A stretch of 64,000 nucleotides of DNA from Anaerolineales bacterium. Its GTDB lineage: Bacteria; Chloroflexota; Anaerolineae; Anaerolineales; RBG-16-64-43. The translations under genes were made by a program, and so were the position numbers. The stretch spans positions 30,808-94,807 of the forward strand of contig JAFGCU010000025.1 of assembly GCA_016932475.1 (NCBI GenBank). The letters run 5' to 3'. Of this stretch, positions 1 through 64,000 are shown piece by piece. Every line of letters begins with the position of its first letter. Within the stretch, counting starts at the first letter, position 1. The notes beneath the pieces were generated by a model. That model did not search any database and was not told where the DNA came from. It saw only the letters and a program-made list of their open reading frames with translations.

Positions 1-1542
1 CAACGGGGAAACCATCTGGATCTGGGTGGTCTGTTTGCGGATCTCCGCCAGCTCCGCGCCGGTCAGCGCCGGCCCGGAATCCACGATCGAAAGCACCACC
101 CATTCGCCCAAGGGGAGCTTATCGGCATTGTTGATCGCGAACGGCCCGCTCGGCTCCCCGCCCTTGAGCCGGAAAAGAACCAGGTCAATCGGCGTGCGGT
201 TGCTGCGCGCGATCGACCAGCCGATCAGCGTCTGCAGCCCGGATTGCGCCGCCTCCGATTTTCCGAAGACGTTCGGGAATTCTCCCACCATCTGGGTGAG
301 GATCGGGACCTTCTTCATCTCGGCCGCCGACCGCACCGCCATCAGCGCATCGCCGATCGCCTTGCGGTATTGGAACACTTCCGTCCCGGCCGGCGCGTTC
401 GGCGTCGCCTTCGGTTCGGCCGGAAGCCGCTTCAACCATTCCTCCACCTGCGCGCGCAGCTTCCATAAATTGGCGCGGTTCGGAAGGTTGGGATTGGTGC
501 CGACCACCTTGGCCACCTCGGCGATGAAGGTCATCATCGCCTGGCGGAACTCGGCGGGTGAGACGGCCGCGGGAAGCGGCGAAGTGCCGGATACGGCCGC
601 CGCGTCGCCGCCGGGCGAGCGCAGGAGCCGCTCCAGCGCCACGCCGGCCCAGGCCGCCAGCCCGCGCAGAAGCTGGACATGATGCTCGCTGAAATTCACC
701 TGCGCTGAACGGTTGTACACGCCCAGCACCCCGCCGATGCGGCCTTCGACCCAGATCGGCACATTCGCCAGGGTCTGGACCATGTAGCCGGTCTTTACCT
801 TCAGGTTGACCTGCCCGTCTTTCTGACGGACGACCGTCTGGCCGGATTTCACCACCTGGTTGACGAATTCGTCGGAAACGGAAATGCGGTTGGTCATCGC
901 CCGGCCGCCCTGGGCTTCCTTGCTCGCGCGCAGGATGATTTCTCCGGACGTATCCTCGAGCATGTAGAGGCCCGCGTCCTCCGCGCCGGTCAGGTAGGCG
1001 GCGGCTTCCACGATCTGCCGCAGGAGCAGGTCCGCCTGGCGGGTTTGGGTGACGGCGCGGCCGACGTCGAGCAGCGAACGCAATTCCTCGTTGCGGCGGC
1101 GCAATTGCTCGATATTGGCGCGCAACTCGTCGACGCTTTGCCGCTCGCCGGCCTGGACCGAGGATTGACGAAAAGCGTTCAACAGGGATTGGACGATGTC
1201 GTCGGGTTTGCAGGGCTTGAGGAGAAAATCCTTGACCCCGAGGCGGAACAGATCCCGCGCGAGTTCCGGGTTGATCCGGCTGGCCATCACGATCGCCGGG
1301 GAGGTTTCCCCCTGCTCCCGCCGCTGCCGCAATCCGGTGACCTGGAGCCCCTGCAGCTGGGTCAGGTCTATGGCCAGCACGTCGGCCGGGGGCGAATCCG
1401 GCCGTGAGACTTCCGCCGGGAATCCTCTCGGAAGCAGGACTTCGCGCACAAGCCACTCGCCGGATTCTGGCATATCCGCGAGCACGAGCACACGCGGAAG
1501 GGCTTGACGGATGTTTCCTGTTTTCGATGGTGAAGCTGCCAT
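1..1542 (-). CDS. REC-GAF-HATPase-like signalling protein, runs off the window start (3' partial)
   Basis: Not in the ORF track (open to window edge); translated by hand from ATG at 1542: MAASPSKTGNIRQALPRVLVLAD..DVLAIDLT..GVKDFLLKP (receiver), LLRQIVEAAAYLTGAEDAGLYML..GVLGVYNR (GAF), WVVLSIVDSGP (ATPase-like G1 region). Confidence 0.85.
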   Translation of the reverse strand, partial: MAASPSKTGNIRQALPRVLVLADMPESGEWLVREVLLPRGFPAEVSRPDSPPADVLAIDLTQLQGLQVTGLRQRREQGETSPAIVMASRINPELARDLFRLGVKDFLLKPCKPDDIVQSLLNAFRQSSVQAGERQSVDELRANIEQLRRRNEELRSLLDVGRAVTQTRQADLLLRQIVEAAAYLTGAEDAGLYMLEDTSGEIILRASKEAQGGRAMTNRISVSDEFVNQVVKSGQTVVRQKDGQVNLKVKTGYMVQTLANVPIWVEGRIGGVLGVYNRSAQVNFSEHHVQLLRGLAAWAGVALERLLRSPGGDAAAVSGTSPLPAAVSPAEFRQAMMTFIAEVAKVVGTNPNLPNRANLWKLRAQVEEWLKRLPAEPKATPNAPAGTEVFQYRKAIGDALMAVRSAAEMKKVPILTQMVGEFPNVFGKSEAAQSGLQTLIGWSIARSNRTPIDLVLFRLKGGEPSGPFAINNADKLPLGEWVVLSIVDSGPALTGAELAEIRKQTTQIQMVSPL

Positions 1543-1809
1543 GCGGAAAACCGGCTCCGCTGAGAAAATGCGGCCTCCATACCATCACGGGAGGAGTCCG
1601 ACGAACCGATTGTACTATAGGAAGGAAAACCCCATCCTCGCGCAGCTCAACCGTCCCGCGGCAATGCTGCGTTCCTTCGAACGTATTCGCTTTTCCAGGA
1701 TGCCATCGAATGCGGCCGGCGCGGCCGTCTGACATGCCGCCGAATGGTCCGGTTCAAGCCGGATCAGGACGGCGGATTGTGATGTCGGGGAATGCGCCGG
1801 ATCGGGGGC

Positions 1810-1959
1810 CTACCGGGCGGCGGAATCCTTTCCGGCATCCCACTCCCTGCGAAGGGTGCGGATGCCCTTGCGGACCCACCCGGCCAACCCGAAGATCCAC
1901 CCCGCGCCGAAGATCATTACGAGGATGAGAACAATAAGAATAATTTCACCGAATCCCAT
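1810..1959 (-). CDS. tatA: TatA/E-like small membrane protein, 49 aa
   Basis: Hand translation MGFGEIILIVLILVMIFGAGWIFGLAGWVRKGIRTLRREWDAGKDSAAR; GxxE + TM helix + FG hinge + amphipathic KGIR; GGAGG 10 nt upstream. Confidence 0.65.
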   Translation of the reverse strand: MGFGEIILIVLILVMIFGAGWIFGLAGWVRKGIRTLRREWDAGKDSAAR

Positions 1960-1992
1960 GCTTGGTTCGCCTCCCGGCGCGCCGGATTGATC

Positions 1993-3315
1993 CTATCCCT
2001 TATTATACGGCGGTTCGCTTTCGGGCGCCGTGCCCTGCCCGGAGGCAAACAGCGCCGCTCGGGACGGCAGCGACGCCCCGGTGAACCATCCGGCGGCGAT
2101 CCCCGCAGCGGCGATCAAAAACACAACCCGGTAACCCCAAGCGTCCGCCAGGGCGCCCCCGATGAACGGGAACAGCACGATCACCCCGACAATCGTGTTG
2201 GTCAGCCCGACATACACCGGCCGCTGGCCCTGCGGTGCGATCTCGAGGACGTAATTAATGAAACCCAGCATAATCGATCCGTCGCCCAGCCCCAGGAACA
2301 GGAACGCCGCCGCCATCAGGGCCAGCTGCGCCGGTCCGCTTACCCCGGCAATCCCCGCCGCCAGTACCAGGCAGGGCGCCAGCAGGTAAACGCCCCCGAC
2401 GATCCGGATAACGATATGCGGTCCGAAACGGTCGGCGACCCACCCGAAGAGCAAACCGGCCAGCGCGCTGCCGACCGTCTGGGCAATGGCGAACCAGCCG
2501 ACCCCGGCTTCGGCGATCCCGAGTTCCCGGATGGCATACACGGCGAAAAACGGCGAAGCCATCACGCACAACGCCATCAGCAGGCGGGAGACGTTCACCC
2601 GCAGAAAGGTCCGGTCCTCATGGAGTAACCGCACCAATCCGGGGAGGTATTCGAATATTTTCTGCCGCTCGGCCGCGACCGGTTCGAGCGGTTCCCGGAT
2701 CAGGTACATCCCGCCGAGCGAGATCATGAAGCACACGGAGGCGCACGCCAGGATCAGCCCGTAATTTTGCGGGAAGGCCAGCCCCGAGGATTGGAGGATC
2801 CAACCGATCGCCGCGCCGGCCGCGATCGAGAGAATGCCCGCGAGCGCCTGGCTGGTGCCGATCAACCGCCCGCGCTCGCGGTGCGAGAAGGTCTTCCCCA
2901 GCAGGTCGAACCAGGCCACGCCGGCGATGGAATCCGTGAAGCTGAAATAAAAACTGCAAAAATAAAGCCCGAGCAGGAACACCGCCGGCCAGACCGCCCC
3001 GGAGAGGAGAAGAAAGACGCCGAACACGAGGAAGATGGGGCGGCCGATCCAGGCGAAGAACTTGATCGTCGGCAGCTTCCGCACCGCGGTCGAAAGATAA
3101 TGCGCGGCGAACATCTGCGGCAGCAGCCACCCGCCCTGCCACAACGCGTTGGCCAGGCCGATCAGGATGGGGTTATCCGTCAGGTTGGCGGCGAAGGCGG
3201 GCAGGATCGTGTTGGTTCCCGCGAAGGTCAAACCGATGCTGAAGAAGACGTAATCCGTGAGGAAGCCGAGCCAGTTGCGGGTGTGGTCTCGGCGGGAAAA
3301 GGTGGAGAGCGCCAT
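1993..3315 (-). CDS. MFS transporter
   Basis: 440 aa, about 12 hydrophobic segments, FGWVADRFG motif-A-like sequence. Confidence 0.9.
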   Translation of the reverse strand: MALSTFSRRDHTRNWLGFLTDYVFFSIGLTFAGTNTILPAFAANLTDNPILIGLANALWQGGWLLPQMFAAHYLSTAVRKLPTIKFFAWIGRPIFLVFGVFLLLSGAVWPAVFLLGLYFCSFYFSFTDSIAGVAWFDLLGKTFSHRERGRLIGTSQALAGILSIAAGAAIGWILQSSGLAFPQNYGLILACASVCFMISLGGMYLIREPLEPVAAERQKIFEYLPGLVRLLHEDRTFLRVNVSRLLMALCVMASPFFAVYAIRELGIAEAGVGWFAIAQTVGSALAGLLFGWVADRFGPHIVIRIVGGVYLLAPCLVLAAGIAGVSGPAQLALMAAAFLFLGLGDGSIMLGFINYVLEIAPQGQRPVYVGLTNTIVGVIVLFPFIGGALADAWGYRVVFLIAAAGIAAGWFTGASLPSRAALFASGQGTAPESEPPYNKG

Positions 3316-3322
3316 TCGGCCG

Positions 3323-3431
3323 ATTATAACCCTACCCCTCTTTCCTCCCCCATTTGCGTCAGAAAGATTCTAAAAAAAAAATAGAGACCCTCGTGACGCA
3401 AACGGGGGAGGATGAAGGAGGGGGTTATAAT
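3323..3431. promoter_or_regulatory. Back-to-back TATAAT -10 boxes flanking a palindromic element between divergent genes
   Basis: attata at 3323-3328 (TATAAT on minus, 7 nt before the MFS ATG) and tataat at 3426-3431; hairpin cctcccccatttgcgtca / tgacgcaaacgggggagg between them. Confidence 0.6.
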
Positions 3432-3457
3432 TCCTGTGATCCGAACTGGGAGAGGGC

Positions 3458-5023
3458 ATGAAACCATCATTGCGCTTTTTATCGCTCGCCGTTTTCGTTT
3501 CCGGCATGACCGCCCTGGCGGTGGAGCTGGCCGCGTCGCGCCTGCTCGGAAATGTGTTCGGCACCAGCAACCTGGTGTGGGCCAACATCATCGGGTTGAT
3601 CCTGGTCTACCTCACCGCCGGGTATTTTATCGGCGGTCGCTGGGCGGATCGCAATCCGAACCCTTCGGTGTTCTACCGGATCATGGCCTGGGCGGCGCTC
3701 ACCACGGCGGTGGTGCCGGTCGTCAGCCGGCCGGTCCTGCTGTGGGCGGCGGCCGCGGTGGAACAGCTCGACGCGGCGATCGTGCTCGGGTCCTTCGGCG
3801 CGGTGCTGATTCTTTTCTCGGTTCCGGTCACGCTGATGGGCTGCATTTCGCCCTTCGCCATCCGGCTGGCGATCCAGGATGTGAATGCCGCCGGCAACAT
3901 CGCCGGCCGGCTGTATGCCGTCTCCACCCTCGGATCGATCATCGGCACGTTTCTGCCGGTGCTGTGGCTGATCCCCGCCATCGGTACCGCGCGCACGTTC
4001 TTCGTCTTCGCGGCCCTGCTCCTCCTGGTGGCGCTGATCGGGCTTTGGCGGACGGACCGGCGGATGGCGCGGAATCATCTATGGATGCCGCTGGTCCTCC
4101 TCGGCCTGTATCTTCTCGGCACGGGGCTCTCGATTAAAAACACTCCCGGCCAGCTTTATGAACGGGAATCCGCCTACAACTACATTCAGGTCGTGGAATT
4201 GGAGGGCGTGCGCTACCTGCGATTAAATGAAGGCGAGGGGATGCACTCGGTGTATGCGCCGGGGCTCCTCCTGACCGGCGGGACGTGGGATTATTTTCTC
4301 GCCGCGCCGTTTTTCAACGCGCCGCCGCGCGGGATGGCGCAGGTGGAGAGCCTTGCGATCGTGGGGCTCGCGGCCGGAACCGCCGCCATGCAATACACGA
4401 AAATCTACGGGCCGATCCCGATCGAAGGGTACGAGATCGATCCGGTGATCATCGACGTGGGCCGCGAATATTTCGGGATGACCGAAGCGAACCTGGAGGC
4501 GCTCCCCGTCGACGGGCGCTGGGGATTGAGCCACAGCCGGCGCGCCTTTTCGGTGATCGCGATCGACGCGTACCGGCCGCCCTACATTCCCCCGCACCTG
4601 ACCACGCTCGAATTCTTCCAGACGGTCCGCGACCGCCTGGGGCCGGACGGCGTGGTGACGATCAACGTCGCCCGTCTTCCGGACGACCGCCGCCTAATCG
4701 AAGGCCTGGCCGCGACGATGCAGGCGGTGTTCCCGAGCGTGTATGTGACCGACGTCCCCTACAGCATGAACAGCATCCTGTTTGCGACCGCCCAACCCAC
4801 GACAATCCAGAATCTCCTCGATAACTACAAGGCGCTGAAAACCGGGGGCGAAGCGCCGCTCGAGCTCCTGACCGTGCTGGAGTGGACAATTCAGAACCTG
4901 CAGCCCACCCCGGCGAACGGGATGGTCTACACCGACGACCGCGCGCCGATCGAATTGCTCACCAACGCGATGGTCGTCCAATTCGTGCTGTCCGGCCGGC
5001 TGCCCATGCTGGCGCCGCAGTGA
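3458..5023 (+). CDS. Fused membrane domain / spermidine-synthase-like SAM-dependent protein
   Basis: N-terminal TM helices, YERESAYNYIQV, LAIVGLAAGT SAM loop, EIDPVI, VIAIDAY, PPHLTTLEFF, YTDDRAP. Confidence 0.9.
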   Translation: MKPSLRFLSLAVFVSGMTALAVELAASRLLGNVFGTSNLVWANIIGLILVYLTAGYFIGGRWADRNPNPSVFYRIMAWAALTTAVVPVVSRPVLLWAAAAVEQLDAAIVLGSFGAVLILFSVPVTLMGCISPFAIRLAIQDVNAAGNIAGRLYAVSTLGSIIGTFLPVLWLIPAIGTARTFFVFAALLLLVALIGLWRTDRRMARNHLWMPLVLLGLYLLGTGLSIKNTPGQLYERESAYNYIQVVELEGVRYLRLNEGEGMHSVYAPGLLLTGGTWDYFLAAPFFNAPPRGMAQVESLAIVGLAAGTAAMQYTKIYGPIPIEGYEIDPVIIDVGREYFGMTEANLEALPVDGRWGLSHSRRAFSVIAIDAYRPPYIPPHLTTLEFFQTVRDRLGPDGVVTINVARLPDDRRLIEGLAATMQAVFPSVYVTDVPYSMNSILFATAQPTTIQNLLDNYKALKTGGEAPLELLTVLEWTIQNLQPTPANGMVYTDDRAPIELLTNAMVVQFVLSGRLPMLAPQ

Positions 5024-5037
5024 GAAAGGGCCCGCCC

Positions 5038-5715
5038 ATGAAAAAGATCCTCCGCCTATTCCTGATCGCCTCCTTCCCGCTGCTGCTGTTTCTGGGTTGG
5101 GTGCGGATTATGCTGTTCCCGGCGTTTGTCGAACTCGAGTACCGGCGGCCGGGATTCCCCGCCGACCCGTACGGCTTTACGGCCGAGGAGCGCATCCAAT
5201 GGGCGAATATCTCCCGCGCATACCTTCTCTCGGATGCCGGTGATGAATTCTTCGCGCAGTACCGGCTGGCGGACGGTTCGCCGCTCTACAACGAGCGCGA
5301 AGTCCGGCATATGGCGGATGTGCATCGCATTGTCCAGACGGCGATGGTTCTGCTCGCCGCGCTCGGCATCCTCTACCTGGCCGGCTGCGCTTTTTTATTC
5401 TGGAAGGATCGCGGCCTTCTGCGCAGGACGCTTGCCACGGCGGGCCTCGGGACCTTCGGCTTCCTGATCCTCGTGCTTGTCACCGTCGCCCTGGCCTGGG
5501 ATTGGGCCTTCGTGGGTTTTCACCGGGTCTTCTTCACCGGCGAGACCTGGCTCTTCCCGTATTCGGATACGCTGATCCGGCTGTTCCCGGTCGCCTTCTG
5601 GCAGGATGGATTCGCGACAGCCGTGACCGGCATGCTCGTCACCTGCCTGCTGGTCTGGTTCGGCGCGGCGATCCTTCCGCGATTGTCGCAGAGGAAACCC
5701 CCGGCGGCGGATTAA
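5038..5715 (+). CDS. TIGR01906/DUF1461-like integral membrane protein
   Basis: Start MKKILRLF at 5038; EVRHMADV, FHRVFF..W.F..SDTLIRLFP motifs. Confidence 0.8.
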   Translation: MKKILRLFLIASFPLLLFLGWVRIMLFPAFVELEYRRPGFPADPYGFTAEERIQWANISRAYLLSDAGDEFFAQYRLADGSPLYNEREVRHMADVHRIVQTAMVLLAALGILYLAGCAFLFWKDRGLLRRTLATAGLGTFGFLILVLVTVALAWDWAFVGFHRVFFTGETWLFPYSDTLIRLFPVAFWQDGFATAVTGMLVTCLLVWFGAAILPRLSQRKPPAAD

Positions 5716-5812
5716 CCCAACCGGTTATATCCATTTCTCCCGGTCCGGTGCGGATCCTTTCAAACGTCTGCTGTTTTTTCGCGCGGCATCCGCCCGATCT
5801 TCCCATTTACCG

Positions 5813-5980
5813 CACCCTTGGCTCTGCAGGAAAATATGGTGTGATATCCAGACACCCTTGGGGTGCAGGGGAAACTTACCCCCCCTGTGGCACCCTTAGG
5901 GTGAGGCAACCCTTGTCTACCTTTCGGCACCCTTAGGGTTGAGGCAACCTTTGTTTACCCTTCGATACCCTTAGGGTCTG
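5813..5980. repeat. Tandem 37-40 bp repeat with palindromic core CACCCT-T-AGGGTG (5 copies)
   Basis: Core starts at 5813, 5853, 5891, 5928, 5966. Confidence 0.8.
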
Positions 5981-6091
5981 GAATTCCGAAAACCGCCGGA
6001 TTCCACGATCTCGGGTATCATTTAAGCGGTTTGCGCCGGTGGTTCGCCTGCGTTTATCCATTCCGATCGCAACGGTAATGCCTGGAGGCTT

Positions 6092-8509
6092 ATGAGGATC
6101 CGATCCGCCATTTTCCGGTCAGTGCTTGTCTCGCTTCTGGCCGGCCTGATCCTGGCCGGTTGTGGAACGGGCGGCAATCTTACCTACCCGATTGCCACGC
6201 CCCTGCCGCTCCCGACGTTTTCGGTCGCCTTCCTGGTGCGCGCACCCGCGGATTCTCCGGCGGGCGGGAAGGTCATCCTGAACATCCTCGATGAGGTGAC
6301 CGGGCTTACCTTAAATCCGACCAGCTACGAGATGAAGCAGATCGATGCCGGGCTGTGGCAGCTTCAGCTGGAGTTCCCCCGCAACGCCATGATCCACTAC
6401 CGCTACAGCCTCGGGAGCGGCGAGATCGAAGCTGGCTCGGGCTCGGGGATGGTGGATTACCGCACCTATTACGCGTCCGGGAACAACCAGGTTGAGGATA
6501 CGATTGCGCACTGGATCGGGACGGAATTCCACGGAACCACCGGGCGGATCCGCGGCCTCGTGCGCGACGCGGTCACCGGTCTGGCGATCCCGGGCCTGGT
6601 GATCGGAACCGCCGGGATGCGCACCATCACCGATACCAACGGCTACTACCTGCTCAGCGGGGTCCCGACCGGGAAGCAAACCCTGATCGCATTCGATGTG
6701 GACGGCGGCTACCGGCCGTTCATCCAGGAAGCGATCATCGCCGACGGACAGGATACCCCCGCCAACCTGGCGCTCTCTCCCGCGCCGCGGGTGACAGTCT
6801 CCTTCCATTTATATACCCCGCAGGTGGAGAATCCCCCCGGCGCGCAGATTCGGATGGTGGGCAATCTGCTGATGCTCGGGAATACCTTCCAGCCCGGCGC
6901 GGCATCGACGATGGTCGAACCGGCGCGCGCGCCGCTGATGACGCTCCTGAGCGACGGCACCTACGTCGTTTCGCTTTCCCTCCCGGTGGGCACCCACGTC
7001 CGCTACAAGTTCACCCTCGGCGACGGATTCTGGAACGCCGAACGCGACGCGCAGGGGCGGCTCGTCCTGCGCGACATGATCGTTCCGGAGCACGATGCGA
7101 TCGTCGAGAACGGGGTGATTACCTGGCAATCCGGCGAGCTCGGCCCGGTCACGTTCAACGCGGTGGCGCCCGCCAGCACACCCTCAGCCGAGAAGGTGTA
7201 TATCCAATTCAGCCCCTTCCAGGGCATTTGGATGCGACCGATCCCGATGTGGATGATCGGCCCCCAGCAATGGACCTACACCCTGGCAAGCCCGTTGGAA
7301 TGGCCGGGGCCGGTGGCCTACCGGTATTGCCGGACCGGGATGTGCGGATTGGCCGACGATCTGGCCACGGCCGGAGATCAAGCCGTCGGACGGATGTTCC
7401 AGGTGACCAACGCCGCGCAGACGATAGTGGATTCCGTGCTCGGCTGGTCCGCCTGGCCGGATACGGCGGCCGCCGTGATCCCCGCCCCGTCCGCATCCGT
7501 TCGACCCAGCCTGCGCTTCGGCGCGGTATTCTCCCCGGCGCGCTGGTCGCCGCCGTACGATTCCACCATCGCCGATCTGGTCGCGTTGCGCGCCGAGACG
7601 GTCTTCCTCAGTCCGCAGTGGTACCTCGGCGCGAATGCCCCGCTGCCGGAAATCCGCAATCTCCCGGAACTGGCCACTCCCCTGTACCAGGATGTGATGC
7701 TCCAGCTGGCGTACCTGCGGGCCGCCGGCATCCGGCCGGCGCTCTCCCCGACGGTCGGCGCGCTGACCGGCCTCACCTCCGACTGGTGGGATACCGCGCC
7801 GCGCGATACCGCCTGGTGGGATTCCTTCTTCCTCTCGTATGCGAATTTCCTGTTCACCTACGCCGACATCGCCCAGCGGAACGGCGTGGAGGAACTGGTG
7901 ATCGCGCGGGCCGACATGCTGCAGGCGATGCCCGGGCTGCCGGGGACTCCGGCCGACATTGAAACGCGCTGGCGTGTGCTGGTGCGCAACATCCGTCTGC
8001 GCTATGCCGGCAAACTGGTCGTGGAGTTTCCTCTCTCCGACGCATTCCCCGCCATCCCCCAGTTCTTCGATGAGATCGACGAAGTTCTGATCCGCACGAG
8101 CGGCCCGCTGACGGCGGGCAACAACTCCCCCGAGGAAATGAAAGCCGCCGCCGGCGCGCTGCTGGATGAAAAGCTGGCCGGCCTGCGCGCCTTGGGGAAA
8201 CCGATTCTTCTCGCGCCGGCCTACGCTTCGCTGGGCGGGGCGGATGCGGGCTGCCCGCGCGACGCGATGGGTTCCTGCCTGCCGGTTTCCGCGGTCCTTT
8301 CCGGAACCGGCCTGGCGCTCAGCCTGGCGCCGGATTTCGACGCCCAAACCCGGGCCTATCAGGCGCTGCTCCTGGCGGCCGCCGAACGCGATTGGATTTC
8401 GGGATTCTTCGCTTGGGGATATTACGCGCCGGTGGCGCTGCGCGACGCCTCGCCCTCCATTCACGGCAAGCCGGTGGAGCTCTTCCTGGCCGGCATGTTC
8501 AACCGGTGA
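6092..8509 (+). CDS. Lipoprotein with CBM20-like/Ig domains, carboxypeptidase-regulatory-like domain and C-terminal GH113-like TIM barrel
   Basis: Lipobox LILAGC; repeated V.F...P..T/G..LG...YRY(K)F domains; WWDSFFLSYANFL..YADIAQ..GVEELVI and GFFAWGY barrel motifs. Confidence 0.7.
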   Translation: MRIRSAIFRSVLVSLLAGLILAGCGTGGNLTYPIATPLPLPTFSVAFLVRAPADSPAGGKVILNILDEVTGLTLNPTSYEMKQIDAGLWQLQLEFPRNAMIHYRYSLGSGEIEAGSGSGMVDYRTYYASGNNQVEDTIAHWIGTEFHGTTGRIRGLVRDAVTGLAIPGLVIGTAGMRTITDTNGYYLLSGVPTGKQTLIAFDVDGGYRPFIQEAIIADGQDTPANLALSPAPRVTVSFHLYTPQVENPPGAQIRMVGNLLMLGNTFQPGAASTMVEPARAPLMTLLSDGTYVVSLSLPVGTHVRYKFTLGDGFWNAERDAQGRLVLRDMIVPEHDAIVENGVITWQSGELGPVTFNAVAPASTPSAEKVYIQFSPFQGIWMRPIPMWMIGPQQWTYTLASPLEWPGPVAYRYCRTGMCGLADDLATAGDQAVGRMFQVTNAAQTIVDSVLGWSAWPDTAAAVIPAPSASVRPSLRFGAVFSPARWSPPYDSTIADLVALRAETVFLSPQWYLGANAPLPEIRNLPELATPLYQDVMLQLAYLRAAGIRPALSPTVGALTGLTSDWWDTAPRDTAWWDSFFLSYANFLFTYADIAQRNGVEELVIARADMLQAMPGLPGTPADIETRWRVLVRNIRLRYAGKLVVEFPLSDAFPAIPQFFDEIDEVLIRTSGPLTAGNNSPEEMKAAAGALLDEKLAGLRALGKPILLAPAYASLGGADAGCPRDAMGSCLPVSAVLSGTGLALSLAPDFDAQTRAYQALLLAAAERDWISGFFAWGYYAPVALRDASPSIHGKPVELFLAGMFNR

Positions 8510-8565
8510 TGCTGTCGGGAGTGCGCAAATCCTCGCAGCAGCCGCGATCGATGATCGCGGGAGTA

Positions 8566-8604
8566 AAAAAAAGTGCCGCGATCGGCGATCGCGGCACTTT
8601 TTTT
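8566..8604. terminator. Bidirectional intrinsic terminator
   Basis: A7-gtgccgcgatc-ggc-gatcgcggcac-T7 perfect hairpin between convergent genes. Confidence 0.9.
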
Positions 8605-8612
8605 GCGCGGCT

Positions 8613-9614
8613 TCATTTTTTCGCAGCGGTTTTTTCCAGCTGCTGATTTTTCCCGATGATCCACTCCAGCAACAGCGGGTACGTGCGCGCGTTCTGCTGG
8701 TTGGGCTGGGACGGCTCGATGAAATCGTGATCCAGCTTCCAGGAAGCCTCGAACTGCCGGTGCGTGACCGGGATGCCGAGTTGACGCCACTCCCGGAGCA
8801 CCCTCCCGATCATGACGTTGCTCACCGCCCAATCACTCGGATTGGTGACGACGATCAGTTCCTTCCCCGCGGGGGGCTCTTTTTTTACCCGGCTTCGCAC
8901 GGCATACGCCAGGCGCAGAATTTGCCGGAGCGCCCGCAGGGAATAACGCGGGTATGTGTGTCCCGGCACACCCCGGTTTTTCTTAATCGGATCCCACCAT
9001 ATATAAATGTTTGGAAGCAAGCCGAACAAATTGACCATCGGGAGAGTTAGTCTCCAAGGTATCATCCGGAACCCGAAGGCGGGGGCCATGAGGACGGCGG
9101 CGGAGACGTCCGCGCGAGTTGCCCAGGCCCAGGCGCTGACCACGCCGCCGCAGGAAATGCCCGCGAAGGTCACCCGCCGTCCGATCCCCCGGGCGATATC
9201 CGCCATCTCATCGGCATACGCCGCAAGCTCCTCCGCCGTTAGCCCCGACTGGACGTCGTTCATCCGATCCGTCAGACCATGGCGGGGAAGATTCGCGATC
9301 AGGACGTTGTACCCCCGCTGGTGAAACATCTCCCCCAACTTGACATACTGGCGCGGGCAATTGGTGTATCCGTGGACAAAAACAATCGCCTGATCGGTCC
9401 GTTCGCCGTGGGTCATGAATTCCAGACGGGCTTCCGGGATTATTCGCACCCCTTCGCGATCGCGGATGGCGGAAATCCTACGCTCGGCTTCTGCATAATC
9501 GCCGGCGGGATTAGGCCGGGAGAGGAGATTTCCGACGGATATCGGCCGGAACAGTAGCAATCCGAGTCCGATGAGGATGACGGCTGGAATCAGAATATAC
9601 AGTGACATGGACAT
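8613..9614 (-). CDS. Alpha/beta hydrolase (esterase/lipase-like), N-terminal anchor
   Basis: VFVHGY oxyanion motif, NLPRHG, nucleophile elbow GISCGG, LDHD C-terminal His. Confidence 0.9.
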   Translation of the reverse strand: MSMSLYILIPAVILIGLGLLLFRPISVGNLLSRPNPAGDYAEAERRISAIRDREGVRIIPEARLEFMTHGERTDQAIVFVHGYTNCPRQYVKLGEMFHQRGYNVLIANLPRHGLTDRMNDVQSGLTAEELAAYADEMADIARGIGRRVTFAGISCGGVVSAWAWATRADVSAAVLMAPAFGFRMIPWRLTLPMVNLFGLLPNIYIWWDPIKKNRGVPGHTYPRYSLRALRQILRLAYAVRSRVKKEPPAGKELIVVTNPSDWAVSNVMIGRVLREWRQLGIPVTHRQFEASWKLDHDFIEPSQPNQQNARTYPLLLEWIIGKNQQLEKTAAKK

Positions 9615-9773
9615 CTCCGTTTGGATTCATCCGGGTTGGATTCTTACATCCATCCGCGCGCAACTCCCTTCCGAGGTTGCCCGGAAAAGAAAGCGCCTCA
9701 CCGTCTATCGACCGGTAAGGCGCTGAATTGTCGGCAGGACGGATCGTCCATTTAAAGAAGGGACTTTCTCCGC

Positions 9774-10112
9774 TTACCAGTCTCGACGGTTGCCCCCGCC
9801 GCCGCCACGGCCGCCGCGCCCGCCTCCGCCGCCCCCGCGGTCGAAGCCGCCCCGCCCGCGTTCTTCCCGCGGCTTGGCCAGGTTGACGGTCAGGATGCGA
9901 TCCCCCATTTTGGTTTCTTTGAACATGGCGATCGCGGCCTGGGCTTCGGCCTGGGTTTCCATTTCCACGAACCCAAACCCTTTGGAGCGGCCGGTATCCC
10001 GGTCTTTGATGATGGCCACGGATTTTACGGTGCCGGCCTGGGCGAACATGGTCTGCAGCTCTTCCTCCGTGGTGGAATAAGCCAGATTGCCCACATACAG
10101 TTTCGATTCCAT
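9774..10112 (-). CDS. RRM RNA-binding protein with Gly/Arg-rich tail
   Basis: KLYVGNL (RNP2), KGFGFVEM (RNP1), RGG tail. Confidence 0.95.
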   Translation of the reverse strand: MESKLYVGNLAYSTTEEELQTMFAQAGTVKSVAIIKDRDTGRSKGFGFVEMETQAEAQAAIAMFKETKMGDRILTVNLAKPREERGRGGFDRGGGGGGRGGRGGGGGNRRDW

Positions 10113-10397
10113 CTCTTCTCCAATGAACGCCAGCTTGAGTCCCCCGATGGGGGAACAAAGAGGATTTGAATTAGTTTATCACAGGATCGCGCATCCATGC
10201 AGCCCGCAACGGAAAAGAAAAAGTTGGGATCGCCCTTCGATGCGCCGCGATGACGGGCAGTTTTTCCAAGCGACTGCCCGGCAGAACGGACACCCCTTAG
10301 AAGAGGATTGTGAACCTGCCCGCTCCGGTAACGGTCGTTCCCACGGATTAACTAAACAAATTTCATCGGGAATGGTAGAATTGCCCATGAGGAGAAA

Positions 10398-11300
10398 ATG
10401 AACGCGAAGCGTTTTAATTTCAGCCCCCGTTTGCTGCTTTTCTTCTTGGGGGGATTTGCCGTCTTACTGGCGGCGGCAGCCTGTCAACCGTTACCGGCCT
10501 CCGCCACTGGGCCGGCCGTACCGCCCGAAACAATTTTAAATACGGTGATCCATACCGTCGAAGTGACCCGCCTTGTGGAAGTCCCCGTGACGGTCACCCT
10601 CACCCCCACGCCCGACAAGAGCCCGACCCCTACCGGCACGCCCACGATCACCGAGACGCCGACGCCAACGCCCAGCCATACTTCCACCCCGACCTATTCC
10701 CCGCCGAGGATCCGCGTGAAGATGTGGTCGCAATGCCGCTACGGCCCGGGCGTTGGCTACCTGTATGAATACGATTTATTCGAGGGCAACCTGATGGAAG
10801 TGATCGGCTGGCGGGAGATCCTCTCGCAGCAGAGGGATGGGACCTGGCAACCGAGCGTCTGGCTGTATGTCCGCGCGGTCGGCGGCGTTAATATATGCTG
10901 GGTCAATTCCAATCTGGTGGAGGCTGTGCGCGGGGATATCTTCGACGCGCCGGTATTCACCTCGTTTCTGCCCACTTCCCAGTTGTACCGGGCTCCCAAA
11001 GCCGTCGAGGCGTGGCGGGACGGGAATATGGTGACCGTGATGTGGAGTTCGATCTGGATGACCGAGGATGATTACCGCGGCTATCTGATCGAAACCTGGG
11101 TGTGTCACGGCGGCCAGCTGTATTTCGCCCCGGTCGGCTATAACGGCGTCAATGTCGCCAATCCGGCCGTGCAGGTCCCCGACGAACCCGGATGCTCCGA
11201 ACTTTCCGGCGGCCGGTTGTATGCCGCCGAAAAACACGGTTACACCACTTGGATTCAGATTCCCTGGCCGGATTTCGACTCCACGAAGAGCACGAAGTAA
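10398..11300 (+). CDS. Hypothetical lipoprotein with Pro/Thr linker and SH3-like/Ig-like domains
   Basis: Lipobox LAAAAC, TPTPT linker, CRYGPG motif. Confidence 0.75.
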   Translation: MNAKRFNFSPRLLLFFLGGFAVLLAAAACQPLPASATGPAVPPETILNTVIHTVEVTRLVEVPVTVTLTPTPDKSPTPTGTPTITETPTPTPSHTSTPTYSPPRIRVKMWSQCRYGPGVGYLYEYDLFEGNLMEVIGWREILSQQRDGTWQPSVWLYVRAVGGVNICWVNSNLVEAVRGDIFDAPVFTSFLPTSQLYRAPKAVEAWRDGNMVTVMWSSIWMTEDDYRGYLIETWVCHGGQLYFAPVGYNGVNVANPAVQVPDEPGCSELSGGRLYAAEKHGYTTWIQIPWPDFDSTKSTK

Positions 11301-11449
11301 ACCGGAAGAACACGAAGGAAACAGGCCGTCATGCTTCGCTGCCCTGCGCGAACCGCAGGGCAGCGAAGCATCTGTGTTTGTGATTGAGAACCCTTCGCTG
11401 CTCTCAGAGTGACGGTACTTGGTTTTCTTTCCCTCCGTGTCCTTCGTGG
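11281..11449. repeat. Nested repeat: CACGAAG-type outer inverted repeats enclosing a CGTC-tagged REP-like dimer
   Basis: ccacgaagagcacgaag 11281-11297 vs ctccgtgtccttcgtgg 11433-11449; perfect 18-bp stem 11331-11348/11354-11371; cgtc 11327 and gacg 11411. Confidence 0.8.
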
Positions 11450-11451
11450 AA

Positions 11452-12300
11452 TCATTCGAACACGTATTCCTCATAATCGCCGATCGGCCGGTAGCCGATT
11501 TTCCGATAAATGCTGTTGGAGATGGGGTTCGCCAGATCCGCATACAGCGTGCAGTAAGCCCGCCCGTCCCGCAGAAGCATCCGGCTTAATTCCCCGACGC
11601 AGGCCGTGGCAAATCCCCGCCTTCGCAACTCCGGCGGCGTATACACCATCCCGATCGAGATCCCCCGTTTGGTCGGCCGGGTTTTGCTCGCCATCGAAAC
11701 CGGCTCTCCCGTATCCCAAATAAACACATCCCCGTCGGCCAGCTTGTATGCCGCCGATTTTTTGCATTCCTCCGGATCGGCGCGCCCCATCATCTCCAGC
11801 CGCGCGGCGTACCACCACGGGGTAAGCCGCTCAAGATCCGCCTGCTCGGCCTTTCGCAACCGGCCGCCATCCGGGGCGGGAAATTCGACCCGCGTGAGTT
11901 CATACATCCGCAGATTCTGGTGGAGGCGAAACGGTTTCTTCACGGATGCCGCCAGCTGTTCCATGACGGTCCGTGCGAGTTCCACCGGCCCGAATACTCC
12001 GGGGACCTTCCACCCCTCCCGGATCAACACGGCGGCCAACTCCGCGGCGCACTCCTCCATCCGACCGGGGTTCCCGGTCAGGAGCAGGCTGTGCGGCGGG
12101 GTCATTGTCGCGGCCAGAAGCAGCGTTCCATTTTCTTCCAAGGTCTTCAAGCAGACCGGCATCTGGAATCGTTCCGGATGCTCCACCAACTGTCCGCACA
12201 CCCCGAGTATCAGGCCGTTGGCGGCCTCGCGGGCTTCCAGATCCGCCTGCGCGGCCTGCAAGAATTCCTGTGCGGTATTATGCGTTCGAACTTGCAGCAT
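11452..12300 (-). CDS. GNAT family N-acetyltransferase
   Basis: Start MLQVRTH; GMVYTPPELRRRGFATA acetyl-CoA motif; SNSIYRKIGY. Confidence 0.9.
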   Translation of the reverse strand: MLQVRTHNTAQEFLQAAQADLEAREAANGLILGVCGQLVEHPERFQMPVCLKTLEENGTLLLAATMTPPHSLLLTGNPGRMEECAAELAAVLIREGWKVPGVFGPVELARTVMEQLAASVKKPFRLHQNLRMYELTRVEFPAPDGGRLRKAEQADLERLTPWWYAARLEMMGRADPEECKKSAAYKLADGDVFIWDTGEPVSMASKTRPTKRGISIGMVYTPPELRRRGFATACVGELSRMLLRDGRAYCTLYADLANPISNSIYRKIGYRPIGDYEEYVFE

Positions 12301-12373
12301 CGACGCCGCCTCCCGCCCGGAACATGCGCGGACGATCCGCCGTGAGCCCAAACGAATGCCCATCGAAGAATAT

Positions 12374-12952
12374 TTACGGTGCCGGATTCTTCCTGCGTTT
12401 GAAATAATACCAGGCGGATGGATGACCCGCCCCCTGCTCGTACTGATACAGATGAAAATCCGCGGCGAAGCAGGCGGTCACATCCTCCCGCGAGACGCCG
12501 CGGGTATCTCCGGGATTTTCCGGCTGCCATGCATAGAGCAGGAACAAGCCTTCCGGTTTCATCCAGCGCCCCAAGCCGCGGGCGTACCGCGCGCGATCGG
12601 CGCGGTTCAGGCTGTGGAAACAGCCCATATCCAGCGCCAGATCATACGGTCCCGGCAATCGCATCCGCTCCAGGTTGGTGACATCCGCTTGCAGCCATGC
12701 CGCCGGTCGGGATCCCAGTTTCCGCTTCGCCGCCGCAAGCGCGCGGCCGATAAAATCCACTCCCGTGATTTCCCAGCCATGCTCCGCTAGATACAACAGG
12801 TTCGTGCCCGTCCCGCACCCGAGATCGATCGCACGGCCGGGGGCAAGGCCGGCAATCGTCCGCACCAATTCGGGCGCCGGGATGCCGGTATCCCAAGGGG
12901 AATGGAATCGGTAAAGGATCGAATAGCGGAAACGGATAAACGCGGATTTCAT
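12374..12952 (-). CDS. Class I SAM-dependent methyltransferase
   Basis: PWDTG, AIDLGCGTG, GVDF, LALDMGCFH. Confidence 0.9.
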   Translation of the reverse strand: MKSAFIRFRYSILYRFHSPWDTGIPAPELVRTIAGLAPGRAIDLGCGTGTNLLYLAEHGWEITGVDFIGRALAAAKRKLGSRPAAWLQADVTNLERMRLPGPYDLALDMGCFHSLNRADRARYARGLGRWMKPEGLFLLYAWQPENPGDTRGVSREDVTACFAADFHLYQYEQGAGHPSAWYYFKRRKNPAP

Positions 12953-12974
12953 ACGCGGCCCAAAATGCACGTTT

Positions 12975-13415
12975 TTACGGGCCGACGGCCGGCGTCAAGG
13001 CGGAACGGATTTTGCGCGCCTGCTCATCCAATTCCCGGCGTTCCGGCAGGATCGCATACTCCGGCCCGTACGTAAATCCGAAACCGTCCCCGGCAAACCG
13101 CGGGAAGACATGCACATGCACGTGGAAGACCTCCTGCCCCGCCGCTTCCCCGTCGGCCAGCAGCAGGTTGACGCCCTCGCACCGAAGGCCGGAGGCCCGT
13201 ACCGCGGCGGCCAGCGCATGCGCCGCCGAAAAAAGCCGGGCGCATTCCTCCGCGTTCATATCCGCGAGAGAAACGGCATGCCTCCTGGGGATGACCAGAA
13301 CATGCCCCGGGTTCACCGGCTGGATGTCCATGAAAGCCAGGCAATTGTCGTCTTCAAACACCAAGCTCGCCGGAGATTCACCTTTTATTATTTTACAAAA
13401 AATACACGCGGGCAT
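12975..13415 (-). CDS. HIT family nucleotide hydrolase
   Basis: Start MPACIFCKII; PVNPGHVLVIP; histidine triad HVHVH; ORF-track extension upstream is spurious. Confidence 0.95.
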   Translation of the reverse strand: MPACIFCKIIKGESPASLVFEDDNCLAFMDIQPVNPGHVLVIPRRHAVSLADMNAEECARLFSAAHALAAAVRASGLRCEGVNLLLADGEAAGQEVFHVHVHVFPRFAGDGFGFTYGPEYAILPERRELDEQARKIRSALTPAVGP

Positions 13416-13482
13416 TTGATAATCCTCAATGGAAGGATTTACTATTACTGCTCGGAGATCCGAGAGTGATTGGAAAATTGTG

Positions 13483-13713
13483 CGCGGATGACGCGGAATC
13501 CCTGAATTTCGCGGAACATTTCTTTGGAAAAACCCTGAAGTATTGTATCCCATCCGCGCAATCCGCCCGTTTCCGTGAATTCCGCGTACGGGTTCTTCTG
13601 GGTTGAGCAGTAACATTTTTCGTATTTGCTCAGACCGATTTCTCTTCCGGTACACCGGATAATCCATTCTGCAAATCCGCGTAATCGGTTCTTCTCCGTG
13701 AAATCCATGTACG
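13483..13713. repeat. TCCGCG/TCCGTG-type repeats (two 40-bp direct copies plus one inverted partial copy)
   Basis: 13551-13590 vs 13674-13713 match at 30 of 40 positions; inverted cgcggatgacgcggaat at 13483-13499. Confidence 0.65.
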
Positions 13714-13767
13714 CTTTTCCCGGCATTAAATACTTTTTTGTCGTTGCTCAGGCCTCCTCCTATACAC

Positions 13768-13871
13768 TGTCCTAACCTCCGATCTCCCAACCCTCCTTTC
13801 GCTTCGCTCGAGGAGGGCGCCTGAACCTCGGTATTCTTCGAGGTGAAGGCGGGGAGAGGGGGGTAGGACAG
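13768..13871. repeat. Pyrimidine/purine-tract palindromic element (CCCTC family)
   Basis: Outer ctgtccta/taggacag, inner ccctcct..aggaggg around gcttcgctc and aacctcg..cgaggtg hairpins. Confidence 0.7.
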
Positions 13872-14226
13872 CAAAGGTAAGCAGATACCTTTTTTTCTAA
13901 TTACTCAGCCTGGGGATTGTTGTGCCGGTGCCTCCCCCCGCGCCTGCCCTCCGAGCGATGAGCGCCGGCGGTTTCCCGGTGCGAAGTTTTCGCGAGCGGG
14001 GGACGCATTCCGGCTCGTTTCTGGTTCATGAGCCGGGATGAATGAAACGCGTGGGTGTACCAGGCCGGTATCCATAAACCGCGGAAATCACTGGACCCCG
14101 GCCTCGCGCACGCCGGGGTGACGGATGAAACCGGGCACATCCGGAGCGTGCATGGGCGAATTTTACCCGGAGCAGTGTTGCGGGAGCATGGTAAGAGGGG
14201 AAGGCTGAGCGGTTGCCTTTTTCCAT

Positions 14227-15216
14227 TTACCCATGGGCTCCCAGCGCACGCAGCGCCCGGAGGGTGACCCATTTATTTGGCTTCTTCTTTGGCCCGTAGT
14301 CTGCCCAGGTCTTTCCGGCATAATCGTATTCCAGCAGCCATTTCCCGTCCTTGGTTCGTTTTCCTTCCACCAGGCCGGCAAGGTTGTTCGATCGGCGGTC
14401 CTTCCCGTATCCCAGCGCGGTCAACACTTCGAGGATCTGAAGGACATCGGTGATATAAAACACCGGAAATCCGAACTTGAACCAGCTCAGACTGGGTTTC
14501 GCGGTCCACCCGCAGGGGTAACCGGCCGTGGCGGGATCGACGCTGAAAAGAAAACGGATCCCCCGCGCCACGGCTTTCTGGATGGCGGGAGTGATGTTTT
14601 TTTCCGGAAGGACGCTGAAGGCGCGCATTACTTTGACCGCGCCCCAGGCGCAGGGAAGATTGTTGTTGGCGCCGCAGGCGAAATCCGGCCCGCACTTGCC
14701 GGCATAGTACCGGACGGCGGCGTCCTTATCCTTCCTCGGGGCGATTCCGTCGCCGGTGACGCTGCGGGCCATCCAATCGTACGCGACAGGCAAGCGGGCA
14801 TCTTCGCAGCCCAGCGCGGTCAGCGCCCAGCACAGATTGCCCTGCATGCAGTCCGCGGTTCCGGAAGGCGCTCCGGTGGCGGTCACCTGGCCGCCTTCGG
14901 CGAGGCCATGGTCGAGGAAATACCTGCATGCGATGCCAATCCGCTTGTCCGCCCGAACCGAGCCGCCGAGTTCCGCCAGCTGGATGAGCGACCATACGGT
15001 CGAAAAATATTTCGGATTGTATCCGGGGCCGGGTTCGGACCAGTACCCCTCGGGCTTCATCTTCGCCAGGACGGCCCCGATCGGCCCGTCGGCGTGCGCT
15101 TTTTTCTGTTCCTTCCGCGCCGCCTCGCGATCCAAATAAATATCCCGCAGCGCGAGGTAGCGCACTCCGGGATCCTCTTTTTCCAGAAGCCACTCCGCGG
15201 TATTGCGGATTTCCAT
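14227..15216 (-). CDS. Prenyltransferase/squalene-oxidase-repeat (alpha/alpha barrel) protein of unknown function
   Basis: WLLE..DPGVRYLAL, YNPKYFSTVWSLIQLAELG, FGFPVFYITDVLQ, KPNKWVTLRAL; start could also be 15231. Confidence 0.75.
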   Translation of the reverse strand: MEIRNTAEWLLEKEDPGVRYLALRDIYLDREAARKEQKKAHADGPIGAVLAKMKPEGYWSEPGPGYNPKYFSTVWSLIQLAELGGSVRADKRIGIACRYFLDHGLAEGGQVTATGAPSGTADCMQGNLCWALTALGCEDARLPVAYDWMARSVTGDGIAPRKDKDAAVRYYAGKCGPDFACGANNNLPCAWGAVKVMRAFSVLPEKNITPAIQKAVARGIRFLFSVDPATAGYPCGWTAKPSLSWFKFGFPVFYITDVLQILEVLTALGYGKDRRSNNLAGLVEGKRTKDGKWLLEYDYAGKTWADYGPKKKPNKWVTLRALRALGAHG

Positions 15217-15335
15217 TTTATCGATGGGCATATGTCATCCTACCGTCATTCCACGGGGGAAAAACAGCCGCAGCGCGGCGTTCAACAAATACATGAAAAT
15301 TATAAGGACGATCCGAAAAAAGCAAAGGGTGAATA

Positions 15336-15908
15336 TCAGCTCCGACCGGCGCCCCCCGGCCGGAAATCCGCCTTGCGGACGGCGTAAATGGCATCGTCGA
15401 CCAGTTCGCCGCGGATGACCATGCTGGCGGGCATAAACACCTCTTTGCGCATTCCGATTCTTTCCAGCAACCGGATCGAGGGTTTGTTGCGCGGATCGAC
15501 GCTGGCATACACCCGGTCCTTGCCCATCGTTTCGAAGGCGAACCGGCAGACCTCCCTGAGCGCTTCGGCGGCCAGCCCCCGGCGCCGGAACGCGGGCGAG
15601 AGTGTGATCCCGGCTTCCACCTGCGTGGATTCCGTCTCGGGAAAATGCATGCCCACATCGCCGATCATGAGTCCGTTCTCCCGCAGCGTCATCGCCATGG
15701 AAAACCAGGTGCCGCGGACGCCCGGCGCCAATCCCTTCAGCTTCTCAATGAAGGCCCGCACCTCCGCTTCGTCCGCGGGCCGCCAAACCTGGTAGCGCGA
15801 AACGTCCGGCCGGGACCGGTACCGGTACATCGTTTCGGCGTCCTCGGATCGAAGCGGCCGCAGGATTAATCGGGGTGTGGAAAGGGCGAATTCTTTACTC
15901 CGGTCCAT
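15336..15908 (-). CDS. GNAT (RimJ/RimL-like) N-acetyltransferase
   Basis: TPRLILRP, FRRRGLAAEAL, DPRNKPSIRLLERIGMRKE. Confidence 0.9.
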   Translation of the reverse strand: MDRSKEFALSTPRLILRPLRSEDAETMYRYRSRPDVSRYQVWRPADEAEVRAFIEKLKGLAPGVRGTWFSMAMTLRENGLMIGDVGMHFPETESTQVEAGITLSPAFRRRGLAAEALREVCRFAFETMGKDRVYASVDPRNKPSIRLLERIGMRKEVFMPASMVIRGELVDDAIYAVRKADFRPGGAGRS

Positions 15909-15912
15909 CGGC

Positions 15913-16620
15913 CTAGTTCCTGTTCGTGCAGAGATACGATGCCCTGAATCCGTCCGCGTAATCCGCCTGGTCGATTCGGAATCCCGCCCGTTCCAGCATC
16001 CCCTCCATAATCCAGTCATACGTGCTGTGTTCGTCGCGGATGTGCGTTTCCACTTCGGCGGCAAATGTATCCCCCGCCTCTTCCTTCATCGACCCGATCC
16101 AGGCTTCCATCTGCCCGCGGAGATCCTCTTCGCCGCCGGGAAAGACGATATCGAAAAGGTACAACCGGCCCCCGGGTTTCAGGATCCGGGCCAGCCGCCG
16201 CAGCCCAATGTACTTCCAGAAGTCCGGCAAGTGATGCAGCGCGCCACTGGAGACGATGAAATCCACCGGATCCGCGGTGTGCGCATACGTGAGGAACCCG
16301 CCCTGCCGGAAAACAATGTTCTTGAGATCCCGCGCGGCGGCCTGCCCGCGGCAGTATTCCAGCATCGCCCGCGAGACATCCACGGCGTAGACCGTCCTGC
16401 ACAACGGCGCGGCATGCAGGGCAAAGGCTCCCGTGCCGGCGCCCATATCCAGGACGGTATCCTCAAGCCTTACGCCCAGCCGTTCGATAACGGCCTCCGC
16501 TTCCCGGCGGTAGTCGCGGAAACGCTTATGGCGCTCATCGTACACGGCAACCTGGGAGGGATCGCTGTAATCCACCCCCGAATGCCGCAACTCGTCGTAG
16601 TGCCAGGCGGGTCGATTCAT
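15913..16620 (-). CDS. Class I SAM-dependent methyltransferase
   Basis: VLDMGAGTG, AVDVSRAML, ALHHLPDFWK, LKPGG. Confidence 0.9.
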   Translation of the reverse strand: MNRPAWHYDELRHSGVDYSDPSQVAVYDERHKRFRDYRREAEAVIERLGVRLEDTVLDMGAGTGAFALHAAPLCRTVYAVDVSRAMLEYCRGQAAARDLKNIVFRQGGFLTYAHTADPVDFIVSSGALHHLPDFWKYIGLRRLARILKPGGRLYLFDIVFPGGEEDLRGQMEAWIGSMKEEAGDTFAAEVETHIRDEHSTYDWIMEGMLERAGFRIDQADYADGFRASYLCTNRN

Positions 16621-16725
16621 CCCATCTCCATCCGGAACGGATTTTTACAGGGCGGTCCCTTGGACGATTTCAGAATTTCCCATGTTTTTTTCGGGTCGTG
16701 CCGGGCGGATCCGGCGTTGGCATCG

Positions 16726-17067
16726 TTACTTTTGATTGTCCAGCGTTCGCAGAAACCGCATGGATTGAATGATGGACAGGATGAAGGAAGCAGCGAAAAT
16801 CCCCAAGTTTCCAAAGGCATAGGCGTCAAGCGAGATTTCGGGGATGAGTGCAAGGCCGATCGCGCCGAGAATGGCGCAAAGCCCGACGAACACCAGCCAT
16901 TTGCCGGTGTAGGCGTTTACGGAATACCACAGCTCCGGGTCCTCCAACGTCCATCGGATCCGGAATCCATACCAGGGATTGGGGCGGATCTTCCGCAGGA
17001 TTAATGGGATGGACAACAATATCAGAAGCAATCCCCCAAGGATGTAAATCGTTTTTAGGAGGGTCAT
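16726..17067 (-). CDS. SdpI/YhfL family membrane protein
   Basis: PNPWYGFRIRWTL...W...N..TGK motif, three TM helices. Confidence 0.85.
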   Translation of the reverse strand: MTLLKTIYILGGLLLILLSIPLILRKIRPNPWYGFRIRWTLEDPELWYSVNAYTGKWLVFVGLCAILGAIGLALIPEISLDAYAFGNLGIFAASFILSIIQSMRFLRTLDNQK

Positions 17068-17416
17068 GGGTTCCCAACTCCGAGTTATCCGTGTCTGGCG
17101 AAGCGGCAGCCGCCCTGGGGTTCCTCTGAATCCGGCGCGCGGGGATTCCGGCCGTCTGCAACACGCGGCGTATTTATTCTATCAAAGAATTGCGTTCCCG
17201 ATCTTCGGATGCGATCGCTCCGGCCAGACAGTCCGGCCGACGCCGCCTTCCATCCGCCATGGATGCGCGCATTCCGGGAAAAAGACGGTCGAGCATCTGC
17301 TTCACCGCGCCGGCTTCTGCCCGCCGGAAGCATTTCCCCGCCAAACCATAGTCAGAATGCGGAAGAAGCGATAAACTTGCTCCATTCAATCCCACCCCGG
17401 AAAAGGACTCCAACCC

Positions 17417-18817
17417 ATGGGCGGTTTTTTTGGCGTTGTCTCCAAAGAAGATTGCGTTAACGACCTGTTCTACGGGACCGATTACCACTCGCATTTGGGA
17501 ACCAGCCGGGGCGGGATGGTGGTTTGGGGGAAGAGGGGTTTTGAACGCGCGATCCACAACATCGAGAACTCCCAGTTCCGCTCCAAATTCGAAGACGACC
17601 TGCGAAAAATGGACGGCACCATGGGCATCGGGTGCATCAGCGACACGGAAGCCCAGCCGCTGATCATCCGCTCCCACCTGGGGCATTACACGCTGACCAC
17701 CGTCGGCCGGATCAACAACATCGAGCCCATCGCCAAACAGGCCTACACCGACCACACCGCGCATTTCCTCGAAATGAGCGGCAGCGAACTCAATCCCACC
17801 GAATTGGTGGCCTCGCTCATCGACCAGGGTTCTTCGGTCATCGATGGAATCCGCCGGGCGCAGGACATCATCGACGGCTCATGCTCCATGCTGCTCCTGA
17901 CGGCCGAGGGCATTTATGCCGCGCGCGACCGGTTCGGCCGCACCCCCGTCATCCTCGGCGAGAAGGATGGCGCCTACTGCGTCACCATGGAAAGCTGCGC
18001 CCTGCCCAATCTGGATTTCCGCGTTCATTCCGAACTCGGGCCGGGCGAGATCGTCCTGATCACCCCGGATGGGATTCAACAACTTTCCCCGCCCGGGACC
18101 ACGCTCCGGATCTGCGCCTTCCTCTGGGTCTATTACGGCTACCCGGCCTCCACCTACGAAGGCATCAACGTGGAAGTGATGCGCAACCGCAGCGGAGCCG
18201 CCCTGGCCCGCCGCGACAGCGTCGCGGTGGATTTGGTGGCGGGCGTCCCCGATTCCGGGATCGGCCACGCGATCGGATACGCCAACCAGGCTCAGATTCC
18301 CTACAGCCGCCCGTTCGTCAAGTACACGCCCACCTGGCCGCGCAGTTTCATGCCGCAGGACCAGCACGTCCGCAACCTCGTGGCGCGCATGAAGCTCATC
18401 CCGGTTTTCGAGTTGATCCAGGGCAAGCGCCTGCTTCTGTGCGAGGATTCGATCGTGCGCGGCACCCAGCTGCGTGAAACGATCGACCGGCTGTACGATT
18501 ACGGCGCCAAGGAAGTCCACATGCGCCCGGCCTGCCCGCCGCTCATTTACGGCTGCCGGTTCCTCAACTTCTCCCGCTCCCGTTCGGATTTCGACCTGGC
18601 CGGACGGCAGGCGATCCGGGAACTCGAGGGCCAGGAGGATGTTAACCTCGCCGAATATGCGGCGCCGGATTCCGCCAAGCAGCAGGCGATGATCGACCGG
18701 ATCCGCACCCGTTTGAATCTGACCACCCTGCGCTACCAGGCGCTTTCGGATATGGTCGAAGCGATCGATCTCCCCAAAGAGAAGGTCTGCACGTATTGCT
18801 GGGACGGGGTGGGTTGA
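17417..18817 (+). CDS. purF: Amidophosphoribosyltransferase (Fe-S type) lacking the N-terminal catalytic Cys
   Basis: PRPP loop LLCEDSIVRGT, VAGVPDSG, Fe-S Cys in CAFLW/CPP/CTYC; N-terminus MGGFFG. Confidence 0.9.
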   Translation: MGGFFGVVSKEDCVNDLFYGTDYHSHLGTSRGGMVVWGKRGFERAIHNIENSQFRSKFEDDLRKMDGTMGIGCISDTEAQPLIIRSHLGHYTLTTVGRINNIEPIAKQAYTDHTAHFLEMSGSELNPTELVASLIDQGSSVIDGIRRAQDIIDGSCSMLLLTAEGIYAARDRFGRTPVILGEKDGAYCVTMESCALPNLDFRVHSELGPGEIVLITPDGIQQLSPPGTTLRICAFLWVYYGYPASTYEGINVEVMRNRSGAALARRDSVAVDLVAGVPDSGIGHAIGYANQAQIPYSRPFVKYTPTWPRSFMPQDQHVRNLVARMKLIPVFELIQGKRLLLCEDSIVRGTQLRETIDRLYDYGAKEVHMRPACPPLIYGCRFLNFSRSRSDFDLAGRQAIRELEGQEDVNLAEYAAPDSAKQQAMIDRIRTRLNLTTLRYQALSDMVEAIDLPKEKVCTYCWDGVG

Positions 18818-18858
18818 TCCTTGCGGTTTTTTGGGCGCGTCGACTGCCATTGGAATCG

Positions 18859-18886
18859 AAAATCCCGGTCTCCCGGGATTTTTTTT
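18859..18886. terminator. Intrinsic terminator, probably bidirectional
   Basis: aaaatcccgg-tctc-ccgggatttt followed by T tract between convergent purF and DUF3795 genes. Confidence 0.85.
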
Positions 18887-18907
18887 CGCCGTCCAGCGGA
18901 TTATCGA

Positions 18908-19324
18908 TTACCGCAGTGGATGACCGGACTGGCGCAATTCCTCGAGCCGCGCCAGATTCTCATACGGCCGGATGAACGACCGATAATCCTGTTCGGAAAT
19001 TTCCATCCCGGTCTTTGCCTCAAGTTCCGGCAGGGCAACAATACGTTCCTTCAACTTCGGGCAGATATACTCCCCGCACTCCGAACAGTTGTCCAGGCCT
19101 TTGGCAATCACGCACGGCCGGACCGGGCAGCCGGGATCGATCAGTTTGGGATCCTCTTCCCGGCAGCCCTCGCAATAAATCCCTTCCTCCGGAATCCGAA
19201 AGCCGAAATAGTTAAACCAGCCGTCGCTGAGTTTGCTCCGGTTGGAGGGATCGTTTTCGATGTTCGGCTTATACGCCAGGCACAGGTCGCAACGGTATCC
19301 GCAGCGGGTCAGGACCGGTTCCAT
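18908..19324 (-). CDS. DUF3795 family Cys-rich protein
   Basis: CGYRCDLC, CEGC, C.VRPC...KGLDNCSECGEYIC. Confidence 0.85.
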   Translation of the reverse strand: MEPVLTRCGYRCDLCLAYKPNIENDPSNRSKLSDGWFNYFGFRIPEEGIYCEGCREEDPKLIDPGCPVRPCVIAKGLDNCSECGEYICPKLKERIVALPELEAKTGMEISEQDYRSFIRPYENLARLEELRQSGHPLR

Positions 19325-19404
19325 CCCTTTTCCTTTCACCGCATCCATCCGTTCCGGCCCCGAAGCAAGTCCGGACCAGGGGAATCCTTTTTTCCGAAAA
19401 ACAC

Positions 19405-19449
19405 GCAACGGAAGACCGCCCGAAAAAAGACGGGGGCGGCTTCCGTTGC
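19405..19449 (-). terminator. Intrinsic terminator downstream of the small basic protein gene
   Basis: gcaacggaag/cttccgttgc 10-bp stem with inner ccgccc/gggcgg, followed by GTGTTTTT on minus strand. Confidence 0.7.
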
Positions 19450-19479
19450 TTGAATTGTCAATCCCGATTCGCGGAAGGC

Positions 19480-19635
19480 TCAGCGGCTCTTTCTTTTTTC
19501 CTTCTTCCCCTTCCGCTTGATATCCGCCCCGTGCGCCCGCTTGTACGTCTGGATATCCACAAACCGGCCCTTCTTATCCCGGACGGCGTACAGCTTGGTT
19601 CCCGATCTGCTGCGGTGAGTTGTTCGCTTGGCCAT
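19480..19635 (-). CDS. Small highly basic protein, 51 aa
   Basis: MAKRTTHRSRSGTKLYAVRDKKGRFVDIQTYKRAHGADIKRKGKKEKRKSR; AAGGAG 7 nt upstream; own terminator. Confidence 0.75.
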   Translation of the reverse strand: MAKRTTHRSRSGTKLYAVRDKKGRFVDIQTYKRAHGADIKRKGKKEKRKSR

Positions 19636-19779
19636 ATCGTCTCCTTTGCGAAGAGTATGATCCGGATAAGGCTGCCCACTCACGGAATTCCGGTTTTTCA
19701 CTGTCAATCCGGCAGCAGCACCCGCATTTCCATTATATAGCAATTCCCGGGGGTGCACACCGGCCGGCGGCGCGTCCCA

Positions 19780-20514
19780 TCACGCCAGCGGTTCGGCCAT
19801 CGTCCGCATCTGGATTTCGATGATGCGCGCGTGCGCGGGCTGGGTGCACGCCAGGAGCACCGCGTCCGCCACATCCCCGGGTTCGAGCATCTCCGACCCG
19901 GCGACCCCCTCCTCTGTCCGGCCTTTGCCGATCGCGAATTCGGTTTTCACGCCGCCGGGGCAGATCACGCCGACTTTGATTCCATGCGGCCGCAGTTCTT
20001 TATCGAGCCCCTGCGCGAAACCGACCTGCGCGAACTTGGTCGCGCAGTATACGGCCTCGCCCGCGAATCCGTAGATCCCGGCCATGGAGGAAATCATGAG
20101 CAGGGTGCCGGATTTCTGGCGGATCATCACCGGCACAGCCTGGCGGGTGAAGAGAAAAGTCGAACGCATGTTGCTGTCCATCATCTCGTCGTACTCGTCC
20201 GCGTCCGTGTCGATCAGATTCTTGTAATTGCCCACGCCGGCGTTGTTGACGAGGATATCCAGCCGCCCGAAGGCTTTCACCGCGGCGTCGACCGCCCGGC
20301 GCGCCGTATCTTCTTCCCGCGCGTCCCCGATCACGATTTCCGCCTTCGGCCCCGTTTTCCGGATCTCCCCGGCCAGCGCTTCGAGCCGCTCCCGGCGCCG
20401 GGCGGTCAGGATGATGTCCGCGCCCTCCGCCGCGATCGCGCGCACGCACGCCGCGCCGATCCCGGAACTGGCACCGGTGATCAGTGCGGTTTTCCCTGCC
20501 AATCGTTTGGTCAT
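19780..20514 (-). CDS. SDR family oxidoreductase
   Basis: TGASSGIG, NNAG, YCATK catalytic motif; GGAGG before MTKRL. Confidence 0.95.
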   Translation of the reverse strand: MTKRLAGKTALITGASSGIGAACVRAIAAEGADIILTARRRERLEALAGEIRKTGPKAEIVIGDAREEDTARRAVDAAVKAFGRLDILVNNAGVGNYKNLIDTDADEYDEMMDSNMRSTFLFTRQAVPVMIRQKSGTLLMISSMAGIYGFAGEAVYCATKFAQVGFAQGLDKELRPHGIKVGVICPGGVKTEFAIGKGRTEEGVAGSEMLEPGDVADAVLLACTQPAHARIIEIQMRTMAEPLA

Positions 20515-20558
20515 TGGAACCTCCATGGACGGTGCTTGCAGATTTATTTCAAACGACT

Positions 20559-21461
20559 TTACCATAGGTTGAAATTGTGGTCGAACTTCCCCATTCCCCG
20601 GATCTCAATTTTTTTTCCCTGCCTCCACGCCACCCCCTCCACCTTCCCCAACACTTCGTAATAATCTATATCGATATAGGGGAAAACCGGCGGCATGCGC
20701 ATCCGCGAATGATGGGAATAAACCGGGCGGACCGTCAGATCGAGATCCGGCGACCGGATATCCCAGGCGCGGTCGAGGATGTCCGGGTGGAACGAGAAGT
20801 GGGCCGGCGAAGCCAGATACTGCCATGCGCCCGCGTGCCACAAGCAAGTGTAATGATGCGGAATCCCGGAATCATAAAGGCAATCCATTACGATCCCGGC
20901 CGTTTCCGGAGCCCAGAAGTGGATCCAATTCGCCCTCGAGTGGCGCGGCTGGACTCCCCAGTTGTGCTCGCCATATCCGTACCCCTGGAACGGATTTTCG
21001 CGTCCTTTGAGGATGATCTTTCCCTCCGCTTTATTCATGGGGAATTGCAGGATGTGATAATCGATCGGGCGCGCCAGCAGCCGGTTGCCGTGAACCGGTG
21101 TCCGCGGATTCTGCCGGCATTGAATTTCCAGTTGGGGGGTGAAGGCCTCGACCTCCCACCCATCCTCAGCCCGGCCGCGGAAACGCACATGTCCCCACCC
21201 GCCCCGCGCTTCGACATCCACTCCGCTGCCCGCACCCGCCCGGAACGCGCCCAAGTGCTCCTCTTCCCACCGCTCGCTGCTTCCGTAATCTATCGCTTTC
21301 AGCGAGACGTAGCTGCTGGGGAAGCTTTCCAGGGCGAGCAGGATAAAATATATTTTCCGCTCTTCGTCCAACCCTTCGAACGACCACCATTGCTTCCGCC
21401 GCAGGGCTGCGAGCAACCCGTGGCGGCGGAAATCGATCCGCACCCTGCCTTCCCCATCCAT
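20559..21461 (-). CDS. Hypothetical protein, tocopherol-cyclase/lipocalin-like beta fold
   Basis: GYGYGEHNWG, W.WIHF-type motifs, C-terminal GKFDHN. Confidence 0.6.
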   Translation of the reverse strand: MDGEGRVRIDFRRHGLLAALRRKQWWSFEGLDEERKIYFILLALESFPSSYVSLKAIDYGSSERWEEEHLGAFRAGAGSGVDVEARGGWGHVRFRGRAEDGWEVEAFTPQLEIQCRQNPRTPVHGNRLLARPIDYHILQFPMNKAEGKIILKGRENPFQGYGYGEHNWGVQPRHSRANWIHFWAPETAGIVMDCLYDSGIPHHYTCLWHAGAWQYLASPAHFSFHPDILDRAWDIRSPDLDLTVRPVYSHHSRMRMPPVFPYIDIDYYEVLGKVEGVAWRQGKKIEIRGMGKFDHNFNLW

Positions 21462-21503
21462 AGCTGTGCCTCCTTTGCGGCGGGACCAGTTGACCGGTTC
21501 CCG

Positions 21504-22430
21504 TTATGGATTTGGCGCTTTTGCCGAACACAATAGGGTGAGTTTACCGTTATCGTAGAGGTCCATATGGGTTAGGTATACCCCGTCGCGGGTCAGGTGG
21601 AACATTCCCATCGGGACCGGAAGGGGTTCCTCCGTCCATAAGGATCCGCCGTCCACGGTTCGCAATGCGTACACACTCCCCTCCCCGCCGCCGATCGTAT
21701 TCAGGGCGACGACGCCGTGAATTGAGTCGGAAAACCTGAGTGCGGCGGAGTGGTTCAGAGTCGGGATGGTCTTTCCTTCCGGAAGACCGAGGGAATGCAT
21801 TTCCCAAGTCTCACCTCCATCCGCGCTGACGAAGAGGTTTCCCGCAATATCCAGAAGGTAGCCGTCGCGCGGGGTGCGCAGGTGCAGCGCGGCCGGGCGG
21901 TCCATCCGCTCCGGGAATGGAATCGCGCTCCAAGTTTTGCCGCCATCGGCGGTGGAGAAGAATGTGCGCAGTTCCGTCGTGACTCCCCAGCCGTTGTTTG
22001 CATCTGCAAAGCTTACGTATTCGACATGCGCATTATGGGCAAAAGGGCCGACCGAATTCCATGTGTGCGCCCGGTCGGTGGAGAGCAGAACATCTCCCCC
22101 TACGCCGATATGCCAAATCCGCTGGTTTCCTTCGGAGATTTCCAAGGCCACTCGGGATAGTCCGGCCTTGATCGTATAGGTCCAGGTGGACCCACCGTCC
22201 TCCGTGTAGTGGATGCCCCCTCCCAGATCGGCCGCTACGCCGAAGGACCCGTCCCCGAACATCACGCTGAGCGCCGATTGCCCGAAATGCATCCTGCGGA
22301 TCACCGTCCACTCGCTGAAGGCACAGCCGGCCGTGGACGCGGTTTCGCCCGCAGCGGTGCAGTTTGTTAGGAAAAACAGGATTAGCAATATGCTGAATAT
22401 AAGGTTGGGGTGTTTCCGTTCGATTGCCAT
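21504..22430 (-). CDS. YCF48/BNR-repeat exported protein (probable lipoprotein)
   Basis: Signal ending FFLTNC; repeated T.DGG.TW / S.DGG.TW Asp-boxes. Confidence 0.85.
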   Translation of the reverse strand: MAIERKHPNLIFSILLILFFLTNCTAAGETASTAGCAFSEWTVIRRMHFGQSALSVMFGDGSFGVAADLGGGIHYTEDGGSTWTYTIKAGLSRVALEISEGNQRIWHIGVGGDVLLSTDRAHTWNSVGPFAHNAHVEYVSFADANNGWGVTTELRTFFSTADGGKTWSAIPFPERMDRPAALHLRTPRDGYLLDIAGNLFVSADGGETWEMHSLGLPEGKTIPTLNHSAALRFSDSIHGVVALNTIGGGEGSVYALRTVDGGSLWTEEPLPVPMGMFHLTRDGVYLTHMDLYDNGKLTLLCSAKAPNP

Positions 22431-23001
22431 ATTCCTCCGATATAAAAAAATAATTCAGCGCTAATCCCGCGATTATATCGCCGAACGATCATCCGGCAGG
22501 GCTTTCAATGCCGAACGGCAATCCGAATGCATCCTCGTCCGATGGAGGTGGCGGGCGACAACCCCATCTCAGGCATTCTTTTGTGATTTCCCATTGGATA
22601 GCGGACCAAGTCAAAGGCGGTGTTGCCGGTCATTCGGAAAGTACCAAGGCCGATCCTGGATCAGGATTATCCGCGGAGCCGCCGTCAGCGCTATATGCGC
22701 CAAATCCGCCGCACCGGCTCCGTCCGGAACCTTCAGGACGATCAGGAGCGCCGGTGAATCCAACGTATTACAAGAACCGGACGGACTCGCTTTCCGGGGA
22801 AAACGACGGACGCAATCGGCGGACACGCGCCGCCGAACGCCGGATTCCCCATGACCCATCGGATGGCGGGGGAATCCGGAAACCCGGAAGGCCCATGCAA
22901 GACGGCCCGTGCGGCGAAGGAAAACCGGAGAAACGCATTCGGAGGCATGAGCGAAAATGCCGATATCCGGTAACTGGGCTTTTGTTCATGCGAGGATCGT
23001 G

Positions 23002-23823
23002 CTATCGCTTTTTCTGGCATTGCGGACAGTAGTACGTCGACCGCTGCCCGACGGTGATATGCCGGATCCTGGCGCCGCACTTCGGGCATGGTTCCCCCTC
23101 GCGGCCGTACGCGCGGAGGTGGTTTTGGAAATCCCCGCCGCGGTAGACCCAGTCGATGCTCGCCCCGTCCCGGGCGATCCCCACCCGCAGCGCGGCGTGG
23201 ATTCCGCGCCAGAGCCGCGCCGCCTCTTCCGGCCGCAGGCTATCGCTGCGGCGCAGTGGATGCAGGCGCGCGCGGTGCAGCGCCTCGTCGGCATAGATGT
23301 TGCCGATCCCAGCGACGAAGGTTTGGTCCAGCAGCAGGGGTTTAAGCAGGCGCTTCCGGCTGCGCAGCATCGCTTCCAGCCGAGCCGGGGTGAATTCCGG
23401 CGCGAGCGGCTCCGGCCCAAGCGCGCCGAGCACACGTTCGGGGGATTCCAAAATCCAAATCCGGCCGAACCGGCGCGGATCATGAAACCGCAGATCCCAT
23501 CCGCCGTCCAGATGCCACACCACATGATCGTGCTTGCGCAGCGGTTCGCCGCCGGGGAACAACTGCACATCGCCGCTCATCCGCAAGTGGATCAGCAGAT
23601 AGTCCCGCGTGAGCCGGCAGACGAGGAACTTCCCCCGGCGCGCGATGTCGAGGAAGCGCTGGCCGCGCATCCGCGCGCGCGCCTCCTCCGGGTCTGGGAC
23701 TGCGATAGGTTTCGGATGGCGGACCTCGACGGTGAGAATCTCGCGCCCCGTCAGCGCGGGTTCGCCGCCGCAACCGGTGCGGAGCCTGCGCGCGATCGTT
23801 TCTACTTCGGGCAGTTCGGGCAT
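23002..23823 (-). CDS. mutM: Formamidopyrimidine-DNA glycosylase
   Basis: PELPEVET N-terminus, RRGK, HLRMSG, GIGNIYADE H2TH, CPKC..CPQCQ zinc finger. Confidence 0.97.
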   Translation of the reverse strand: MPELPEVETIARRLRTGCGGEPALTGREILTVEVRHPKPIAVPDPEEARARMRGQRFLDIARRGKFLVCRLTRDYLLIHLRMSGDVQLFPGGEPLRKHDHVVWHLDGGWDLRFHDPRRFGRIWILESPERVLGALGPEPLAPEFTPARLEAMLRSRKRLLKPLLLDQTFVAGIGNIYADEALHRARLHPLRRSDSLRPEEAARLWRGIHAALRVGIARDGASIDWVYRGGDFQNHLRAYGREGEPCPKCGARIRHITVGQRSTYYCPQCQKKR

Positions 23824-23856
23824 ACTCTCCTTCCTCACCCCCTAACCCCATCTCCT

Positions 23857-23885
23857 GTAGGGGCGACCCAATGGGTCGCCCTTAC
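23857..23885. repeat. GTAG-tagged REP-like palindrome
   Basis: gtag-gggcgaccca-a-tgggtcgccc-ttac; near-identical copy at 39917-39945. Confidence 0.85.
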
Positions 23886-23926
23886 TGAATGGGAAGGGAG
23901 GTGAGGTGGATAGTATAATTCCTACC

Positions 23927-24781
23927 GTGCCGCCAACCACCGACGACCGCGAACTCCAATATCTGATCATCGGCCACGTCACCAAAGACATCGCCCCCGA
24001 AGGCGAAAGGATGGGCGGCACGGCCGCCTATGCCGGCCTGACCGCGCTGGCTTACGGCGCCTTCCCATTGCTGGTTACGTCCTGCTCGCTTCACGGAAAC
24101 CTTTCGCCCTTGGATGGCATGTTGATCCACAAGGTGCTTTCGGGCCGGGAGACGACCTTCGAGAACCGGTACAACGGAAGCACGCGCGAGCAATGGGTGC
24201 GTTCAGTCGCCGAACCGCTGGGAGAGGTCCACATCCCCCGGACCTGGAGCGAACCCGAGATCGTCCACCTCGCCCCGGTGGTCGGGGAAGTCAAACCCGG
24301 CCTGATGGACCTTTTCCTGAAATCGCTTTGCTGCGTGACCCTGCAGGGCTGGATGCGCGATTGGGATGACGACGGCCGGGTGCATCGCATCCTCAGCCCG
24401 GATGTGGAGCAGGCGGCGCGGAACGCGCACGTTTCGGTGTTCAGCATGGACGACATCGGCGGCGACGAAGCGCTGGCCGCGGGCCTGGCCGCGCTTTCTC
24501 CGGTAAGTGCTGTGACCGACGGGGAACGCGGGTGCCGGATCTCCCGGCGGGGCGAGACGCGCGTTCTTCCGGCGCCGAAGGTTACCGTCGTGGATCCGAC
24601 CGGCGCGGGCGATATTTTCGCCGCCGTCTTTTTCCTGCGGCTGAAGGAGACCGGCGACGCGTGGGAAGCCGGGCGCATGGCGACCGCACTCGCCTCACTC
24701 TCGGTGACCCGGCCCGGACTGGCGGGAGTCCCTACGCGCGATGAAATTCTCGAAGCAAAACGGACGGGAACCGCTCTGTGA
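23927..24781 (+). CDS. PfkB family carbohydrate kinase
   Basis: GGTAAYAG, VTDGERG, DPTGAGDIF; in-frame GTG at 23927 lies 7 nt after TATAAT (23914-23919); alternative start 23906. Confidence 0.9.
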   Translation: MPPTTDDRELQYLIIGHVTKDIAPEGERMGGTAAYAGLTALAYGAFPLLVTSCSLHGNLSPLDGMLIHKVLSGRETTFENRYNGSTREQWVRSVAEPLGEVHIPRTWSEPEIVHLAPVVGEVKPGLMDLFLKSLCCVTLQGWMRDWDDDGRVHRILSPDVEQAARNAHVSVFSMDDIGGDEALAAGLAALSPVSAVTDGERGCRISRRGETRVLPAPKVTVVDPTGAGDIFAAVFFLRLKETGDAWEAGRMATALASLSVTRPGLAGVPTRDEILEAKRTGTAL

Positions 24782-25566
24782 CAAAAATCTACGCGTTCGT
24801 CAACCAGAAGGGCGGCGTCGGCAAGACGACCACCACCATCAGCCTAGCCTCGTGTTTTGCGCGCATGGGCCAGCGCGTCCTGATGGTCGACCTCGATCCG
24901 CAGGCTAATGCGACCTCCTGCCTGGGTGTCGACAAACGCCGTGTCCAAAGCGGCACATACGAGGTGCTGATCGGTTCCTGCCCGCCCCTGGCATCCATCC
25001 TTAAAAACGAACAGCTCGGCCTGAGCCTGATCCCCTCCACCCAGGATCTGACCGGCGCGGAAGTGGAACTGATCAGTGAAGAACGGCGCGAGGTCCGGCT
25101 CCGCGACGCGCTCAGGGAAATCCACGCCGAGTATGATTACATCCTGATCGATTCCCCTCCGTCGCTCGGCATCCTCACCCTGAACGCGCTGGTCGCCGCC
25201 GCCGACGGCGCAGTCATCCCCGTTCAGTGTGAATACCTCGCGCTGGAGGGGTTAAGCCAATTGACCCAGACGATCGGTCGCGTGCGCGCCTCGTTCCATC
25301 CCCGCCTCGAGATCCGCGGCGTGGTGATGACGATGTTCGACGGCCGGACGAACCTCGGCAATCAGGTCATCGACGAAGTCCGCAGGCATTTTCCGGGAAA
25401 GGTCTTCGCAAGCGTCATCCCGCGCAGCATCCGGCTGGCGGAGGCGCCGTCCCACGGAATTCCGATTTCCATTTACGCCCCCTCCTCCATCGGCGCGCTT
25501 GCCTACCAAGAATTGGCGGAGGAAATCTTGAAATCCGACGGAGCCCGGATCCACGACAAGGGATGA
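24778..25566 (+). CDS. parA: ParA/Soj chromosome partitioning ATPase
   Basis: NQKGGVGKTTT, DLDPQANAT, DSPPSLG, PVQCEYLALEG, IRLAEAPSHG. Confidence 0.97.
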   Translation: MTKIYAFVNQKGGVGKTTTTISLASCFARMGQRVLMVDLDPQANATSCLGVDKRRVQSGTYEVLIGSCPPLASILKNEQLGLSLIPSTQDLTGAEVELISEERREVRLRDALREIHAEYDYILIDSPPSLGILTLNALVAAADGAVIPVQCEYLALEGLSQLTQTIGRVRASFHPRLEIRGVVMTMFDGRTNLGNQVIDEVRRHFPGKVFASVIPRSIRLAEAPSHGIPISIYAPSSIGALAYQELAEEILKSDGARIHDKG

Positions 25567-25570
25567 ATCC

Positions 25571-26422
25571 ATGAGCGCAAAAAAACACGGACTCGGGCGC
25601 GGCTTGGACGCCCTCCTCCCGGCCGAAGCCTCCCCCGCCGACACCATGTCGGTGCCGGTGGGAAAGATCCGCCGCAATCCGCGCCAGCCGCGGGCGACGA
25701 TCGACCCCGGCGAACTCGAGGAGCTGGCCGCGTCGATCCGCGAGCACGGCGTGATTCAACCGTTGATCGTCAGCCGCGGAACGGCTCCCGATGAGTACAT
25801 CCTGATCGCCGGAGAGCGGCGGTTGGAAGCCTCGAAGCTGGCCGGGCTGGAACGGGTGCCGGTCCTGGTCCGCGACGCCTCCGACCAGCAGCGCCTGGAA
25901 CTGGCGCTGATCGAAAACCTTCAGCGCGAGGATCTCTCCCCGCTCGAGACGGCGGAAGCCTACCGTCATTTGCATGAGGATTTCGGACTCTCGCACGAGG
26001 AAGTCGCCAAGCAGGTGGGGAAGAGCCGCGTCGCAGTTTCGAATACATTGCGCCTGTTGAAATTGCCGGAGCGCGTGCGCCAGGCTCTGGGCGCGGGTCA
26101 AATTTCCGAAGGTCACGCCCGCGCCATCCTGGCCCTCCCGACCATTCAGGCGCAGCTGGCCGCGGTGGATACCGTCCTCAAGCGCGATCTGAGCGTCCGT
26201 CAAACCGAAGAACTCGCGCGCCGGATGACCGGCAAGCGGGCGCCCAAGGCCGCTCCGCCGCGCCTGCCCCCGGACCTGCGCGCGCTTGAGAAAAAATTCG
26301 AGGAGTCGCTGGGGACGCGGGTGACGATCAAGCGCGGCAAACGCGGCGGCCTGGTCCTTTTATATTACTACTCCGACGAAGAGCTGGATGCGATTGCCGG
26401 CCAGATTTTAAAAGGGAAATAG
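25571..26422 (+). CDS. parB: ParB/Spo0J partitioning protein
   Basis: GLGRGL, NPRQPR, IAGERR CTPase motif, ENLQREDL, GKSRVAVSNTLRLL HTH. Confidence 0.97.
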   Translation: MSAKKHGLGRGLDALLPAEASPADTMSVPVGKIRRNPRQPRATIDPGELEELAASIREHGVIQPLIVSRGTAPDEYILIAGERRLEASKLAGLERVPVLVRDASDQQRLELALIENLQREDLSPLETAEAYRHLHEDFGLSHEEVAKQVGKSRVAVSNTLRLLKLPERVRQALGAGQISEGHARAILALPTIQAQLAAVDTVLKRDLSVRQTEELARRMTGKRAPKAAPPRLPPDLRALEKKFEESLGTRVTIKRGKRGGLVLLYYYSDEELDAIAGQILKGK

Positions 26423-26769
26423 CCTCCTCCCTCCCCTCTCCCGTCAAAAAACCACTTAACGGGGGAGGCTGATGCGGAAGAATCCTCCCCCGTAAGCCGT
26501 TCCTGGTTTTCGGTTGACGGGTGAGAATGTTGCAGAAGAATCCTCCCCCGTTAGCCGCTCCTGGTTTTCGGCTAACGGGCGAGAATGTTGCAGAAGAATC
26601 CTCCCCCGTTAGCCGCTCCTGGTTTTCGGCTAACGGGGGAGTTTGATGCGTAAGAATCCTCCCCCGTTAGCCGCACTCGGTTTTTAATTGGGGGGAGGCT
26701 GATGCGTAAGAATCCTCCCCCGTTAGCCGCTCCTGGTTTTCGGCTAACGGGGGAGGACAGAGGAGGGGG
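26423..26769. repeat. Upstream hairpin array: left module plus five 56-58 bp units
   Basis: Units start 26478, 26536, 26594, 26652, 26708; consensus aagaatcctcccccgttagccg-ctcctggtttt-cggctaacgg(gggag); perfect 15-bp stem in units 3 and 5. Confidence 0.95.
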
Positions 26770-26785
26770 CGATCCAGGGGCGAAC

Positions 26786-27190
26786 ATGATCAAGAGAAGA
26801 AAATCCCGCCGCGGCACAACAGCTCAAACCACGCAATTCGCCAAAATACTCAGAACTTCCATGACCCCCGCGGAGCGCTTGTTGTGGTCCCGGCTCCGGC
26901 GAAATGCCACAGGTGTTCACTTCCGGCGGCAAGCTCCCCTTGGAAAATTTATCCTCGATTTCTACTGCGCCAAATCCAAATTGGCGGTCGAAGTGGATGG
27001 CGATATCCATGTTAATCAAACCGGCCATGATAACGAACGATCGGAATGGCTCAATTCACAAAAACAAATTCGCGTTCTTCGTGTCACGAATAAGGAAATT
27101 ATAGAGAATATGGATGGCGTAATAATGTATATACTTCAGGAATTGGCATCCGCCCCCTCCCTTCCCTCCCCCGCCAAAAAGATCCCTTGA
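26786..27190 (+). CDS. DUF559 / Vsr-like endonuclease
   Basis: AKILRTSMTPAERLLWSRLR, FRRQAPLGKFILDFYC, LAVEVDGDIH, DNERSEWL, VLRVTN; AT-richer than neighbours. Confidence 0.92.
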   Translation: MIKRRKSRRGTTAQTTQFAKILRTSMTPAERLLWSRLRRNATGVHFRRQAPLGKFILDFYCAKSKLAVEVDGDIHVNQTGHDNERSEWLNSQKQIRVLRVTNKEIIENMDGVIMYILQELASAPSLPSPAKKIP

Positions 27191-27460
27191 CGGGGGAGGG
27201 TTACCCGCGGGAATCCTCCCCCGTTAGCCATACTTGGTTTTTTTACTTACGGGCGAGAATGTTGCAGAAGAATCCTCCCCCGTTAGCCGCATTCGATTTT
27301 TAGCTGGAGGGGGGGCTGGGGAGGCTGATGCGTAAGAATCCTCCCCCGTTAGCCGCTCCTGGTTTTTGGCTAACGGGGGAGGACAGAGGAGGGGGTCTGC
27401 CGGCTTTTAAAAAAAACCTCCCCCGCTGGTTGCCATAATCTCTTGGCAAACGGAGGAGGG
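27153..27460. repeat. Downstream hairpin array: left module, three units and a terminal degenerate hairpin
   Basis: Units at about 27211, 27268, 27334; 27318-27395 matches 26692-26769 at 77 of 78 nt. Confidence 0.92.
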
Positions 27461-27493
27461 AATAATGGAAGCCAAGCATATTCTTGCGATAGA

Positions 27494-28654
27494 CTACTTC
27501 GGCGCGGATCGCGCCAGCCATTCTCGGATCGTATTGGCGAGCGTCTCCAGCCGCGCCCGGTCCCCCTCCTGCGCGGCTTGCAGCGCGTCCGAAATTTCTT
27601 CGAACCGCTCCTCCATACGGTTAAGTTTCTCCGCGACTTTGGTGAATTTACGATCCCGTTCGCGCCACTCGTCTTCCCAGGTGAGGTTCTGCGCGGTCCA
27701 CCGCTTCTGATCGTCCGCCAGAAAAGTGGTCCAATCCTGGCGCAGACGGTCCTCCTGAATACGCTGGATTTCCGCCATCTCCTTGAACTTCTGCTCCATG
27801 CGGTCGGAAAGGCTGTGGTATTCGTCAATCGACTGGCGCATCGAGCGCTGGAGTTCCTGAAAACCCTCTACCTGTTTGAGGAAATCCGCCATCCGGGCGA
27901 TTGAATCCGCGCTGCGTTTCTCCAAGTCTTTCCATTGCCGTTCGCGTTCCACCAGGGCCGAGGTTTGTTGCTCCTGCCAGATGGCCATAGCATTGCGGCG
28001 CTCGAGTTCCAGCGCCATAAGTTCCGCCAGCCGTCCATCGTTCCGCCGGCCGGCGGATTCAACCGCATCCAATCGGGCGGAGTTCTCGCTGCCCATTTCG
28101 CGGATCGCCTGCTGCTCCCCCTGGACGTCCGCCATGCGGCGGATATCCTGCCGCCGGCCTTCCTCCACCGCGGCCATGATCCGGGTCCGCTCTTCGTCCC
28201 GCTTCTGGACCATCTCCAGGGTCTTGCGCATCTCCTGCAACAGAATCGCCTGGCGCGCCTGTTCGGATTTTCGGGCTTCCATCGATTCCTGCAAGTCTCC
28301 GAGCAGTTCGATCTGTTTCTTGAATTCGCCGATCGTTTTATCGACCCGGTTTTTTTCGATCGTACGCGACCGTCCGGCCTGCTCCTCGAGCTCCAGGCGC
28401 CGTTTGTCCATCGAGTCCAGCGCGCGGGCGGTGTCTTCGCGATGTTTGGAGATCAGCTCGTCGATCTTCTGCGGCTGGATGCGGGTGTTCATCTTCGTCA
28501 GCTGCGAACTGGCATCCTGCAGCTGCTTGGCCTGAGATCCCACCACGCCGGTCAGGTTTGCCAACCGCTCCTCAAGCTTCGCCAGCAGCGCCTTGTCTTT
28601 CCGGCGCTCCTCATCCAGCCAATCCACCCGGTTTTTCAGGTCTTCTCCTGCCAT
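27494..28654 (-). CDS. Long coiled-coil hypothetical protein
   Basis: 386 aa, E/K/R/Q-rich heptad pattern; TATAAT and GGAG upstream. Confidence 0.8.
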   Translation of the reverse strand: MAGEDLKNRVDWLDEERRKDKALLAKLEERLANLTGVVGSQAKQLQDASSQLTKMNTRIQPQKIDELISKHREDTARALDSMDKRRLELEEQAGRSRTIEKNRVDKTIGEFKKQIELLGDLQESMEARKSEQARQAILLQEMRKTLEMVQKRDEERTRIMAAVEEGRRQDIRRMADVQGEQQAIREMGSENSARLDAVESAGRRNDGRLAELMALELERRNAMAIWQEQQTSALVERERQWKDLEKRSADSIARMADFLKQVEGFQELQRSMRQSIDEYHSLSDRMEQKFKEMAEIQRIQEDRLRQDWTTFLADDQKRWTAQNLTWEDEWRERDRKFTKVAEKLNRMEERFEEISDALQAAQEGDRARLETLANTIREWLARSAPK

Positions 28655-28710
28655 GGAATTCTCCCGCCGGGATTATACCCGGCGCGTGTTTGCTCCCGCC
28701 CGTGATCGAA

Positions 28711-29769
28711 TCAGCGGGAAGTGAAGGCGAGCCGCTTCAAGACCGATTCGAGCGCTGTCACGGACCGTTCGAATTCGCCCAGATCAATCCGTTCCTCCGG
28801 AGTATGATCCAGGGTCGAATCGCCCGGTCCATACACCGCCATCGGACAGTTCCATTCCGGCCCAACGACATTGATATCCGATGTTCCAAGCTTGAGGCTG
28901 AACGATGGATTTCCGCCCTGGGCGCGAATCGCGGCCAAGAGCGCGCCGACAACGGGTGTGTTCTTTTCCACCCGGTAGGCGGGCACCGGCATGCCCTCGA
29001 TTCGCAGTTCCCCCGCCCCTTCCGTGGCTTCCCGCATGAATCGTTCCGCTTGTTCCGGCGGAATGGATTGTGGAAGCCTGAGATGGCCTCCCATTTCGGC
29101 GGTCTCCGTGAATCCGTCGCCGGATGTCGACATTTTTTCCAGCACCGGCGTGATCTGGGCAAATTTCCGTTCGGCGCCGCCGTTTTCCCGCACGGCGGTT
29201 GCCACCAGCCTGTTCCAGAAACCCACCGCCGTTTCGCATGCGCTTTCCTGGCCGGCCGCGGTGTGTCCGATGGTATGCCGCGCCCGGAACCGGAAACGGG
29301 TTATTCCACGGTACCCGAGCGTGATCCGGTCCCATCCGCTCGGCTCGCCGATCAGCGCGTACCGGGGATGATACCGGCCCGCCGCATGACGCGCCCCGGC
29401 GGAATCCCCTTCCTCATCGACCGCGCCGATCACCACCACCTCCCAGCCGGGGATCGCGCCGCTGCGCGCCGCGGCATCCACAAACGCCGCCAGCGGACCT
29501 TTCGCGTCCACCGATCCGCGTCCATGCAGAACTCCGCCCTCCATACGAACGTCGATCCGGCCGGGAACCGTATCGATGTGCCCGAGCAGCACGATCTGGT
29601 TCGGGCCGTCGCCGATCCTCCCGACCGCATTCCCGGCTTCGTCGGCATCGGCCGAGGTGAAGCCCAGCGAGCGCATGTGCGCCACCAGCCAAGCGACGGC
29701 TTCGCCTTCCTGGCCGGTTGGGCTGTAGCGCTCGACCAATCCGAGCAGCGTTGCAGACGGTTGTGTCAT
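28711..29769 (-). CDS. lysK: [LysW]-lysine/[LysW]-ornithine hydrolase (M20 family)
   Basis: [43 protein letters not shown]; last gene of LysW operon. Confidence 0.9.
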
Positions 29770-30013
29770 TTTCCTGCCCGTCCTCCATATTCAAGATGAA
29801 TGCCGGATGCATCCCGGGCTGGCTTCCCTTCGGGTTAATCATATCCGAAATCCGCCCGCTCCCCTCAGCAACCCATCCCCCATTTCCCCCGTGGGACGGG
29901 ATAATTTTCAGATCGGAAGTCCGTATTTGCCGCACCCTTTTCCCTCTTGAACACGCATCGATAACACTCCGTAATTTGTAATTTGGGAGGATTCTTCGCG
30001 AGGTGAAATCAGC

Positions 30014-31942
30014 TTATCCAGGGGTTGATTTGCCGCCCGCCTTCAGGTGCGCAATCAATCCGCCGGCCTCCAAGAGCGCCCTCACGTTCGGCGGAAAGGG
30101 CGGATAGGGGAAGACGCCCTTTGGGAGGATCACCTCGCCGCGCGCCAGATCCACTTTGACCGGATCGCCCTTTCGCGCGGCGGCCACAGCCTCCGGGCAT
30201 ACGATCGCCGGCAGCCCCTGGTTGATTGCGTTGCGGTAGAAAATGCGCGCAAAGGATTCGGCCACCACCGCGCGGACGCCGCGCCCCTTCAGGCAGGTGA
30301 CCGCCTGTTCGCGGGATGATCCGCAGCCCATATTTCTTCCCGCAAAGACGACATCACCCGGTTTGGATGAGGGTACAAAATCCGGATCGAGGTCCTCCAG
30401 CGCGTGCGCGGCGATTTCCCCGGGGGTCCGCAGTGTATACGTATATTTGCCCGGGAAAAGTTGATCGGTGTTGACGTTGTCGCCGTAGACCCAGGCGGAT
30501 CCGTCGGCGTTATAGGGTGAGGGCTTCCCGGCCGGTTTTCCCGGAGAAGTGTTTTTTTCGCCGCGCCCGGCGCGCAGATCGGTCCCCCGCAGTAGTTGTA
30601 GAAATCCGGAGGCGGATTCCGGCGAGTCGACGCCGAATTCCTCCGCGGTGGGAATTCTGCCCAGCAATGCCCCGAGCGCGACCAACGCCGGCGAGCCCAG
30701 ATAAATTTCCGCGTCCGGCTGCCCCATGCGGCCCTTGAAATTCCGGTTGGCGGTGGAGAGAACGACCTCGCCCGCGGCGGGTATTCCGAGATGGTTGCCC
30801 ATGCACGGGCCGCAGCCCGGGACTCCGATCATCGCGCCCGCATCCAACAGCGTTGCAATCACACCTTCCTGCACCGCCGCGCGGTAGATCTCCGCCGACG
30901 CCGGAATGACCAGGAAGCGCGTTCCGGCATGGACTTTCTTTCCGGAAACGGTTTTCGCCGCCGCGCGCAGGTCCTCCAGGCGCCCGTTGGTGCAGGTGCC
31001 GACGAAGGCCATGTCGATCGGGCGGCCGGCCGCTTCCGCGAGAGTCCGCCGCCGATCGACTCCGTGCGGCGCGGCGACAAGCGGGCCGATCGCGGCAAGA
31101 TCGATTTCATACTCCGCCAGATACTCCGCGCCCGGATCCGCCGTGAGCGCCAAAGAAACGCAATCCTCTCGCCGCGCGCGGCCCGACGGGCGGGAAGCGA
31201 GATAATCGAAGACCGCATCATCCGGCGCGAGAAACGCGTTCTTCACGCCGAACTCGGCCATCATATTCGGGATGACCATCCGGCTGTCGATCGAAAGCGA
31301 GCGCAGTCCCGGTCCGTCGAATTCGACCGACAGGTACAACCCGCCGCCAGCCCCCAGTTCGCCGATGACGGCCAAGCATAAATCCTTCGAGGTCACGCCG
31401 GGGCGTAAATTTCCCCGCAGCGTGATGTGGACGCTCTGAGGCACCCGCAGCCACAGCTTGCCGGCCGCCCACAGCGCCGCCGCCTCGCTGCGGCCGATCC
31501 CGGCCCCGAACGCGCCCATCCAGCCGTGATGGGTGGTGTGGCTGTCCGCGCCAAGGATGACTTGGCCGGGCAGGAGCAGCGCTTCCTCGCCGACCACCTG
31601 GTGGCAGATCCCCCGTCCGATGTCGAAAAAATCCCGGACTCCCTGCTCGCGCGCGAAGGCCCGCGCTTCGGCATGGTTTTGGGCGTGCTTGGTCGTGGGC
31701 GGCGGGGAGGCGTGATCCAGGACGATCACCAGGCGCGAAGGATCGTGCACCTTCCGCGCGCCGAGTTCTTTGTGGAAAATCTGGGCGATGGCGGCGGTGT
31801 TATCGTGCGAGAGGATCCGGTCCGGGCGCGCCTCGAGGATCTCGCCGGCGCGGGCGTCGGCCGCGCCGGCCGCGCGGGCCAGCGCCTTTTCGGCGAACGT
31901 GCGCGCCTGTCCCGCGACGTGCGCAGGTTCGATCTTGATCAT
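30014..31942 (-). CDS. Homoaconitase / isopropylmalate-isomerase-type hydratase, large and small subunits fused
   Basis: TFAEK, LDH, GICHQ, GADSHT, GTCTNG, PGCGPC, NRNFKGRMG then GDNVNTDQLFP, GCGSSRE, FARIFYRNAINQG in a single frame; start uncertain. Confidence 0.9.
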   Translation of the reverse strand: MIKIEPAHVAGQARTFAEKALARAAGAADARAGEILEARPDRILSHDNTAAIAQIFHKELGARKVHDPSRLVIVLDHASPPPTTKHAQNHAEARAFAREQGVRDFFDIGRGICHQVVGEEALLLPGQVILGADSHTTHHGWMGAFGAGIGRSEAAALWAAGKLWLRVPQSVHITLRGNLRPGVTSKDLCLAVIGELGAGGGLYLSVEFDGPGLRSLSIDSRMVIPNMMAEFGVKNAFLAPDDAVFDYLASRPSGRARREDCVSLALTADPGAEYLAEYEIDLAAIGPLVAAPHGVDRRRTLAEAAGRPIDMAFVGTCTNGRLEDLRAAAKTVSGKKVHAGTRFLVIPASAEIYRAAVQEGVIATLLDAGAMIGVPGCGPCMGNHLGIPAAGEVVLSTANRNFKGRMGQPDAEIYLGSPALVALGALLGRIPTAEEFGVDSPESASGFLQLLRGTDLRAGRGEKNTSPGKPAGKPSPYNADGSAWVYGDNVNTDQLFPGKYTYTLRTPGEIAAHALEDLDPDFVPSSKPGDVVFAGRNMGCGSSREQAVTCLKGRGVRAVVAESFARIFYRNAINQGLPAIVCPEAVAAARKGDPVKVDLARGEVILPKGVFPYPPFPPNVRALLEAGGLIAHLKAGGKSTPG

Positions 31943-32052
31943 GAAACCTGCGCGATCACGCAGCGGGGCGGCCTTTTCCGCGCCTGCCCTCGGCGCGGTC
32001 TTTCGCCGGGGGAAATGCGCAGGTTCGCATTTGGTCTTGGAACCTGCGCGAT
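31920..32052. repeat. Pair of gcgcaggtt..aacctgcgc hairpins
   Basis: Hairpins at 31921-31953 and 32016-32049 separated by a GC-rich spacer. Confidence 0.7.
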
Positions 32053-32064
32053 CATGAAGCGGGA

Positions 32065-33369
32065 TCACTTAACCTGCTCCTTGCGGGGCGGTTCCTCATC
32101 CAGGCGCTGGACAATCCGTTTGCGCGTCGATTCGGGCAGCAGGAGTTTCGGCAGCTTATATTCCTCGGTGGCGATCGAAAGCAGGAGCTCGGCCGGCGAC
32201 TGGTCGGCGTCGATCTGGTACACGCGCTCCTTGAACCGGGCGGTGATGTCGCGCGCCGTGGCTTCGTCCAGCCGGAAGTAGTGGATCTCCTTGAGGAAGT
32301 AGTGGATCGTGTTCCACCCGGAGAGCGGCCCGAGCAGGATATCCCGCTCGCTGACCCCGAACACATCCAGCGGATGCGCCTCGTAGGTGCTGGAGTCGTT
32401 GAGGATCGCGCCCTGGTGCACGCCGGCGGTGTGAGTCCGGTTGGTGAGCGAAATCGGTTCCTTGGGCGGCACGAGCATGCGCAGCTTGTCGGCCGCGAGC
32501 ACGTTGATCGGGTACGATCCGCGCAGGTGATACCCCTCCAGCGCGTCGTAGTTCTGGTCGAGGTGCAGGTTGAACATCAATGCGGTCATCGAGGTGATGC
32601 CGGAGCGTTCGCCGATCCCGAGCAGCGTGGTGTTGACGTAACGCACGCCTTCGCGAAGGGCTTCCATCGTATTGGAGAGCGCATACCCGCGGTCGTCGTG
32701 GAAGTGCACCTCGAACTCGGTGACCGGATAGCGCTCGCGCAGCGCGCGCAGGCGCTGGCTGACCGTCGGCGGCGTGGCCACCCCGACCGTATCGGGCAGC
32801 CCGAGCCGGTCCACCAGCGCCGCCACCTGATCGTACACCAGGAACTGATCCTCCAGCCGGGTGCGGAACGTATCCTCCCCGCTGAACCGCAGGACCAGGT
32901 TGGGATGATTCCGGCGCAGGTCTTCCAGCAGCGCGCGGGCCCGGCGGGCGATCTCCTCCAGGTCCTTGCCGGTGTTGAACGTGCGGGATTGCGGCGAGGT
33001 GCCGATATATATGTTCAGCCCGTCGAACCCGGCCTGGATCGCGGCTTCCACATCGTCCGGATGGCAGCGTACGTGCGCCAGCAGGAAGGTGTATCCCTTC
33101 TGGGTTACCAGCTCGTCGCGCATCTGCTGAATCGCCTTGAAATCCTCGCGCTCCTGCGGGCTGACCATGGGCGAGAACATCTCGATGAACTTCACCCCGT
33201 ACAGGATCAGCGCGCGGATCATTTCCAGCTTGTCGCGCTCGGTGTAAAAATATTTGTGATGGTCGTGCAGCAGGGACGTCTGCTGGCCTTCGCGCAGAGT
33301 CGTGTCGATGATCTCAAGCTTCCTGGGATGATACAAACGGTAACGGTCCTGGTTCTCCGTGACGTTCAT
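32065..33369 (-). CDS. Homocitrate synthase-like DRE-TIM enzyme
   Basis: IIDTTLREGQQ, LRFSGEDTFR, LPDTVG, HFHDDRG, GIGERSGI, HTAGVH; no C-terminal regulatory domain; context next to homoaconitase. Confidence 0.85.
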   Translation of the reverse strand: MNVTENQDRYRLYHPRKLEIIDTTLREGQQTSLLHDHHKYFYTERDKLEMIRALILYGVKFIEMFSPMVSPQEREDFKAIQQMRDELVTQKGYTFLLAHVRCHPDDVEAAIQAGFDGLNIYIGTSPQSRTFNTGKDLEEIARRARALLEDLRRNHPNLVLRFSGEDTFRTRLEDQFLVYDQVAALVDRLGLPDTVGVATPPTVSQRLRALRERYPVTEFEVHFHDDRGYALSNTMEALREGVRYVNTTLLGIGERSGITSMTALMFNLHLDQNYDALEGYHLRGSYPINVLAADKLRMLVPPKEPISLTNRTHTAGVHQGAILNDSSTYEAHPLDVFGVSERDILLGPLSGWNTIHYFLKEIHYFRLDEATARDITARFKERVYQIDADQSPAELLLSIATEEYKLPKLLLPESTRKRIVQRLDEEPPRKEQVK

Positions 33370-33383
33370 GGCTATTGTCACTC

Positions 33384-34556
33384 CTACTCGGCGTGGCGTT
33401 GTGCCAGCACGGCGGCGATTTGCTCCGCCACCGTGTCCAACTGGGGCTGGGTGATCACGAGCGGGGGCAGCAGCCGGATCACGTTGAGCCCGGCGGGAAG
33501 CACAAGCACCCCGCGCTCGGCCAGCGCCGCGATGTAGGGCGTGGCTTTCTGTTTGAGCTCAATTCCCACCATCAATCCAAGTCCTCTTACCTCACGGATG
33601 AGCGGCGAGCCGATGGCGCGCAGCTTGGCCGCCAGATTCGCCCCCAATGCGGCGGCTTTTTCCGCCAGCCGCTCTTCTTCATACGCATCCAGGGCGGCCA
33701 GCGCCGCTGCGCTCGTAACCGGGTTCCCGCCGAAGGTGTTGGCGTGAATGGCGGGTTCGAGCTGTCGGATGCGCTCGCCGATCACGATTGCCCCCATCGG
33801 GATCCCGCCGCCGATCGACTTGGCCAGCGCAAGGAGATCCGGCCGCAGGCCGTAATGCTGGTAGGCGAACATCTTCCCGGTCCGGCAAAAACCGGTTTGG
33901 ACCTCGTCGAGGATGAGCAGGGCGCCTTTTTCTCGGCAGATCTCCTGCGCGCCGCGCAGGAACTCGGGGGTCCCCGGATACACGCCGCCCTCTCCTTGGA
34001 CCACCTCCAGGATCACACCGGCGGTTTTTTCGCTCACCGCCGCGCGCAATTCTTCAAGATTATTGTACGTCACATGCTGGAAGCCCGGCACAAGCGGAAG
34101 GAAGGCATCGCGGTACTTTTTATTCCAGGTGGCCGAGAGCGCGCCCATCGTCCGGCCGTGGAATCCGCGCTTGGCCGCGACAAATTCGGTCCGGCCGGTG
34201 GCGTATCGGGCCAGCTTCAACGATCCCTCCACCGCTTCCGCCCCCGAATTGCACAGGAACACCCGGTTGAATCCTTCGCCGGCCGCCTCGACAAGGCGCT
34301 GCTCGAGTTCCGCGCGCCCGGCGTAATAGAACATCTCGGTGCAGGTGATCAAGGTTTGCACCTGCTCGGTGACCGCCTTGACGACGGCCGGGTGGCAGTG
34401 GCCGAGGTTGGCCGATCCCTGCCCGGCGACGCAATCGATGTACTCGCGCCCGGTTTCATCCCACACCAGCGCCCCCTGCCCGCGCACGAGCGCGATCGGC
34501 CGCTTGACGTACAAGCCGGAGGTAAATTTGTTTTCCCGCTCGATGGTATTGGTCAT
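33384..34556 (-). CDS. lysJ: [LysW]-aminoadipate/glutamate semialdehyde transaminase (class III)
   Basis: [38 protein letters not shown] lysine, NTFGGNP. Confidence 0.9.
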
Positions 34557-34572
34557 AGGGTCCTCGTATCTT

Positions 34573-34682
34573 TCCTAACCCCCGCTCCCCCGGCCCCTCT
34601 CCCCCTTCCCCGTAAAGGGAAGGGGGAGAGGGGTGCCTGAGACCCGGCGGTCTGCCGGGACGAATGCGGGGTGAGGGGGTTA
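34573..34682. repeat. CCCTC-family palindromic element at carB/lysJ junction
   Basis: cccctctcccccttccc-cgtaaa-gggaagggggagagggg inner stem; cctaaccccc / gggggttagg outer arms overlapping carB stop. Confidence 0.8.
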
Positions 34683-37600
34683 GGACGGTTTCTTCTCCTG
34701 CAACCGAAAATGCTCCTGCAAACTCCGGTACTTCAACGCTTTTTCCCGCATCGCGCGGATGCCCATTACGGCCGCGGCCGCGGCCGAAAGCGTGGTCAGC
34801 AACGGCACGTTCATCACGGTCGCGGCGGCGCGGATGAGGTTCCCGTCGCTGTGCGCGTTCGGCCCGAGCGGCGTGTTAAGCACCAATTGCACCTTCCCTC
34901 CGCGAACCAGATCCACCACGTTCGGCGATCCATGCCCCACCTTGAACGCCGGCTCGACCGGCAGCCCGGCGTGCATGAAGAAAGCCGCCGTGCCGGGGGT
35001 GGCGCACAGGTGGAACCCCATCCGGTGCAGATCGCGGGCGACTTTAAGCGCCGCGCCTTTGTCGAAATCATTGACGCTGAATAGCGCCGCGCCCTGTTCC
35101 GGCAGCGCGGATCCGGCCGCCATCTCCGCCTTGGCGAAGGCATGCCCGAAATGGCTGGCATGCCCCATCACTTCGCCGGTCGAGCGCATTTCCGGCCCGA
35201 GGAGAGAATCCGCTCCGGGGAGCTTCTGGAACGGCAGCACCGCTTCCTTGACGAAGAAGCCGTCCACTTCAGGCTGCTTGAAGATTCCGATATCCGCAAG
35301 CGACTGCCCGGCCATGATCTGGGCCGCGCGGCGCGCGAGCGGCACGCCGATCGACTTGCTCACGTAGGGGATCGTCCGCGACGCGCGCGGATTGACCTCG
35401 AGCACGTAGACCACTTCATCCTTGATCGCCAGTTGAACGTTCATCAGCCCGCGCACGTTCAACCGCTGGCCGAGTTTTTCGGTGTATTCCCGCATCGTGC
35501 TGAGATGGAAGGCGCTGATCTTGTACGGCGGCAGCACGCAGGCCGAATCCCCCGAGTGCACGCCGGCTTCCTCGATATGCTGCATGATCGCCGCCACCAC
35601 CGTCCGCTCGCCGTCGGAGATCGCATCCACATCCGCTTCGTAGGCGTCCTCGAGGAAGCGGTCGACCAGCAGCGGCTGTCCCGGGGCGGCGGCCAGCGCC
35701 GCGTGGACAAACCCTTCCAGCTGGGCTTCGTCTCCGACGATCGCCATCGCGCGCCCGCCCAGCACGAACGAGGGCCGCACCAGCAGCGGATACCCGATCC
35801 GTTCCGCGATCGTCCGCACTTCTTCCTGCGAATGGGCGATCCCATGCTCCGGTTGGGGGATGTCGAGTTCCTCGAGCACGGCCGCGAACCGCTGGCGGTC
35901 CTCCGCCAGCGCGATCGCATCCGGCGAGGTGCCCCAGATCGGGACTCCCGCCGCGGCCAGGTCGGCCGAAAGGTTGAGCGGTGTCTGCCCGCCGAACTGC
36001 ACGATCACGCCGGCCGGCTTCTCGCGCTCCACAACATTTAACACGTGTTCGAGCGTGAGGGGCTCGAAATACAGCCTGTCCGCCGTGTCGTAATCGGTCG
36101 ATACGGTTTCCGGATTGCAATTGAGCAGGATCGTTTCGTATCCCAGCTCGCGCAGCGCGAATACCGCCTGGCAGCAGCAATAATCGAATTCGACTCCCTG
36201 CCCGATCCGGTTCGGCCCGCTGCCGAGAATTAACACTTTCGGCCTCGGCGTGACCCGCGCCTCATCTTCGGTTTCGTAAGAGGAATAGAGATACGGAGTC
36301 TGCGCCTCGAATTCCGCCGCGCACGTATCCACCCGCAGGAAGGTCGGCCGGATGCCGAGCGCCAGCCTGCGCGCGCGCACTGCCGCGGCAACCGGCGTTT
36401 TGCCATCCGTGGCCAACAGGCGCGCCAGCCGCGAATCCGCCAGGCCGGCTTGCTTTGCCCGGCGCAGCAGATCCGCCGTCAGCGTTTCCAGCGTCTGCGC
36501 GGAAATTTCTTTTTCGAGTTCGGCGATCCCGCGCATCTGATCCAGGAACCAAAGATCCATCCCGGTCAGGGCGGAAATTTTCTTCAAATCGGCGCCGTCG
36601 CGGATGGCCCGGTAAACCTCGAACAGGCGGCCCGAAACCGGGGCGTGGAGCGCCTCAAGATCGGCGGCGGTTTTCTTTTTGCCGGGTACAAGCTTGTTCG
36701 GTCCCGATCCGTCCAGCGCGTCGATTCCGCTTTCGAGTGAGATCACCGCCTTGGAGAGCGCCTCGGGGAACGTCCGTCCGAGCGCCATGACTTCGCCGAC
36801 CGATTTCATTTGCGCCCCGAGCGTCGGATCCACGCCCGGGAATTTTTCGAACGCCCAGCGCGGGATCTTGACCACCACGTAATCCAGCGAGGGTTCGAAC
36901 CCGACCTTGGTCTGGCCGGTGATGTCGTTGGTGATCTCATCGAGCGTATAGCCGACGGCGACCAGCGCCGCGACCTTGGCGATCGGGAAGCCGGTGGCTT
37001 TGGAAGCCAGCGCCGAGGAGCGCGAGACACGTGGATTCATCTCGATCACCAGCGCCCGCCCGTCGGCCGGATTGACCCCAAACTGCACGTTCGACCCGCC
37101 CGTCTCGATCTCCACCGCGCGCATCACCCGCCGCGCCAGATCGCGCAGGACCTGGTACTCGCGGTCGGTGAGGGTCTGGGAGGGCGCGACGGTGATGCTG
37201 TCGCCGGTGTGCACCCCCATCGGATCCAGGTTCTCGATGCTGCATACGACGACGAAGTTATCCGCCCGGTCGCGCATCACCTCGAGTTCGAATTCCTTCC
37301 ATCCCAGGACGGATTCTTCCAGCCAGGCCTGCCCGATCGGCGAGACGGCGATCGCCTTGCGCACCGCCTCCGGAAGTTCCTCCGCCGAGTTCACCCACGA
37401 GGCGCCGGTGCCGCCGAGCGCGAAAGAGGCGCGCACCAATACCGGGAAGCCGGTTTGGTCCGCCAGCACCTTCGCCTCCTCGAGGTTGTGCGCCGGCCCG
37501 CCGTGCGGAACCGGAATATCATTTTCCCGCATGGCCCGGTTGAATTGCTCGCGGTCTTCGGCCAGTTCGATCGAGCGCAGCGGCGCGCCGAGGAGCTGGA

Positions 37601-37937
37601 CATGATATGCATCCAGAATCCCGCGCTTTCCGAGCGCAAGCGCCAGGTTCAACCCGGTCTGCCCGCCGACGGTGGGAAGCAGCGCGTCGGGCCGCTCCTG
37701 GGCGATGATCGCCTCGAGCGTCTCCGGCGTGAGCGGTTCGATATAGGTCGCGTCGGCGAGGTCCGGATCCGTCATGATCGTGGCCGGATTGGAATTGACC
37801 AGGATCACCCGGTATCCTTCGGCCCGCAGGGCTTTGATCGCCTGCGTGCCGGAATAGTCGAATTCCGCCGCCTGGCCGATGATGATCGGACCGGAGCCGA
37901 CGACCAATATGGAGCGGATGTCGGTTCGCCTGGGCAT
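34680..37937 (-). CDS. carB: Carbamoyl-phosphate synthase large subunit
   Basis: [17 protein letters not shown], duplicated ATP-grasp halves, [18 protein letters not shown] domain. Confidence 0.98.
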
Positions 37938-37938
37938 C

Positions 37939-39069
37939 TTATGAGTCCCGCCTTTCGATCAGCGCGAAGAACCGGTCGAACACGTCGCGGGCGTCGTGCG
38001 GCCCGGGCGAGGCTTCGGGGTGGAACTGCACACAGAACACCGGCTTCTTCGTCAGCCGGAAACCTTCGAGCGAGCCGTCGTTCAGCGAACTCAGCGTGAC
38101 CTCCGCCTCACCCGCCGGGAGGCTGTCGGCCTCGACGATGTAATTGTGATTCTGCGCGGTGATCCAGACCTGCCCCGTGCGTTCGTCGCGGACGGGGTGG
38201 TTGCCGCCGTGATGGCCGAATTTCAGTTTGGTGATCCGCCCTCCGAGCGCGAGCCCGATCAGCTGATGCCCGAGGCAGATCCCCAGCGTCGGCACGCCGC
38301 TTTCCAGCAGCGCCCGCACGGTTTCGACGATTTTCGGCAACCCGCGCGGATCCCCCGGGCCGTTGGATAGGAAGATTCCGTCCGGCTTCAGCGCGAGCGC
38401 TTTCTTCGCCGGCGTGTTGGAAGGAACCACGCTGACCCTGGCCCCGTCCGCCGCCAGGTGGCGGAGGATGTTCTTCTTGATCCCGAAATCGTAGGCGACG
38501 ATATGCTTTCCCTTCATCGCACCCGCACCGCCGCTCTCCACCCACCGGCTGCCCGGATCGTCCGCCCAGGCATATTCCTCCGGGCAGGAGATCTCGCTGA
38601 CCATGTCGCGCCCGTCAAGCCCGGTCCATGCGCGCGCCATTTCAACCAGCTTCGCCGAATCGGTGCCGCGGGTGGAAAGCGCCGCCTTCTGCGTGCCGCC
38701 GTCGCGGAGCTTGCGGGTCAGGTAACGGGTATCCACCCCGCTGATCCCGGGCACGCCGGCTTCCGCGAGCCAGTCCGGAAGCGGCTTCTCCGCGCGCCAG
38801 TTGGATACCGCCGGGCTGACCGCGCGCACGACCGCCGCCGAAATCTGCGGGCAGGCGGATTCGTAATCCTCGCGGTTGACGCCGACGTTGCCGATGTGCG
38901 GGCAGGTGAACAGCACGCCCTGCCCGCGATAAGAGGGATCGGTGAGGATCTCCTGATATCCGGTCAGGCTGGTGTTGAACACCAGTTCAAAGACGGCGTC
39001 GGTCTGCGCGCCGAACGGTGTTCCGTGCAAAACGGTTCCGTCTTCGAGGGCGAGGGTGCTCAGACTCAC
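37939..39069 (-). CDS. carA: Carbamoyl-phosphate synthase small subunit
   Basis: [36 protein letters not shown]. Confidence 0.98.
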
Positions 39070-39869
39070 GAGATGACCGTGCCTTTCCCGGCCAGGGCCG
39101 ATGAAATCGGCGCGGGGATCCGGCTGTCGGCGAAGATCACCCGCTGCACGCCTTCCCCGAGCGCTTCGCCCGCGCCGAGGACCTTTTTCTTCATCCGCCC
39201 TTCGGCGAATTTCAACGCCTCTTCCAGTTTGGAGCGCTCGATCTTCGGCATCAGCGTGCTCTCATCGGGGAAGCGGCGCATCAATCCGGGCACGTTGGTC
39301 AGGATCACCAGGCTTTCCGCTTTGAGCGCGCCGGCGATCATCGCCGCCGCGCGGTCGGCATCGACGTTGAGCGCGACTCCTTCCGGAGAAATCGCCAGCG
39401 GCGCGACGACCGGAGTGAGCCCCGCGCGGATCAGCATGTGCAGGAGCGGAGCATCGACGGCCTGGATCGTTCCGGTGTGATCGTCGTGCAGCAGCCGAAC
39501 CCGCCCGTTTTCCACGGCGCGCACGGCCTCTTTGCGCTTGGCCTGCATCATGCGGCCGTCCACACCCGAAAGTCCGAAGGCATTCACGCCGAGCTTCTGC
39601 AGCCGCTCGACGAGGATCGTGTTGATCTTGCCGGATGTGACCATCGCGAAAATTTCCAGCGTCTCGCGGTCGGTGAAGCGCGAGGTGAACCCGGAGGGCG
39701 ATGTGATGAATTTCGGGGGATGGCCGAGCTTCTCGGAGACCGCGTTCGTCTCTTCCGATCCGCCGTGGACAAGCACGGCCTCCTGCCCGGATCGGACGAG
39801 CTTCGCGAGATCCTCGCAGACCGTATCCATGTTGTTCCCGGCGGCTCCGCCGATTTTTACGACAAGCAT
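39066..39869 (-). CDS. lysZ: [LysW]-aminoadipate/glutamate kinase
   Basis: [36 protein letters not shown]. Confidence 0.93.
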
Positions 39870-39916
39870 ATCTATCTCCTTCCTCGCCCCCCAACCCCTG
39901 TAGCCCCCCAACCCCT

Positions 39917-39945
39917 GTAGGGGCGACCCAGTGGGTCGCCCCTAC
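39917..39945. repeat. GTAG-tagged REP-like palindrome at lysY/lysZ junction
   Basis: gtag-gggcgaccca-g-tgggtcgccc-ctac, overlapping the lysY stop codon. Confidence 0.85.
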
Positions 39946-40988
39946 TAAATCGGATGCAATCCCGAGAATTCCAGTCCGGCCGTCTCTTCGAACCCGAACA
40001 TCACGTTCATCGCCTGGACGGCGGATCCCGAGGCGCCCTTCATCAAATTGTCGATCGCCGCCATCGCGACGATCCGTCCCGTATCCGGGTCGAGTTCGAA
40101 GCCCACATCCACATAATTGCTGCCCGCCAGGATTTTCGGATCCGGCACCCGGTGCACGCCGGTCTTTTCCTTGACGATGCGGATGAACGGCTCCTCCTTG
40201 GCGAACCCCCGGAACGCGCGCCACAAATCCTTTTCGGTGACGCCCGGCTTGGCGAAGCAGTGCGCCGCCGCCAGCGCGCCGCGGACCAGATCGACGGAGG
40301 TGATGGTCAGGTGCACATCCGGCAGATTCAACTCCTGGATCACCTCGGCGGTGTGCCGGTGGCCGGAAGGGGCGTACGTGCGGATCACGCTCGACCGTTC
40401 CGGATGGTGCGAGCCGGCGTTCGGGCTGGCCCCCCCTTCGGAGGACCCGACCTTGACATCGACGATGATCGGGCGCGCCGGGTCGATCAGCCCGCCGCGC
40501 ACCAGCGGCGCGAGCGCCAGGTTGGCCGCGGTCGCGTTGCACCCCACCCCGCTGATGTATTTCGCCGTGGGCATTTCCCCACGGTGGAATTCCGGCAACC
40601 CGTACACGAATTTGCCTATCCATTCCGGCGCCTGGTGGTCCAGCTTGTACCATTTCTTATAGAGCGCCGGATCCTTCAGGCGGAAATCCGCCGACAGGTC
40701 GACGATCTTCCCGGCCAGCTCCGCATAACGCCCGATTTCCTTTTGCGCCTCCCCGTGCGGCAGGGCGAGGAACAGGACATCGCACGGCTGCAGCACCTGG
40801 CGCGAGACGAATTGCATCGCCGTCCGCTTGCGCAGGTTCGGGTGCATCGAATAGACGTATTCACCGACGTGCCGCTCCGATGTCGCCTGGATCACCTCGA
40901 CCTGCGGGTGGCCGAGCAACAGGCGCAGCAATTCGCCGCCGGTGTATCCGGAGGCGCCGACGATCCCGGCTTTCCTTTTTTCGCTCAT
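39945..40988 (-). CDS. lysY: [LysW]-phosphoaminoadipate/glutamyl-phosphate reductase (ArgC-like)
   Basis: [56 protein letters not shown]. Confidence 0.95.
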
Positions 40989-41896
40989 TTTAGAATCTCC
41001 ATAATCGCCGCGTGCGGCACCGGGTTGTACTGTGCGCGGAATTCGTCCTTTTTCTTCCCCACCTCGATGGTGTAGTCGATCACAAATCCGGGGATGTCGA
41101 TCCCGGTGGCCGGGACCGAGGTGTGGAACTCCATCGTGTGGTTGACCTCGTTGACCAGGTATCCGCGATCCTTGTCCTCGAGGATGTCCACCGCCAGTAC
41201 GCCCCCGCCGACGGCCCGCGCCGCGGCGACGCAGATCCTGTCCAGATCGGGCGTCACCGGGCAGGCCGAGCCCTGCCCGCCGCGCGCGGTGTTGGTGATC
41301 CAATGCTCCGACGTGCGGTAGATCGCGGCGATCGTACGGTCGCCGACGACAAACGCGCGGATGTCGCGTCCCGGCTTTTTGATGTATTCCTGGATGTAGA
41401 AGATATTCTGCTGGTAGTTGCCCAGCACTTCCCGGGCTTCGAGAATCGCCTCGGCCGCGTCGCGGTCGTTGATTTTGGAGACCATCCGGCCCCACGATCC
41501 GATGACCGGTTTGAGCACCACCGGATACCCCATCTCCTCAATCGCCGCCACGGCGCTTTCCGGCGTGAACGCGACCTTCACCTCGGGCTGGGGAATTCCC
41601 GCAAACTTGAGGGCCGCCGAAGTCCACAGTTTGTCGCCGCAGGTATCGGCCACCGCCGAGGTGTTGACCGTCGGAATGCCCCAGCCGTTGAGGATTTTGC
41701 AGGCGTACAAACCGCGCCCGTACGACAGGCTGCGTTCGAGCAGCACCGAGAGATGATCCCATTCCCCGGGATGATTGAGGTCGAACTTCGCCTCCCGGTC
41801 GTCGATTTTTTCGTAATCGGCCCCGCGCTTTTCAAGCGCCTCGAACAGCCATTTTTCCTCGATCCGCAACCGGGTCATCAACACGCCGATCTTCAT
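40985..41896 (-). CDS. lysX: LysW ligase (RimK-like ATP-grasp), LysX/ArgX family
   Basis: [51 protein letters not shown]. Confidence 0.95.
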
Positions 41897-41939
41897 CGCC
41901 GCCGCCTCTCCGCCTTCCGTGAAATCCGGTCCCGCATTC

Positions 41940-42107
41940 CTATTCGCCCCAGTCTTCGGCTTCTTTCGGCGCCAGGGTCAACTGGACGGGTTCGAGCGCC
42001 GTGAGCTCCAACTCGACTCCGCAATCCGGGCAGATGATAATTTCCCCCGTCTGCGCATCGTCCGGGATCGCCACTTCCGCTTCACACTCCGGGCATAGAC
42101 CTTTCAT
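41940..42107 (-). CDS. lysW: Amino-group carrier protein LysW, 55 aa
   Basis: CPECE..CPDCG zinc finger and C-terminal EDWGE. Confidence 0.97.
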
Positions 42108-42303
42108 TTCCATTCTCCTTTGGGGCGCGCTCCGGCGCGCCATGAATTTAATTCCTGCCGTGCGTCGATCGATTCGCACTATCTACATATACGTTTTTTA
42201 TGGATCACTCGGATTTCGTCAGCCATCCCTTCCTTCGATCCCAAAATTTTTTAACCTCCGCGAAATCCGCAGACGAGATTTCGGTTCGGTTGCATTTCCG
42301 GTT

Positions 42304-43677
<1,374 letters not shown>

Positions 43678-43701
43678 CGTCGTATCCTTCCCCGCCAGAC
43701 C

Positions 43702-43800
43702 TCTCCCACCTCCCCCTCGTTCCCCCTCCTCCCTCCCCGTAACGGGGAGGGAGGAGGGGGAAGTCCCGAGCGCAGCGAGGGATAGGGGGAGGTGGGAGGG
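43702..43800. repeat. CCCTC-family palindromic element at argG/argH junction
   Basis: Outer 15-bp stem ctcccacctccccct/agggggaggtgggag, inner 18-bp stem ccccctcctccctccccg-taa-cggggagggaggaggggg; inverted homolog at 52845-52952. Confidence 0.9.
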
Positions 43801-43806
43801 GTCTGG

Positions 43807-45066
<1,260 letters not shown>

Positions 45067-45137
45067 ACGCTTCTCCTTCTCTCCCGACCGGTTTCCCGTC
45101 ATCCGGCCGGCGCGGCCGGGTGCGGGCGCCTGTATAC

Positions 45138-45166
45138 AAAAAAAGCCCTCCGGGTGACGGAGGGCT
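45138..45166 (-). terminator. Intrinsic terminator inside the argG leader (attenuator)
   Basis: Minus strand agccctccg-tcacc-cggagggct followed by TTTTTTT, 72 nt upstream of argG start. Confidence 0.9.
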
Positions 45167-45211
45167 CTGAAATTTGGATCACCATGCTTGTCCGCGCTCG
45201 GCCAAGCGTAA

Positions 45212-45283
45212 TCAGCCCACCTTCCCGATTTCCGGGTGGATGAAAGGACGACGAGCGCGAGCCTTCAAAAGATTAGCATCCAT
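45212..45283 (-). CDS. Putative attenuation leader peptide [23 protein letters not shown] (23 aa)
   Basis: ATG 11 nt after the -10 box; three Arg codons in four (CGC GCT CGT CGT) plus two Lys; stop 45 nt before the terminator. Confidence 0.7.
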
Positions 45284-45294
45284 TACGAAGGTGA

Positions 45295-45323
45295 ATTTTA
45301 CCGGAGGTTGCATCCGATGTCAA
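45295..45323 (-). promoter_or_regulatory. Sigma70-type promoter of the arg/lys operon
   Basis: TTGACA (45323-45318), 17-bp spacer, TAAAAT (45300-45295). Confidence 0.85.
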
Positions 45324-45499
45324 GCCGCCGGGAGGATAATAAACCGAACATCATCCCCGAGTGCTCTTATCGGGGATCCATTATCTGGTTCCTGGATGCC
45401 CGACAAGTTCACCCTCGATTCGCAAGCATAGCCGCTCATAAACCCGGATCGAGCAGCTACGCTCCGCGAGGGCATGCTCGGGCATGATCTTCTCTCGAC

Positions 45500-46648
45500 T
45501 CAATTATCGCACCCGTGCTCCTCGCCCGCGTTGCACGGCGCGGTAAGCCAGATGTAGACGAGGAAGCTGTGTTCGTTACTTTTTACGACATAACCATCGT
45601 TCGCTGGATTGCGCGAAAGGTTTTCGGGTAGATAATTTTCTACCTTCCCCGCTCCATACCTTGCCGGCGTCACACCCGCTTCCACTCCGACGTACCATTC
45701 ACCGGGCAGATCCATCGGGACGTTGTCGATGTAGATGATCAAGCTGGTTATGCCATCGTCGAAAACGCTCACCCCGCCCGCAAAAAAGTTCATCACCCCG
45801 TTGACCACCTCGGTGCACGATCCTCTATCTCCACCAAGGCCGGGGCCTGAGTATTCAATGATGCACTGCCCAGGATACCCGATACTAGCATACGGCCCTC
45901 CTGCCGCGACCCCCCCGTACAGCGGGATTACCCGGCCCGAGCCGCCCCCGTTCGAATCCGGATCCCCCGCCAGTTTCAGGTACTGTGAAGGCAGGTCGGT
46001 CGTCCGCGGATCGGCTTTCAGGAAGTTAAAACCCGGGTGACTGGCGATAAAAGCGTCGATCTCCGCGCTGGTCCACAGCCCGGTATCGCCCTCGGCCGTG
46101 AAACCTTCCGGCGTCCAAGTTCCCAGCGACCACTTCTCTGGAAACATGAAGCGTAAGGGGTATTCATCCATTGGAGTGGTTATCCACCCAAGCCATTGTT
46201 CAGTTCTATCTGTTGGTTTTAACCATACCTTAATACTTTCACCAGTAATATGCCGGTACACCGTCTCGGTGTGAGTGATGCATTGCGCCTGCCGGTGATA
46301 GAACAGGCCGTTCTTCCGATAAGGGGAGCATTTCGGAAGAGCATTATCCGGCTGGTCGAGACCGATGCATACCTGCTCTTCGGTTTCGTAGGTGATTGTT
46401 CCCGGATAAGAGACGATCTCGACCACAATATCCACACCGCGGTGCTTGTCATCCTGTGTCACTACCACAGGATTCTCCGGCGCTGCTTTCTCAGCAATGA
46501 TAATATTAAATCCCCAATCTCCCCCGTCCGAATATGTAACTTTTCCCGTATCATTGCATCCGCCCCCTGTCTGCGCCCGGGCAACCATTTTTTCAGAGAG
46601 AAGGAGGTAAACAGAGAATAAAATAAAACAGGCAATTTTCTTTCTCAT
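45500..46648 (-). CDS. Exported Cys-rich hypothetical protein
   Basis: Signal peptide MRKKIACFILFSVYLLL..ARA, GGAGG 5 nt upstream, several Cys, AT-richer than genome. Confidence 0.75.
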   Translation of the reverse strand: MRKKIACFILFSVYLLLSEKMVARAQTGGGCNDTGKVTYSDGGDWGFNIIIAEKAAPENPVVVTQDDKHRGVDIVVEIVSYPGTITYETEEQVCIGLDQPDNALPKCSPYRKNGLFYHRQAQCITHTETVYRHITGESIKVWLKPTDRTEQWLGWITTPMDEYPLRFMFPEKWSLGTWTPEGFTAEGDTGLWTSAEIDAFIASHPGFNFLKADPRTTDLPSQYLKLAGDPDSNGGGSGRVIPLYGGVAAGGPYASIGYPGQCIIEYSGPGLGGDRGSCTEVVNGVMNFFAGGVSVFDDGITSLIIYIDNVPMDLPGEWYVGVEAGVTPARYGAGKVENYLPENLSRNPANDGYVVKSNEHSFLVYIWLTAPCNAGEEHGCDN

Positions 46649-46680
46649 TGCGGCCTCCGTCATGCAGCCTGAGAGCAAAC

Positions 46681-47790
46681 CTATTCATATCCGATCAGTT
46701 CTTGGCACATAAATCTCCTTTGGATTTCAAATAGAACACGAATATGATCCACCTGCATCAAATCCTGTTCGTTCAATTTAATGGCCGGTCTCCACCATTG
46801 TGTGAATGAATCGGATTTATCCCATTTCCCACCTGTCGGATCTTCATTGCTTCCCACTCCACGCAAATGTTTATAACCCGTAGGATCGCAAAACATTGTG
46901 GTGCAAGTTGGAGTTTTATAATTAAGGATATTTAATATTTCACCGTCATTGTCATATAGCACAATCCAGGAGTGCGAATCATGATCATGGAGATAATCCG
47001 GCACGATATAATCAACATCATAATCGATAACGATTTCTTCGCCTTCGATGAGATATTCGAGATTTTCGACTTGCGGATGATAGTTGGCATAAAAATTATC
47101 AGGGTGTTCCCGGAAAGGGTAAAAGCCCTCGATCTCTTCCCAGCGCTTGTAGAAACCTTGGTACCCATTAAGCTGGTAACCCAATTGGTTCGGAGGTACG
47201 CTCAGCTCTGAACTTGAATAATCATTTGACGAGTCGCCATACAAGGAATTAATACTGACAACCAAGACCCCTGTTTCGCCCGGATACAACACACAGCTCA
47301 TCGCTTTCTGATAATCCGTGCCGGGCCGGATAAATGCCCCAAGGACATCATGCATATAAATACCCGCAACATGAAGCCACCACCTCTCCAAATTCATCCG
47401 CAATCCGTTTTCCCTTCCCGGGAAGATCATCTCATAATCCGTGTTGTTGCGCATCTCCGCGAATAGATACTCCACCCTGTTATATTCCTTACTGCCCGCC
47501 CACCAATAGGCATTCCCTTCCCGCACCGTCACGTTGAAAAGTTCCAGGTCCGGAGCCGGGCCGGGGCTGGGCGTGACGAACGGCGCCGCGGTCGGGATCG
47601 CCGTCGCCGTCGGCGTCTCGGTCGGCGGCCCAGCCGGGGTATCGCTCGGCCTTCGCGTCTTCGTCGCCGCGGAGGCACTTGCCCCGGGAAACGAAGCCGC
47701 CCCAGCCGTACAACCGGCAAGTAAAATGATCGAAAGCGAAAAAACCAACATGCGATTTCTTTGCGACGCATTCATATTCGGCATCTCCAT
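46681..47790 (-). CDS. Hypothetical lipoprotein with Pro/Thr linker and AT-rich C-terminal domain
   Basis: Lipobox ILLAGC, PTETPTAT linker; exact start uncertain. Confidence 0.75.
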   Translation of the reverse strand: MEMPNMNASQRNRMLVFSLSIILLAGCTAGAASFPGASASAATKTRRPSDTPAGPPTETPTATAIPTAAPFVTPSPGPAPDLELFNVTVREGNAYWWAGSKEYNRVEYLFAEMRNNTDYEMIFPGRENGLRMNLERWWLHVAGIYMHDVLGAFIRPGTDYQKAMSCVLYPGETGVLVVSINSLYGDSSNDYSSSELSVPPNQLGYQLNGYQGFYKRWEEIEGFYPFREHPDNFYANYHPQVENLEYLIEGEEIVIDYDVDYIVPDYLHDHDSHSWIVLYDNDGEILNILNYKTPTCTTMFCDPTGYKHLRGVGSNEDPTGGKWDKSDSFTQWWRPAIKLNEQDLMQVDHIRVLFEIQRRFMCQELIGYE

Positions 47791-47803
47791 CGGAGGACTC
47801 TCT

Positions 47804-48262
47804 TCAGCCGCCGATTATCCAGTTGCTCGTCGTCCCGAACTTGGCCTTGACTGTGACCGTATTCACAAGATTGATGGATATGCTGCCCCCCGTCAGCATC
47901 AACCGGACGCTCGCCCGGCCGGTGCAGGTCGCGGTCACCATTTTCAGGAAAGGCCCCTTATCTTCCACGGTGTAAGCCATGTTGGTCAGCGATCCACCCT
48001 CCGGGATATTGTAGCTGAACAGCCGGATCCCCTCGCTGCGTGCTTCGGGCGCCAGCCGCACGCCCTGGCCGTCCTGGAACGCCTGCATGTCCGGCGTGTT
48101 GGCGTAAGCCGAGCAAGCCGCTTCCACCGCGTTCGCCAGTTCCGCCTTCTTCAGCCAGATCCGGGTCCCGTCCACCGTCAGCGCCATGAGCGGGACGCCC
48201 ACCAAACCGATGAAGGCGGCGTACAGCGCCATCACCCCGCCGCTTCTTCTGGTCCGTTTCAT
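47804..48262 (-). CDS. TadG-like Flp pilus accessory protein
   Basis: RRSGGV prepilin-like start, hydrophobic helix, VDG.RIW..K.EL.NAVEAAC. Confidence 0.75.
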   Translation of the reverse strand: MKRTRRSGGVMALYAAFIGLVGVPLMALTVDGTRIWLKKAELANAVEAACSAYANTPDMQAFQDGQGVRLAPEARSEGIRLFSYNIPEGGSLTNMAYTVEDKGPFLKMVTATCTGRASVRLMLTGGSISINLVNTVTVKAKFGTTSNWIIGG

Positions 48263-48675
48263 GGCCGGAACCCCTCCCGGCGCCAAACGGCCCGCGCCTC
48301 CCCGGAAAAAGCAGCCGGGCATCCCTCCCCGAATAGAGTGCAGATCCCGGCCATGATCGTCGGCGTGCTCCAGCCTACCGTCACCGAAACGACCGTCTCA
48401 CGGCCGGAACCGAGCAGGAGCACCTCGACCGGGAATTCCCCGCTCCCTCCCACGCCGGATTGCGCCAGGGAGGCTTTGGCGGCGGATTCGGCGTACGCGC
48501 GGGCATTGGTTCCGGCCACCGCGCCCACCCGCGCCCCGTAGTTCGCCGCGTTGCGGGCCGCCATCGCCGCATACCCGGCCCGGCTCACGTTCAACGTGAG
48601 CACCAGGATCAGCAGCACCACCGGCATCGAGATCGCCGCTTCGGCCATGTTGCCTGCGTTTTTATCGGTCAGCAT
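48259..48675 (-). CDS. TadE-like minor pilin
   Basis: AGNMAEAAISMPVVLL (G..xE), AARNAANYGARVGAV. Confidence 0.85.
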   Translation of the reverse strand: MLTDKNAGNMAEAAISMPVVLLILVLTLNVSRAGYAAMAARNAANYGARVGAVAGTNARAYAESAAKASLAQSGVGGSGEFPVEVLLLGSGRETVVSVTVGWSTPTIMAGICTLFGEGCPAAFSGEARAVWRREGFRP

Positions 48676-48702
48676 GCAAGCCTCCTGCCTCGCCTCACTT
48701 CC

Positions 48703-49104
48703 TCACCACCCTTCCCGTTTCCTCGTGGCGGTCGTCACTCCGCCGAAATGCTCCGGGCAATCGCCGCCGAAATAATTGCACAACCCCGATAGCATCGAGG
48801 GATAACTCCAGGCGACCATCACCTTCACCGCGCCGCCGGGCTCCTGATCCACCTTGACGCTGAAGGTGTAGCTCCCGCCGGCGCGTGATTTCCGCAGCGC
48901 CGCGCTCACCGCCGCCGATGCCCACTGCTCCGGATTGGAACGCGCCACCGCACCCGCCCGCGCCCCCTCATTGGCGGCGTTCGCCGCCGACATCGCGGTG
49001 TAACCGGCCAGCGAGCCGTTGATCACAAACATCAACACCAGCATCACCACCGGCAGGACCACCGCCGATTCGGCCATCTCCGCGCCGCGCCTGTCAGTCC
49101 GCAT
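48703..49104 (-). CDS. TadE-like minor pilin
   Basis: RRGAEMAESAVVLPVV, AANAANEGARAGAV; paralogous to adjacent gene, same C-terminal R.EG. Confidence 0.85.
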   Translation of the reverse strand: MRTDRRGAEMAESAVVLPVVMLVLMFVINGSLAGYTAMSAANAANEGARAGAVARSNPEQWASAAVSAALRKSRAGGSYTFSVKVDQEPGGAVKVMVAWSYPSMLSGLCNYFGGDCPEHFGGVTTATRKREGW

Positions 49105-49110
49105 GGATCC

Positions 49111-49177
49111 CTCCTTCCTCATCCCATCTCCTGCACACCTTCCCCTTCTTCCAACCTGAGTTGGGAGAGGAGGAAGG
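49111..49177. repeat. CCCTC-family element remnant in tadE leader
   Basis: ctccttcctca..ccatctcctg left arm shared with 23827 and 39877; ccttcc..ttccaac-ctga-gttggga..ggaagg hairpin. Confidence 0.6.
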
Positions 49178-49256
49178 AACGCAAAAGGGCGCCCCGGCAC
49201 GGATGACCCGCGCGGAGGCACCCATGGAAAAATCGTTTTCGCAAATCCGATTACAC

Positions 49257-49283
49257 GAGTGAGTGAGTGAGTGAGTGAGTGAG
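49257..49283. repeat. Tetranucleotide microsatellite (GAGT)6GAG
   Basis: Direct read of sequence. Confidence 0.95.
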
Positions 49284-49313
49284 CCTCATCCGGCCCCCTT
49301 TTTGAATGCACAA

Positions 49314-49342
49314 AATATACTCCCGACCCTGATTCCGGTCAA
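49314..49342 (-). promoter_or_regulatory. Sigma70-type promoter of tadE cluster
   Basis: TTGACC (49342-49337), 17-bp spacer, TATATT (49319-49314). Confidence 0.65.
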
Positions 49343-49431
49343 ATCCTGGATGCCCGAAAAAACCACTCGGGAATGCAGCCGCCGGGAGGATATAATACGC
49401 GAGTCTCCAACGCGACGGAAAGGAAACCACC

Positions 49432-50460
49432 ATGCGGATCGCTCTCGATGCAATGGGTTCGGATCAGTTCCCGCGGCCGGATGTGGAAGGCGCGGTGATG
49501 GCGGCGCGCGAGTACGGCGAGGAAGTGCTGCTGATCGGCGACGAAAAGCTCGTGCGCCCGGCGCTGGAATCGTTCGCGCCGGAAAAGCTGCCGATCACGC
49601 TCATCCACGCGCCCGAAATGCTGACCATGCAGGAAAAAGGGCTGGCGCTCGCGCTCAAGGCCAAACAGAAGGAACCGAAGACTTCGATGGCGGTCGGCGT
49701 CGATCTGGTCAAGCAGGGCAGGGCCGACGCCTTCGTAACGATGGGCAACACGGGCGCGGCCGCCTCGGTGGCCTTCTTCCGCCTCGGAATGCTCCCGGGG
49801 ATCGAGCGGCCGGCGCTCGCGCCGGTCTTCCCCACGCGCAAGGGTTTTTGCGTGGTGCTCGACATCGGGATCAATCCGGATCTCCAGCCGAAGAACCTCA
49901 TGGAGTTCGCCGTCATGGGAGCGGTGTATGCCGAAGCCGTGCGCGGCGTGAAACGGCCGCGGGTGGCGCTGCTTTCCAACGGCGAGGAAGCCGGCAAGGG
50001 CAATTTCCTGGTCCGCGAAGCCACGCCGCTGTTTGCGGAGAGCGGGCTGAACTTCACCGGCAACGCCGAACCGAAGGAAGTCTACGCCGGGAACGTCGAC
50101 GTGCTGGTCACCGACGGCTTTACGGGGAACGTCTTCCTGAAATCCTCGGAGGCGGTGGCCAAGTTGATCGTCGACACGATGAAGGAAAAAATCCTGGGGG
50201 GATCGCTGCCCGTGAAACTGGGCGGCCTGCTGGTAAAGCCCGCGCTGGCGGACATAAAAAAAATGCTCGATCCGAGCGAGGAAGGCGCGGCCCCGCTCCT
50301 CGGGGTGGACGGGCTGGTGTTCATCGGCCACGGCCGCTCGGACTCGCTGGCGGTGAAGAACGCCATCCGGGTCGCGGCCGGCGCCGCCCGCTCCGGGATG
50401 CAGGATCTTATCCGCAAGGAAATTTCAAGGCTCGCTTCCGGCACACCGGGGGCTTCCTAA
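49432..50460 (+). CDS. plsX: Phosphate acyltransferase
   Basis: IALDAMGSD, GNTGA, IERPALA, LDIG, VALLSNGEEAGKG, VTDGFTGNVFLK, HGRS. Confidence 0.95.
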   Translation: MRIALDAMGSDQFPRPDVEGAVMAAREYGEEVLLIGDEKLVRPALESFAPEKLPITLIHAPEMLTMQEKGLALALKAKQKEPKTSMAVGVDLVKQGRADAFVTMGNTGAAASVAFFRLGMLPGIERPALAPVFPTRKGFCVVLDIGINPDLQPKNLMEFAVMGAVYAEAVRGVKRPRVALLSNGEEAGKGNFLVREATPLFAESGLNFTGNAEPKEVYAGNVDVLVTDGFTGNVFLKSSEAVAKLIVDTMKEKILGGSLPVKLGGLLVKPALADIKKMLDPSEEGAAPLLGVDGLVFIGHGRSDSLAVKNAIRVAAGAARSGMQDLIRKEISRLASGTPGAS

Positions 50461-50469
50461 GGAGACCGC

Positions 50470-51726
50470 ATGAACAATAGTAGACCCCGCGTGGTGATCA
50501 CCGGAATCGGCGCGATTACGCCGCTCGGCCTGACGGCGGCGGAACTGTGGGAAGGCCTGCTGGCCGGCCGGTCGGGCATCACCCGGATCACCCAGTTCGA
50601 CGCCAGCCCCCTGCCGTGCCAGATCGCGGGGGAAGTGAAGAATTTCGATCCCGGCAAGTACATCAATATAAAGGAAGCCCGCCGGATGGCGCGCTGTTCC
50701 CAGCTGGCCCTCTGCACCGCGCAGGAGGCCATCCAGGCCGCCGGCCTGGATGGCGGTTTCCCGGATCCGGAGCGGGTGGGCGTCCTACTCGGGACCGCCG
50801 TCGGCGGCTGGGACAGGATGTCCGAGGGGCTGAAAGTGATGTGGAGCCAGGGTTATATGAAGGTCAATCCCTTCATCCCGCCCTCGTCGATCCCGAACAT
50901 GCCGGCCCATCACCTCTCTCAAAAATACCAGACCTACGGACCGCTCAACACCGTCCCGACCGCGTGCGCGGCGGGGACCCAGGCGCTCGGCGAAGCCGCC
51001 GAATTGATCCGCCGCGGCGCGGCGGACATCGTCATCAGCGGCGGCACGGAAGCCCTGGTGCTGGATTTCATGATCGCCTCGTTCTGCGTGATGCGGGCGC
51101 TGCCGCTGAGTTTCAACAACGATCCGGAACGCGCTTCGCGCCCCTTTACCAGGAACCGCGAAGGGTTCGTGTTCTCCGAAGGCTGCGCGATCCATATCGT
51201 CGAGAGCCTCGAGAGCGCGCGCCGGCGCGGCGCGAAGATCCTCGCCGAAATCCTCGGGCATTCCTCCTCCTCGGACGCCTTCCACATCGCCGCGCCGGAT
51301 CCGACCAGCGCGGGCGCGATCCGCGCGATCCGCTGGGCGCTGAAGGATGCCGGCATTGCGCCCGAACAGGTGGATTACATCAACGCCCACGGCACCTCCA
51401 CGCCGGCCAACGACCTGATGGAAACCAACGCGATCAAGCAGGTCTTCGGCGAGCGCGCGCGCAAGATCCCCATTTCCTCCACCAAATCCATGGTCGGGCA
51501 TCCGCTGGGAGCCGCCGGCGCGGTCGAAGCGGCGGCCTGCGTCCAGACTCTGCTGCACGGGAAGATCCACCCGACGGTCAACTACGACAACCCCGATCCG
51601 GAATGCGACCTGGATTACGTGCCGGCAACCGCCCGCGCGGCCGACGTCCGGATCGCCCTCTCCAATTCCTTCGGCCTGGGCGGGCAGAATGCCTGCCTGG
51701 TCTTCCGGAAGTGGGAGGGCGAATGA
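50470..51726 (+). CDS. fabF: 3-oxoacyl-ACP synthase II
   Basis: TACAAG catalytic Cys, INAHGTST, STKSMVGH, SNSFGLGG. Confidence 0.95.
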   Translation: MNNSRPRVVITGIGAITPLGLTAAELWEGLLAGRSGITRITQFDASPLPCQIAGEVKNFDPGKYINIKEARRMARCSQLALCTAQEAIQAAGLDGGFPDPERVGVLLGTAVGGWDRMSEGLKVMWSQGYMKVNPFIPPSSIPNMPAHHLSQKYQTYGPLNTVPTACAAGTQALGEAAELIRRGAADIVISGGTEALVLDFMIASFCVMRALPLSFNNDPERASRPFTRNREGFVFSEGCAIHIVESLESARRRGAKILAEILGHSSSSDAFHIAAPDPTSAGAIRAIRWALKDAGIAPEQVDYINAHGTSTPANDLMETNAIKQVFGERARKIPISSTKSMVGHPLGAAGAVEAAACVQTLLHGKIHPTVNYDNPDPECDLDYVPATARAADVRIALSNSFGLGGQNACLVFRKWEGE

Positions 51727-52412
51727 AAAAGATAACCAATCCCGGGTTGTTGAAGCGCAACAAGCTGATCGGGAAATACGCGACCCTCGCCTCCTTCATC
51801 GTCCTGGCGGGCGGGATCGCCATCTCCAACTTCCTGCAGGACCGGTTCGATCTTTCCTATCTCGCGCTGATCCTCGGATCCATCCTGGTGCTCGTCGGTT
51901 CGACTTTCACCAGCCGCTGGGGGCGGATTCCCCCGCCCGACCAGGCAGTGGACGATGTCCTCAAGGGGCTCGACGAACGGTACACGATCGTGCATTACCG
52001 GCTGGGCGCGGAGCATGCCCTCTTCACGCCGGATGGGATCCTCGCGATCCTGGCGAAAAACGAACGCGGGCGGATTTCCTACGACGGAAAAAAATGGCGC
52101 CAGACGGGCGTCTCCAAACTCGCAAAATTTTTCGGCACCGAGTCGCTGGGCAACCCCTCCTCCGACAGCCTGTTCGAAGCGGAAAGCCTCACCCGGGCGC
52201 TCCGCAAGCTCCTGGAGGACGGCGGGAATCTCATCGTGCGCCCGATCGTCATATTCGTTAACGACAAGACCCGGGTCGAAGCGGACTCCTCTCCCGTTCC
52301 GGCGCTGCACGCCTCGAAGGTCAAGGAATACATTCGCCACATGCCCAAATCCGCGCCGCTCCGGCCGGACCAGCTCCGGCGGGTGATAGAATATGCGGGC
52401 GGCAAAAAATGA
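51723..52412 (+). CDS. Membrane-anchored NERD-like protein
   Basis: ATG overlaps fabF stop; two TM helices then LKGLDERY, EHALFTPDGILAILAK, GRISYDGKKW. Confidence 0.7.
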   Translation: MKKITNPGLLKRNKLIGKYATLASFIVLAGGIAISNFLQDRFDLSYLALILGSILVLVGSTFTSRWGRIPPPDQAVDDVLKGLDERYTIVHYRLGAEHALFTPDGILAILAKNERGRISYDGKKWRQTGVSKLAKFFGTESLGNPSSDSLFEAESLTRALRKLLEDGGNLIVRPIVIFVNDKTRVEADSSPVPALHASKVKEYIRHMPKSAPLRPDQLRRVIEYAGGKK

Positions 52413-52472
52413 CCGCCGGCGCGCGGATGATGTCGGCGCGGACATAATCCAATCCCGAAGGAGAAGTTCACT

Positions 52473-52718
52473 GTGGCGTACAAAATTTCCGACGACTGCC
52501 TGAGCTGCGGAGTATGCGAACCGGAATGCCCCAACCAGGCGATCAGCATGGGGGATGCGCACTTCGAGATCAACCCGGACCGGTGCACCGAATGCGTCGG
52601 GTTTTTCGATCAACCCCAATGCCGGTCGGTGTGCCCGAACGAAGCCCCCGGCCCGGATCCCGCGCACAAGGAGACCCAGGAGGAATTGCTGGCCAAAAAG
52701 GCCAGGCTGCATCCGTGA
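52473..52718 (+). CDS. YfhL-like 2x[4Fe-4S] ferredoxin
   Basis: CLSCGVCEPECP and CTECVG..PQC.SVCP. Confidence 0.95.
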   Translation: MAYKISDDCLSCGVCEPECPNQAISMGDAHFEINPDRCTECVGFFDQPQCRSVCPNEAPGPDPAHKETQEELLAKKARLHP

Positions 52719-52751
52719 TCGCCGGACAAGGAAATCAATTTTTTTTCGAGC

Positions 52752-52781
52752 GGGTGGCCGATGGGCCACCCCGATTTTTTT
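52752..52781 (+). terminator. Intrinsic terminator after ferredoxin
   Basis: gggtggcc-gatg-ggccaccc then cgaTTTTTTT. Confidence 0.75.
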
Positions 52782-52844
52782 AATTTGCTGTTTCCCCTCT
52801 CCCTGTTCCTCATTCCTTTACGCGAGATAATTTGCTTTCCACTA

Positions 52845-52952
52845 CCATCCCATCCCACCTCCCCCTGTCCCTCGCATTCGCTCGGGACGTCCCCCTCCTC
52901 CCTTCCCGTATCACGGGAAGGGAGGAGGGGTTAGGGGAGGTGGGATGGGATG
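52845..52952. repeat. CCCTC-family palindromic element, inverted homolog of 43702-43800
   Basis: ccatcccatcccacctcccc / ggggaggtgggatgggatgg outer arms, cccctcctcccttcccgt-atc-acgggaagggaggagggg inner stem. Confidence 0.9.
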
Positions 52953-53089
52953 GCATAAGGCTCCGGAATCGCGGAAATGCTAAAATGCTGTTCCTCGGAT
53001 AAGGGGACGCCCGATCTGTTCGGGGCACATTTCGTAAGGCAACCCTGATATCGCGTGGATCCTGTGCTTGTTTTTTCCGGAGGAGCGAT

Positions 53090-54250
53090 ATGGACGTTGA
53101 AATCATTGTGATCGGGGATGAACTGATCCTGGGAACCATCGCGGACACCAACACGCAATTCATTGCCCGCGCGCTTTGCGAAAGCGGATACCGGGTGCGG
53201 CGCGTGACGGCCGTCGGGGACGATCCCGGACGGATCATCGGCGCCCTGAAGCATGCGGCTGCGGAATCGGACGCCGTCATCGCCGCCGGCGGTTTGGGCC
53301 CGACCGTCGACGACCCGACCCGCGAAGCCGCGGCCGCCGCCGCCGGAGTCGAACTGGTCTTTCATCCCGAATTATGGGAGGCGATCACGGCGCGATTCCG
53401 CGGCCTGGGCCGGGCCCTGCCCGAGAACAACCGCAAGCAGGCCCACCTGCCCGCCGGCGCCGCGGCGCTCCCCAATCCGTTCGGAACCGCACCCGGGTTC
53501 TCCCTGGCGCTTGGCCGGTCGGTGCTGTTTGCGGTGCCCGGCGTGCCGAGTGAAATGGAGGCGATGATCACCGGCCAGGTACTGCCCGCATTGCGCGCGC
53601 GCTTCGGAGACGGGCAGGTCATCCACACCCGGACGATCCACGTCGACGGCCTCGGAGAATCGATGATCGACGAGCGGATCGGCCGATGGGAGCGCTCGGA
53701 GAATCCCACCGTCGGATTGATGGCGCACGCCGGCCTGACCGACATCCGCATCGTCGCGCGCGCCGCGGATGAAGCGGGCGCCCGGAAATTGATCGCCGAC
53801 GCGGAGGAAGACATCCGCTCCTCGATCGCGGGCCATATCCTCGGCGCCGACGGGGAAACGCTTGCCGGCGCGGTGCTGGGCCTGTTGCCAAAGGACGGGA
53901 GCCTGGTCACGGCGGAAAGCGGGACCGGCGGCGCGCTTGCCGGGATGCTCGGCCTCGAGAGTTCCGGCGCCTTCCGCGGGGGCCTGGTGCAGGGTCAAAC
54001 CGGATTGGAAACCCGGACGGCGGAAATCCTGCGCGAGTGGCAATCCGCGCGCCAGGCAACCCACGCGGCGGGATTGGACCTTTCCCCCGTGACCGGCGGT
54101 TTCCGCTCCGAATACATCCTGATCGCGGACGGGAAAGAAACGCGGAAGCAGCGGACGCATCTGGTTCCCTATGCGATGGCGTCGCGCTGGGCAGCCAACA
54201 CGGCGCTGACCGCCTTGTGGAACCTCCTGCGGGATACTCCATCGGAATAG
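53090..54250 (+). CDS. cinA: CinA-like protein (MoCF/pyrophosphatase domain, degenerate C-terminal domain)
   Basis: IIVIGDELILG..DTN, GGLGPTVDDPTR, NRKQA, PGVPSEM, GLGES; short VTAESGTGG domain. Confidence 0.9.
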   Translation: MDVEIIVIGDELILGTIADTNTQFIARALCESGYRVRRVTAVGDDPGRIIGALKHAAAESDAVIAAGGLGPTVDDPTREAAAAAAGVELVFHPELWEAITARFRGLGRALPENNRKQAHLPAGAAALPNPFGTAPGFSLALGRSVLFAVPGVPSEMEAMITGQVLPALRARFGDGQVIHTRTIHVDGLGESMIDERIGRWERSENPTVGLMAHAGLTDIRIVARAADEAGARKLIADAEEDIRSSIAGHILGADGETLAGAVLGLLPKDGSLVTAESGTGGALAGMLGLESSGAFRGGLVQGQTGLETRTAEILREWQSARQATHAAGLDLSPVTGGFRSEYILIADGKETRKQRTHLVPYAMASRWAANTALTALWNLLRDTPSE

Positions 54251-54338
54251 CTCCCGCGGCGCCTGTGATATATTTGCATTTTTCCCGTCGCGGCGGCAGG
54301 CTCAGCGCCTTCCGCCGGACAAGGAAGGATGGTGCCCC

Positions 54339-56540
54339 ATGCACGGAGGATTCCCGGAAACCGAGCCGCCGATTGCACCCGAACTTCAGCTGCCCAAGCG
54401 GATCTCCCGACTGCCGGAGATGGCCTACAACCTCTGGTGGACGTGGCATCCGCAGGCGCAGGCGCTGTTCAGCCGGATCGACTTCTCCCTTTGGGAGGAG
54501 GTGCGCCACAATCCGGTTCAATTCCTCCGGAAAATCAAGCGCCCGCAGCTGAACGCCGCGCTGTCGAACGTCAATTACATGGAGTCGTACGACCGCGTGA
54601 TGGAAGCCTTCGACCGATACCTGAACGCATCGGGCATGTGGTACTCGCGCGAGAATCCGGATCTCCTCAACCGCCCCATCGCATATATCTCCACCGAATA
54701 CGGGCTGCATGAAAGCATCCAGGGCTATGCCGGCGGCCTGGGCGTGCTGGCCGGCGACCTGATCAAGGAGGCCAGCGACCTTGGAATTCCGATCGTCGGG
54801 CTTGGGTTTCTGTACACGCTTGGGTACTTCCGCCAAAGCATGACGGAGGACGGCTGGCAGGAGGCGAATTACGAACCGCTGGATTTCGCCAACCTGCCGG
54901 TCTGGCCGGTCCTCGGGCGCGACGGCAACCCGCTCACGGTCAGCGTCTCGCTCCCCGAACGGGATCTGGCGGCGCGCCTGTGGCAGGTGCGCGTCGGACG
55001 GATCCCCCTCTACCTGCTCGACAGCAACGTCGAATCCAACTCTCCGGCGGACCGCGAACTGACGGCGCGGCTGTATACCAGCGAGGTGGAACAGCGCATC
55101 TCCCAGGAAATCATCCTCGGCATCGGCGGCGTGCGCGCGCTGCGCGCGCTCGGCTACAACCCGACCGCCTGGCATCTCAACGAAGGCCATTCGGCGTTCG
55201 CGCTTCTGGAACGGGCGCGCGAGTACGTGGCCGCCGGGCGGACGTTCGAAGACGCGAAGGAAATCGTCCGCAAGACGACGATCTTCACGACCCACACGCC
55301 GGTCCCGGCCGGCGCGGATGAATTTCCGCTTTGGTTGATGGACAAATTCTTTTCGCAATACTGGCCGCAGCTCGGGCTCGAGCGGGATGCCTTCCTCGAC
55401 ATCGCCCGGCACAAGCACTCCTGGGGCGAAACTTTTTCCATGCCCGTCCTGGCGCTGCGCCTTTCCGACCACGCCAACGGCGTTTCGGAATTGCACGGCC
55501 GGGTCGCGCGCAAAATGTACAACCACCTCTGGCCGGACCTCCCGGAAGACAAGGTGCCGATCCGCCACATCACCAACGGCATCCATACCGAAACCTGGCT
55601 CGCGCAGCAGATGGGGAGCCTCTTCGACCGGTACCTGGGTGACGACTGGCGCGAACGGATCGACGAGCAGGCGGTGTGGGACCGCGTCTGCGACATCCCC
55701 GACAAGGATCTCTGGGAAGCGCGCAACCATCTCAAACGCCGGCTGGCCGCCCACATGCGCGACCGCTCGCGGCAGCTGTGGCTCTCCGGGAAGAAGCACC
55801 CGGTCCAGATCGTGAATGCGGGCGTGCTGATGGACCCGAACATGCTGGTGATCGGCTTCGCGCGCCGGTTCACCATGTACAAACGCGCAGGCCTGCTCCT
55901 GCGCCAGCCCGAAAGGCTGTTGGCCCTCCTCAACCGGCCGAATCTCCCAGTCCAGTTCATATTCGCCGGCAAGGCGCACCCGGCCGACGACCCGGCCAAG
56001 CGGCTGCTGCAGGACGTTTACCGCTTCGCCAAACAGTCCGAAACCGGCGGCCGCTTCGTATTCCTCGAGGATTACGACATCAACCTGGCCCGCTACCTGG
56101 TGCAGGGCGTGGATGTGTGGATGAATACGCCCCTGCGGCCGCTGGAGGCATCCGGCACGTCCGGGCAGAAGGCGGCCTTGAACGGCGTGTTGAATATGTC
56201 GGTCCTCGACGGCTGGTGGCGCGAAGGCTACAACGGTCGGAACGGCTGGGCGATCGGCGAAGACAAGGAAAATCAAACCGCCGACGTTCAGAACGCGCAG
56301 GATACGGATTCGCTGTTTGCGCTGCTGGAAGACGAGATCATCCCCCTGTTTTATGAAAACCGCTCGCCGGAGAATATTCCCTCCGAATGGGTCGATCGGA
56401 TCCGGGAATCCATCCGGACGATTTCCGCGACCTTCAATACCCGGCGCATGCTCAAGGAGTACGCATGCGACCTCTACCTGCCCGCCATCCGGCAGCCATT
56501 CCCGGAGATAGGCGACGCGTCGTTGGAGATCCCGACGTAA
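54339..56540 (+). CDS. glgP: Alpha-glucan phosphorylase
   Basis: AYNLWWTW, YAGGLGVLAGD, NEGH, FTTHTPVPAG, GFARRF..YKRA, EASGTSGQKA PLP motif. Confidence 0.97.
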   Translation: MHGGFPETEPPIAPELQLPKRISRLPEMAYNLWWTWHPQAQALFSRIDFSLWEEVRHNPVQFLRKIKRPQLNAALSNVNYMESYDRVMEAFDRYLNASGMWYSRENPDLLNRPIAYISTEYGLHESIQGYAGGLGVLAGDLIKEASDLGIPIVGLGFLYTLGYFRQSMTEDGWQEANYEPLDFANLPVWPVLGRDGNPLTVSVSLPERDLAARLWQVRVGRIPLYLLDSNVESNSPADRELTARLYTSEVEQRISQEIILGIGGVRALRALGYNPTAWHLNEGHSAFALLERAREYVAAGRTFEDAKEIVRKTTIFTTHTPVPAGADEFPLWLMDKFFSQYWPQLGLERDAFLDIARHKHSWGETFSMPVLALRLSDHANGVSELHGRVARKMYNHLWPDLPEDKVPIRHITNGIHTETWLAQQMGSLFDRYLGDDWRERIDEQAVWDRVCDIPDKDLWEARNHLKRRLAAHMRDRSRQLWLSGKKHPVQIVNAGVLMDPNMLVIGFARRFTMYKRAGLLLRQPERLLALLNRPNLPVQFIFAGKAHPADDPAKRLLQDVYRFAKQSETGGRFVFLEDYDINLARYLVQGVDVWMNTPLRPLEASGTSGQKAALNGVLNMSVLDGWWREGYNGRNGWAIGEDKENQTADVQNAQDTDSLFALLEDEIIPLFYENRSPENIPSEWVDRIRESIRTISATFNTRRMLKEYACDLYLPAIRQPFPEIGDASLEIPT

Positions 56541-56548
56541 AAGCATTC

Positions 56549-56778
56549 CGCGAAGAACATGAAGAGCACAAAGAAAAAATGCACACGAAGAAAAAAAGGG
56601 GGGGCTGTCTAAAAAGACCGGCAGGGCAGACTGAAGATCGTCATGCCCGCGTGCTCTTAGCGGGCATCCAGTGACTTTGTCCTCCCTCCCGCAAAAAGAC
56701 CCTGGATTCCCGCCAAAAACACGCGGGAATGACAGCTCGATAAGGAACCACTGGTTTTCTCTTCGTGTACCTTCGTGG
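56549..56778. repeat. Nested repeat: CACGAAG-type outer repeats enclosing a CGTC-tagged REP dimer
   Basis: cgtc-atgcccgc..gcgggcat-ccag (56639-56671) and ctgg-attcccgc..gcgggaat-gac (56702-56733); cttcgtgtaccttcgtgg at 56761-56778. Confidence 0.85.
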
Positions 56779-56781
56779 ATT

Positions 56782-58017
56782 CTATTGCCCGACGCCGGTC
56801 TTGCCGAACTCCACCCGCACCGTCCCGCCGTCCAACGTCGCGGTCGAGGTATCCTCCACGATCCCGATCCATGTCACACCGGGCCGCAGGGCGAACGGGC
56901 CGTCCTGGCCGTAGAATTGCAGGGGACGGTCGATTTTCGGAAGCCGCCAGATCCCATCCTCCATCTTGCCGTCGCGGAAGATCAGCGCTTTTCCCCCGCC
57001 GAACAGCTCCAGCTCATAAATCTCACGCTGCTGCCGGCGGATGTAATTGGCATACAGCACGATCACGTTCGAAACCGAGAGCTGCTCGCCGGTCAGTCGA
57101 TCCAGCAAGGGAGCCATATCCTGGTTCGGCTTGCCGGTCTCGGACCAGCGGTAATATCGTTTATCCTCCGGGTTGTAGCGCCATTCGGCGAGCGCATTAT
57201 CGGAGATGAACCGCACCCAGACGGCGGACACCGCACCGCCGCTCATGGGCGGGGGTTCGTCCTGGAAAACCATTCCGTTCAGGTCCGGCACGCTGTCGGG
57301 GATTTTCATGACCCTGGCGGCCTTGCGCAGTTCAGCCGTATTTCCGAAAATGCCGTTTTCCGTTATCTCGCGTTCATCCCGGCACAGCGCCGGGCAATCC
57401 ACCGGGCCGACGTACAACAGCCGATCGCCCACATCCTGAAGGTCCATGTATTCCCAGGTCGCCGAATATTCGGCGCAGAAGACCAGCAGCGACTGGTAGG
57501 CTTTCATCAGCGGCACGTCGATTTTCCGTCCGGAGCGGATCGGGCCGACCTTTTCCACATCCTGGCTCAGGTAGATCGCCTGGAGGCGGGTCATCCCCAT
57601 TTCCTGGTAGAACTCAAATATCAGGTCGGCGTAGGAAAGCCCGGCCTGCGGACGCGCGGAGCGGGGGAAGTTCGATACTTTTATCGCCAGCGGCCAGCGC
57701 TCGAGAACGGAAATATCGGAAACCGGCAGGCCGGTCAACGGGTTGATAATTTGCGGTTCGGGGGTCTCCATCGGGAGTTCGGTGGATGTGGCGGTCGGCA
57801 CGGGCGTGCCGGCGGCCGGTTCGGCCGTTGGTTGAATTGGGGCCGCGGATTCCAACGAGGGCATACCGGTGGATACGGCCGTTGCGGGCGCCGTGCAGGC
57901 GGCGGCAAACACCAGCAGGAAGACAAGCCGGCTTTTTTCCAGCCGGTTCAGATCCGGCCGCCTGGAATTCCGGCGTTCTCCGGCGCGGGTTTCCATGCTT
58001 CCCTGCCCGTTGTTCAT
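56782..58017 (-). CDS. DUF3048 family lipoprotein
   Basis: NPLTG, AIKVSN..ARPQAGLS.AD, E.GMTR, GPIRSGR, GVTWI; start uncertain. Confidence 0.88.
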   Translation of the reverse strand: MNNGQGSMETRAGERRNSRRPDLNRLEKSRLVFLLVFAAACTAPATAVSTGMPSLESAAPIQPTAEPAAGTPVPTATSTELPMETPEPQIINPLTGLPVSDISVLERWPLAIKVSNFPRSARPQAGLSYADLIFEFYQEMGMTRLQAIYLSQDVEKVGPIRSGRKIDVPLMKAYQSLLVFCAEYSATWEYMDLQDVGDRLLYVGPVDCPALCRDEREITENGIFGNTAELRKAARVMKIPDSVPDLNGMVFQDEPPPMSGGAVSAVWVRFISDNALAEWRYNPEDKRYYRWSETGKPNQDMAPLLDRLTGEQLSVSNVIVLYANYIRRQQREIYELELFGGGKALIFRDGKMEDGIWRLPKIDRPLQFYGQDGPFALRPGVTWIGIVEDTSTATLDGGTVRVEFGKTGVGQ

Positions 58018-58376
58018 GCGCACCCTTCCTTTTTCCACACTCCGCTTTAATCCTGAGAGGCCGCCCTCGCGCCTGCCCTCCAAGCGGCGAGCATCGGGGG
58101 TTTTCCGATGCGGAGGATTCGCGAGTGAGGAGAGCATCCCCGCTTGCATTTGTTCCACGAGCAGGGATGACTGCGCCGCATGGGCGGCGAAACATCCGCT
58201 CCCGCGTTGCCAGACCCTTCGCTCAGGTCCACCGCACAGGAGGTTGCCAAATATCTTTGTACTATGAAATTATTACCCGCGGAAGGGACGCTCGTACCAA
58301 CGCGCAGAAATTCATGCGCTTTTTCGCAAGATTAAGCAAACACCATTCTTTCGCAATTCCCGATCCGGATATCCGA

Positions 58377-59609
58377 TTACAACGCGTTGTAGAAATACCA
58401 TTCGGAAGTCGCCGCGCGCGCGCCGGTAGCCTGGTCTCCGAGGATCCCGATATAGGTCGATCCGGGATGCAGCGGGAATAAGGCGCCGGCCGAATCCACG
58501 AACTGGAGCGGGGCGTTTGGGCCCGCGCTCTGCCACCGGCCTTCCAACATGACCCCGTCGCGGAAGAAAAACGCCTTTCCGGAAGTGCTCAGGTTCATGT
58601 CGTACTGTTCGCCCGTGCCGGTCTTGCCCGCATAATAGAAGGTATCCACCACCAGGATCACGAGATTATCAACCGCCAGCTGTTCCCCGGTCATCCGGTC
58701 GGCGAGCGGTTCAAACGCAAAGGAGGCGTTCTCCGAAAAGCGCACGTACCGCTTAAGCCCGGGGTCGTACTTCCATTGCGCCTTGGCGGAGGACGAAAAA
58801 CTGATCCGCGCACCGGTCGATTCCTTCAAGTCGGCGGGAACCGCGGGATCGAACACCATCCCGTCCAAATGGGGCCTTCCGGCGGCGAGCAGCCCGATCC
58901 GCCGCGCGTACTTGGTCAATTCCGCGGTGTTGCCGAAGGCGCTGTTCTCAACAATCTTCTCTTCCGGATCCCGGCAGATGGCCGGGCAGGAAGCCGGGAA
59001 TTCGTTGATCGTATCCACTCCGCTTTTGCTGATTTCCTGCCAGACGGTTTCGAAAGCCTGGACGTGGACCAGGATCGCATCATAGAGCGGGATGATCCGC
59101 GTATCCAGGACGCGGGCCGAACGGATCGGGCCGACCTTCTCGGCATCCTGCCCGTAATACATCGCGATCCAGCGGGTGTTCCCGAATTCGGTGTAAAACT
59201 CCCAGAGGATGTCCGCGCGCGACAAGCCCGCCTGCGGACGCGCCGTGCGCGGGAAGTTGGTGACCTTAACCGCGAGCGGCCGCCGGTCCAGAAGCGACGG
59301 ATCGGCCACGATCTTCCCCGTGAGCGGGTTCACATTGGACGGAAAGCCCGACGGGCCGACGGGGTACACCAGCGGGATCGGCGTTTCGGTCGGCGTGGCG
59401 GTGGGTTCGGGCGGTGTTTCGGTCTGAGTGGCGGTGGGCGTCGCCGTGCCTGCGGGGAGAAACGGTGTTGATGAAGACGCGGCGCCCGAATCCGGATCCC
59501 CCAACCCCAGATTGCAGGCGGTCGCAAGCCCCAGGCAGATCAACGGGATTCCTCTTCGGAGAAGAATCCATCGCGGATTGCTCATCCACCACCTCCGTGG
59601 TCTGTCCAC
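58377..59609 (-). CDS. DUF3048 family lipoprotein (tandem paralog)
   Basis: Lipobox LATAC, NPLTG, AVKVTN..ARPQAGLSRAD, GPIRSAR, PGSTY. Confidence 0.88.
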   Translation of the reverse strand: MDRPRRWWMSNPRWILLRRGIPLICLGLATACNLGLGDPDSGAASSSTPFLPAGTATPTATQTETPPEPTATPTETPIPLVYPVGPSGFPSNVNPLTGKIVADPSLLDRRPLAVKVTNFPRTARPQAGLSRADILWEFYTEFGNTRWIAMYYGQDAEKVGPIRSARVLDTRIIPLYDAILVHVQAFETVWQEISKSGVDTINEFPASCPAICRDPEEKIVENSAFGNTAELTKYARRIGLLAAGRPHLDGMVFDPAVPADLKESTGARISFSSSAKAQWKYDPGLKRYVRFSENASFAFEPLADRMTGEQLAVDNLVILVVDTFYYAGKTGTGEQYDMNLSTSGKAFFFRDGVMLEGRWQSAGPNAPLQFVDSAGALFPLHPGSTYIGILGDQATGARAATSEWYFYNAL

Positions 59610-59661
59610 CGCCGGGATTGTACCGCCCGCATTTTACAAGGTCAATGCGCCGGCGCGCGTG

Positions 59662-59689
59662 TTGACTTGCATGTCTTTTCCCCTATAAT
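59662..59689 (+). promoter_or_regulatory. Sigma70-type promoter, probably leaderless
   Basis: TTGACT (59662-59667), 16-bp spacer, TATAAT (59684-59689), GTG start 8 nt later. Confidence 0.7.
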
Positions 59690-59697
59690 TCAACCCT

Positions 59698-60399
59698 GTG
59701 ACCCGCGTTTCCACCCTCTTCCGGCTTCAAACGCTGGACAGTCAGATCGATGCGCACCAATTCCGATTGGCGGAGATTGAAGCCGACTTGAGCCGGCACC
59801 CGGAACTGGATCAGGCGCGCGCGGAGGAAGCAGAGGCGCGGGCCTCGCTTGAAACCGCACGGCAAGCGGTCCGCCGCGCCGAGGAAGAGACCCGGCACCA
59901 GCAGCAGCGCATCGCCGAAACGGATAAGACGCTTTACGGCGGAGGAGTCCGCAATCCGAAGGAGCTCCAGGATCTGCAGGAAGAAGCGGCCTCCCTGCGC
60001 CGGTATCTGGCCGTCCTCGAAGAACGCCAACTGCAACTGATGATGCAAAGCGAAGACGGGGAAAAAACCGTCTCCGCAGCGCAAAACCGGCGCGAGGATC
60101 TGGAACAACGGCGGGTTGAGGCGGAATCGAAACTCCGCTCGGAGCAATCCGCGCTGCGGAGCGCGCTGGCGACACTCGGGGTTCAGCGCGAAGCGATGAT
60201 AACCGCGGTGGCTCCGGAGGATATCGAAAAATACTCCGCCGTCCGGCGCGCCAAACGCGGCCTGGCCGTGGTCCGCCTGGAGAACGATTCGTGCGCCGGT
60301 TGCGGCGTCGCCCCCTCCGCCTCGCGCGTGGATTCCGCCCGCTCCGGCCAGGAGATCGTTCAATGCAGTAACTGCGGCCGGATCCTTTATCTGGGATAG
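59698..60399 (+). CDS. Coiled-coil / C4 zinc-ribbon protein (DUF164-like)
   Basis: LQTLDSQI, long coiled coil, CAGC..VQCSNCGRILY. Confidence 0.92.
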   Translation: MTRVSTLFRLQTLDSQIDAHQFRLAEIEADLSRHPELDQARAEEAEARASLETARQAVRRAEEETRHQQQRIAETDKTLYGGGVRNPKELQDLQEEAASLRRYLAVLEERQLQLMMQSEDGEKTVSAAQNRREDLEQRRVEAESKLRSEQSALRSALATLGVQREAMITAVAPEDIEKYSAVRRAKRGLAVVRLENDSCAGCGVAPSASRVDSARSGQEIVQCSNCGRILYLG

Positions 60400-60401
60400 G
60401 C

Positions 60402-62888
60402 ATGAGCTTCCTCAGCGGCTGGCAATTCGAGAGTATCTCCTTCTGGATCGGCTTTCTGCTGGCCGCGTTCCTGGGATACGTGCTGTACCGGCTGCGCCGC
60501 CGGATCTCAAATTTCCGCGAAGCCATGGGGGAATCCTACCGGACCGCCATGGAGGCGCTGACCACCACCTCCGCCCAGGGCTACCGGAACGATCTGATGG
60601 TATGGGCACAGTCGGCGCATATCGCATCGCATTTATTCGCGCTGGAAGAGATCCTGCTCCCCCCGCGCCTGATGATTCACCCGGCCCCGGTGGATCCGGA
60701 ACAGCCCCCGGAATACGACGCCCCGGCCTTATTTCCCTTTACGCCGGATTGGCCCCAGCTGGCCATCGCATACGGCGCGGCGAACATTCCCGCCCAGCAA
60801 CTGCTCTCGCTGAAATCGCACACGCTGCTGGTCGGGCTTCCGGGCAGCGGAAAAACAACCGTTTTGGCCGCCTTGATCCTCGAATGGCTGCGCAAATCGG
60901 CCCATCCGGGCACGCCGGCGGCTGATCTTCCGCGCGCGCTTTTTTACGCCAACGCCCACGATTTGGCGTTGTCTTCCTCCACAAAAGACGCCCTTCCGCC
61001 GCTGGTTTCGGCCGTGCAGTTTTACGCCGCCTCGCTCTCCGCATCGCAGATTCCTTCCTATATAAAAGGAAGCCTGCGCGCCGAGGGTGCGGTCGTGCTG
61101 CTGGATGCCGTGGATGAGCTTACCTTCGAGGAACAGGATGCCGTGCGGGAATGGATTCGGGAATTCCTCGCCCAATTCCCCAAAACACGGCTGATCGTCA
61201 CCATCTCCCCGGAGGAGACGGCGCACTGGCGGCCGATGGGGTTTGCCGTCGCCGCGCCGGCCCCCTGGCTCCCCGCGGATCACCGCCAGTTCATGGAGAA
61301 ATGGGGCGCGCGCTGGCAGGAAGTTATTGTCTCAAACCGCAAGTCGGCCGAGAAACCGGATCCGGCGCTGCTGATCGGCTGGATTTCGCGCCAGACGTTC
61401 AGCCTGTCTCCGCTGGACATCACGCTGCGGACATGGGCGGCGTTCAGCGGCGACCTGCAGGGAACGACCGCAGCTTCGGATCAGCAAGCGTATCTCAGCC
61501 GGCACCTGCCCGAGGCCGCCGAAGAGGCCATGGCCCAAGCCGCCCGGACGATGATCGTGGAAAACAGCTCCACCCTCGCCCGCAAGCAGGTGGAATCGGC
61601 GCTGGCGCTGGCCTGGCCGCATTCGGAACAATCGCTTCCGCCGGTCGAAGATTTCTTCGATGACATGATCGAGTGCGGAGTCCTGCGGCGCAGACAGGCC
61701 GGACGGGTATCGTTCGGCCATCTGTCCATTGCGGCGCGGCTGGCGGCGGGCGCCGTATCCAAAGAGAGCAACCTCAACGCCTTCTTTGCCAATGCGCGGT
61801 TTTCGCTGTCGAACCTCACCGCGCAGGCAATGTCTGCGCAGACCGACGTATCCACCCTCGTTTCCGCCGTGTTGACATCCCCCATCCATAGGTCGGAAGG
61901 CGCGGAAACCGCCGGCGGGGCGCAGATGCCGCCGATCGTCGAAGACGGCTGGAAACTGCTCAGGGTCGCTTCCTGGCTGCGGGATGCGCCTCCCACCGCG
62001 GGCTGGCGGGTGGAGGTATTCCGGCGCCTGATGAAGCTGGTCCGCACGCCCAGCCAGCCCTTTCCGCTGCGCACCCGGGCGTTGTGCGCATTCCTCAACA
62101 GCCGTGATCTTTCGGCCACCCAGCTGTTCCGGCAGATCCTCACCACGGAGGATGCCGACCGGGAGGCGCAAATTCTTGCGGCGCTCGGCCTCGGCGCGAT
62201 GAGCGATGCGAGCGCAGTCGAACTTCTTGCCAAACAGATGGAAACCGATTCGCGCGAACTGCGCTGGGCCGGCGCGCTGGCGCTGGGGCATATCGCCACC
62301 CATGCCGCGATCGACACGCTGGGCCAGGTGCTGCTGCAGGGCGAAGACGATCTGCGGCGCGCCGTCGCCGAAGCGCTCTCGCTGGATCCGATCGAAGGCC
62401 ACGGGATTCTGCGCGAAGCGATCCAGGACGCCGAACTGCTGGTGCGCCGCGCGGCTGTCTTCGGGCTGGCGCGGACCGGGCAGGCCTGGGCGCTGGAAAT
62501 CCTGGAACGGGTCCAGACGGAAGACGGCCAATGGGCGGTAAAATCAGCCGCAGCGCAGGCGGTGGAACGACTGCACGGAGAAACCGAGAACCCGCTGCCG
62601 GTCCCGCCCCCCATTCACAACCTGCCCTGGCTGGTTGCTTTCGCGACCGAACGCAAGACGGGATTGGCGCCCGGTCTTCCGGCGTTGGCGATGTTACAGC
62701 GGGTGATCCGCGAAGGGGAGCCGCGTCAGCGTGCGGCCGCGGTGGAAGCCCTCGGGAATCTCGGCGACCGCGATTTCACTCAGGACATCTGCATGGGGTT
62801 GAGCGACAACGAGAGCTCCGTGCGCAGCCTGGCGTTCGAAGCCCTTTGGGCGATCCGGACAAAGCACGAAGAAACACCGAAGGATTAA
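60402..62888 (+). CDS. NACHT-type NTPase with N-terminal TM helix and C-terminal HEAT repeats
   Basis: GLPGSGKTT Walker A, LLDAVDE Walker B, repeated R.AA..AL HEAT units. Confidence 0.85.
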   Translation: MSFLSGWQFESISFWIGFLLAAFLGYVLYRLRRRISNFREAMGESYRTAMEALTTTSAQGYRNDLMVWAQSAHIASHLFALEEILLPPRLMIHPAPVDPEQPPEYDAPALFPFTPDWPQLAIAYGAANIPAQQLLSLKSHTLLVGLPGSGKTTVLAALILEWLRKSAHPGTPAADLPRALFYANAHDLALSSSTKDALPPLVSAVQFYAASLSASQIPSYIKGSLRAEGAVVLLDAVDELTFEEQDAVREWIREFLAQFPKTRLIVTISPEETAHWRPMGFAVAAPAPWLPADHRQFMEKWGARWQEVIVSNRKSAEKPDPALLIGWISRQTFSLSPLDITLRTWAAFSGDLQGTTAASDQQAYLSRHLPEAAEEAMAQAARTMIVENSSTLARKQVESALALAWPHSEQSLPPVEDFFDDMIECGVLRRRQAGRVSFGHLSIAARLAAGAVSKESNLNAFFANARFSLSNLTAQAMSAQTDVSTLVSAVLTSPIHRSEGAETAGGAQMPPIVEDGWKLLRVASWLRDAPPTAGWRVEVFRRLMKLVRTPSQPFPLRTRALCAFLNSRDLSATQLFRQILTTEDADREAQILAALGLGAMSDASAVELLAKQMETDSRELRWAGALALGHIATHAAIDTLGQVLLQGEDDLRRAVAEALSLDPIEGHGILREAIQDAELLVRRAAVFGLARTGQAWALEILERVQTEDGQWAVKSAAAQAVERLHGETENPLPVPPPIHNLPWLVAFATERKTGLAPGLPALAMLQRVIREGEPRQRAAAVEALGNLGDRDFTQDICMGLSDNESSVRSLAFEALWAIRTKHEETPKD

Positions 62889-62923
62889 CCGCCCGCGCGA
62901 TCCCCGGGAGAGGGATCCTCTTT

Positions 62924-64000
62924 ATGACAGTCTCCATCCGCGATTTCGAATCTTTTATGCTCAGCACCCAGGGAATCCTGCTCTTTCACGGATCGATCCT
63001 GCTGGTGGCGCTGGTGGCGGCGTTCCTCCTCGTGCTGAAAAAGCCGAGCCGGGAATGGAACCGCGGACTCTTTCTGACCCTGGGCATAATTTTTCTGCAG
63101 GGCATCGGGCTGATCCTTGATCTGCTCGGACCCATTTGGAACAACCCCACCGTTTCGTTCCTGCTGGCCAACATCGACCGGTCGCTGGAAATGCTTTCGA
63201 TCACGGGATTAGCCTGGTTTTTCCTGTATCCAAGGGGGCACAAAACCGGAGATGCGCTGACTGCGGTCTGGACTGTCGGCGTGATCCTCGCGGTCGCCGG
63301 ATCCTCGGTTTATCTATACCTTTATCCCGCCACCGGCCCCTTTAACAGCAACCTGCTTTCCTTCAACTGGGATCTCACGCGCTGCATCTTCCTGGCAATC
63401 GGCATCATCATGCTGCTGGCGCGCAGGCCGGCGGGATGGGGATTATCGTTCGTCTCGATGGCGCTGTTCCTGGCCGGAGTGACGCTCCAGCTTGCGCTCG
63501 GCGACGCAACCACCCATCTGCCGGGGCTGGCCCGCGTGTTCGGCCTGCTGGCAATCCCCTTCGCGGGCATGCGCCTTGCGTATGCAGCCACCTCCGGCGG
63601 CGTGTATGCCGCCGCGGGCAGCCAGGCCAGCCAGATCCGGCAGGCCGCCGCGGAATCCGCCCCTTCGCTCTCGGAGTTGATCCTCACCCATCAGCCCCAG
63701 GATCTGCCGCAGGCGGTCACGGTCTGGCTCTGCAACGCGATGCGCGTGGAAGTCGCCTTCTTTGTGGCATCCTCCGAAAACGGGGACAGCGTGGAGTTCA
63801 TCTGCGGGTACGACCGGATCAATTCCCAGGCGCTTCCCGGTTTTGTGGTGACCTCAGAGGCCGCGCCTCAGCTGCATTTTGCGGTGACGGGCCGGGAGAT
63901 TATGCGGCTCGGAAAAACGGAATCGGATTCGAGCCTGCGCCACGCGGCGGAACAGGCGCAACTGCCGCAAGCCGGGCCGGCGCTCTACGCCCCCCTTCCT
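62924..64000 (+). CDS. Multi-TM sensor protein with GAF-like region, runs off window end
   Basis: Not in ORF track; hand translation MTVSIRDFESF.. open for 359 codons, about 7 TM helices followed by soluble GAF-like segment. Confidence 0.75.
   Translation, partial: MTVSIRDFESFMLSTQGILLFHGSILLVALVAAFLLVLKKPSREWNRGLFLTLGIIFLQGIGLILDLLGPIWNNPTVSFLLANIDRSLEMLSITGLAWFFLYPRGHKTGDALTAVWTVGVILAVAGSSVYLYLYPATGPFNSNLLSFNWDLTRCIFLAIGIIMLLARRPAGWGLSFVSMALFLAGVTLQLALGDATTHLPGLARVFGLLAIPFAGMRLAYAATSGGVYAAAGSQASQIRQAAAESAPSLSELILTHQPQDLPQAVTVWLCNAMRVEVAFFVASSENGDSVEFICGYDRINSQALPGFVVTSEAAPQLHFAVTGREIMRLGKTESDSSLRHAAEQAQLPQAGPALYAPLP

Follow-up and report, generated by a model that had tools for sequence, protein, structure and literature searches.

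Directly downstream of parB in this Anaerolineales genome lies a small DUF559 gene enclosed by two arrays of hairpin-forming repeats (Table 1). The window, i.e. the whole stretch of 64,000 nucleotides that was analysed, belongs to an assembly of 3.65 Mb in 129 contigs with 61% GC and an estimated completeness of 98%. The TAG stop codon of parB (26420–26422) is adjoined by the first base of the repeats at 26423, and the gene lies between two arrays that share one orientation and each run in full from a left to a right module. An earlier note had placed a left module and five units immediately behind parB and a second left module with three units behind the gene, and both placements were confirmed at the coordinates given here.

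Table 1. Features of the parB–DUF559 locus, in positions of the window
Feature	Position	Strand	Description
parB	25571..26422	+	Pfam ParB_N, HTH_ParB, ParB_C; upstream neighbour of the array
Left module L1, upstream array	26423..26470		C/T-run, then small hairpin CTCTCCCGTCAA..TTAACGGGGGAG
Upstream tandem array	26457..26757		Five 56–58-bp units; Tandem Repeats Finder, repeat search, fold
Right module R1	26748..26773		CGGGGGAGGACAGAGGAGGGGGCGAT; inverted repeat of the L2 C-run
DUF559 gene	26786..27190	+	134 aa, predicted Vsr-like PD-(D/E)xK; PF04480; ATG 26786, stop TGA 27188–27190
Left module L2, downstream array	27148..27200		Overlaps last 13–14 codons and stop of the DUF559 ORF
Downstream array	27189..27395		Three units and right module R2; direct-repeat copies at 27189 and 27313
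Right module R2	27374..27395		Same right module as R1; ends downstream array
Extra degenerate hairpin, F family	27418..27462		CTCCCCCGCTGGTTGCCA / TGGCAAACGGAGGAGGG
386-aa coiled-coil protein	27494..28654	-	ORF; downstream neighbour, convergent

In the upstream array, each unit is built from a C-arm, TCCTCCCCCGTTAGCCG, that pairs with a G-arm, CGGCTAACGGGGGAGGA, across an 11-nt loop. The five C-arms, TCCTCCCCCGT(T/A)AGCCG, start at 26483, 26541, 26599, 26657, and 26713, and each is matched by a G-arm. Tandem Repeats Finder describes 26457–26757 as 5.2 copies of period 58 with 83% matches. The downstream C-arms start at 27214, 27273, and 27339. A unit with a 15-bp stem and an 11-nt loop, as first described, is found at 26601–26641, and a 17-bp stem at 26713–26757, with the qualification that the stem is perfect in just three of the eight units. 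The C-arms are almost invariant, and the other five units lack a perfect stem because their G-arms have decayed. Folding as DNA is nevertheless far more stable than that of shuffled sequence for the upstream (z=-8.6) and the downstream array (z=-4.3), none of 100 shuffles being as good.

The arrays begin and end with defined modules. L1 and L2 are direct repeats of one left module, which is also present in the related genomes G002 and G001 and stands alone in G003. The right module, GGAGGACAGAGGAGGGGG, closes the upstream array at 26773 and leaves a gap of 12 bases before the ATG of the DUF559 gene. Because R1 is an inverted repeat of the C-run in L2 (26748–26773 and 27148–27173, 73% complementary in the repeat search), the ORF is enclosed by inverted arms of 26 nt. 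The C-terminus of the protein is part of the repeat, as had been noticed previously: the last 13 residues (PSLPSPAKKIP plus the preceding ones) and the TGA are encoded by L2, and the C-terminus of the ortholog in G002 is likewise encoded within a left module. ParB orthologs in relatives are 80–92% identical, and the gene for the coiled-coil protein, which gave no convincing family match among Pfam and NCBIfam profiles, adjoins parB in relatives both with and without the cassette.

By its sequence, the product of the enclosed gene is a DUF559 protein, a predicted nuclease of the Vsr/DUF559/DUF2726 group of PD-(D/E)xK enzymes. It matches PF04480 over profile positions 2–108 of 109 (E=3e-30), the NCBIfam DUF559 profile NF007294 below its equivalog cut-off (E=2e-20), and the sequence of PDB entry 3HRL (E=3e-17). 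The catalytic signature D-F...E-x-D-G-x-x-H is intact, with D44, E55, D57, and H61 invariant in an alignment of 13 sequences, and the motif is found in 53 of 59 DUF559 copies of relatives. An AlphaFold2 model (pLDDT 81) was compared with known structures by Foldseek, and the modelled fold is nearest to 3HRL (TM 0.76) and the catalytic domain of the homing endonuclease I-Bth0305I (3R3P, TM 0.70), followed by mitoribosomal RAP-type proteins (TM 0.61), with just a moderate likeness to Vsr (1CW0, TM 0.48). The reading of the gene as AT-richer, with intact D, ExDG, and H motifs and a Vsr-like fold, thus stands. Its GC content is 49%, compared to 61 +/- 4.5% for the genes of this genome, and dN/dS against its orthologs is 0.10–0.14. 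Membership in a defence system was considered and set aside, PADLOC giving just a marginal match (E=1e-3).

Five paralogs and their hairpin families

A tblastn search of the genome revealed five DUF559 paralogs with 37–55% mutual identity and ORFs of 44–49% GC. C-run/G-run palindromes enclose every one of them, a module is directly repeated on either side of each ORF, and no two of the genes share a palindrome family. The window copy (C44, family F) has CCTCCCCCGTTAGCC, C43 (family B) has TCCCCCCATCCC[GAA], C96 (family A) has CTCTCCCCCTTCCCC[TTAC], C31 has CCCCTCCCCA[GAA], and C54 has CCCCCTCCTCCCCTTCCC[TTAA]. The sequence AGGGGGA is conserved 6–8 nt upstream of each DUF559 ATG.

The same palindromes occur scattered through the genome, where exact patterns find 13 copies of F, 20 of B, and 26 of A. 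A census of perfect stems of at least 11 bp yielded 203 hairpins with a C-rich 5´ arm, in at least eight families and at a density of 5.6 C-run hairpins per 100 kb. Based on a crude, ORF-based gene set, ~72% of them are in or overlap the non-coding ~13% of the genome, and ~9% of genes have one within 250 bp. Hairpins within 250 bp on both sides are rare (six of ~2,700 crude genes). Three of these six are DUF559 genes (hypergeometric p ~1e-7), and only these have the same hairpin family on both sides; the two other paralogs escaped the threshold because their stems are of 10 bp or imperfect. The association of DUF559 with hairpins is not due to chance, since every paralog lies between hairpins, and these are of another scattered family in each case. 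Not every family has a partner: for the families C, D, and E (~6–35 copies), none was found in this 98%-complete assembly. C90, the one RAYT-like (Y1_Tnp-like) gene of the genome, has its own, distinct palindrome on its flanks, which rules out that the hairpins are the REPs of a RAYT.

The hairpins show several signs of turnover. In the F family, the two arms co-vary from copy to copy: in the strict census, which was used since a looser one based on regular expressions was too noisy, 92 of 128 inner-stem positions are paired, compared to 55 +/- 5 when partners are shuffled and a maximum of 74 in 2,000 shuffles. An orthologous site has the inner stem TTAGCC in this genome and TTTATC in G006; pairing is perfect in both, such that all three differences are compensated. 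At another, the stems are kept and the loop is exchanged for roughly its own reverse complement. A hairpin is present at one site in G004 and G006 and missing from it in this genome, and a further site, intact in G006, which lacks the gene, has decayed here by a deletion of 33 bp.

Larger structures have also formed. A composite element of ~370 bp with a B core is present in this genome in at least eight full-length copies of 88–93% identity and ~15 further fragments at contig ends, i.e. more than 20 copies, and in this genome only; relatives contain just its separate modules. Neither this composite nor the locus gave an Rfam match above noise, so that a known RNA family was discarded, and intrinsic terminators or promoters were not enriched. 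Furthermore, F arrays bracket an island of 3.6 kb and 50% GC that encodes a calpain-like protease and contains no DUF559 gene. The island is missing from G004 and G006, where its position is taken by a single F hairpin.

Inheritance and co-variation in relatives and beyond

Among 41 related genomes, 23 contain PF04480. The eight members of the genus all have DUF559 genes, with one to six copies per genome, and so does the sister genus g4. None was detected in nine genomes of two other sister genera, and the four hairpin patterns gave zero matches across these same nine genomes. Samples of 200 kb and 263 kb, from one genome per genus, were likewise free of C-run hairpins, whereas ordinary GC hairpins do occur in them.

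A tree of 59 DUF559 copies resolves into eight clades, each with its own type of flanking hairpin, in accordance with the suggestion that repeat and nuclease co-vary. Within the genus, orthologs are syntenic with one copy per clade per genome, e.g. the window copy directly follows parB in G002 (75% amino-acid identity) and G001, and much of the similarity of the flanks is therefore inheritance. The pairing is also kept where the location is not. It is seen for clade F at a non-syntenic site in another taxonomic family (L013, which has CCCTCCCCCGTTCGG and an F-like loop), for clade C31 between two genera, for clade B in G013, and for a divergent clade A copy in G003, the last three with differing flanking genes, and for clade E at three unrelated sites. 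Orthologs have dN/dS of 0.10–0.18 at dS of 1–1.8, from which it follows that the DUF559 genes are functional and have long been retained. Hairpin cores are identical across species at this same divergence, at which neutral intergenic sequence would be scrambled.

The state at parB, a comparison proposed in the earlier note, varies among relatives. The cassette is present in G000, G001, and G002 and absent from G004 and G006, which have a different palindrome at this site even though their ParB is 92% identical to that of the present genome. In G003, the site is occupied by a solo degenerate F module. A cassette elsewhere in G006 is in reverse orientation with respect to its neighbours, in agreement with a report that predicted targets of inversion are enriched in DUF559 genes (odds ratio 14; PMC9881135). 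In some relatives, DUF559 cassettes lie in frame inside long ORFs.

The number of hairpins follows the presence of the cognate clade in three of four families, with ~3–10 times more copies where the clade is present. Mean copies with and without the clade are 17.7 and 4.4 for F (13, 19, and 21 vs. 0–8), 17.7 and 1.5 for A (11–31, plus 1 in G003, which has a variant of both gene and hairpin, vs. 0 and 3), and 14.8 and 4.7 for C (4–37 vs. 1–7). A stratified permutation on the within-genus counts, made without phylogenetic correction, gave p ~0.004, and the presence/absence calls behind it are soft, the relatives being mostly fragmented MAGs from which repeat-flanked genes are easily lost. Family B shows no difference between genomes with and without its clade, in a comparison that is weak because the exact pattern misses variants that are one base longer in G005 and G003. 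Hairpins also outlast the gene. In five genomes of the genus in which the F-clade gene was not found, 0–8 F hairpins remain, some of them at orthologous sites with intact stems. A seeming counter-example, G033, with 22 matches to the F pattern and no DUF559, turned out to harbour a different, homogeneous family of 55 bp alongside four Y1 transposase genes, and speaks neither for nor against a dependence on DUF559.

A pattern-seeded search extended the analysis to 55 DUF559 loci in Bacteroidota, Patescibacteria, Proteobacteria, Chloroflexota, and other groups, encoding proteins 36–50% identical to that of the window. In the 300 bp next to DUF559, the density of perfect hairpins (at least 10 bp) is 1.16 per kb, ten times that of 0.116 per kb farther away (52–55 loci). 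Those flanking the gene nearly all conform to CCCYTCYCCC-loop-GGGRGARGGG, including those in genomes with 33–36% GC. With 8-bp stems, C/T-run hairpins are found at 38 of 52 diverse loci, and the motif tracks the protein tree. DUF559 homologs thus do carry flanking palindromes within the genome and across phyla, and neither a general lack of palindromes nor an absence of co-variation, which would have spoken against the earlier note, was observed.

A proposed nuclease–repeat partnership and its alternatives

Taken together, these observations make it very probable that the DUF559 nuclease and its flanking hairpin are evolutionarily coupled. The bracketing of all paralogs, the clade-specific hairpins, the gene-linked copy number, and the co-variation of the arms count in favour of a partnership, as do the composite element with its B core and the separate palindrome of the Y1 gene. 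On the other side are the persistence of hairpins without the gene, the independence of family B, the orphan families, the island without a gene, and the site that is intact in G006 and decayed here. The F hairpins without the gene, the orphan families, and the gene-less island speak against a strict dependence of the repeats on the gene. A further point against a partnership is the interpretation of a relative from Caulobacter. VsrA contains a DUF559 domain, is active in vivo, and induces SOS, and its role was interpreted as T:G mismatch repair tied to a cytosine methyltransferase (PMC12907096). VsrA and Vsr are of the same superfamily as the window protein, but no association with flanking repeats was reported for VsrA (PMC12907096), and the structural likeness to E. 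coli Vsr is the moderate one noted above. The best explanation is that the locus represents one of five nuclease–repeat partnerships in the genome, with the same palindromes scattered at sites without the gene.

The first alternative is an old selfish cassette of the homing type, whose nuclease would cut empty palindromes such that repair inserts the gene. Scattered hairpins would then be targets or solo ends, maintained by other means, e.g. selection for structure or other enzymes. The closest characterised relative in fold is the catalytic domain of a homing endonuclease, the unit has relocated with its hairpins at deep timescales, the ORFs are low in GC (44–49%), relatives carry the cassette in frame within long ORFs, and the empty parB site of G003 retains a solo module. 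DUF559 has been listed as a relative of the EDxHD homing endonucleases (PMC9403480) and assigned to the Vsr-like fold group (group 58; PMC3424549), and I-Bth0305I itself is described, in what PMC9403480 relays of Taylor et al. (2011), as an EDxHD/Vsr-like homing endonuclease. The resemblance thus comprises the catalytic fold, a selfish-gene flavour, and cassettes inside other genes. In contrast to I-Bth0305I, the gene here is free-standing, single-copy, and syntenic, without intron or intein, and its presumed sites are repeated and intact on both sides rather than disrupted by insertion. One copy per clade per genome, synteny at dS >1, and dN/dS of ~0.1 indicate that there is no ongoing homing. 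The presumed targets are intact beside the gene and at dozens of other sites, which a homing enzyme that cuts both strands could not tolerate, and the hairpin copy number tracks the gene. We regard the cassette as an unlikely account of the locus.

Less likely still is passive co-location, in which C-run palindromes are hot spots of recombination or integration, or safe havens, that gather low-GC genes, with DUF559 as a passenger engaged in, e.g., very-short-patch mismatch repair. The low-GC island bracketed by the same arrays, with the lone hairpin at its position in two relatives, hairpins that persist without the cognate gene, orphan families, and the repair role proposed for VsrA are in line with it. 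Random capture leaves unexplained, however, why a clade keeps its hairpin type within the genome, at non-syntenic loci, and across phyla, why the hairpins are absent from genera without DUF559, and why C-run hairpins accompany DUF559 in genomes of 33–36% GC. A role at the RNA level, in which transcribed arrays control a potentially toxic nuclease as insulators or by sequestering the SD-like GGGGGAGG arms, or are RNA substrates of a RAP-like DUF559, has a very small probability: the G-arms are perfect SD-like sequences, the C-arms resemble anti-SD, AGGGGGA precedes each ATG, and the fold is similar to that of RAP-type proteins, but the hairpins are not terminator-like and without Rfam match, and the regulation of one gene leaves dozens of gene-less copies, and their dependence on the gene, unexplained.

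The preferred reading, a nuclease–repeat partnership, has two known counterparts. Nunvar 2010 is reportedly a source on one of them, the REP/REPIN-RAYT systems. In these, a single-copy, vertically inherited gene is flanked by its own dispersed palindrome (PMC3116915, PMC3337134, bioRxiv 10.1101/2021.07.10.451892). The DUF559 genes are likewise single-copy and vertical, with the cognate palindrome on both sides and tens of scattered copies, several gene/repeat pairs per genome, seemingly larger repeat populations where the gene is present (here three of four families, in counts from incomplete MAGs without phylogenetic correction), and purifying selection (dN/dS 0.10–0.18), and the analogy drawn in the earlier note therefore fits in copy number, inheritance, and scattered cognate copies. 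It ends at the enzyme, which here has a predicted PD-(D/E)xK Vsr fold and is not an HUH/Y1 transposase of the IS200/IS605 type, so that covalent strand transfer cannot be assumed. In addition, the repeats are nested C-run/G-run palindromes, often in tandem arrays, and the one Y1-like gene of the genome has another palindrome. The second counterpart is Ssn, a family of GIY-YIG single-strand nucleases for which ssDNA activity and an effect on natural transformation were demonstrated (Chenal et al., 2025; PMC11893778) and for which the association with flanking repeats (NTS) correctly predicted specific binding and cleavage (PMC11893778). Both comprise a small nuclease gene with dispersed hairpins (NTS or SRM in the case of Ssn) on its 5´ and 3´ sides, in many phyla, and a co-varying repeat variant. 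The differences lie in an unrelated nuclease superfamily (the Pfam match here is PF04480 only, not GIY-YIG), another repeat sequence, and the fact that the activity of Ssn was demonstrated, whereas that of DUF559 is predicted. The DUF559 systems resemble both in genomic organization and lack the Y1 enzyme of the one and the GIY-YIG enzyme of the other, and hence belong to neither.

By analogy, the partnership may operate as follows. The palindrome could be exposed as a hairpin in ssDNA or as a cruciform, or read as a symmetric site in duplex DNA, and the cognate DUF559 would bind it and nick or cut at or near the stem, as suggested by Vsr, the catalytic domain of I-Bth0305I, and Ssn/NTS. Repair by copying of another family member, or slippage, may then keep the arms complementary. 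It could also replace variants of the inner stem, invert loops, and lengthen tandem arrays, chiefly beside the gene, and might at times create new copies or enclose foreign DNA between repeats; the patterns are observed, and such repair is their proposed cause. In this manner, the enzyme may drive the spread of the repeats. The gene itself is immobile on the timescale of the genus, being single-copy per clade, vertical, and under purifying selection, as RAYTs are, and the hairpin–gene–hairpin unit has relocated as a whole at deeper timescales. We consider the chances to be evenly balanced that a Vsr-fold nuclease and its repeats form a partnership like REP/RAYT or Ssn with this full mechanism, nicking and copying included.

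In the DUF559 literature that was searched, no mention was found of flanking or cognate palindromes or of a link to repeats, and the partnership is apparently unpublished. DUF559 ranks among the large domain families of bacteria that lack an assigned role, and C-run/G-run palindromes occur in many phyla as orphan repeats. Their pairing, specific and co-evolving, provides both with a function that can be directly tested, and the present case is valuable for combining five pairs in one genome with a genus that offers natural gene-loss controls. If the reading is true, the five orthogonal enzyme/hairpin pairs constitute a natural specificity matrix, and such systems could be a source of small nickases that are specific for sequence or structure and whose hairpin sites are programmable and orthogonal by nature. 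In practical terms, short-read assemblies break at these elements, and proteins acquire Pro/Gly-rich tails or inserts from them. As a tentative proposal, to which we give somewhat less than an even chance, DUF559 with its C-run/G-run palindromes may represent a third widespread class of nuclease plus dispersed repeat, after RAYT/REP and Ssn/NTS, in which copying induced by the nicks of a Vsr-fold enzyme would homogenise, amplify, and relocate the repeats and shape islands and arrays. If true, persistent intragenomic replicators with a dedicated enzyme would extend beyond the HUH transposases.

F hairpin arrays at the DUF559 gene and around an island

In the hairpin arrays that frame the window's DUF559 gene (a Vsr-like nuclease gene), the two stem sides are unequal, the C-arms (C-run 5´ halves) being near-uniform whereas the G-arms (G-run 3´ halves) are mostly decayed. 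The sequence TCCTCCCCCGTTAGCC[G/A] is shared by seven C-arms, and the eighth departs from it at one base; five of the eight G-arms have decayed, e.g., to GGGTGAG, GGGCGAG, or TTGGGGGGAGG. The window also holds 2.4 copies of a tandem repeat, GGCACCCTTAGGGTGAGGCAACCC... (TRF), that is unrelated to the hairpin arrays.

A separate island on the same contig codes for a calpain-like Peptidase_C2 protein of 394 aa (PF00648, E=2.5e-19) and for three paralogous ORFs of small size. At the island position, the related genomes G004 and G006 have one F hairpin and the island is absent.

Features of this genome and its relatives, with their positions
Feature	Position	Remarks
F arrays at DUF559 gene	window 26483-27383	
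Island	C44:24400-28260	3.6 kb, 50% GC; outside window (start C44:30808); F-type hairpin arrays on both sides
38-bp tandem repeat	window 5889-5977	
Solo hairpins, families C and A	window 43720-43762, 52892-52930, 34594-34633	at ORF ends
Family D hairpins (examples)	C17:41725, C45:36480, C58:38246	
Composite repeat	C29:52056-52424 (locus L175:157-525)	~370 bp, non-coding; B-family hairpin core inside
Y1_Tnp-like (RAYT-like) gene	C90:2200-3000	sole one of genome; weak match, E=2.6e-4
55-bp palindrome (example)	G033:C44:63225-63279	
Long-frame DUF559 loci	L012 (G023), L021 (G039), L040 (G037), L010 (G021), L017 (G035)	
DUF559 locus L003	G006:C3:933108-936419	

Other hairpins, a composite repeat, and Y1-type genes

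The solo hairpins in the window are of the CCCCTCCTCCCTTCCCGT type in family C and CCCCTCTCCCCCTTCCC in family A. Family C has a DUF559 partner in five same-genus relatives and none in this genome. Family D, CATCCCGGCTC-N13-GAGCCGGGATG, differs from the C-run type of hairpin, and no partner gene was seen for its ~35 copies in this genome.

The composite repeat occurs at more than 20 further places in the genome, many of them contig ends, and breaks the assembly; its copies include at least eight of full length (88–93% identical) and ~15 contig-end fragments. It had no match in an Rfam search. Its three modules occur in relatives, but only apart from each other, and the repeat appears to be a lineage-specific burst.

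The Y1_Tnp-like gene is flanked on either side by a distinct palindrome of its own, (A)GACCTGTCAGGTC(T); this is a classical arrangement of the REP/RAYT style. The related genome G033, where DUF559 is absent, has 22 copies of a homogeneous 55-bp palindrome (CCTCCCCCGTCCG, 29-nt loop, CGGACGGGGGAGG) and four Y1 transposase genes, one of them 2 kb away from a palindrome copy.

DUF559 cassettes in related genomes

At five loci in relatives from the order of this genome, the DUF559 domain is embedded in far longer open frames (~360 to 1,200 aa) and is adjoined by C-run hairpins. These loci look like in-frame insertions of the cassette, i.e., the hairpin-DUF559-hairpin unit, into other genes. In a comparison with loci L007 and L011, the DUF559 gene of L003 is reversed relative to the two neighbouring genes that these loci share, which means that the cassette was inverted between its flanking palindromes.

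Follow-up and report, generated by a model that had tools for sequence, protein, structure and literature searches.

Arginine biosynthesis is the textbook case of control by a repressor, ArgR, and the locus described here raises the question of how this pathway is regulated in a bacterium of the order Anaerolineales (Chloroflexota) in whose genome no such repressor was found. The C-terminal domain of ArgR (PF02863) was absent from the source genome (61% G+C, 98% complete) and from all 41 genomes sampled in the order; the control search found it in 8 known reference genomes. The first-pass annotation of this DNA had proposed that an attenuator ahead of argG senses Arg-tRNA through a leader peptide, and the lack of argR fits this core inference. 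The comparison with related genomes supports it too, through conserved upstream ORFs with terminators, the absence of ArgR, and the predicted folds. Hence, we consider ribosome-mediated attenuation of transcription by a leader peptide, in response to the charging of arginine tRNA, the likely function of the element.

The window (the whole stretch of DNA analysed, 64,000 nt) contains, at 45138-45323 of the minus strand, the elements that had been listed from the sequence and in the same order: a TTGACA-17-TAAAAT promoter, an ORF of 23 codons, a terminator, and then argG (Table 1). All of them are present, which confirms the earlier observation. The promoter (45323-45295) is a near-consensus sigma-70 site that matches 11 of the 12 consensus positions, and it is the only such site on the minus strand within 27000-46500. 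The terminator is the only strong one on that strand in the same 19.5 kb, where no other strong promoter or terminator was seen. It lies around 45 nt beyond the leader stop codon and consists of AGAGCCCTCCG-TCACC-CGGAGGGCTTT followed by the T-tract, with an energy of -19.6 kcal/mol when folded alone. The leader ORF has three Arg codons, all of them CGY. The two complementarities described earlier are also real. The segment CGCGCTCG (45259-45252) matches CGAGCGCG (45200-45193) perfectly over 8 nt (CGCGCUCG/CGAGCGCG), the latter being part of hairpin B, which can also be written GCUUGGCCG-AGCG-CGGACAAGC. The segment GGTGGGCT (45221-45214) can pair with AGCCCTCC in the left arm of the terminator, with a single U.U mismatch (GGUGGGCU/AGCCCUCC).

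Table 1. Features of the leader and of the genes behind it (positions in the window)
Feature	Position	Strand	Remarks
-35 hexamer TTGACA	45318..45323	-	invariant in 12 of 12 leaders of genera g1 and g4
-10 hexamer TAAAAT	45295..45300	-	17-nt spacer to -35; ends 11 nt before the leader ATG
leader ORF	45212..45283	-	ATG at 45283; 23 codons and stop UGA
proposed regulatory codon block CGC GCT CGT CGT (R-A-R-R)	45248..45259	-	invariant among 12 sequences
hairpin A, CCCG-GAAAU-CGGG	45224..45236	-	within leader ORF; stem invariant, loop variable
proposed antiterminator 5' arm GGUGGGCU	45214..45221	-	last codons and first base of the stop codon
hairpin B, GCUUGG-CCG-AGCG-CGG-A-CAAGC	45186..45207	-	inside the proposed antiterminator helix; stems invariant
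intrinsic terminator (putative attenuator)	45138..45168	-	11-bp stem, 5-nt loop, T7 tract; G+C-rich
argG (argininosuccinate synthase)	43807..45066	-	first structural gene; ATG 45066; SD AAGGAG 45078-45073
argH	43677-42304	-	rest of the cluster spans 28711..43677
lysW	~42107-41940	-	
lysX/argX	41896-40985	-	
lysY/argC	~40976-39945	-	
lysZ/argB	39911-39066	-	
carA	39069-37939	-	
carB	37937-34680	-	
lysJ/argD	34556-33384	-	
homocitrate synthase	33381-32065	-	
homoaconitase (fused)	32068-30014	-	
M20 peptidase (lysK/argE-like)	29769-28711	-	

The leader is conserved among close relatives. Between the -35 box and the end of the terminator, identity is 74-88% to all 7 congeneric species and to 4 species from another genus of the same family, and the similarity stops where the terminator ends. 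The ATG, the 23-codon frame and the position of the stop are kept in all 12 sequences of these two genera; their indels are confined to the 5' end and the two spacers and never touch the ORF. The codons AAG-SCY-CGC-GCT-CGT-CGT, encoding K-[PA]-R-A-R-R, are invariant in the 12 sequences, and codons 2-7 and 13-19 vary freely. A DNA search across the family (21 species genomes) gave no new leader variants. A second match in one of the genomes (G014) lies inside a nuoM-like gene and was discarded as a chance hit.

In the more distant genomes of the order, whose ArgG proteins are 63-71% identical, the upstream DNA is no longer alignable. The layout can nevertheless be recognised: 25 of the 27 evaluable genomes, from 11 of the 13 families, have, ahead of argG, a short ORF whose Arg residues are clustered (mostly as R-x-R-R) and then a terminator, and in the two exceptions argG lies directly behind another gene. 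The first-pass annotation had named Arg-rich upstream ORFs in related genomes as the thing to look for, and these are indeed conserved, together with their terminators. The same layout, typically with R-x-R-R, is found in Bellilinea caldifistulae GOMI-1 (leader peptide MISISSELRFRRPLTDPFFHGMVGAFGVIQ, locus L050), Leptolinea, Anaerolinea, and Ca. Villigracilis, and examples from other families start with MFSSADPRSRRRSRRIRPLHSGEVG..., MDTLHVFAPRPRRKHT..., MFSFSRRSSRRFS..., and MNKQNIVSRLRRRTRT... When ORFs were taken regardless of residue, at loci that had been preselected for an Arg-motif ORF, arginine was the clustered residue in 19 of the 25 loci and every other residue in at most 2. We estimate that a single Arg cluster would arise by chance in roughly 5-10% of GC-rich ORFs of 23 codons, which is not significant alone. 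The layout is more than chance because the whole arrangement is conserved across genera and families. A pattern scan of metagenomes with AAGSCNCGCGCTCGTCGT found one true leader among 80 loci, the rest being chance matches in GC-rich DNA.

We then considered the choice of Arg codons, taking as the cluster the densest six-codon Arg window of each ORF in 24 lineages. The clusters hold 79 Arg codons, namely 48 CGT, 20 CGC, and 11 CGA, and none is CGG, AGA, or AGG. For comparison, 22 of the 47 Arg codons outside the clusters of the same ORFs are CGG or AGR, and in the long ORFs of the source genome CGT accounts for 10% of the Arg codons and CGG/AGR for 38%. This synonymous selection exactly at the cluster points to the sensing of codons and tRNA rather than to an effect of the peptide. 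The distinction matters for an alternative in which the product is an arrest peptide: R-x-R-R followed by P or K, and then ...HP...GKVG, would stall the ribosome via free arginine or through its polybasic nature, and the fate of the terminator would depend on this arrest instead of on hungry codons. Comparable cases would be the fungal arginine attenuator peptide, TnaC, and the +x+ macrolide arrest motifs. In favour of it, R-x-R-R recurs with striking regularity from family to family, often with P or K after it, and R/K-x-R/K is known to be prone to arrest in other leader peptides (PMC8632094, PMC12583479). However, the complete avoidance of CGG and AGR in the clusters is not predicted at the level of the peptide, and apart from the Arg cluster the peptides differ from family to family. 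The GKVG codons are invariant at their third positions too, which points to a constraint on the RNA. Arrest by the peptide is thus very improbable in our view.

The tRNA complement of the source genome is informative for the reading by codons. It has single genes for tRNA-Arg with the anticodons GCG, UCG, CCG, CCU, and UCU, and the 44 tRNA genes detected in the 98%-complete assembly do not include tRNA-Arg(ACG). Therefore, all three Arg codons of the leader should be read by tRNA-Arg(GCG), two of them by G.U wobble.

How the leader ORF is translated depends on its unusual start. The distance from the end of the -10 box to the start codon is 6-14 nt in 19 of the 23 recognisable promoters, and the Arg leader ORFs of these lineages, including the one at 45283-45212, have no Shine-Dalgarno sequence. 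Since the start codon is so close to the -10 box, the sensory ORF would be nearly leaderless, and its translation most probably begins at or very near the 5' end of the transcript. Lacking a Shine-Dalgarno sequence, its translation rests on leaderless initiation, which we assume here; both the start of transcription and the translation of the ORF are predictions from the DNA. The sequencing runs that match the window are DNA, or match only conserved pieces of argG from other organisms. Metatranscriptome contigs cover the leaders of Bellilinea and Anaerolinea at a depth of 2-7 and span the terminator; like those over the locus itself, they are too sparse to reveal where transcripts end. They may also stem from contaminating DNA, and one of them already begins over 100 nt ahead of the predicted start.

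The lack of a Shine-Dalgarno sequence would also be compatible with a leader that is a cis-acting RNA switch read by a protein, a small molecule, or a tRNA rather than by a translating ribosome, with an ORF that is incidental or modulatory. Such a switch would agree with the invariance, at the nucleotide level, of the stems of hairpin B, of GGUGGGCU, and of the terminator arms, and with the recurrence of the terminator stem GCCCUCC/GGAGGGC across many families. Yet no Rfam family was found at the gathering level in the window: the matches are at the level of the terminator and far below threshold, the best being Phe_leader (RF01859) with 21.7 bits for a gathering score of 55, restricted to the terminator part. 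A search for a T-box at 44000-46500 gave no match at E-values up to 10, with a method that picks up a T-box at another site of the genome. Between families, it is the RNA that diverges, whereas the ORF, the position of its start relative to the -10 box, and the cluster of Arg codons persist. Within the family, evolution preserves the frame. We thus consider a switch that works independently of the ribosome quite improbable, and return to the reading in which a translating ribosome senses arginine tRNA.

In classical attenuators, the ribosome decides between two competing structures. We modelled the stalled state with the ribosome on the last Arg codon, about 12 nt masked downstream of it, and the right arm of the terminator not yet made. 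The minimum-energy fold then contains a GG.GGGCU/AGCCC.CC helix around hairpin B in 10 of the 12 relatives, where GGUGGGCU (45214-45221) pairs with 45167-45160. When the ribosome is placed at the stop codon, only the terminator forms. The arm GGUGGGCU is invariant in the 12 sequences, third codon positions included, and the substitutions in hairpin B are confined to its tetraloop (AGCG, AGCA, AGUG, or CAUG). We saw no covariation for the antiterminator (GGUGGGCU with AGCCCUCC), since its arms never vary within the family, nor for the helix between regions 1 and 2 considered below. Across 25 lineages, the complementarity between the region behind the Arg codons and the left arm of the terminator is weakly above that of shuffled sequences (duplex energy, mean z -0.6, p<0.05 in 2 of the 25), and a permutation across loci gave p=0.12. 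By eye, individual cases look compensatory, for example AGCCC/GGGCU here and UUCGCCC/GGGCGAA in genus g2, but these are anecdotal. Masking of the candidate antiterminator arm by a ribosome at the stop codon does not suit all relatives equally, since the stop lies 15-29 nt beyond that arm in several of them. Hence, of the mutually exclusive structures that had been proposed from the sequence alone, the antiterminator appears in most stalled-state folds, but it lacks covariation and its complementarity is not significant in these tests. The identity of the antiterminator helix, as modelled, is the weakest link of the mechanism.

A second helix may involve region 1 (CGCGCUCG, 45259-45252), at the Arg codons, and region 2 (CGAGCGCG). 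It is intact in 9 of the 12 sequences, has a G.U pair in 1, and is mismatched in 2, and its variation falls in the tetraloop of hairpin B. The match of 8 nt between CGCGCTCG and CGAGCGCG is not significant on its own, and the fold of the RNA free of ribosomes is ambiguous, its outcome depending on the 5' end that is chosen. We keep this 1:2 'superattenuation' helix of the model only as a possibility.

Taken together, the attenuator would work as follows. Transcription would start a few bases before the leader ATG, and a ribosome loading on the (nearly) leaderless 5' end would trail the RNA polymerase. When Arg-tRNA is plentiful, the ribosome would pass CGC-GCU-CGU-CGU, reach the UGA stop, and cover GGUGGGCU; the hairpin AGAGCCCUCCG...CGGAGGGCUUU would then form and transcription would end at the T-tract and not reach argG. 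Under a shortage of charged tRNA-Arg, the relevant tRNA in the source genome being presumably the single GCG-anticodon species that reads CGU by wobble, the ribosome would stall at the CGY codons, which lie some 26 nt before GGUGGGCU. The free arm could then pair with AGCCCUCC in the left arm of the terminator, enclosing hairpin B and blocking the terminator. The polymerase would read through into argG, argH, lysWXYZ, carAB, lysJ and, in the source genus, the genes of homocitrate synthase and homoaconitase. The response to arginine itself is deduced from the codons and the layout.

The cluster behind the leader combines arginine, carbamoyl-phosphate, and alpha-aminoadipate-lysine genes around one LysW carrier set. 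The region 28711-45066 has just one LysW/X/Y/Z/J/K set, with argG, argH, carAB, the homocitrate synthase gene, and a fused homoaconitase gene mixed in among its members, an arrangement that suggests one carrier-protein pathway for both arginine and lysine. We infer that the genes from argG to the M20 peptidase are co-transcribed. Two gaps of the cluster, between argG and argH (43695-43806) and between carB and lysJ (34573-34685), hold very long near-perfect hairpins on the minus strand, each made of a C/T-rich and a G/A-rich arm without a T-tract (about -100 and -87 kcal/mol). They have relatives at about 11 and about 52 other sites of the genome, and because of this recurrence they look like a REP/MITE-like family of palindromic repeats. 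The genes behind the leader differ among relatives: argG alone, argG-argH, these with lysWXYZ-(carAB)-lysJK, or further with homocitrate synthase and homoaconitase. The only gene that is always there is argG, with argH present in some cases. In the source genus, the lysine and carbamoyl-phosphate genes appear to ride behind an arginine switch.

This gene content invites the question whether lysine is sensed as well, as the first-pass annotation had thought possible. The AAG codon two codons before the Arg block, which all 12 sequences of genera g1 and g4 share, would then add lysine sensing to match an operon that carries homocitrate synthase and homoaconitase besides the arg genes, and K adjoins the cluster in some other leaders. 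A single Lys codon would however be a weak sensor, and it fails to follow the lysine genes among relatives: one genome (G038) has homocitrate synthase and homoaconitase with a leader that lacks K, whereas the leaders of two others (G023 and G039) have K and no such lysine genes within reach. Therefore, dual sensing is not supported and we regard it as extremely improbable; the attenuator that we favour reads arginine.

In the source genome, argF (ornithine carbamoyltransferase) lies apart from the operon, on contig C70. The Arg-rich small ORF before it (minus strand, upstream of 38255), MEAKSPYPVLYLRRARGRRP with its stop, has CGG, CGC, and AGA codons and no terminator, and is probably a chance ORF. 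A genome-wide scan found no second Arg leader in the source genome. Across the order, argG itself was not found in 13 of the 41 genomes (E<=1e-50), including 5 of the 6 of genus g3 (G009, G012, G015, G017, G019) and genomes from several other families. These genomes could correspond to arginine auxotrophs or to incomplete assemblies.

Other leaders are present elsewhere in the source genome. On the minus strand of contig C57, at about 39150-39650 (locus L150), a near-leaderless leader peptide, MQSNLGFFFYAYFYGAPKAAVASR up to its stop, has a run of Phe/Tyr codons. The order is TTGACA-17-TAACAT, 10 nt, the ORF MQSNLGFFFYAYFYG... with its stop, a terminator, and an AroH-type chorismate mutase, with no Rfam match. 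We regard it as a candidate aromatic amino-acid attenuator. On the plus strand of contig C121, at about 6150-6650 (locus L151), the leader ORF MAIILLVVVIANLVLVLDGNHNYAWAALGEAS with its stop (MAIILLVVVIANLVLVL...) has an Ile/Leu/Val run and is followed by a terminator and ilvD, which makes it a candidate branched-chain amino-acid attenuator. Finally, contig C45 has, at 240-535 of locus L149, a T-box (RF00230, 88.2 bits for a gathering score of 93, E 2.5e-19) before a TrpB-like (type 2) gene. With two more leader peptides and a T-box, the sensing of tRNA charge by leaders would be a habit of this organism.

These results lead us to a wider proposal, which we hold with moderate confidence. In Anaerolineales lacking ArgR, arginine biosynthesis would be governed mainly by an undescribed family of leaderless leaders, 'argL', reading through rare CGU codons the charging of one tRNA-Arg isoacceptor (the decoders of CGY/CGA, GCG here). 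In the source genus, carbamoyl-phosphate and alpha-aminoadipate lysine synthesis would likewise be under arginine status. This makes a prediction for the source genus, that the genes of lysine (AAA pathway) and of carbamoyl-phosphate are co-regulated by the supply of arginine. It would also show how a core pathway is regulated in a large and mostly uncultured lineage. A cluster with only CGU, CGC, and CGA, and never CGG or AGR, offers a clean natural test of isoacceptor-specific sensing. These leaders further flag unannotated mini-genes that are missed by annotation pipelines. Full-text literature searches found no description of an Arg-codon attenuator of arginine biosynthesis, and an earlier description is possible; within these limits, the literature agrees with the initial statement that this mode is undescribed for bacterial arg genes. 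A survey of Actinobacteria reported no RNA element for arginine genes and cites arginine T-boxes in Firmicutes (PMC1262725).

How does this element, which is probably an arginine-specific leader-peptide attenuator with a leaderless start and isoacceptor-restricted codons, compare with known systems? Feedback control of arginine genes is exerted by ArgR/AhrC with ARG boxes and by Arg-specific T-boxes. The putative attenuator would fulfil the same physiological task in an order where ArgR is absent from the sampled genomes, at a locus with no T-box match. The classical examples of leader-peptide attenuation are trp, his, leu, thr, ilv, and phe, and to our knowledge arginine is missing from the amino acids known to use it. 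An attenuator that reads Arg codons, spread through an order of Chloroflexota without ArgR, would fill this gap. The classical enterobacterial cases (trpL, hisL, leuL, thrL, ilvL/ivbL, and pheL) have been summarised before (PMC9413887, 10.1101/834739). Like them, the leader studied here has a short ORF, clustered codons for the end product, an intrinsic terminator and a proposed competing upstream helix, and the position of the ribosome would decide termination. Unlike them, it concerns arginine, its ORF has no Shine-Dalgarno sequence and opens 6-14 nt behind the -10 box, and it has no relationship to the enterobacterial leaders in sequence or in Rfam. In Thermus thermophilus, a leader-peptide attenuator with Lys codons controls the lysine genes of the alpha-aminoadipate/LysW cluster. 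There too a leader-peptide element precedes a gene cluster of the LysW-type carrier protein in a non-proteobacterial lineage, but the leader of the present locus has Arg codons, is tied to argG, and has one AAG only instead of a run of Lys codons.

Two other upstream ORFs come close in the way they sense. In Salmonella, the pausing of ribosomes at consecutive Arg codons of orf34, in the speF leader, reports the supply of arginine and alters the folding of the mRNA (Ben-Zvi et al. 2019, PMC6386406). This ORF controls ornithine decarboxylase and polyamine synthesis via Rho termination and decay by RNase G (PMC6386406). Both leaders would read Arg codons of an upstream ORF, whereas orf34 does not act on arginine biosynthesis by way of an intrinsic terminator. 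In mycobacteria, leaderless polycysteine short ORFs act on translation by sequestration of the Shine-Dalgarno sequence (Canestrari et al., bioRxiv 10.1101/834739). These resemble the present leader in being leaderless sensory ORFs, rich in the codons for the amino acid of the pathway, that act in cis on the operon behind them, but the Anaerolineales locus differs in having a canonical intrinsic terminator after the stop codon. If our reading is correct, it would extend leaderless sensory ORFs from the translational control of mycobacteria to control based on a terminator.
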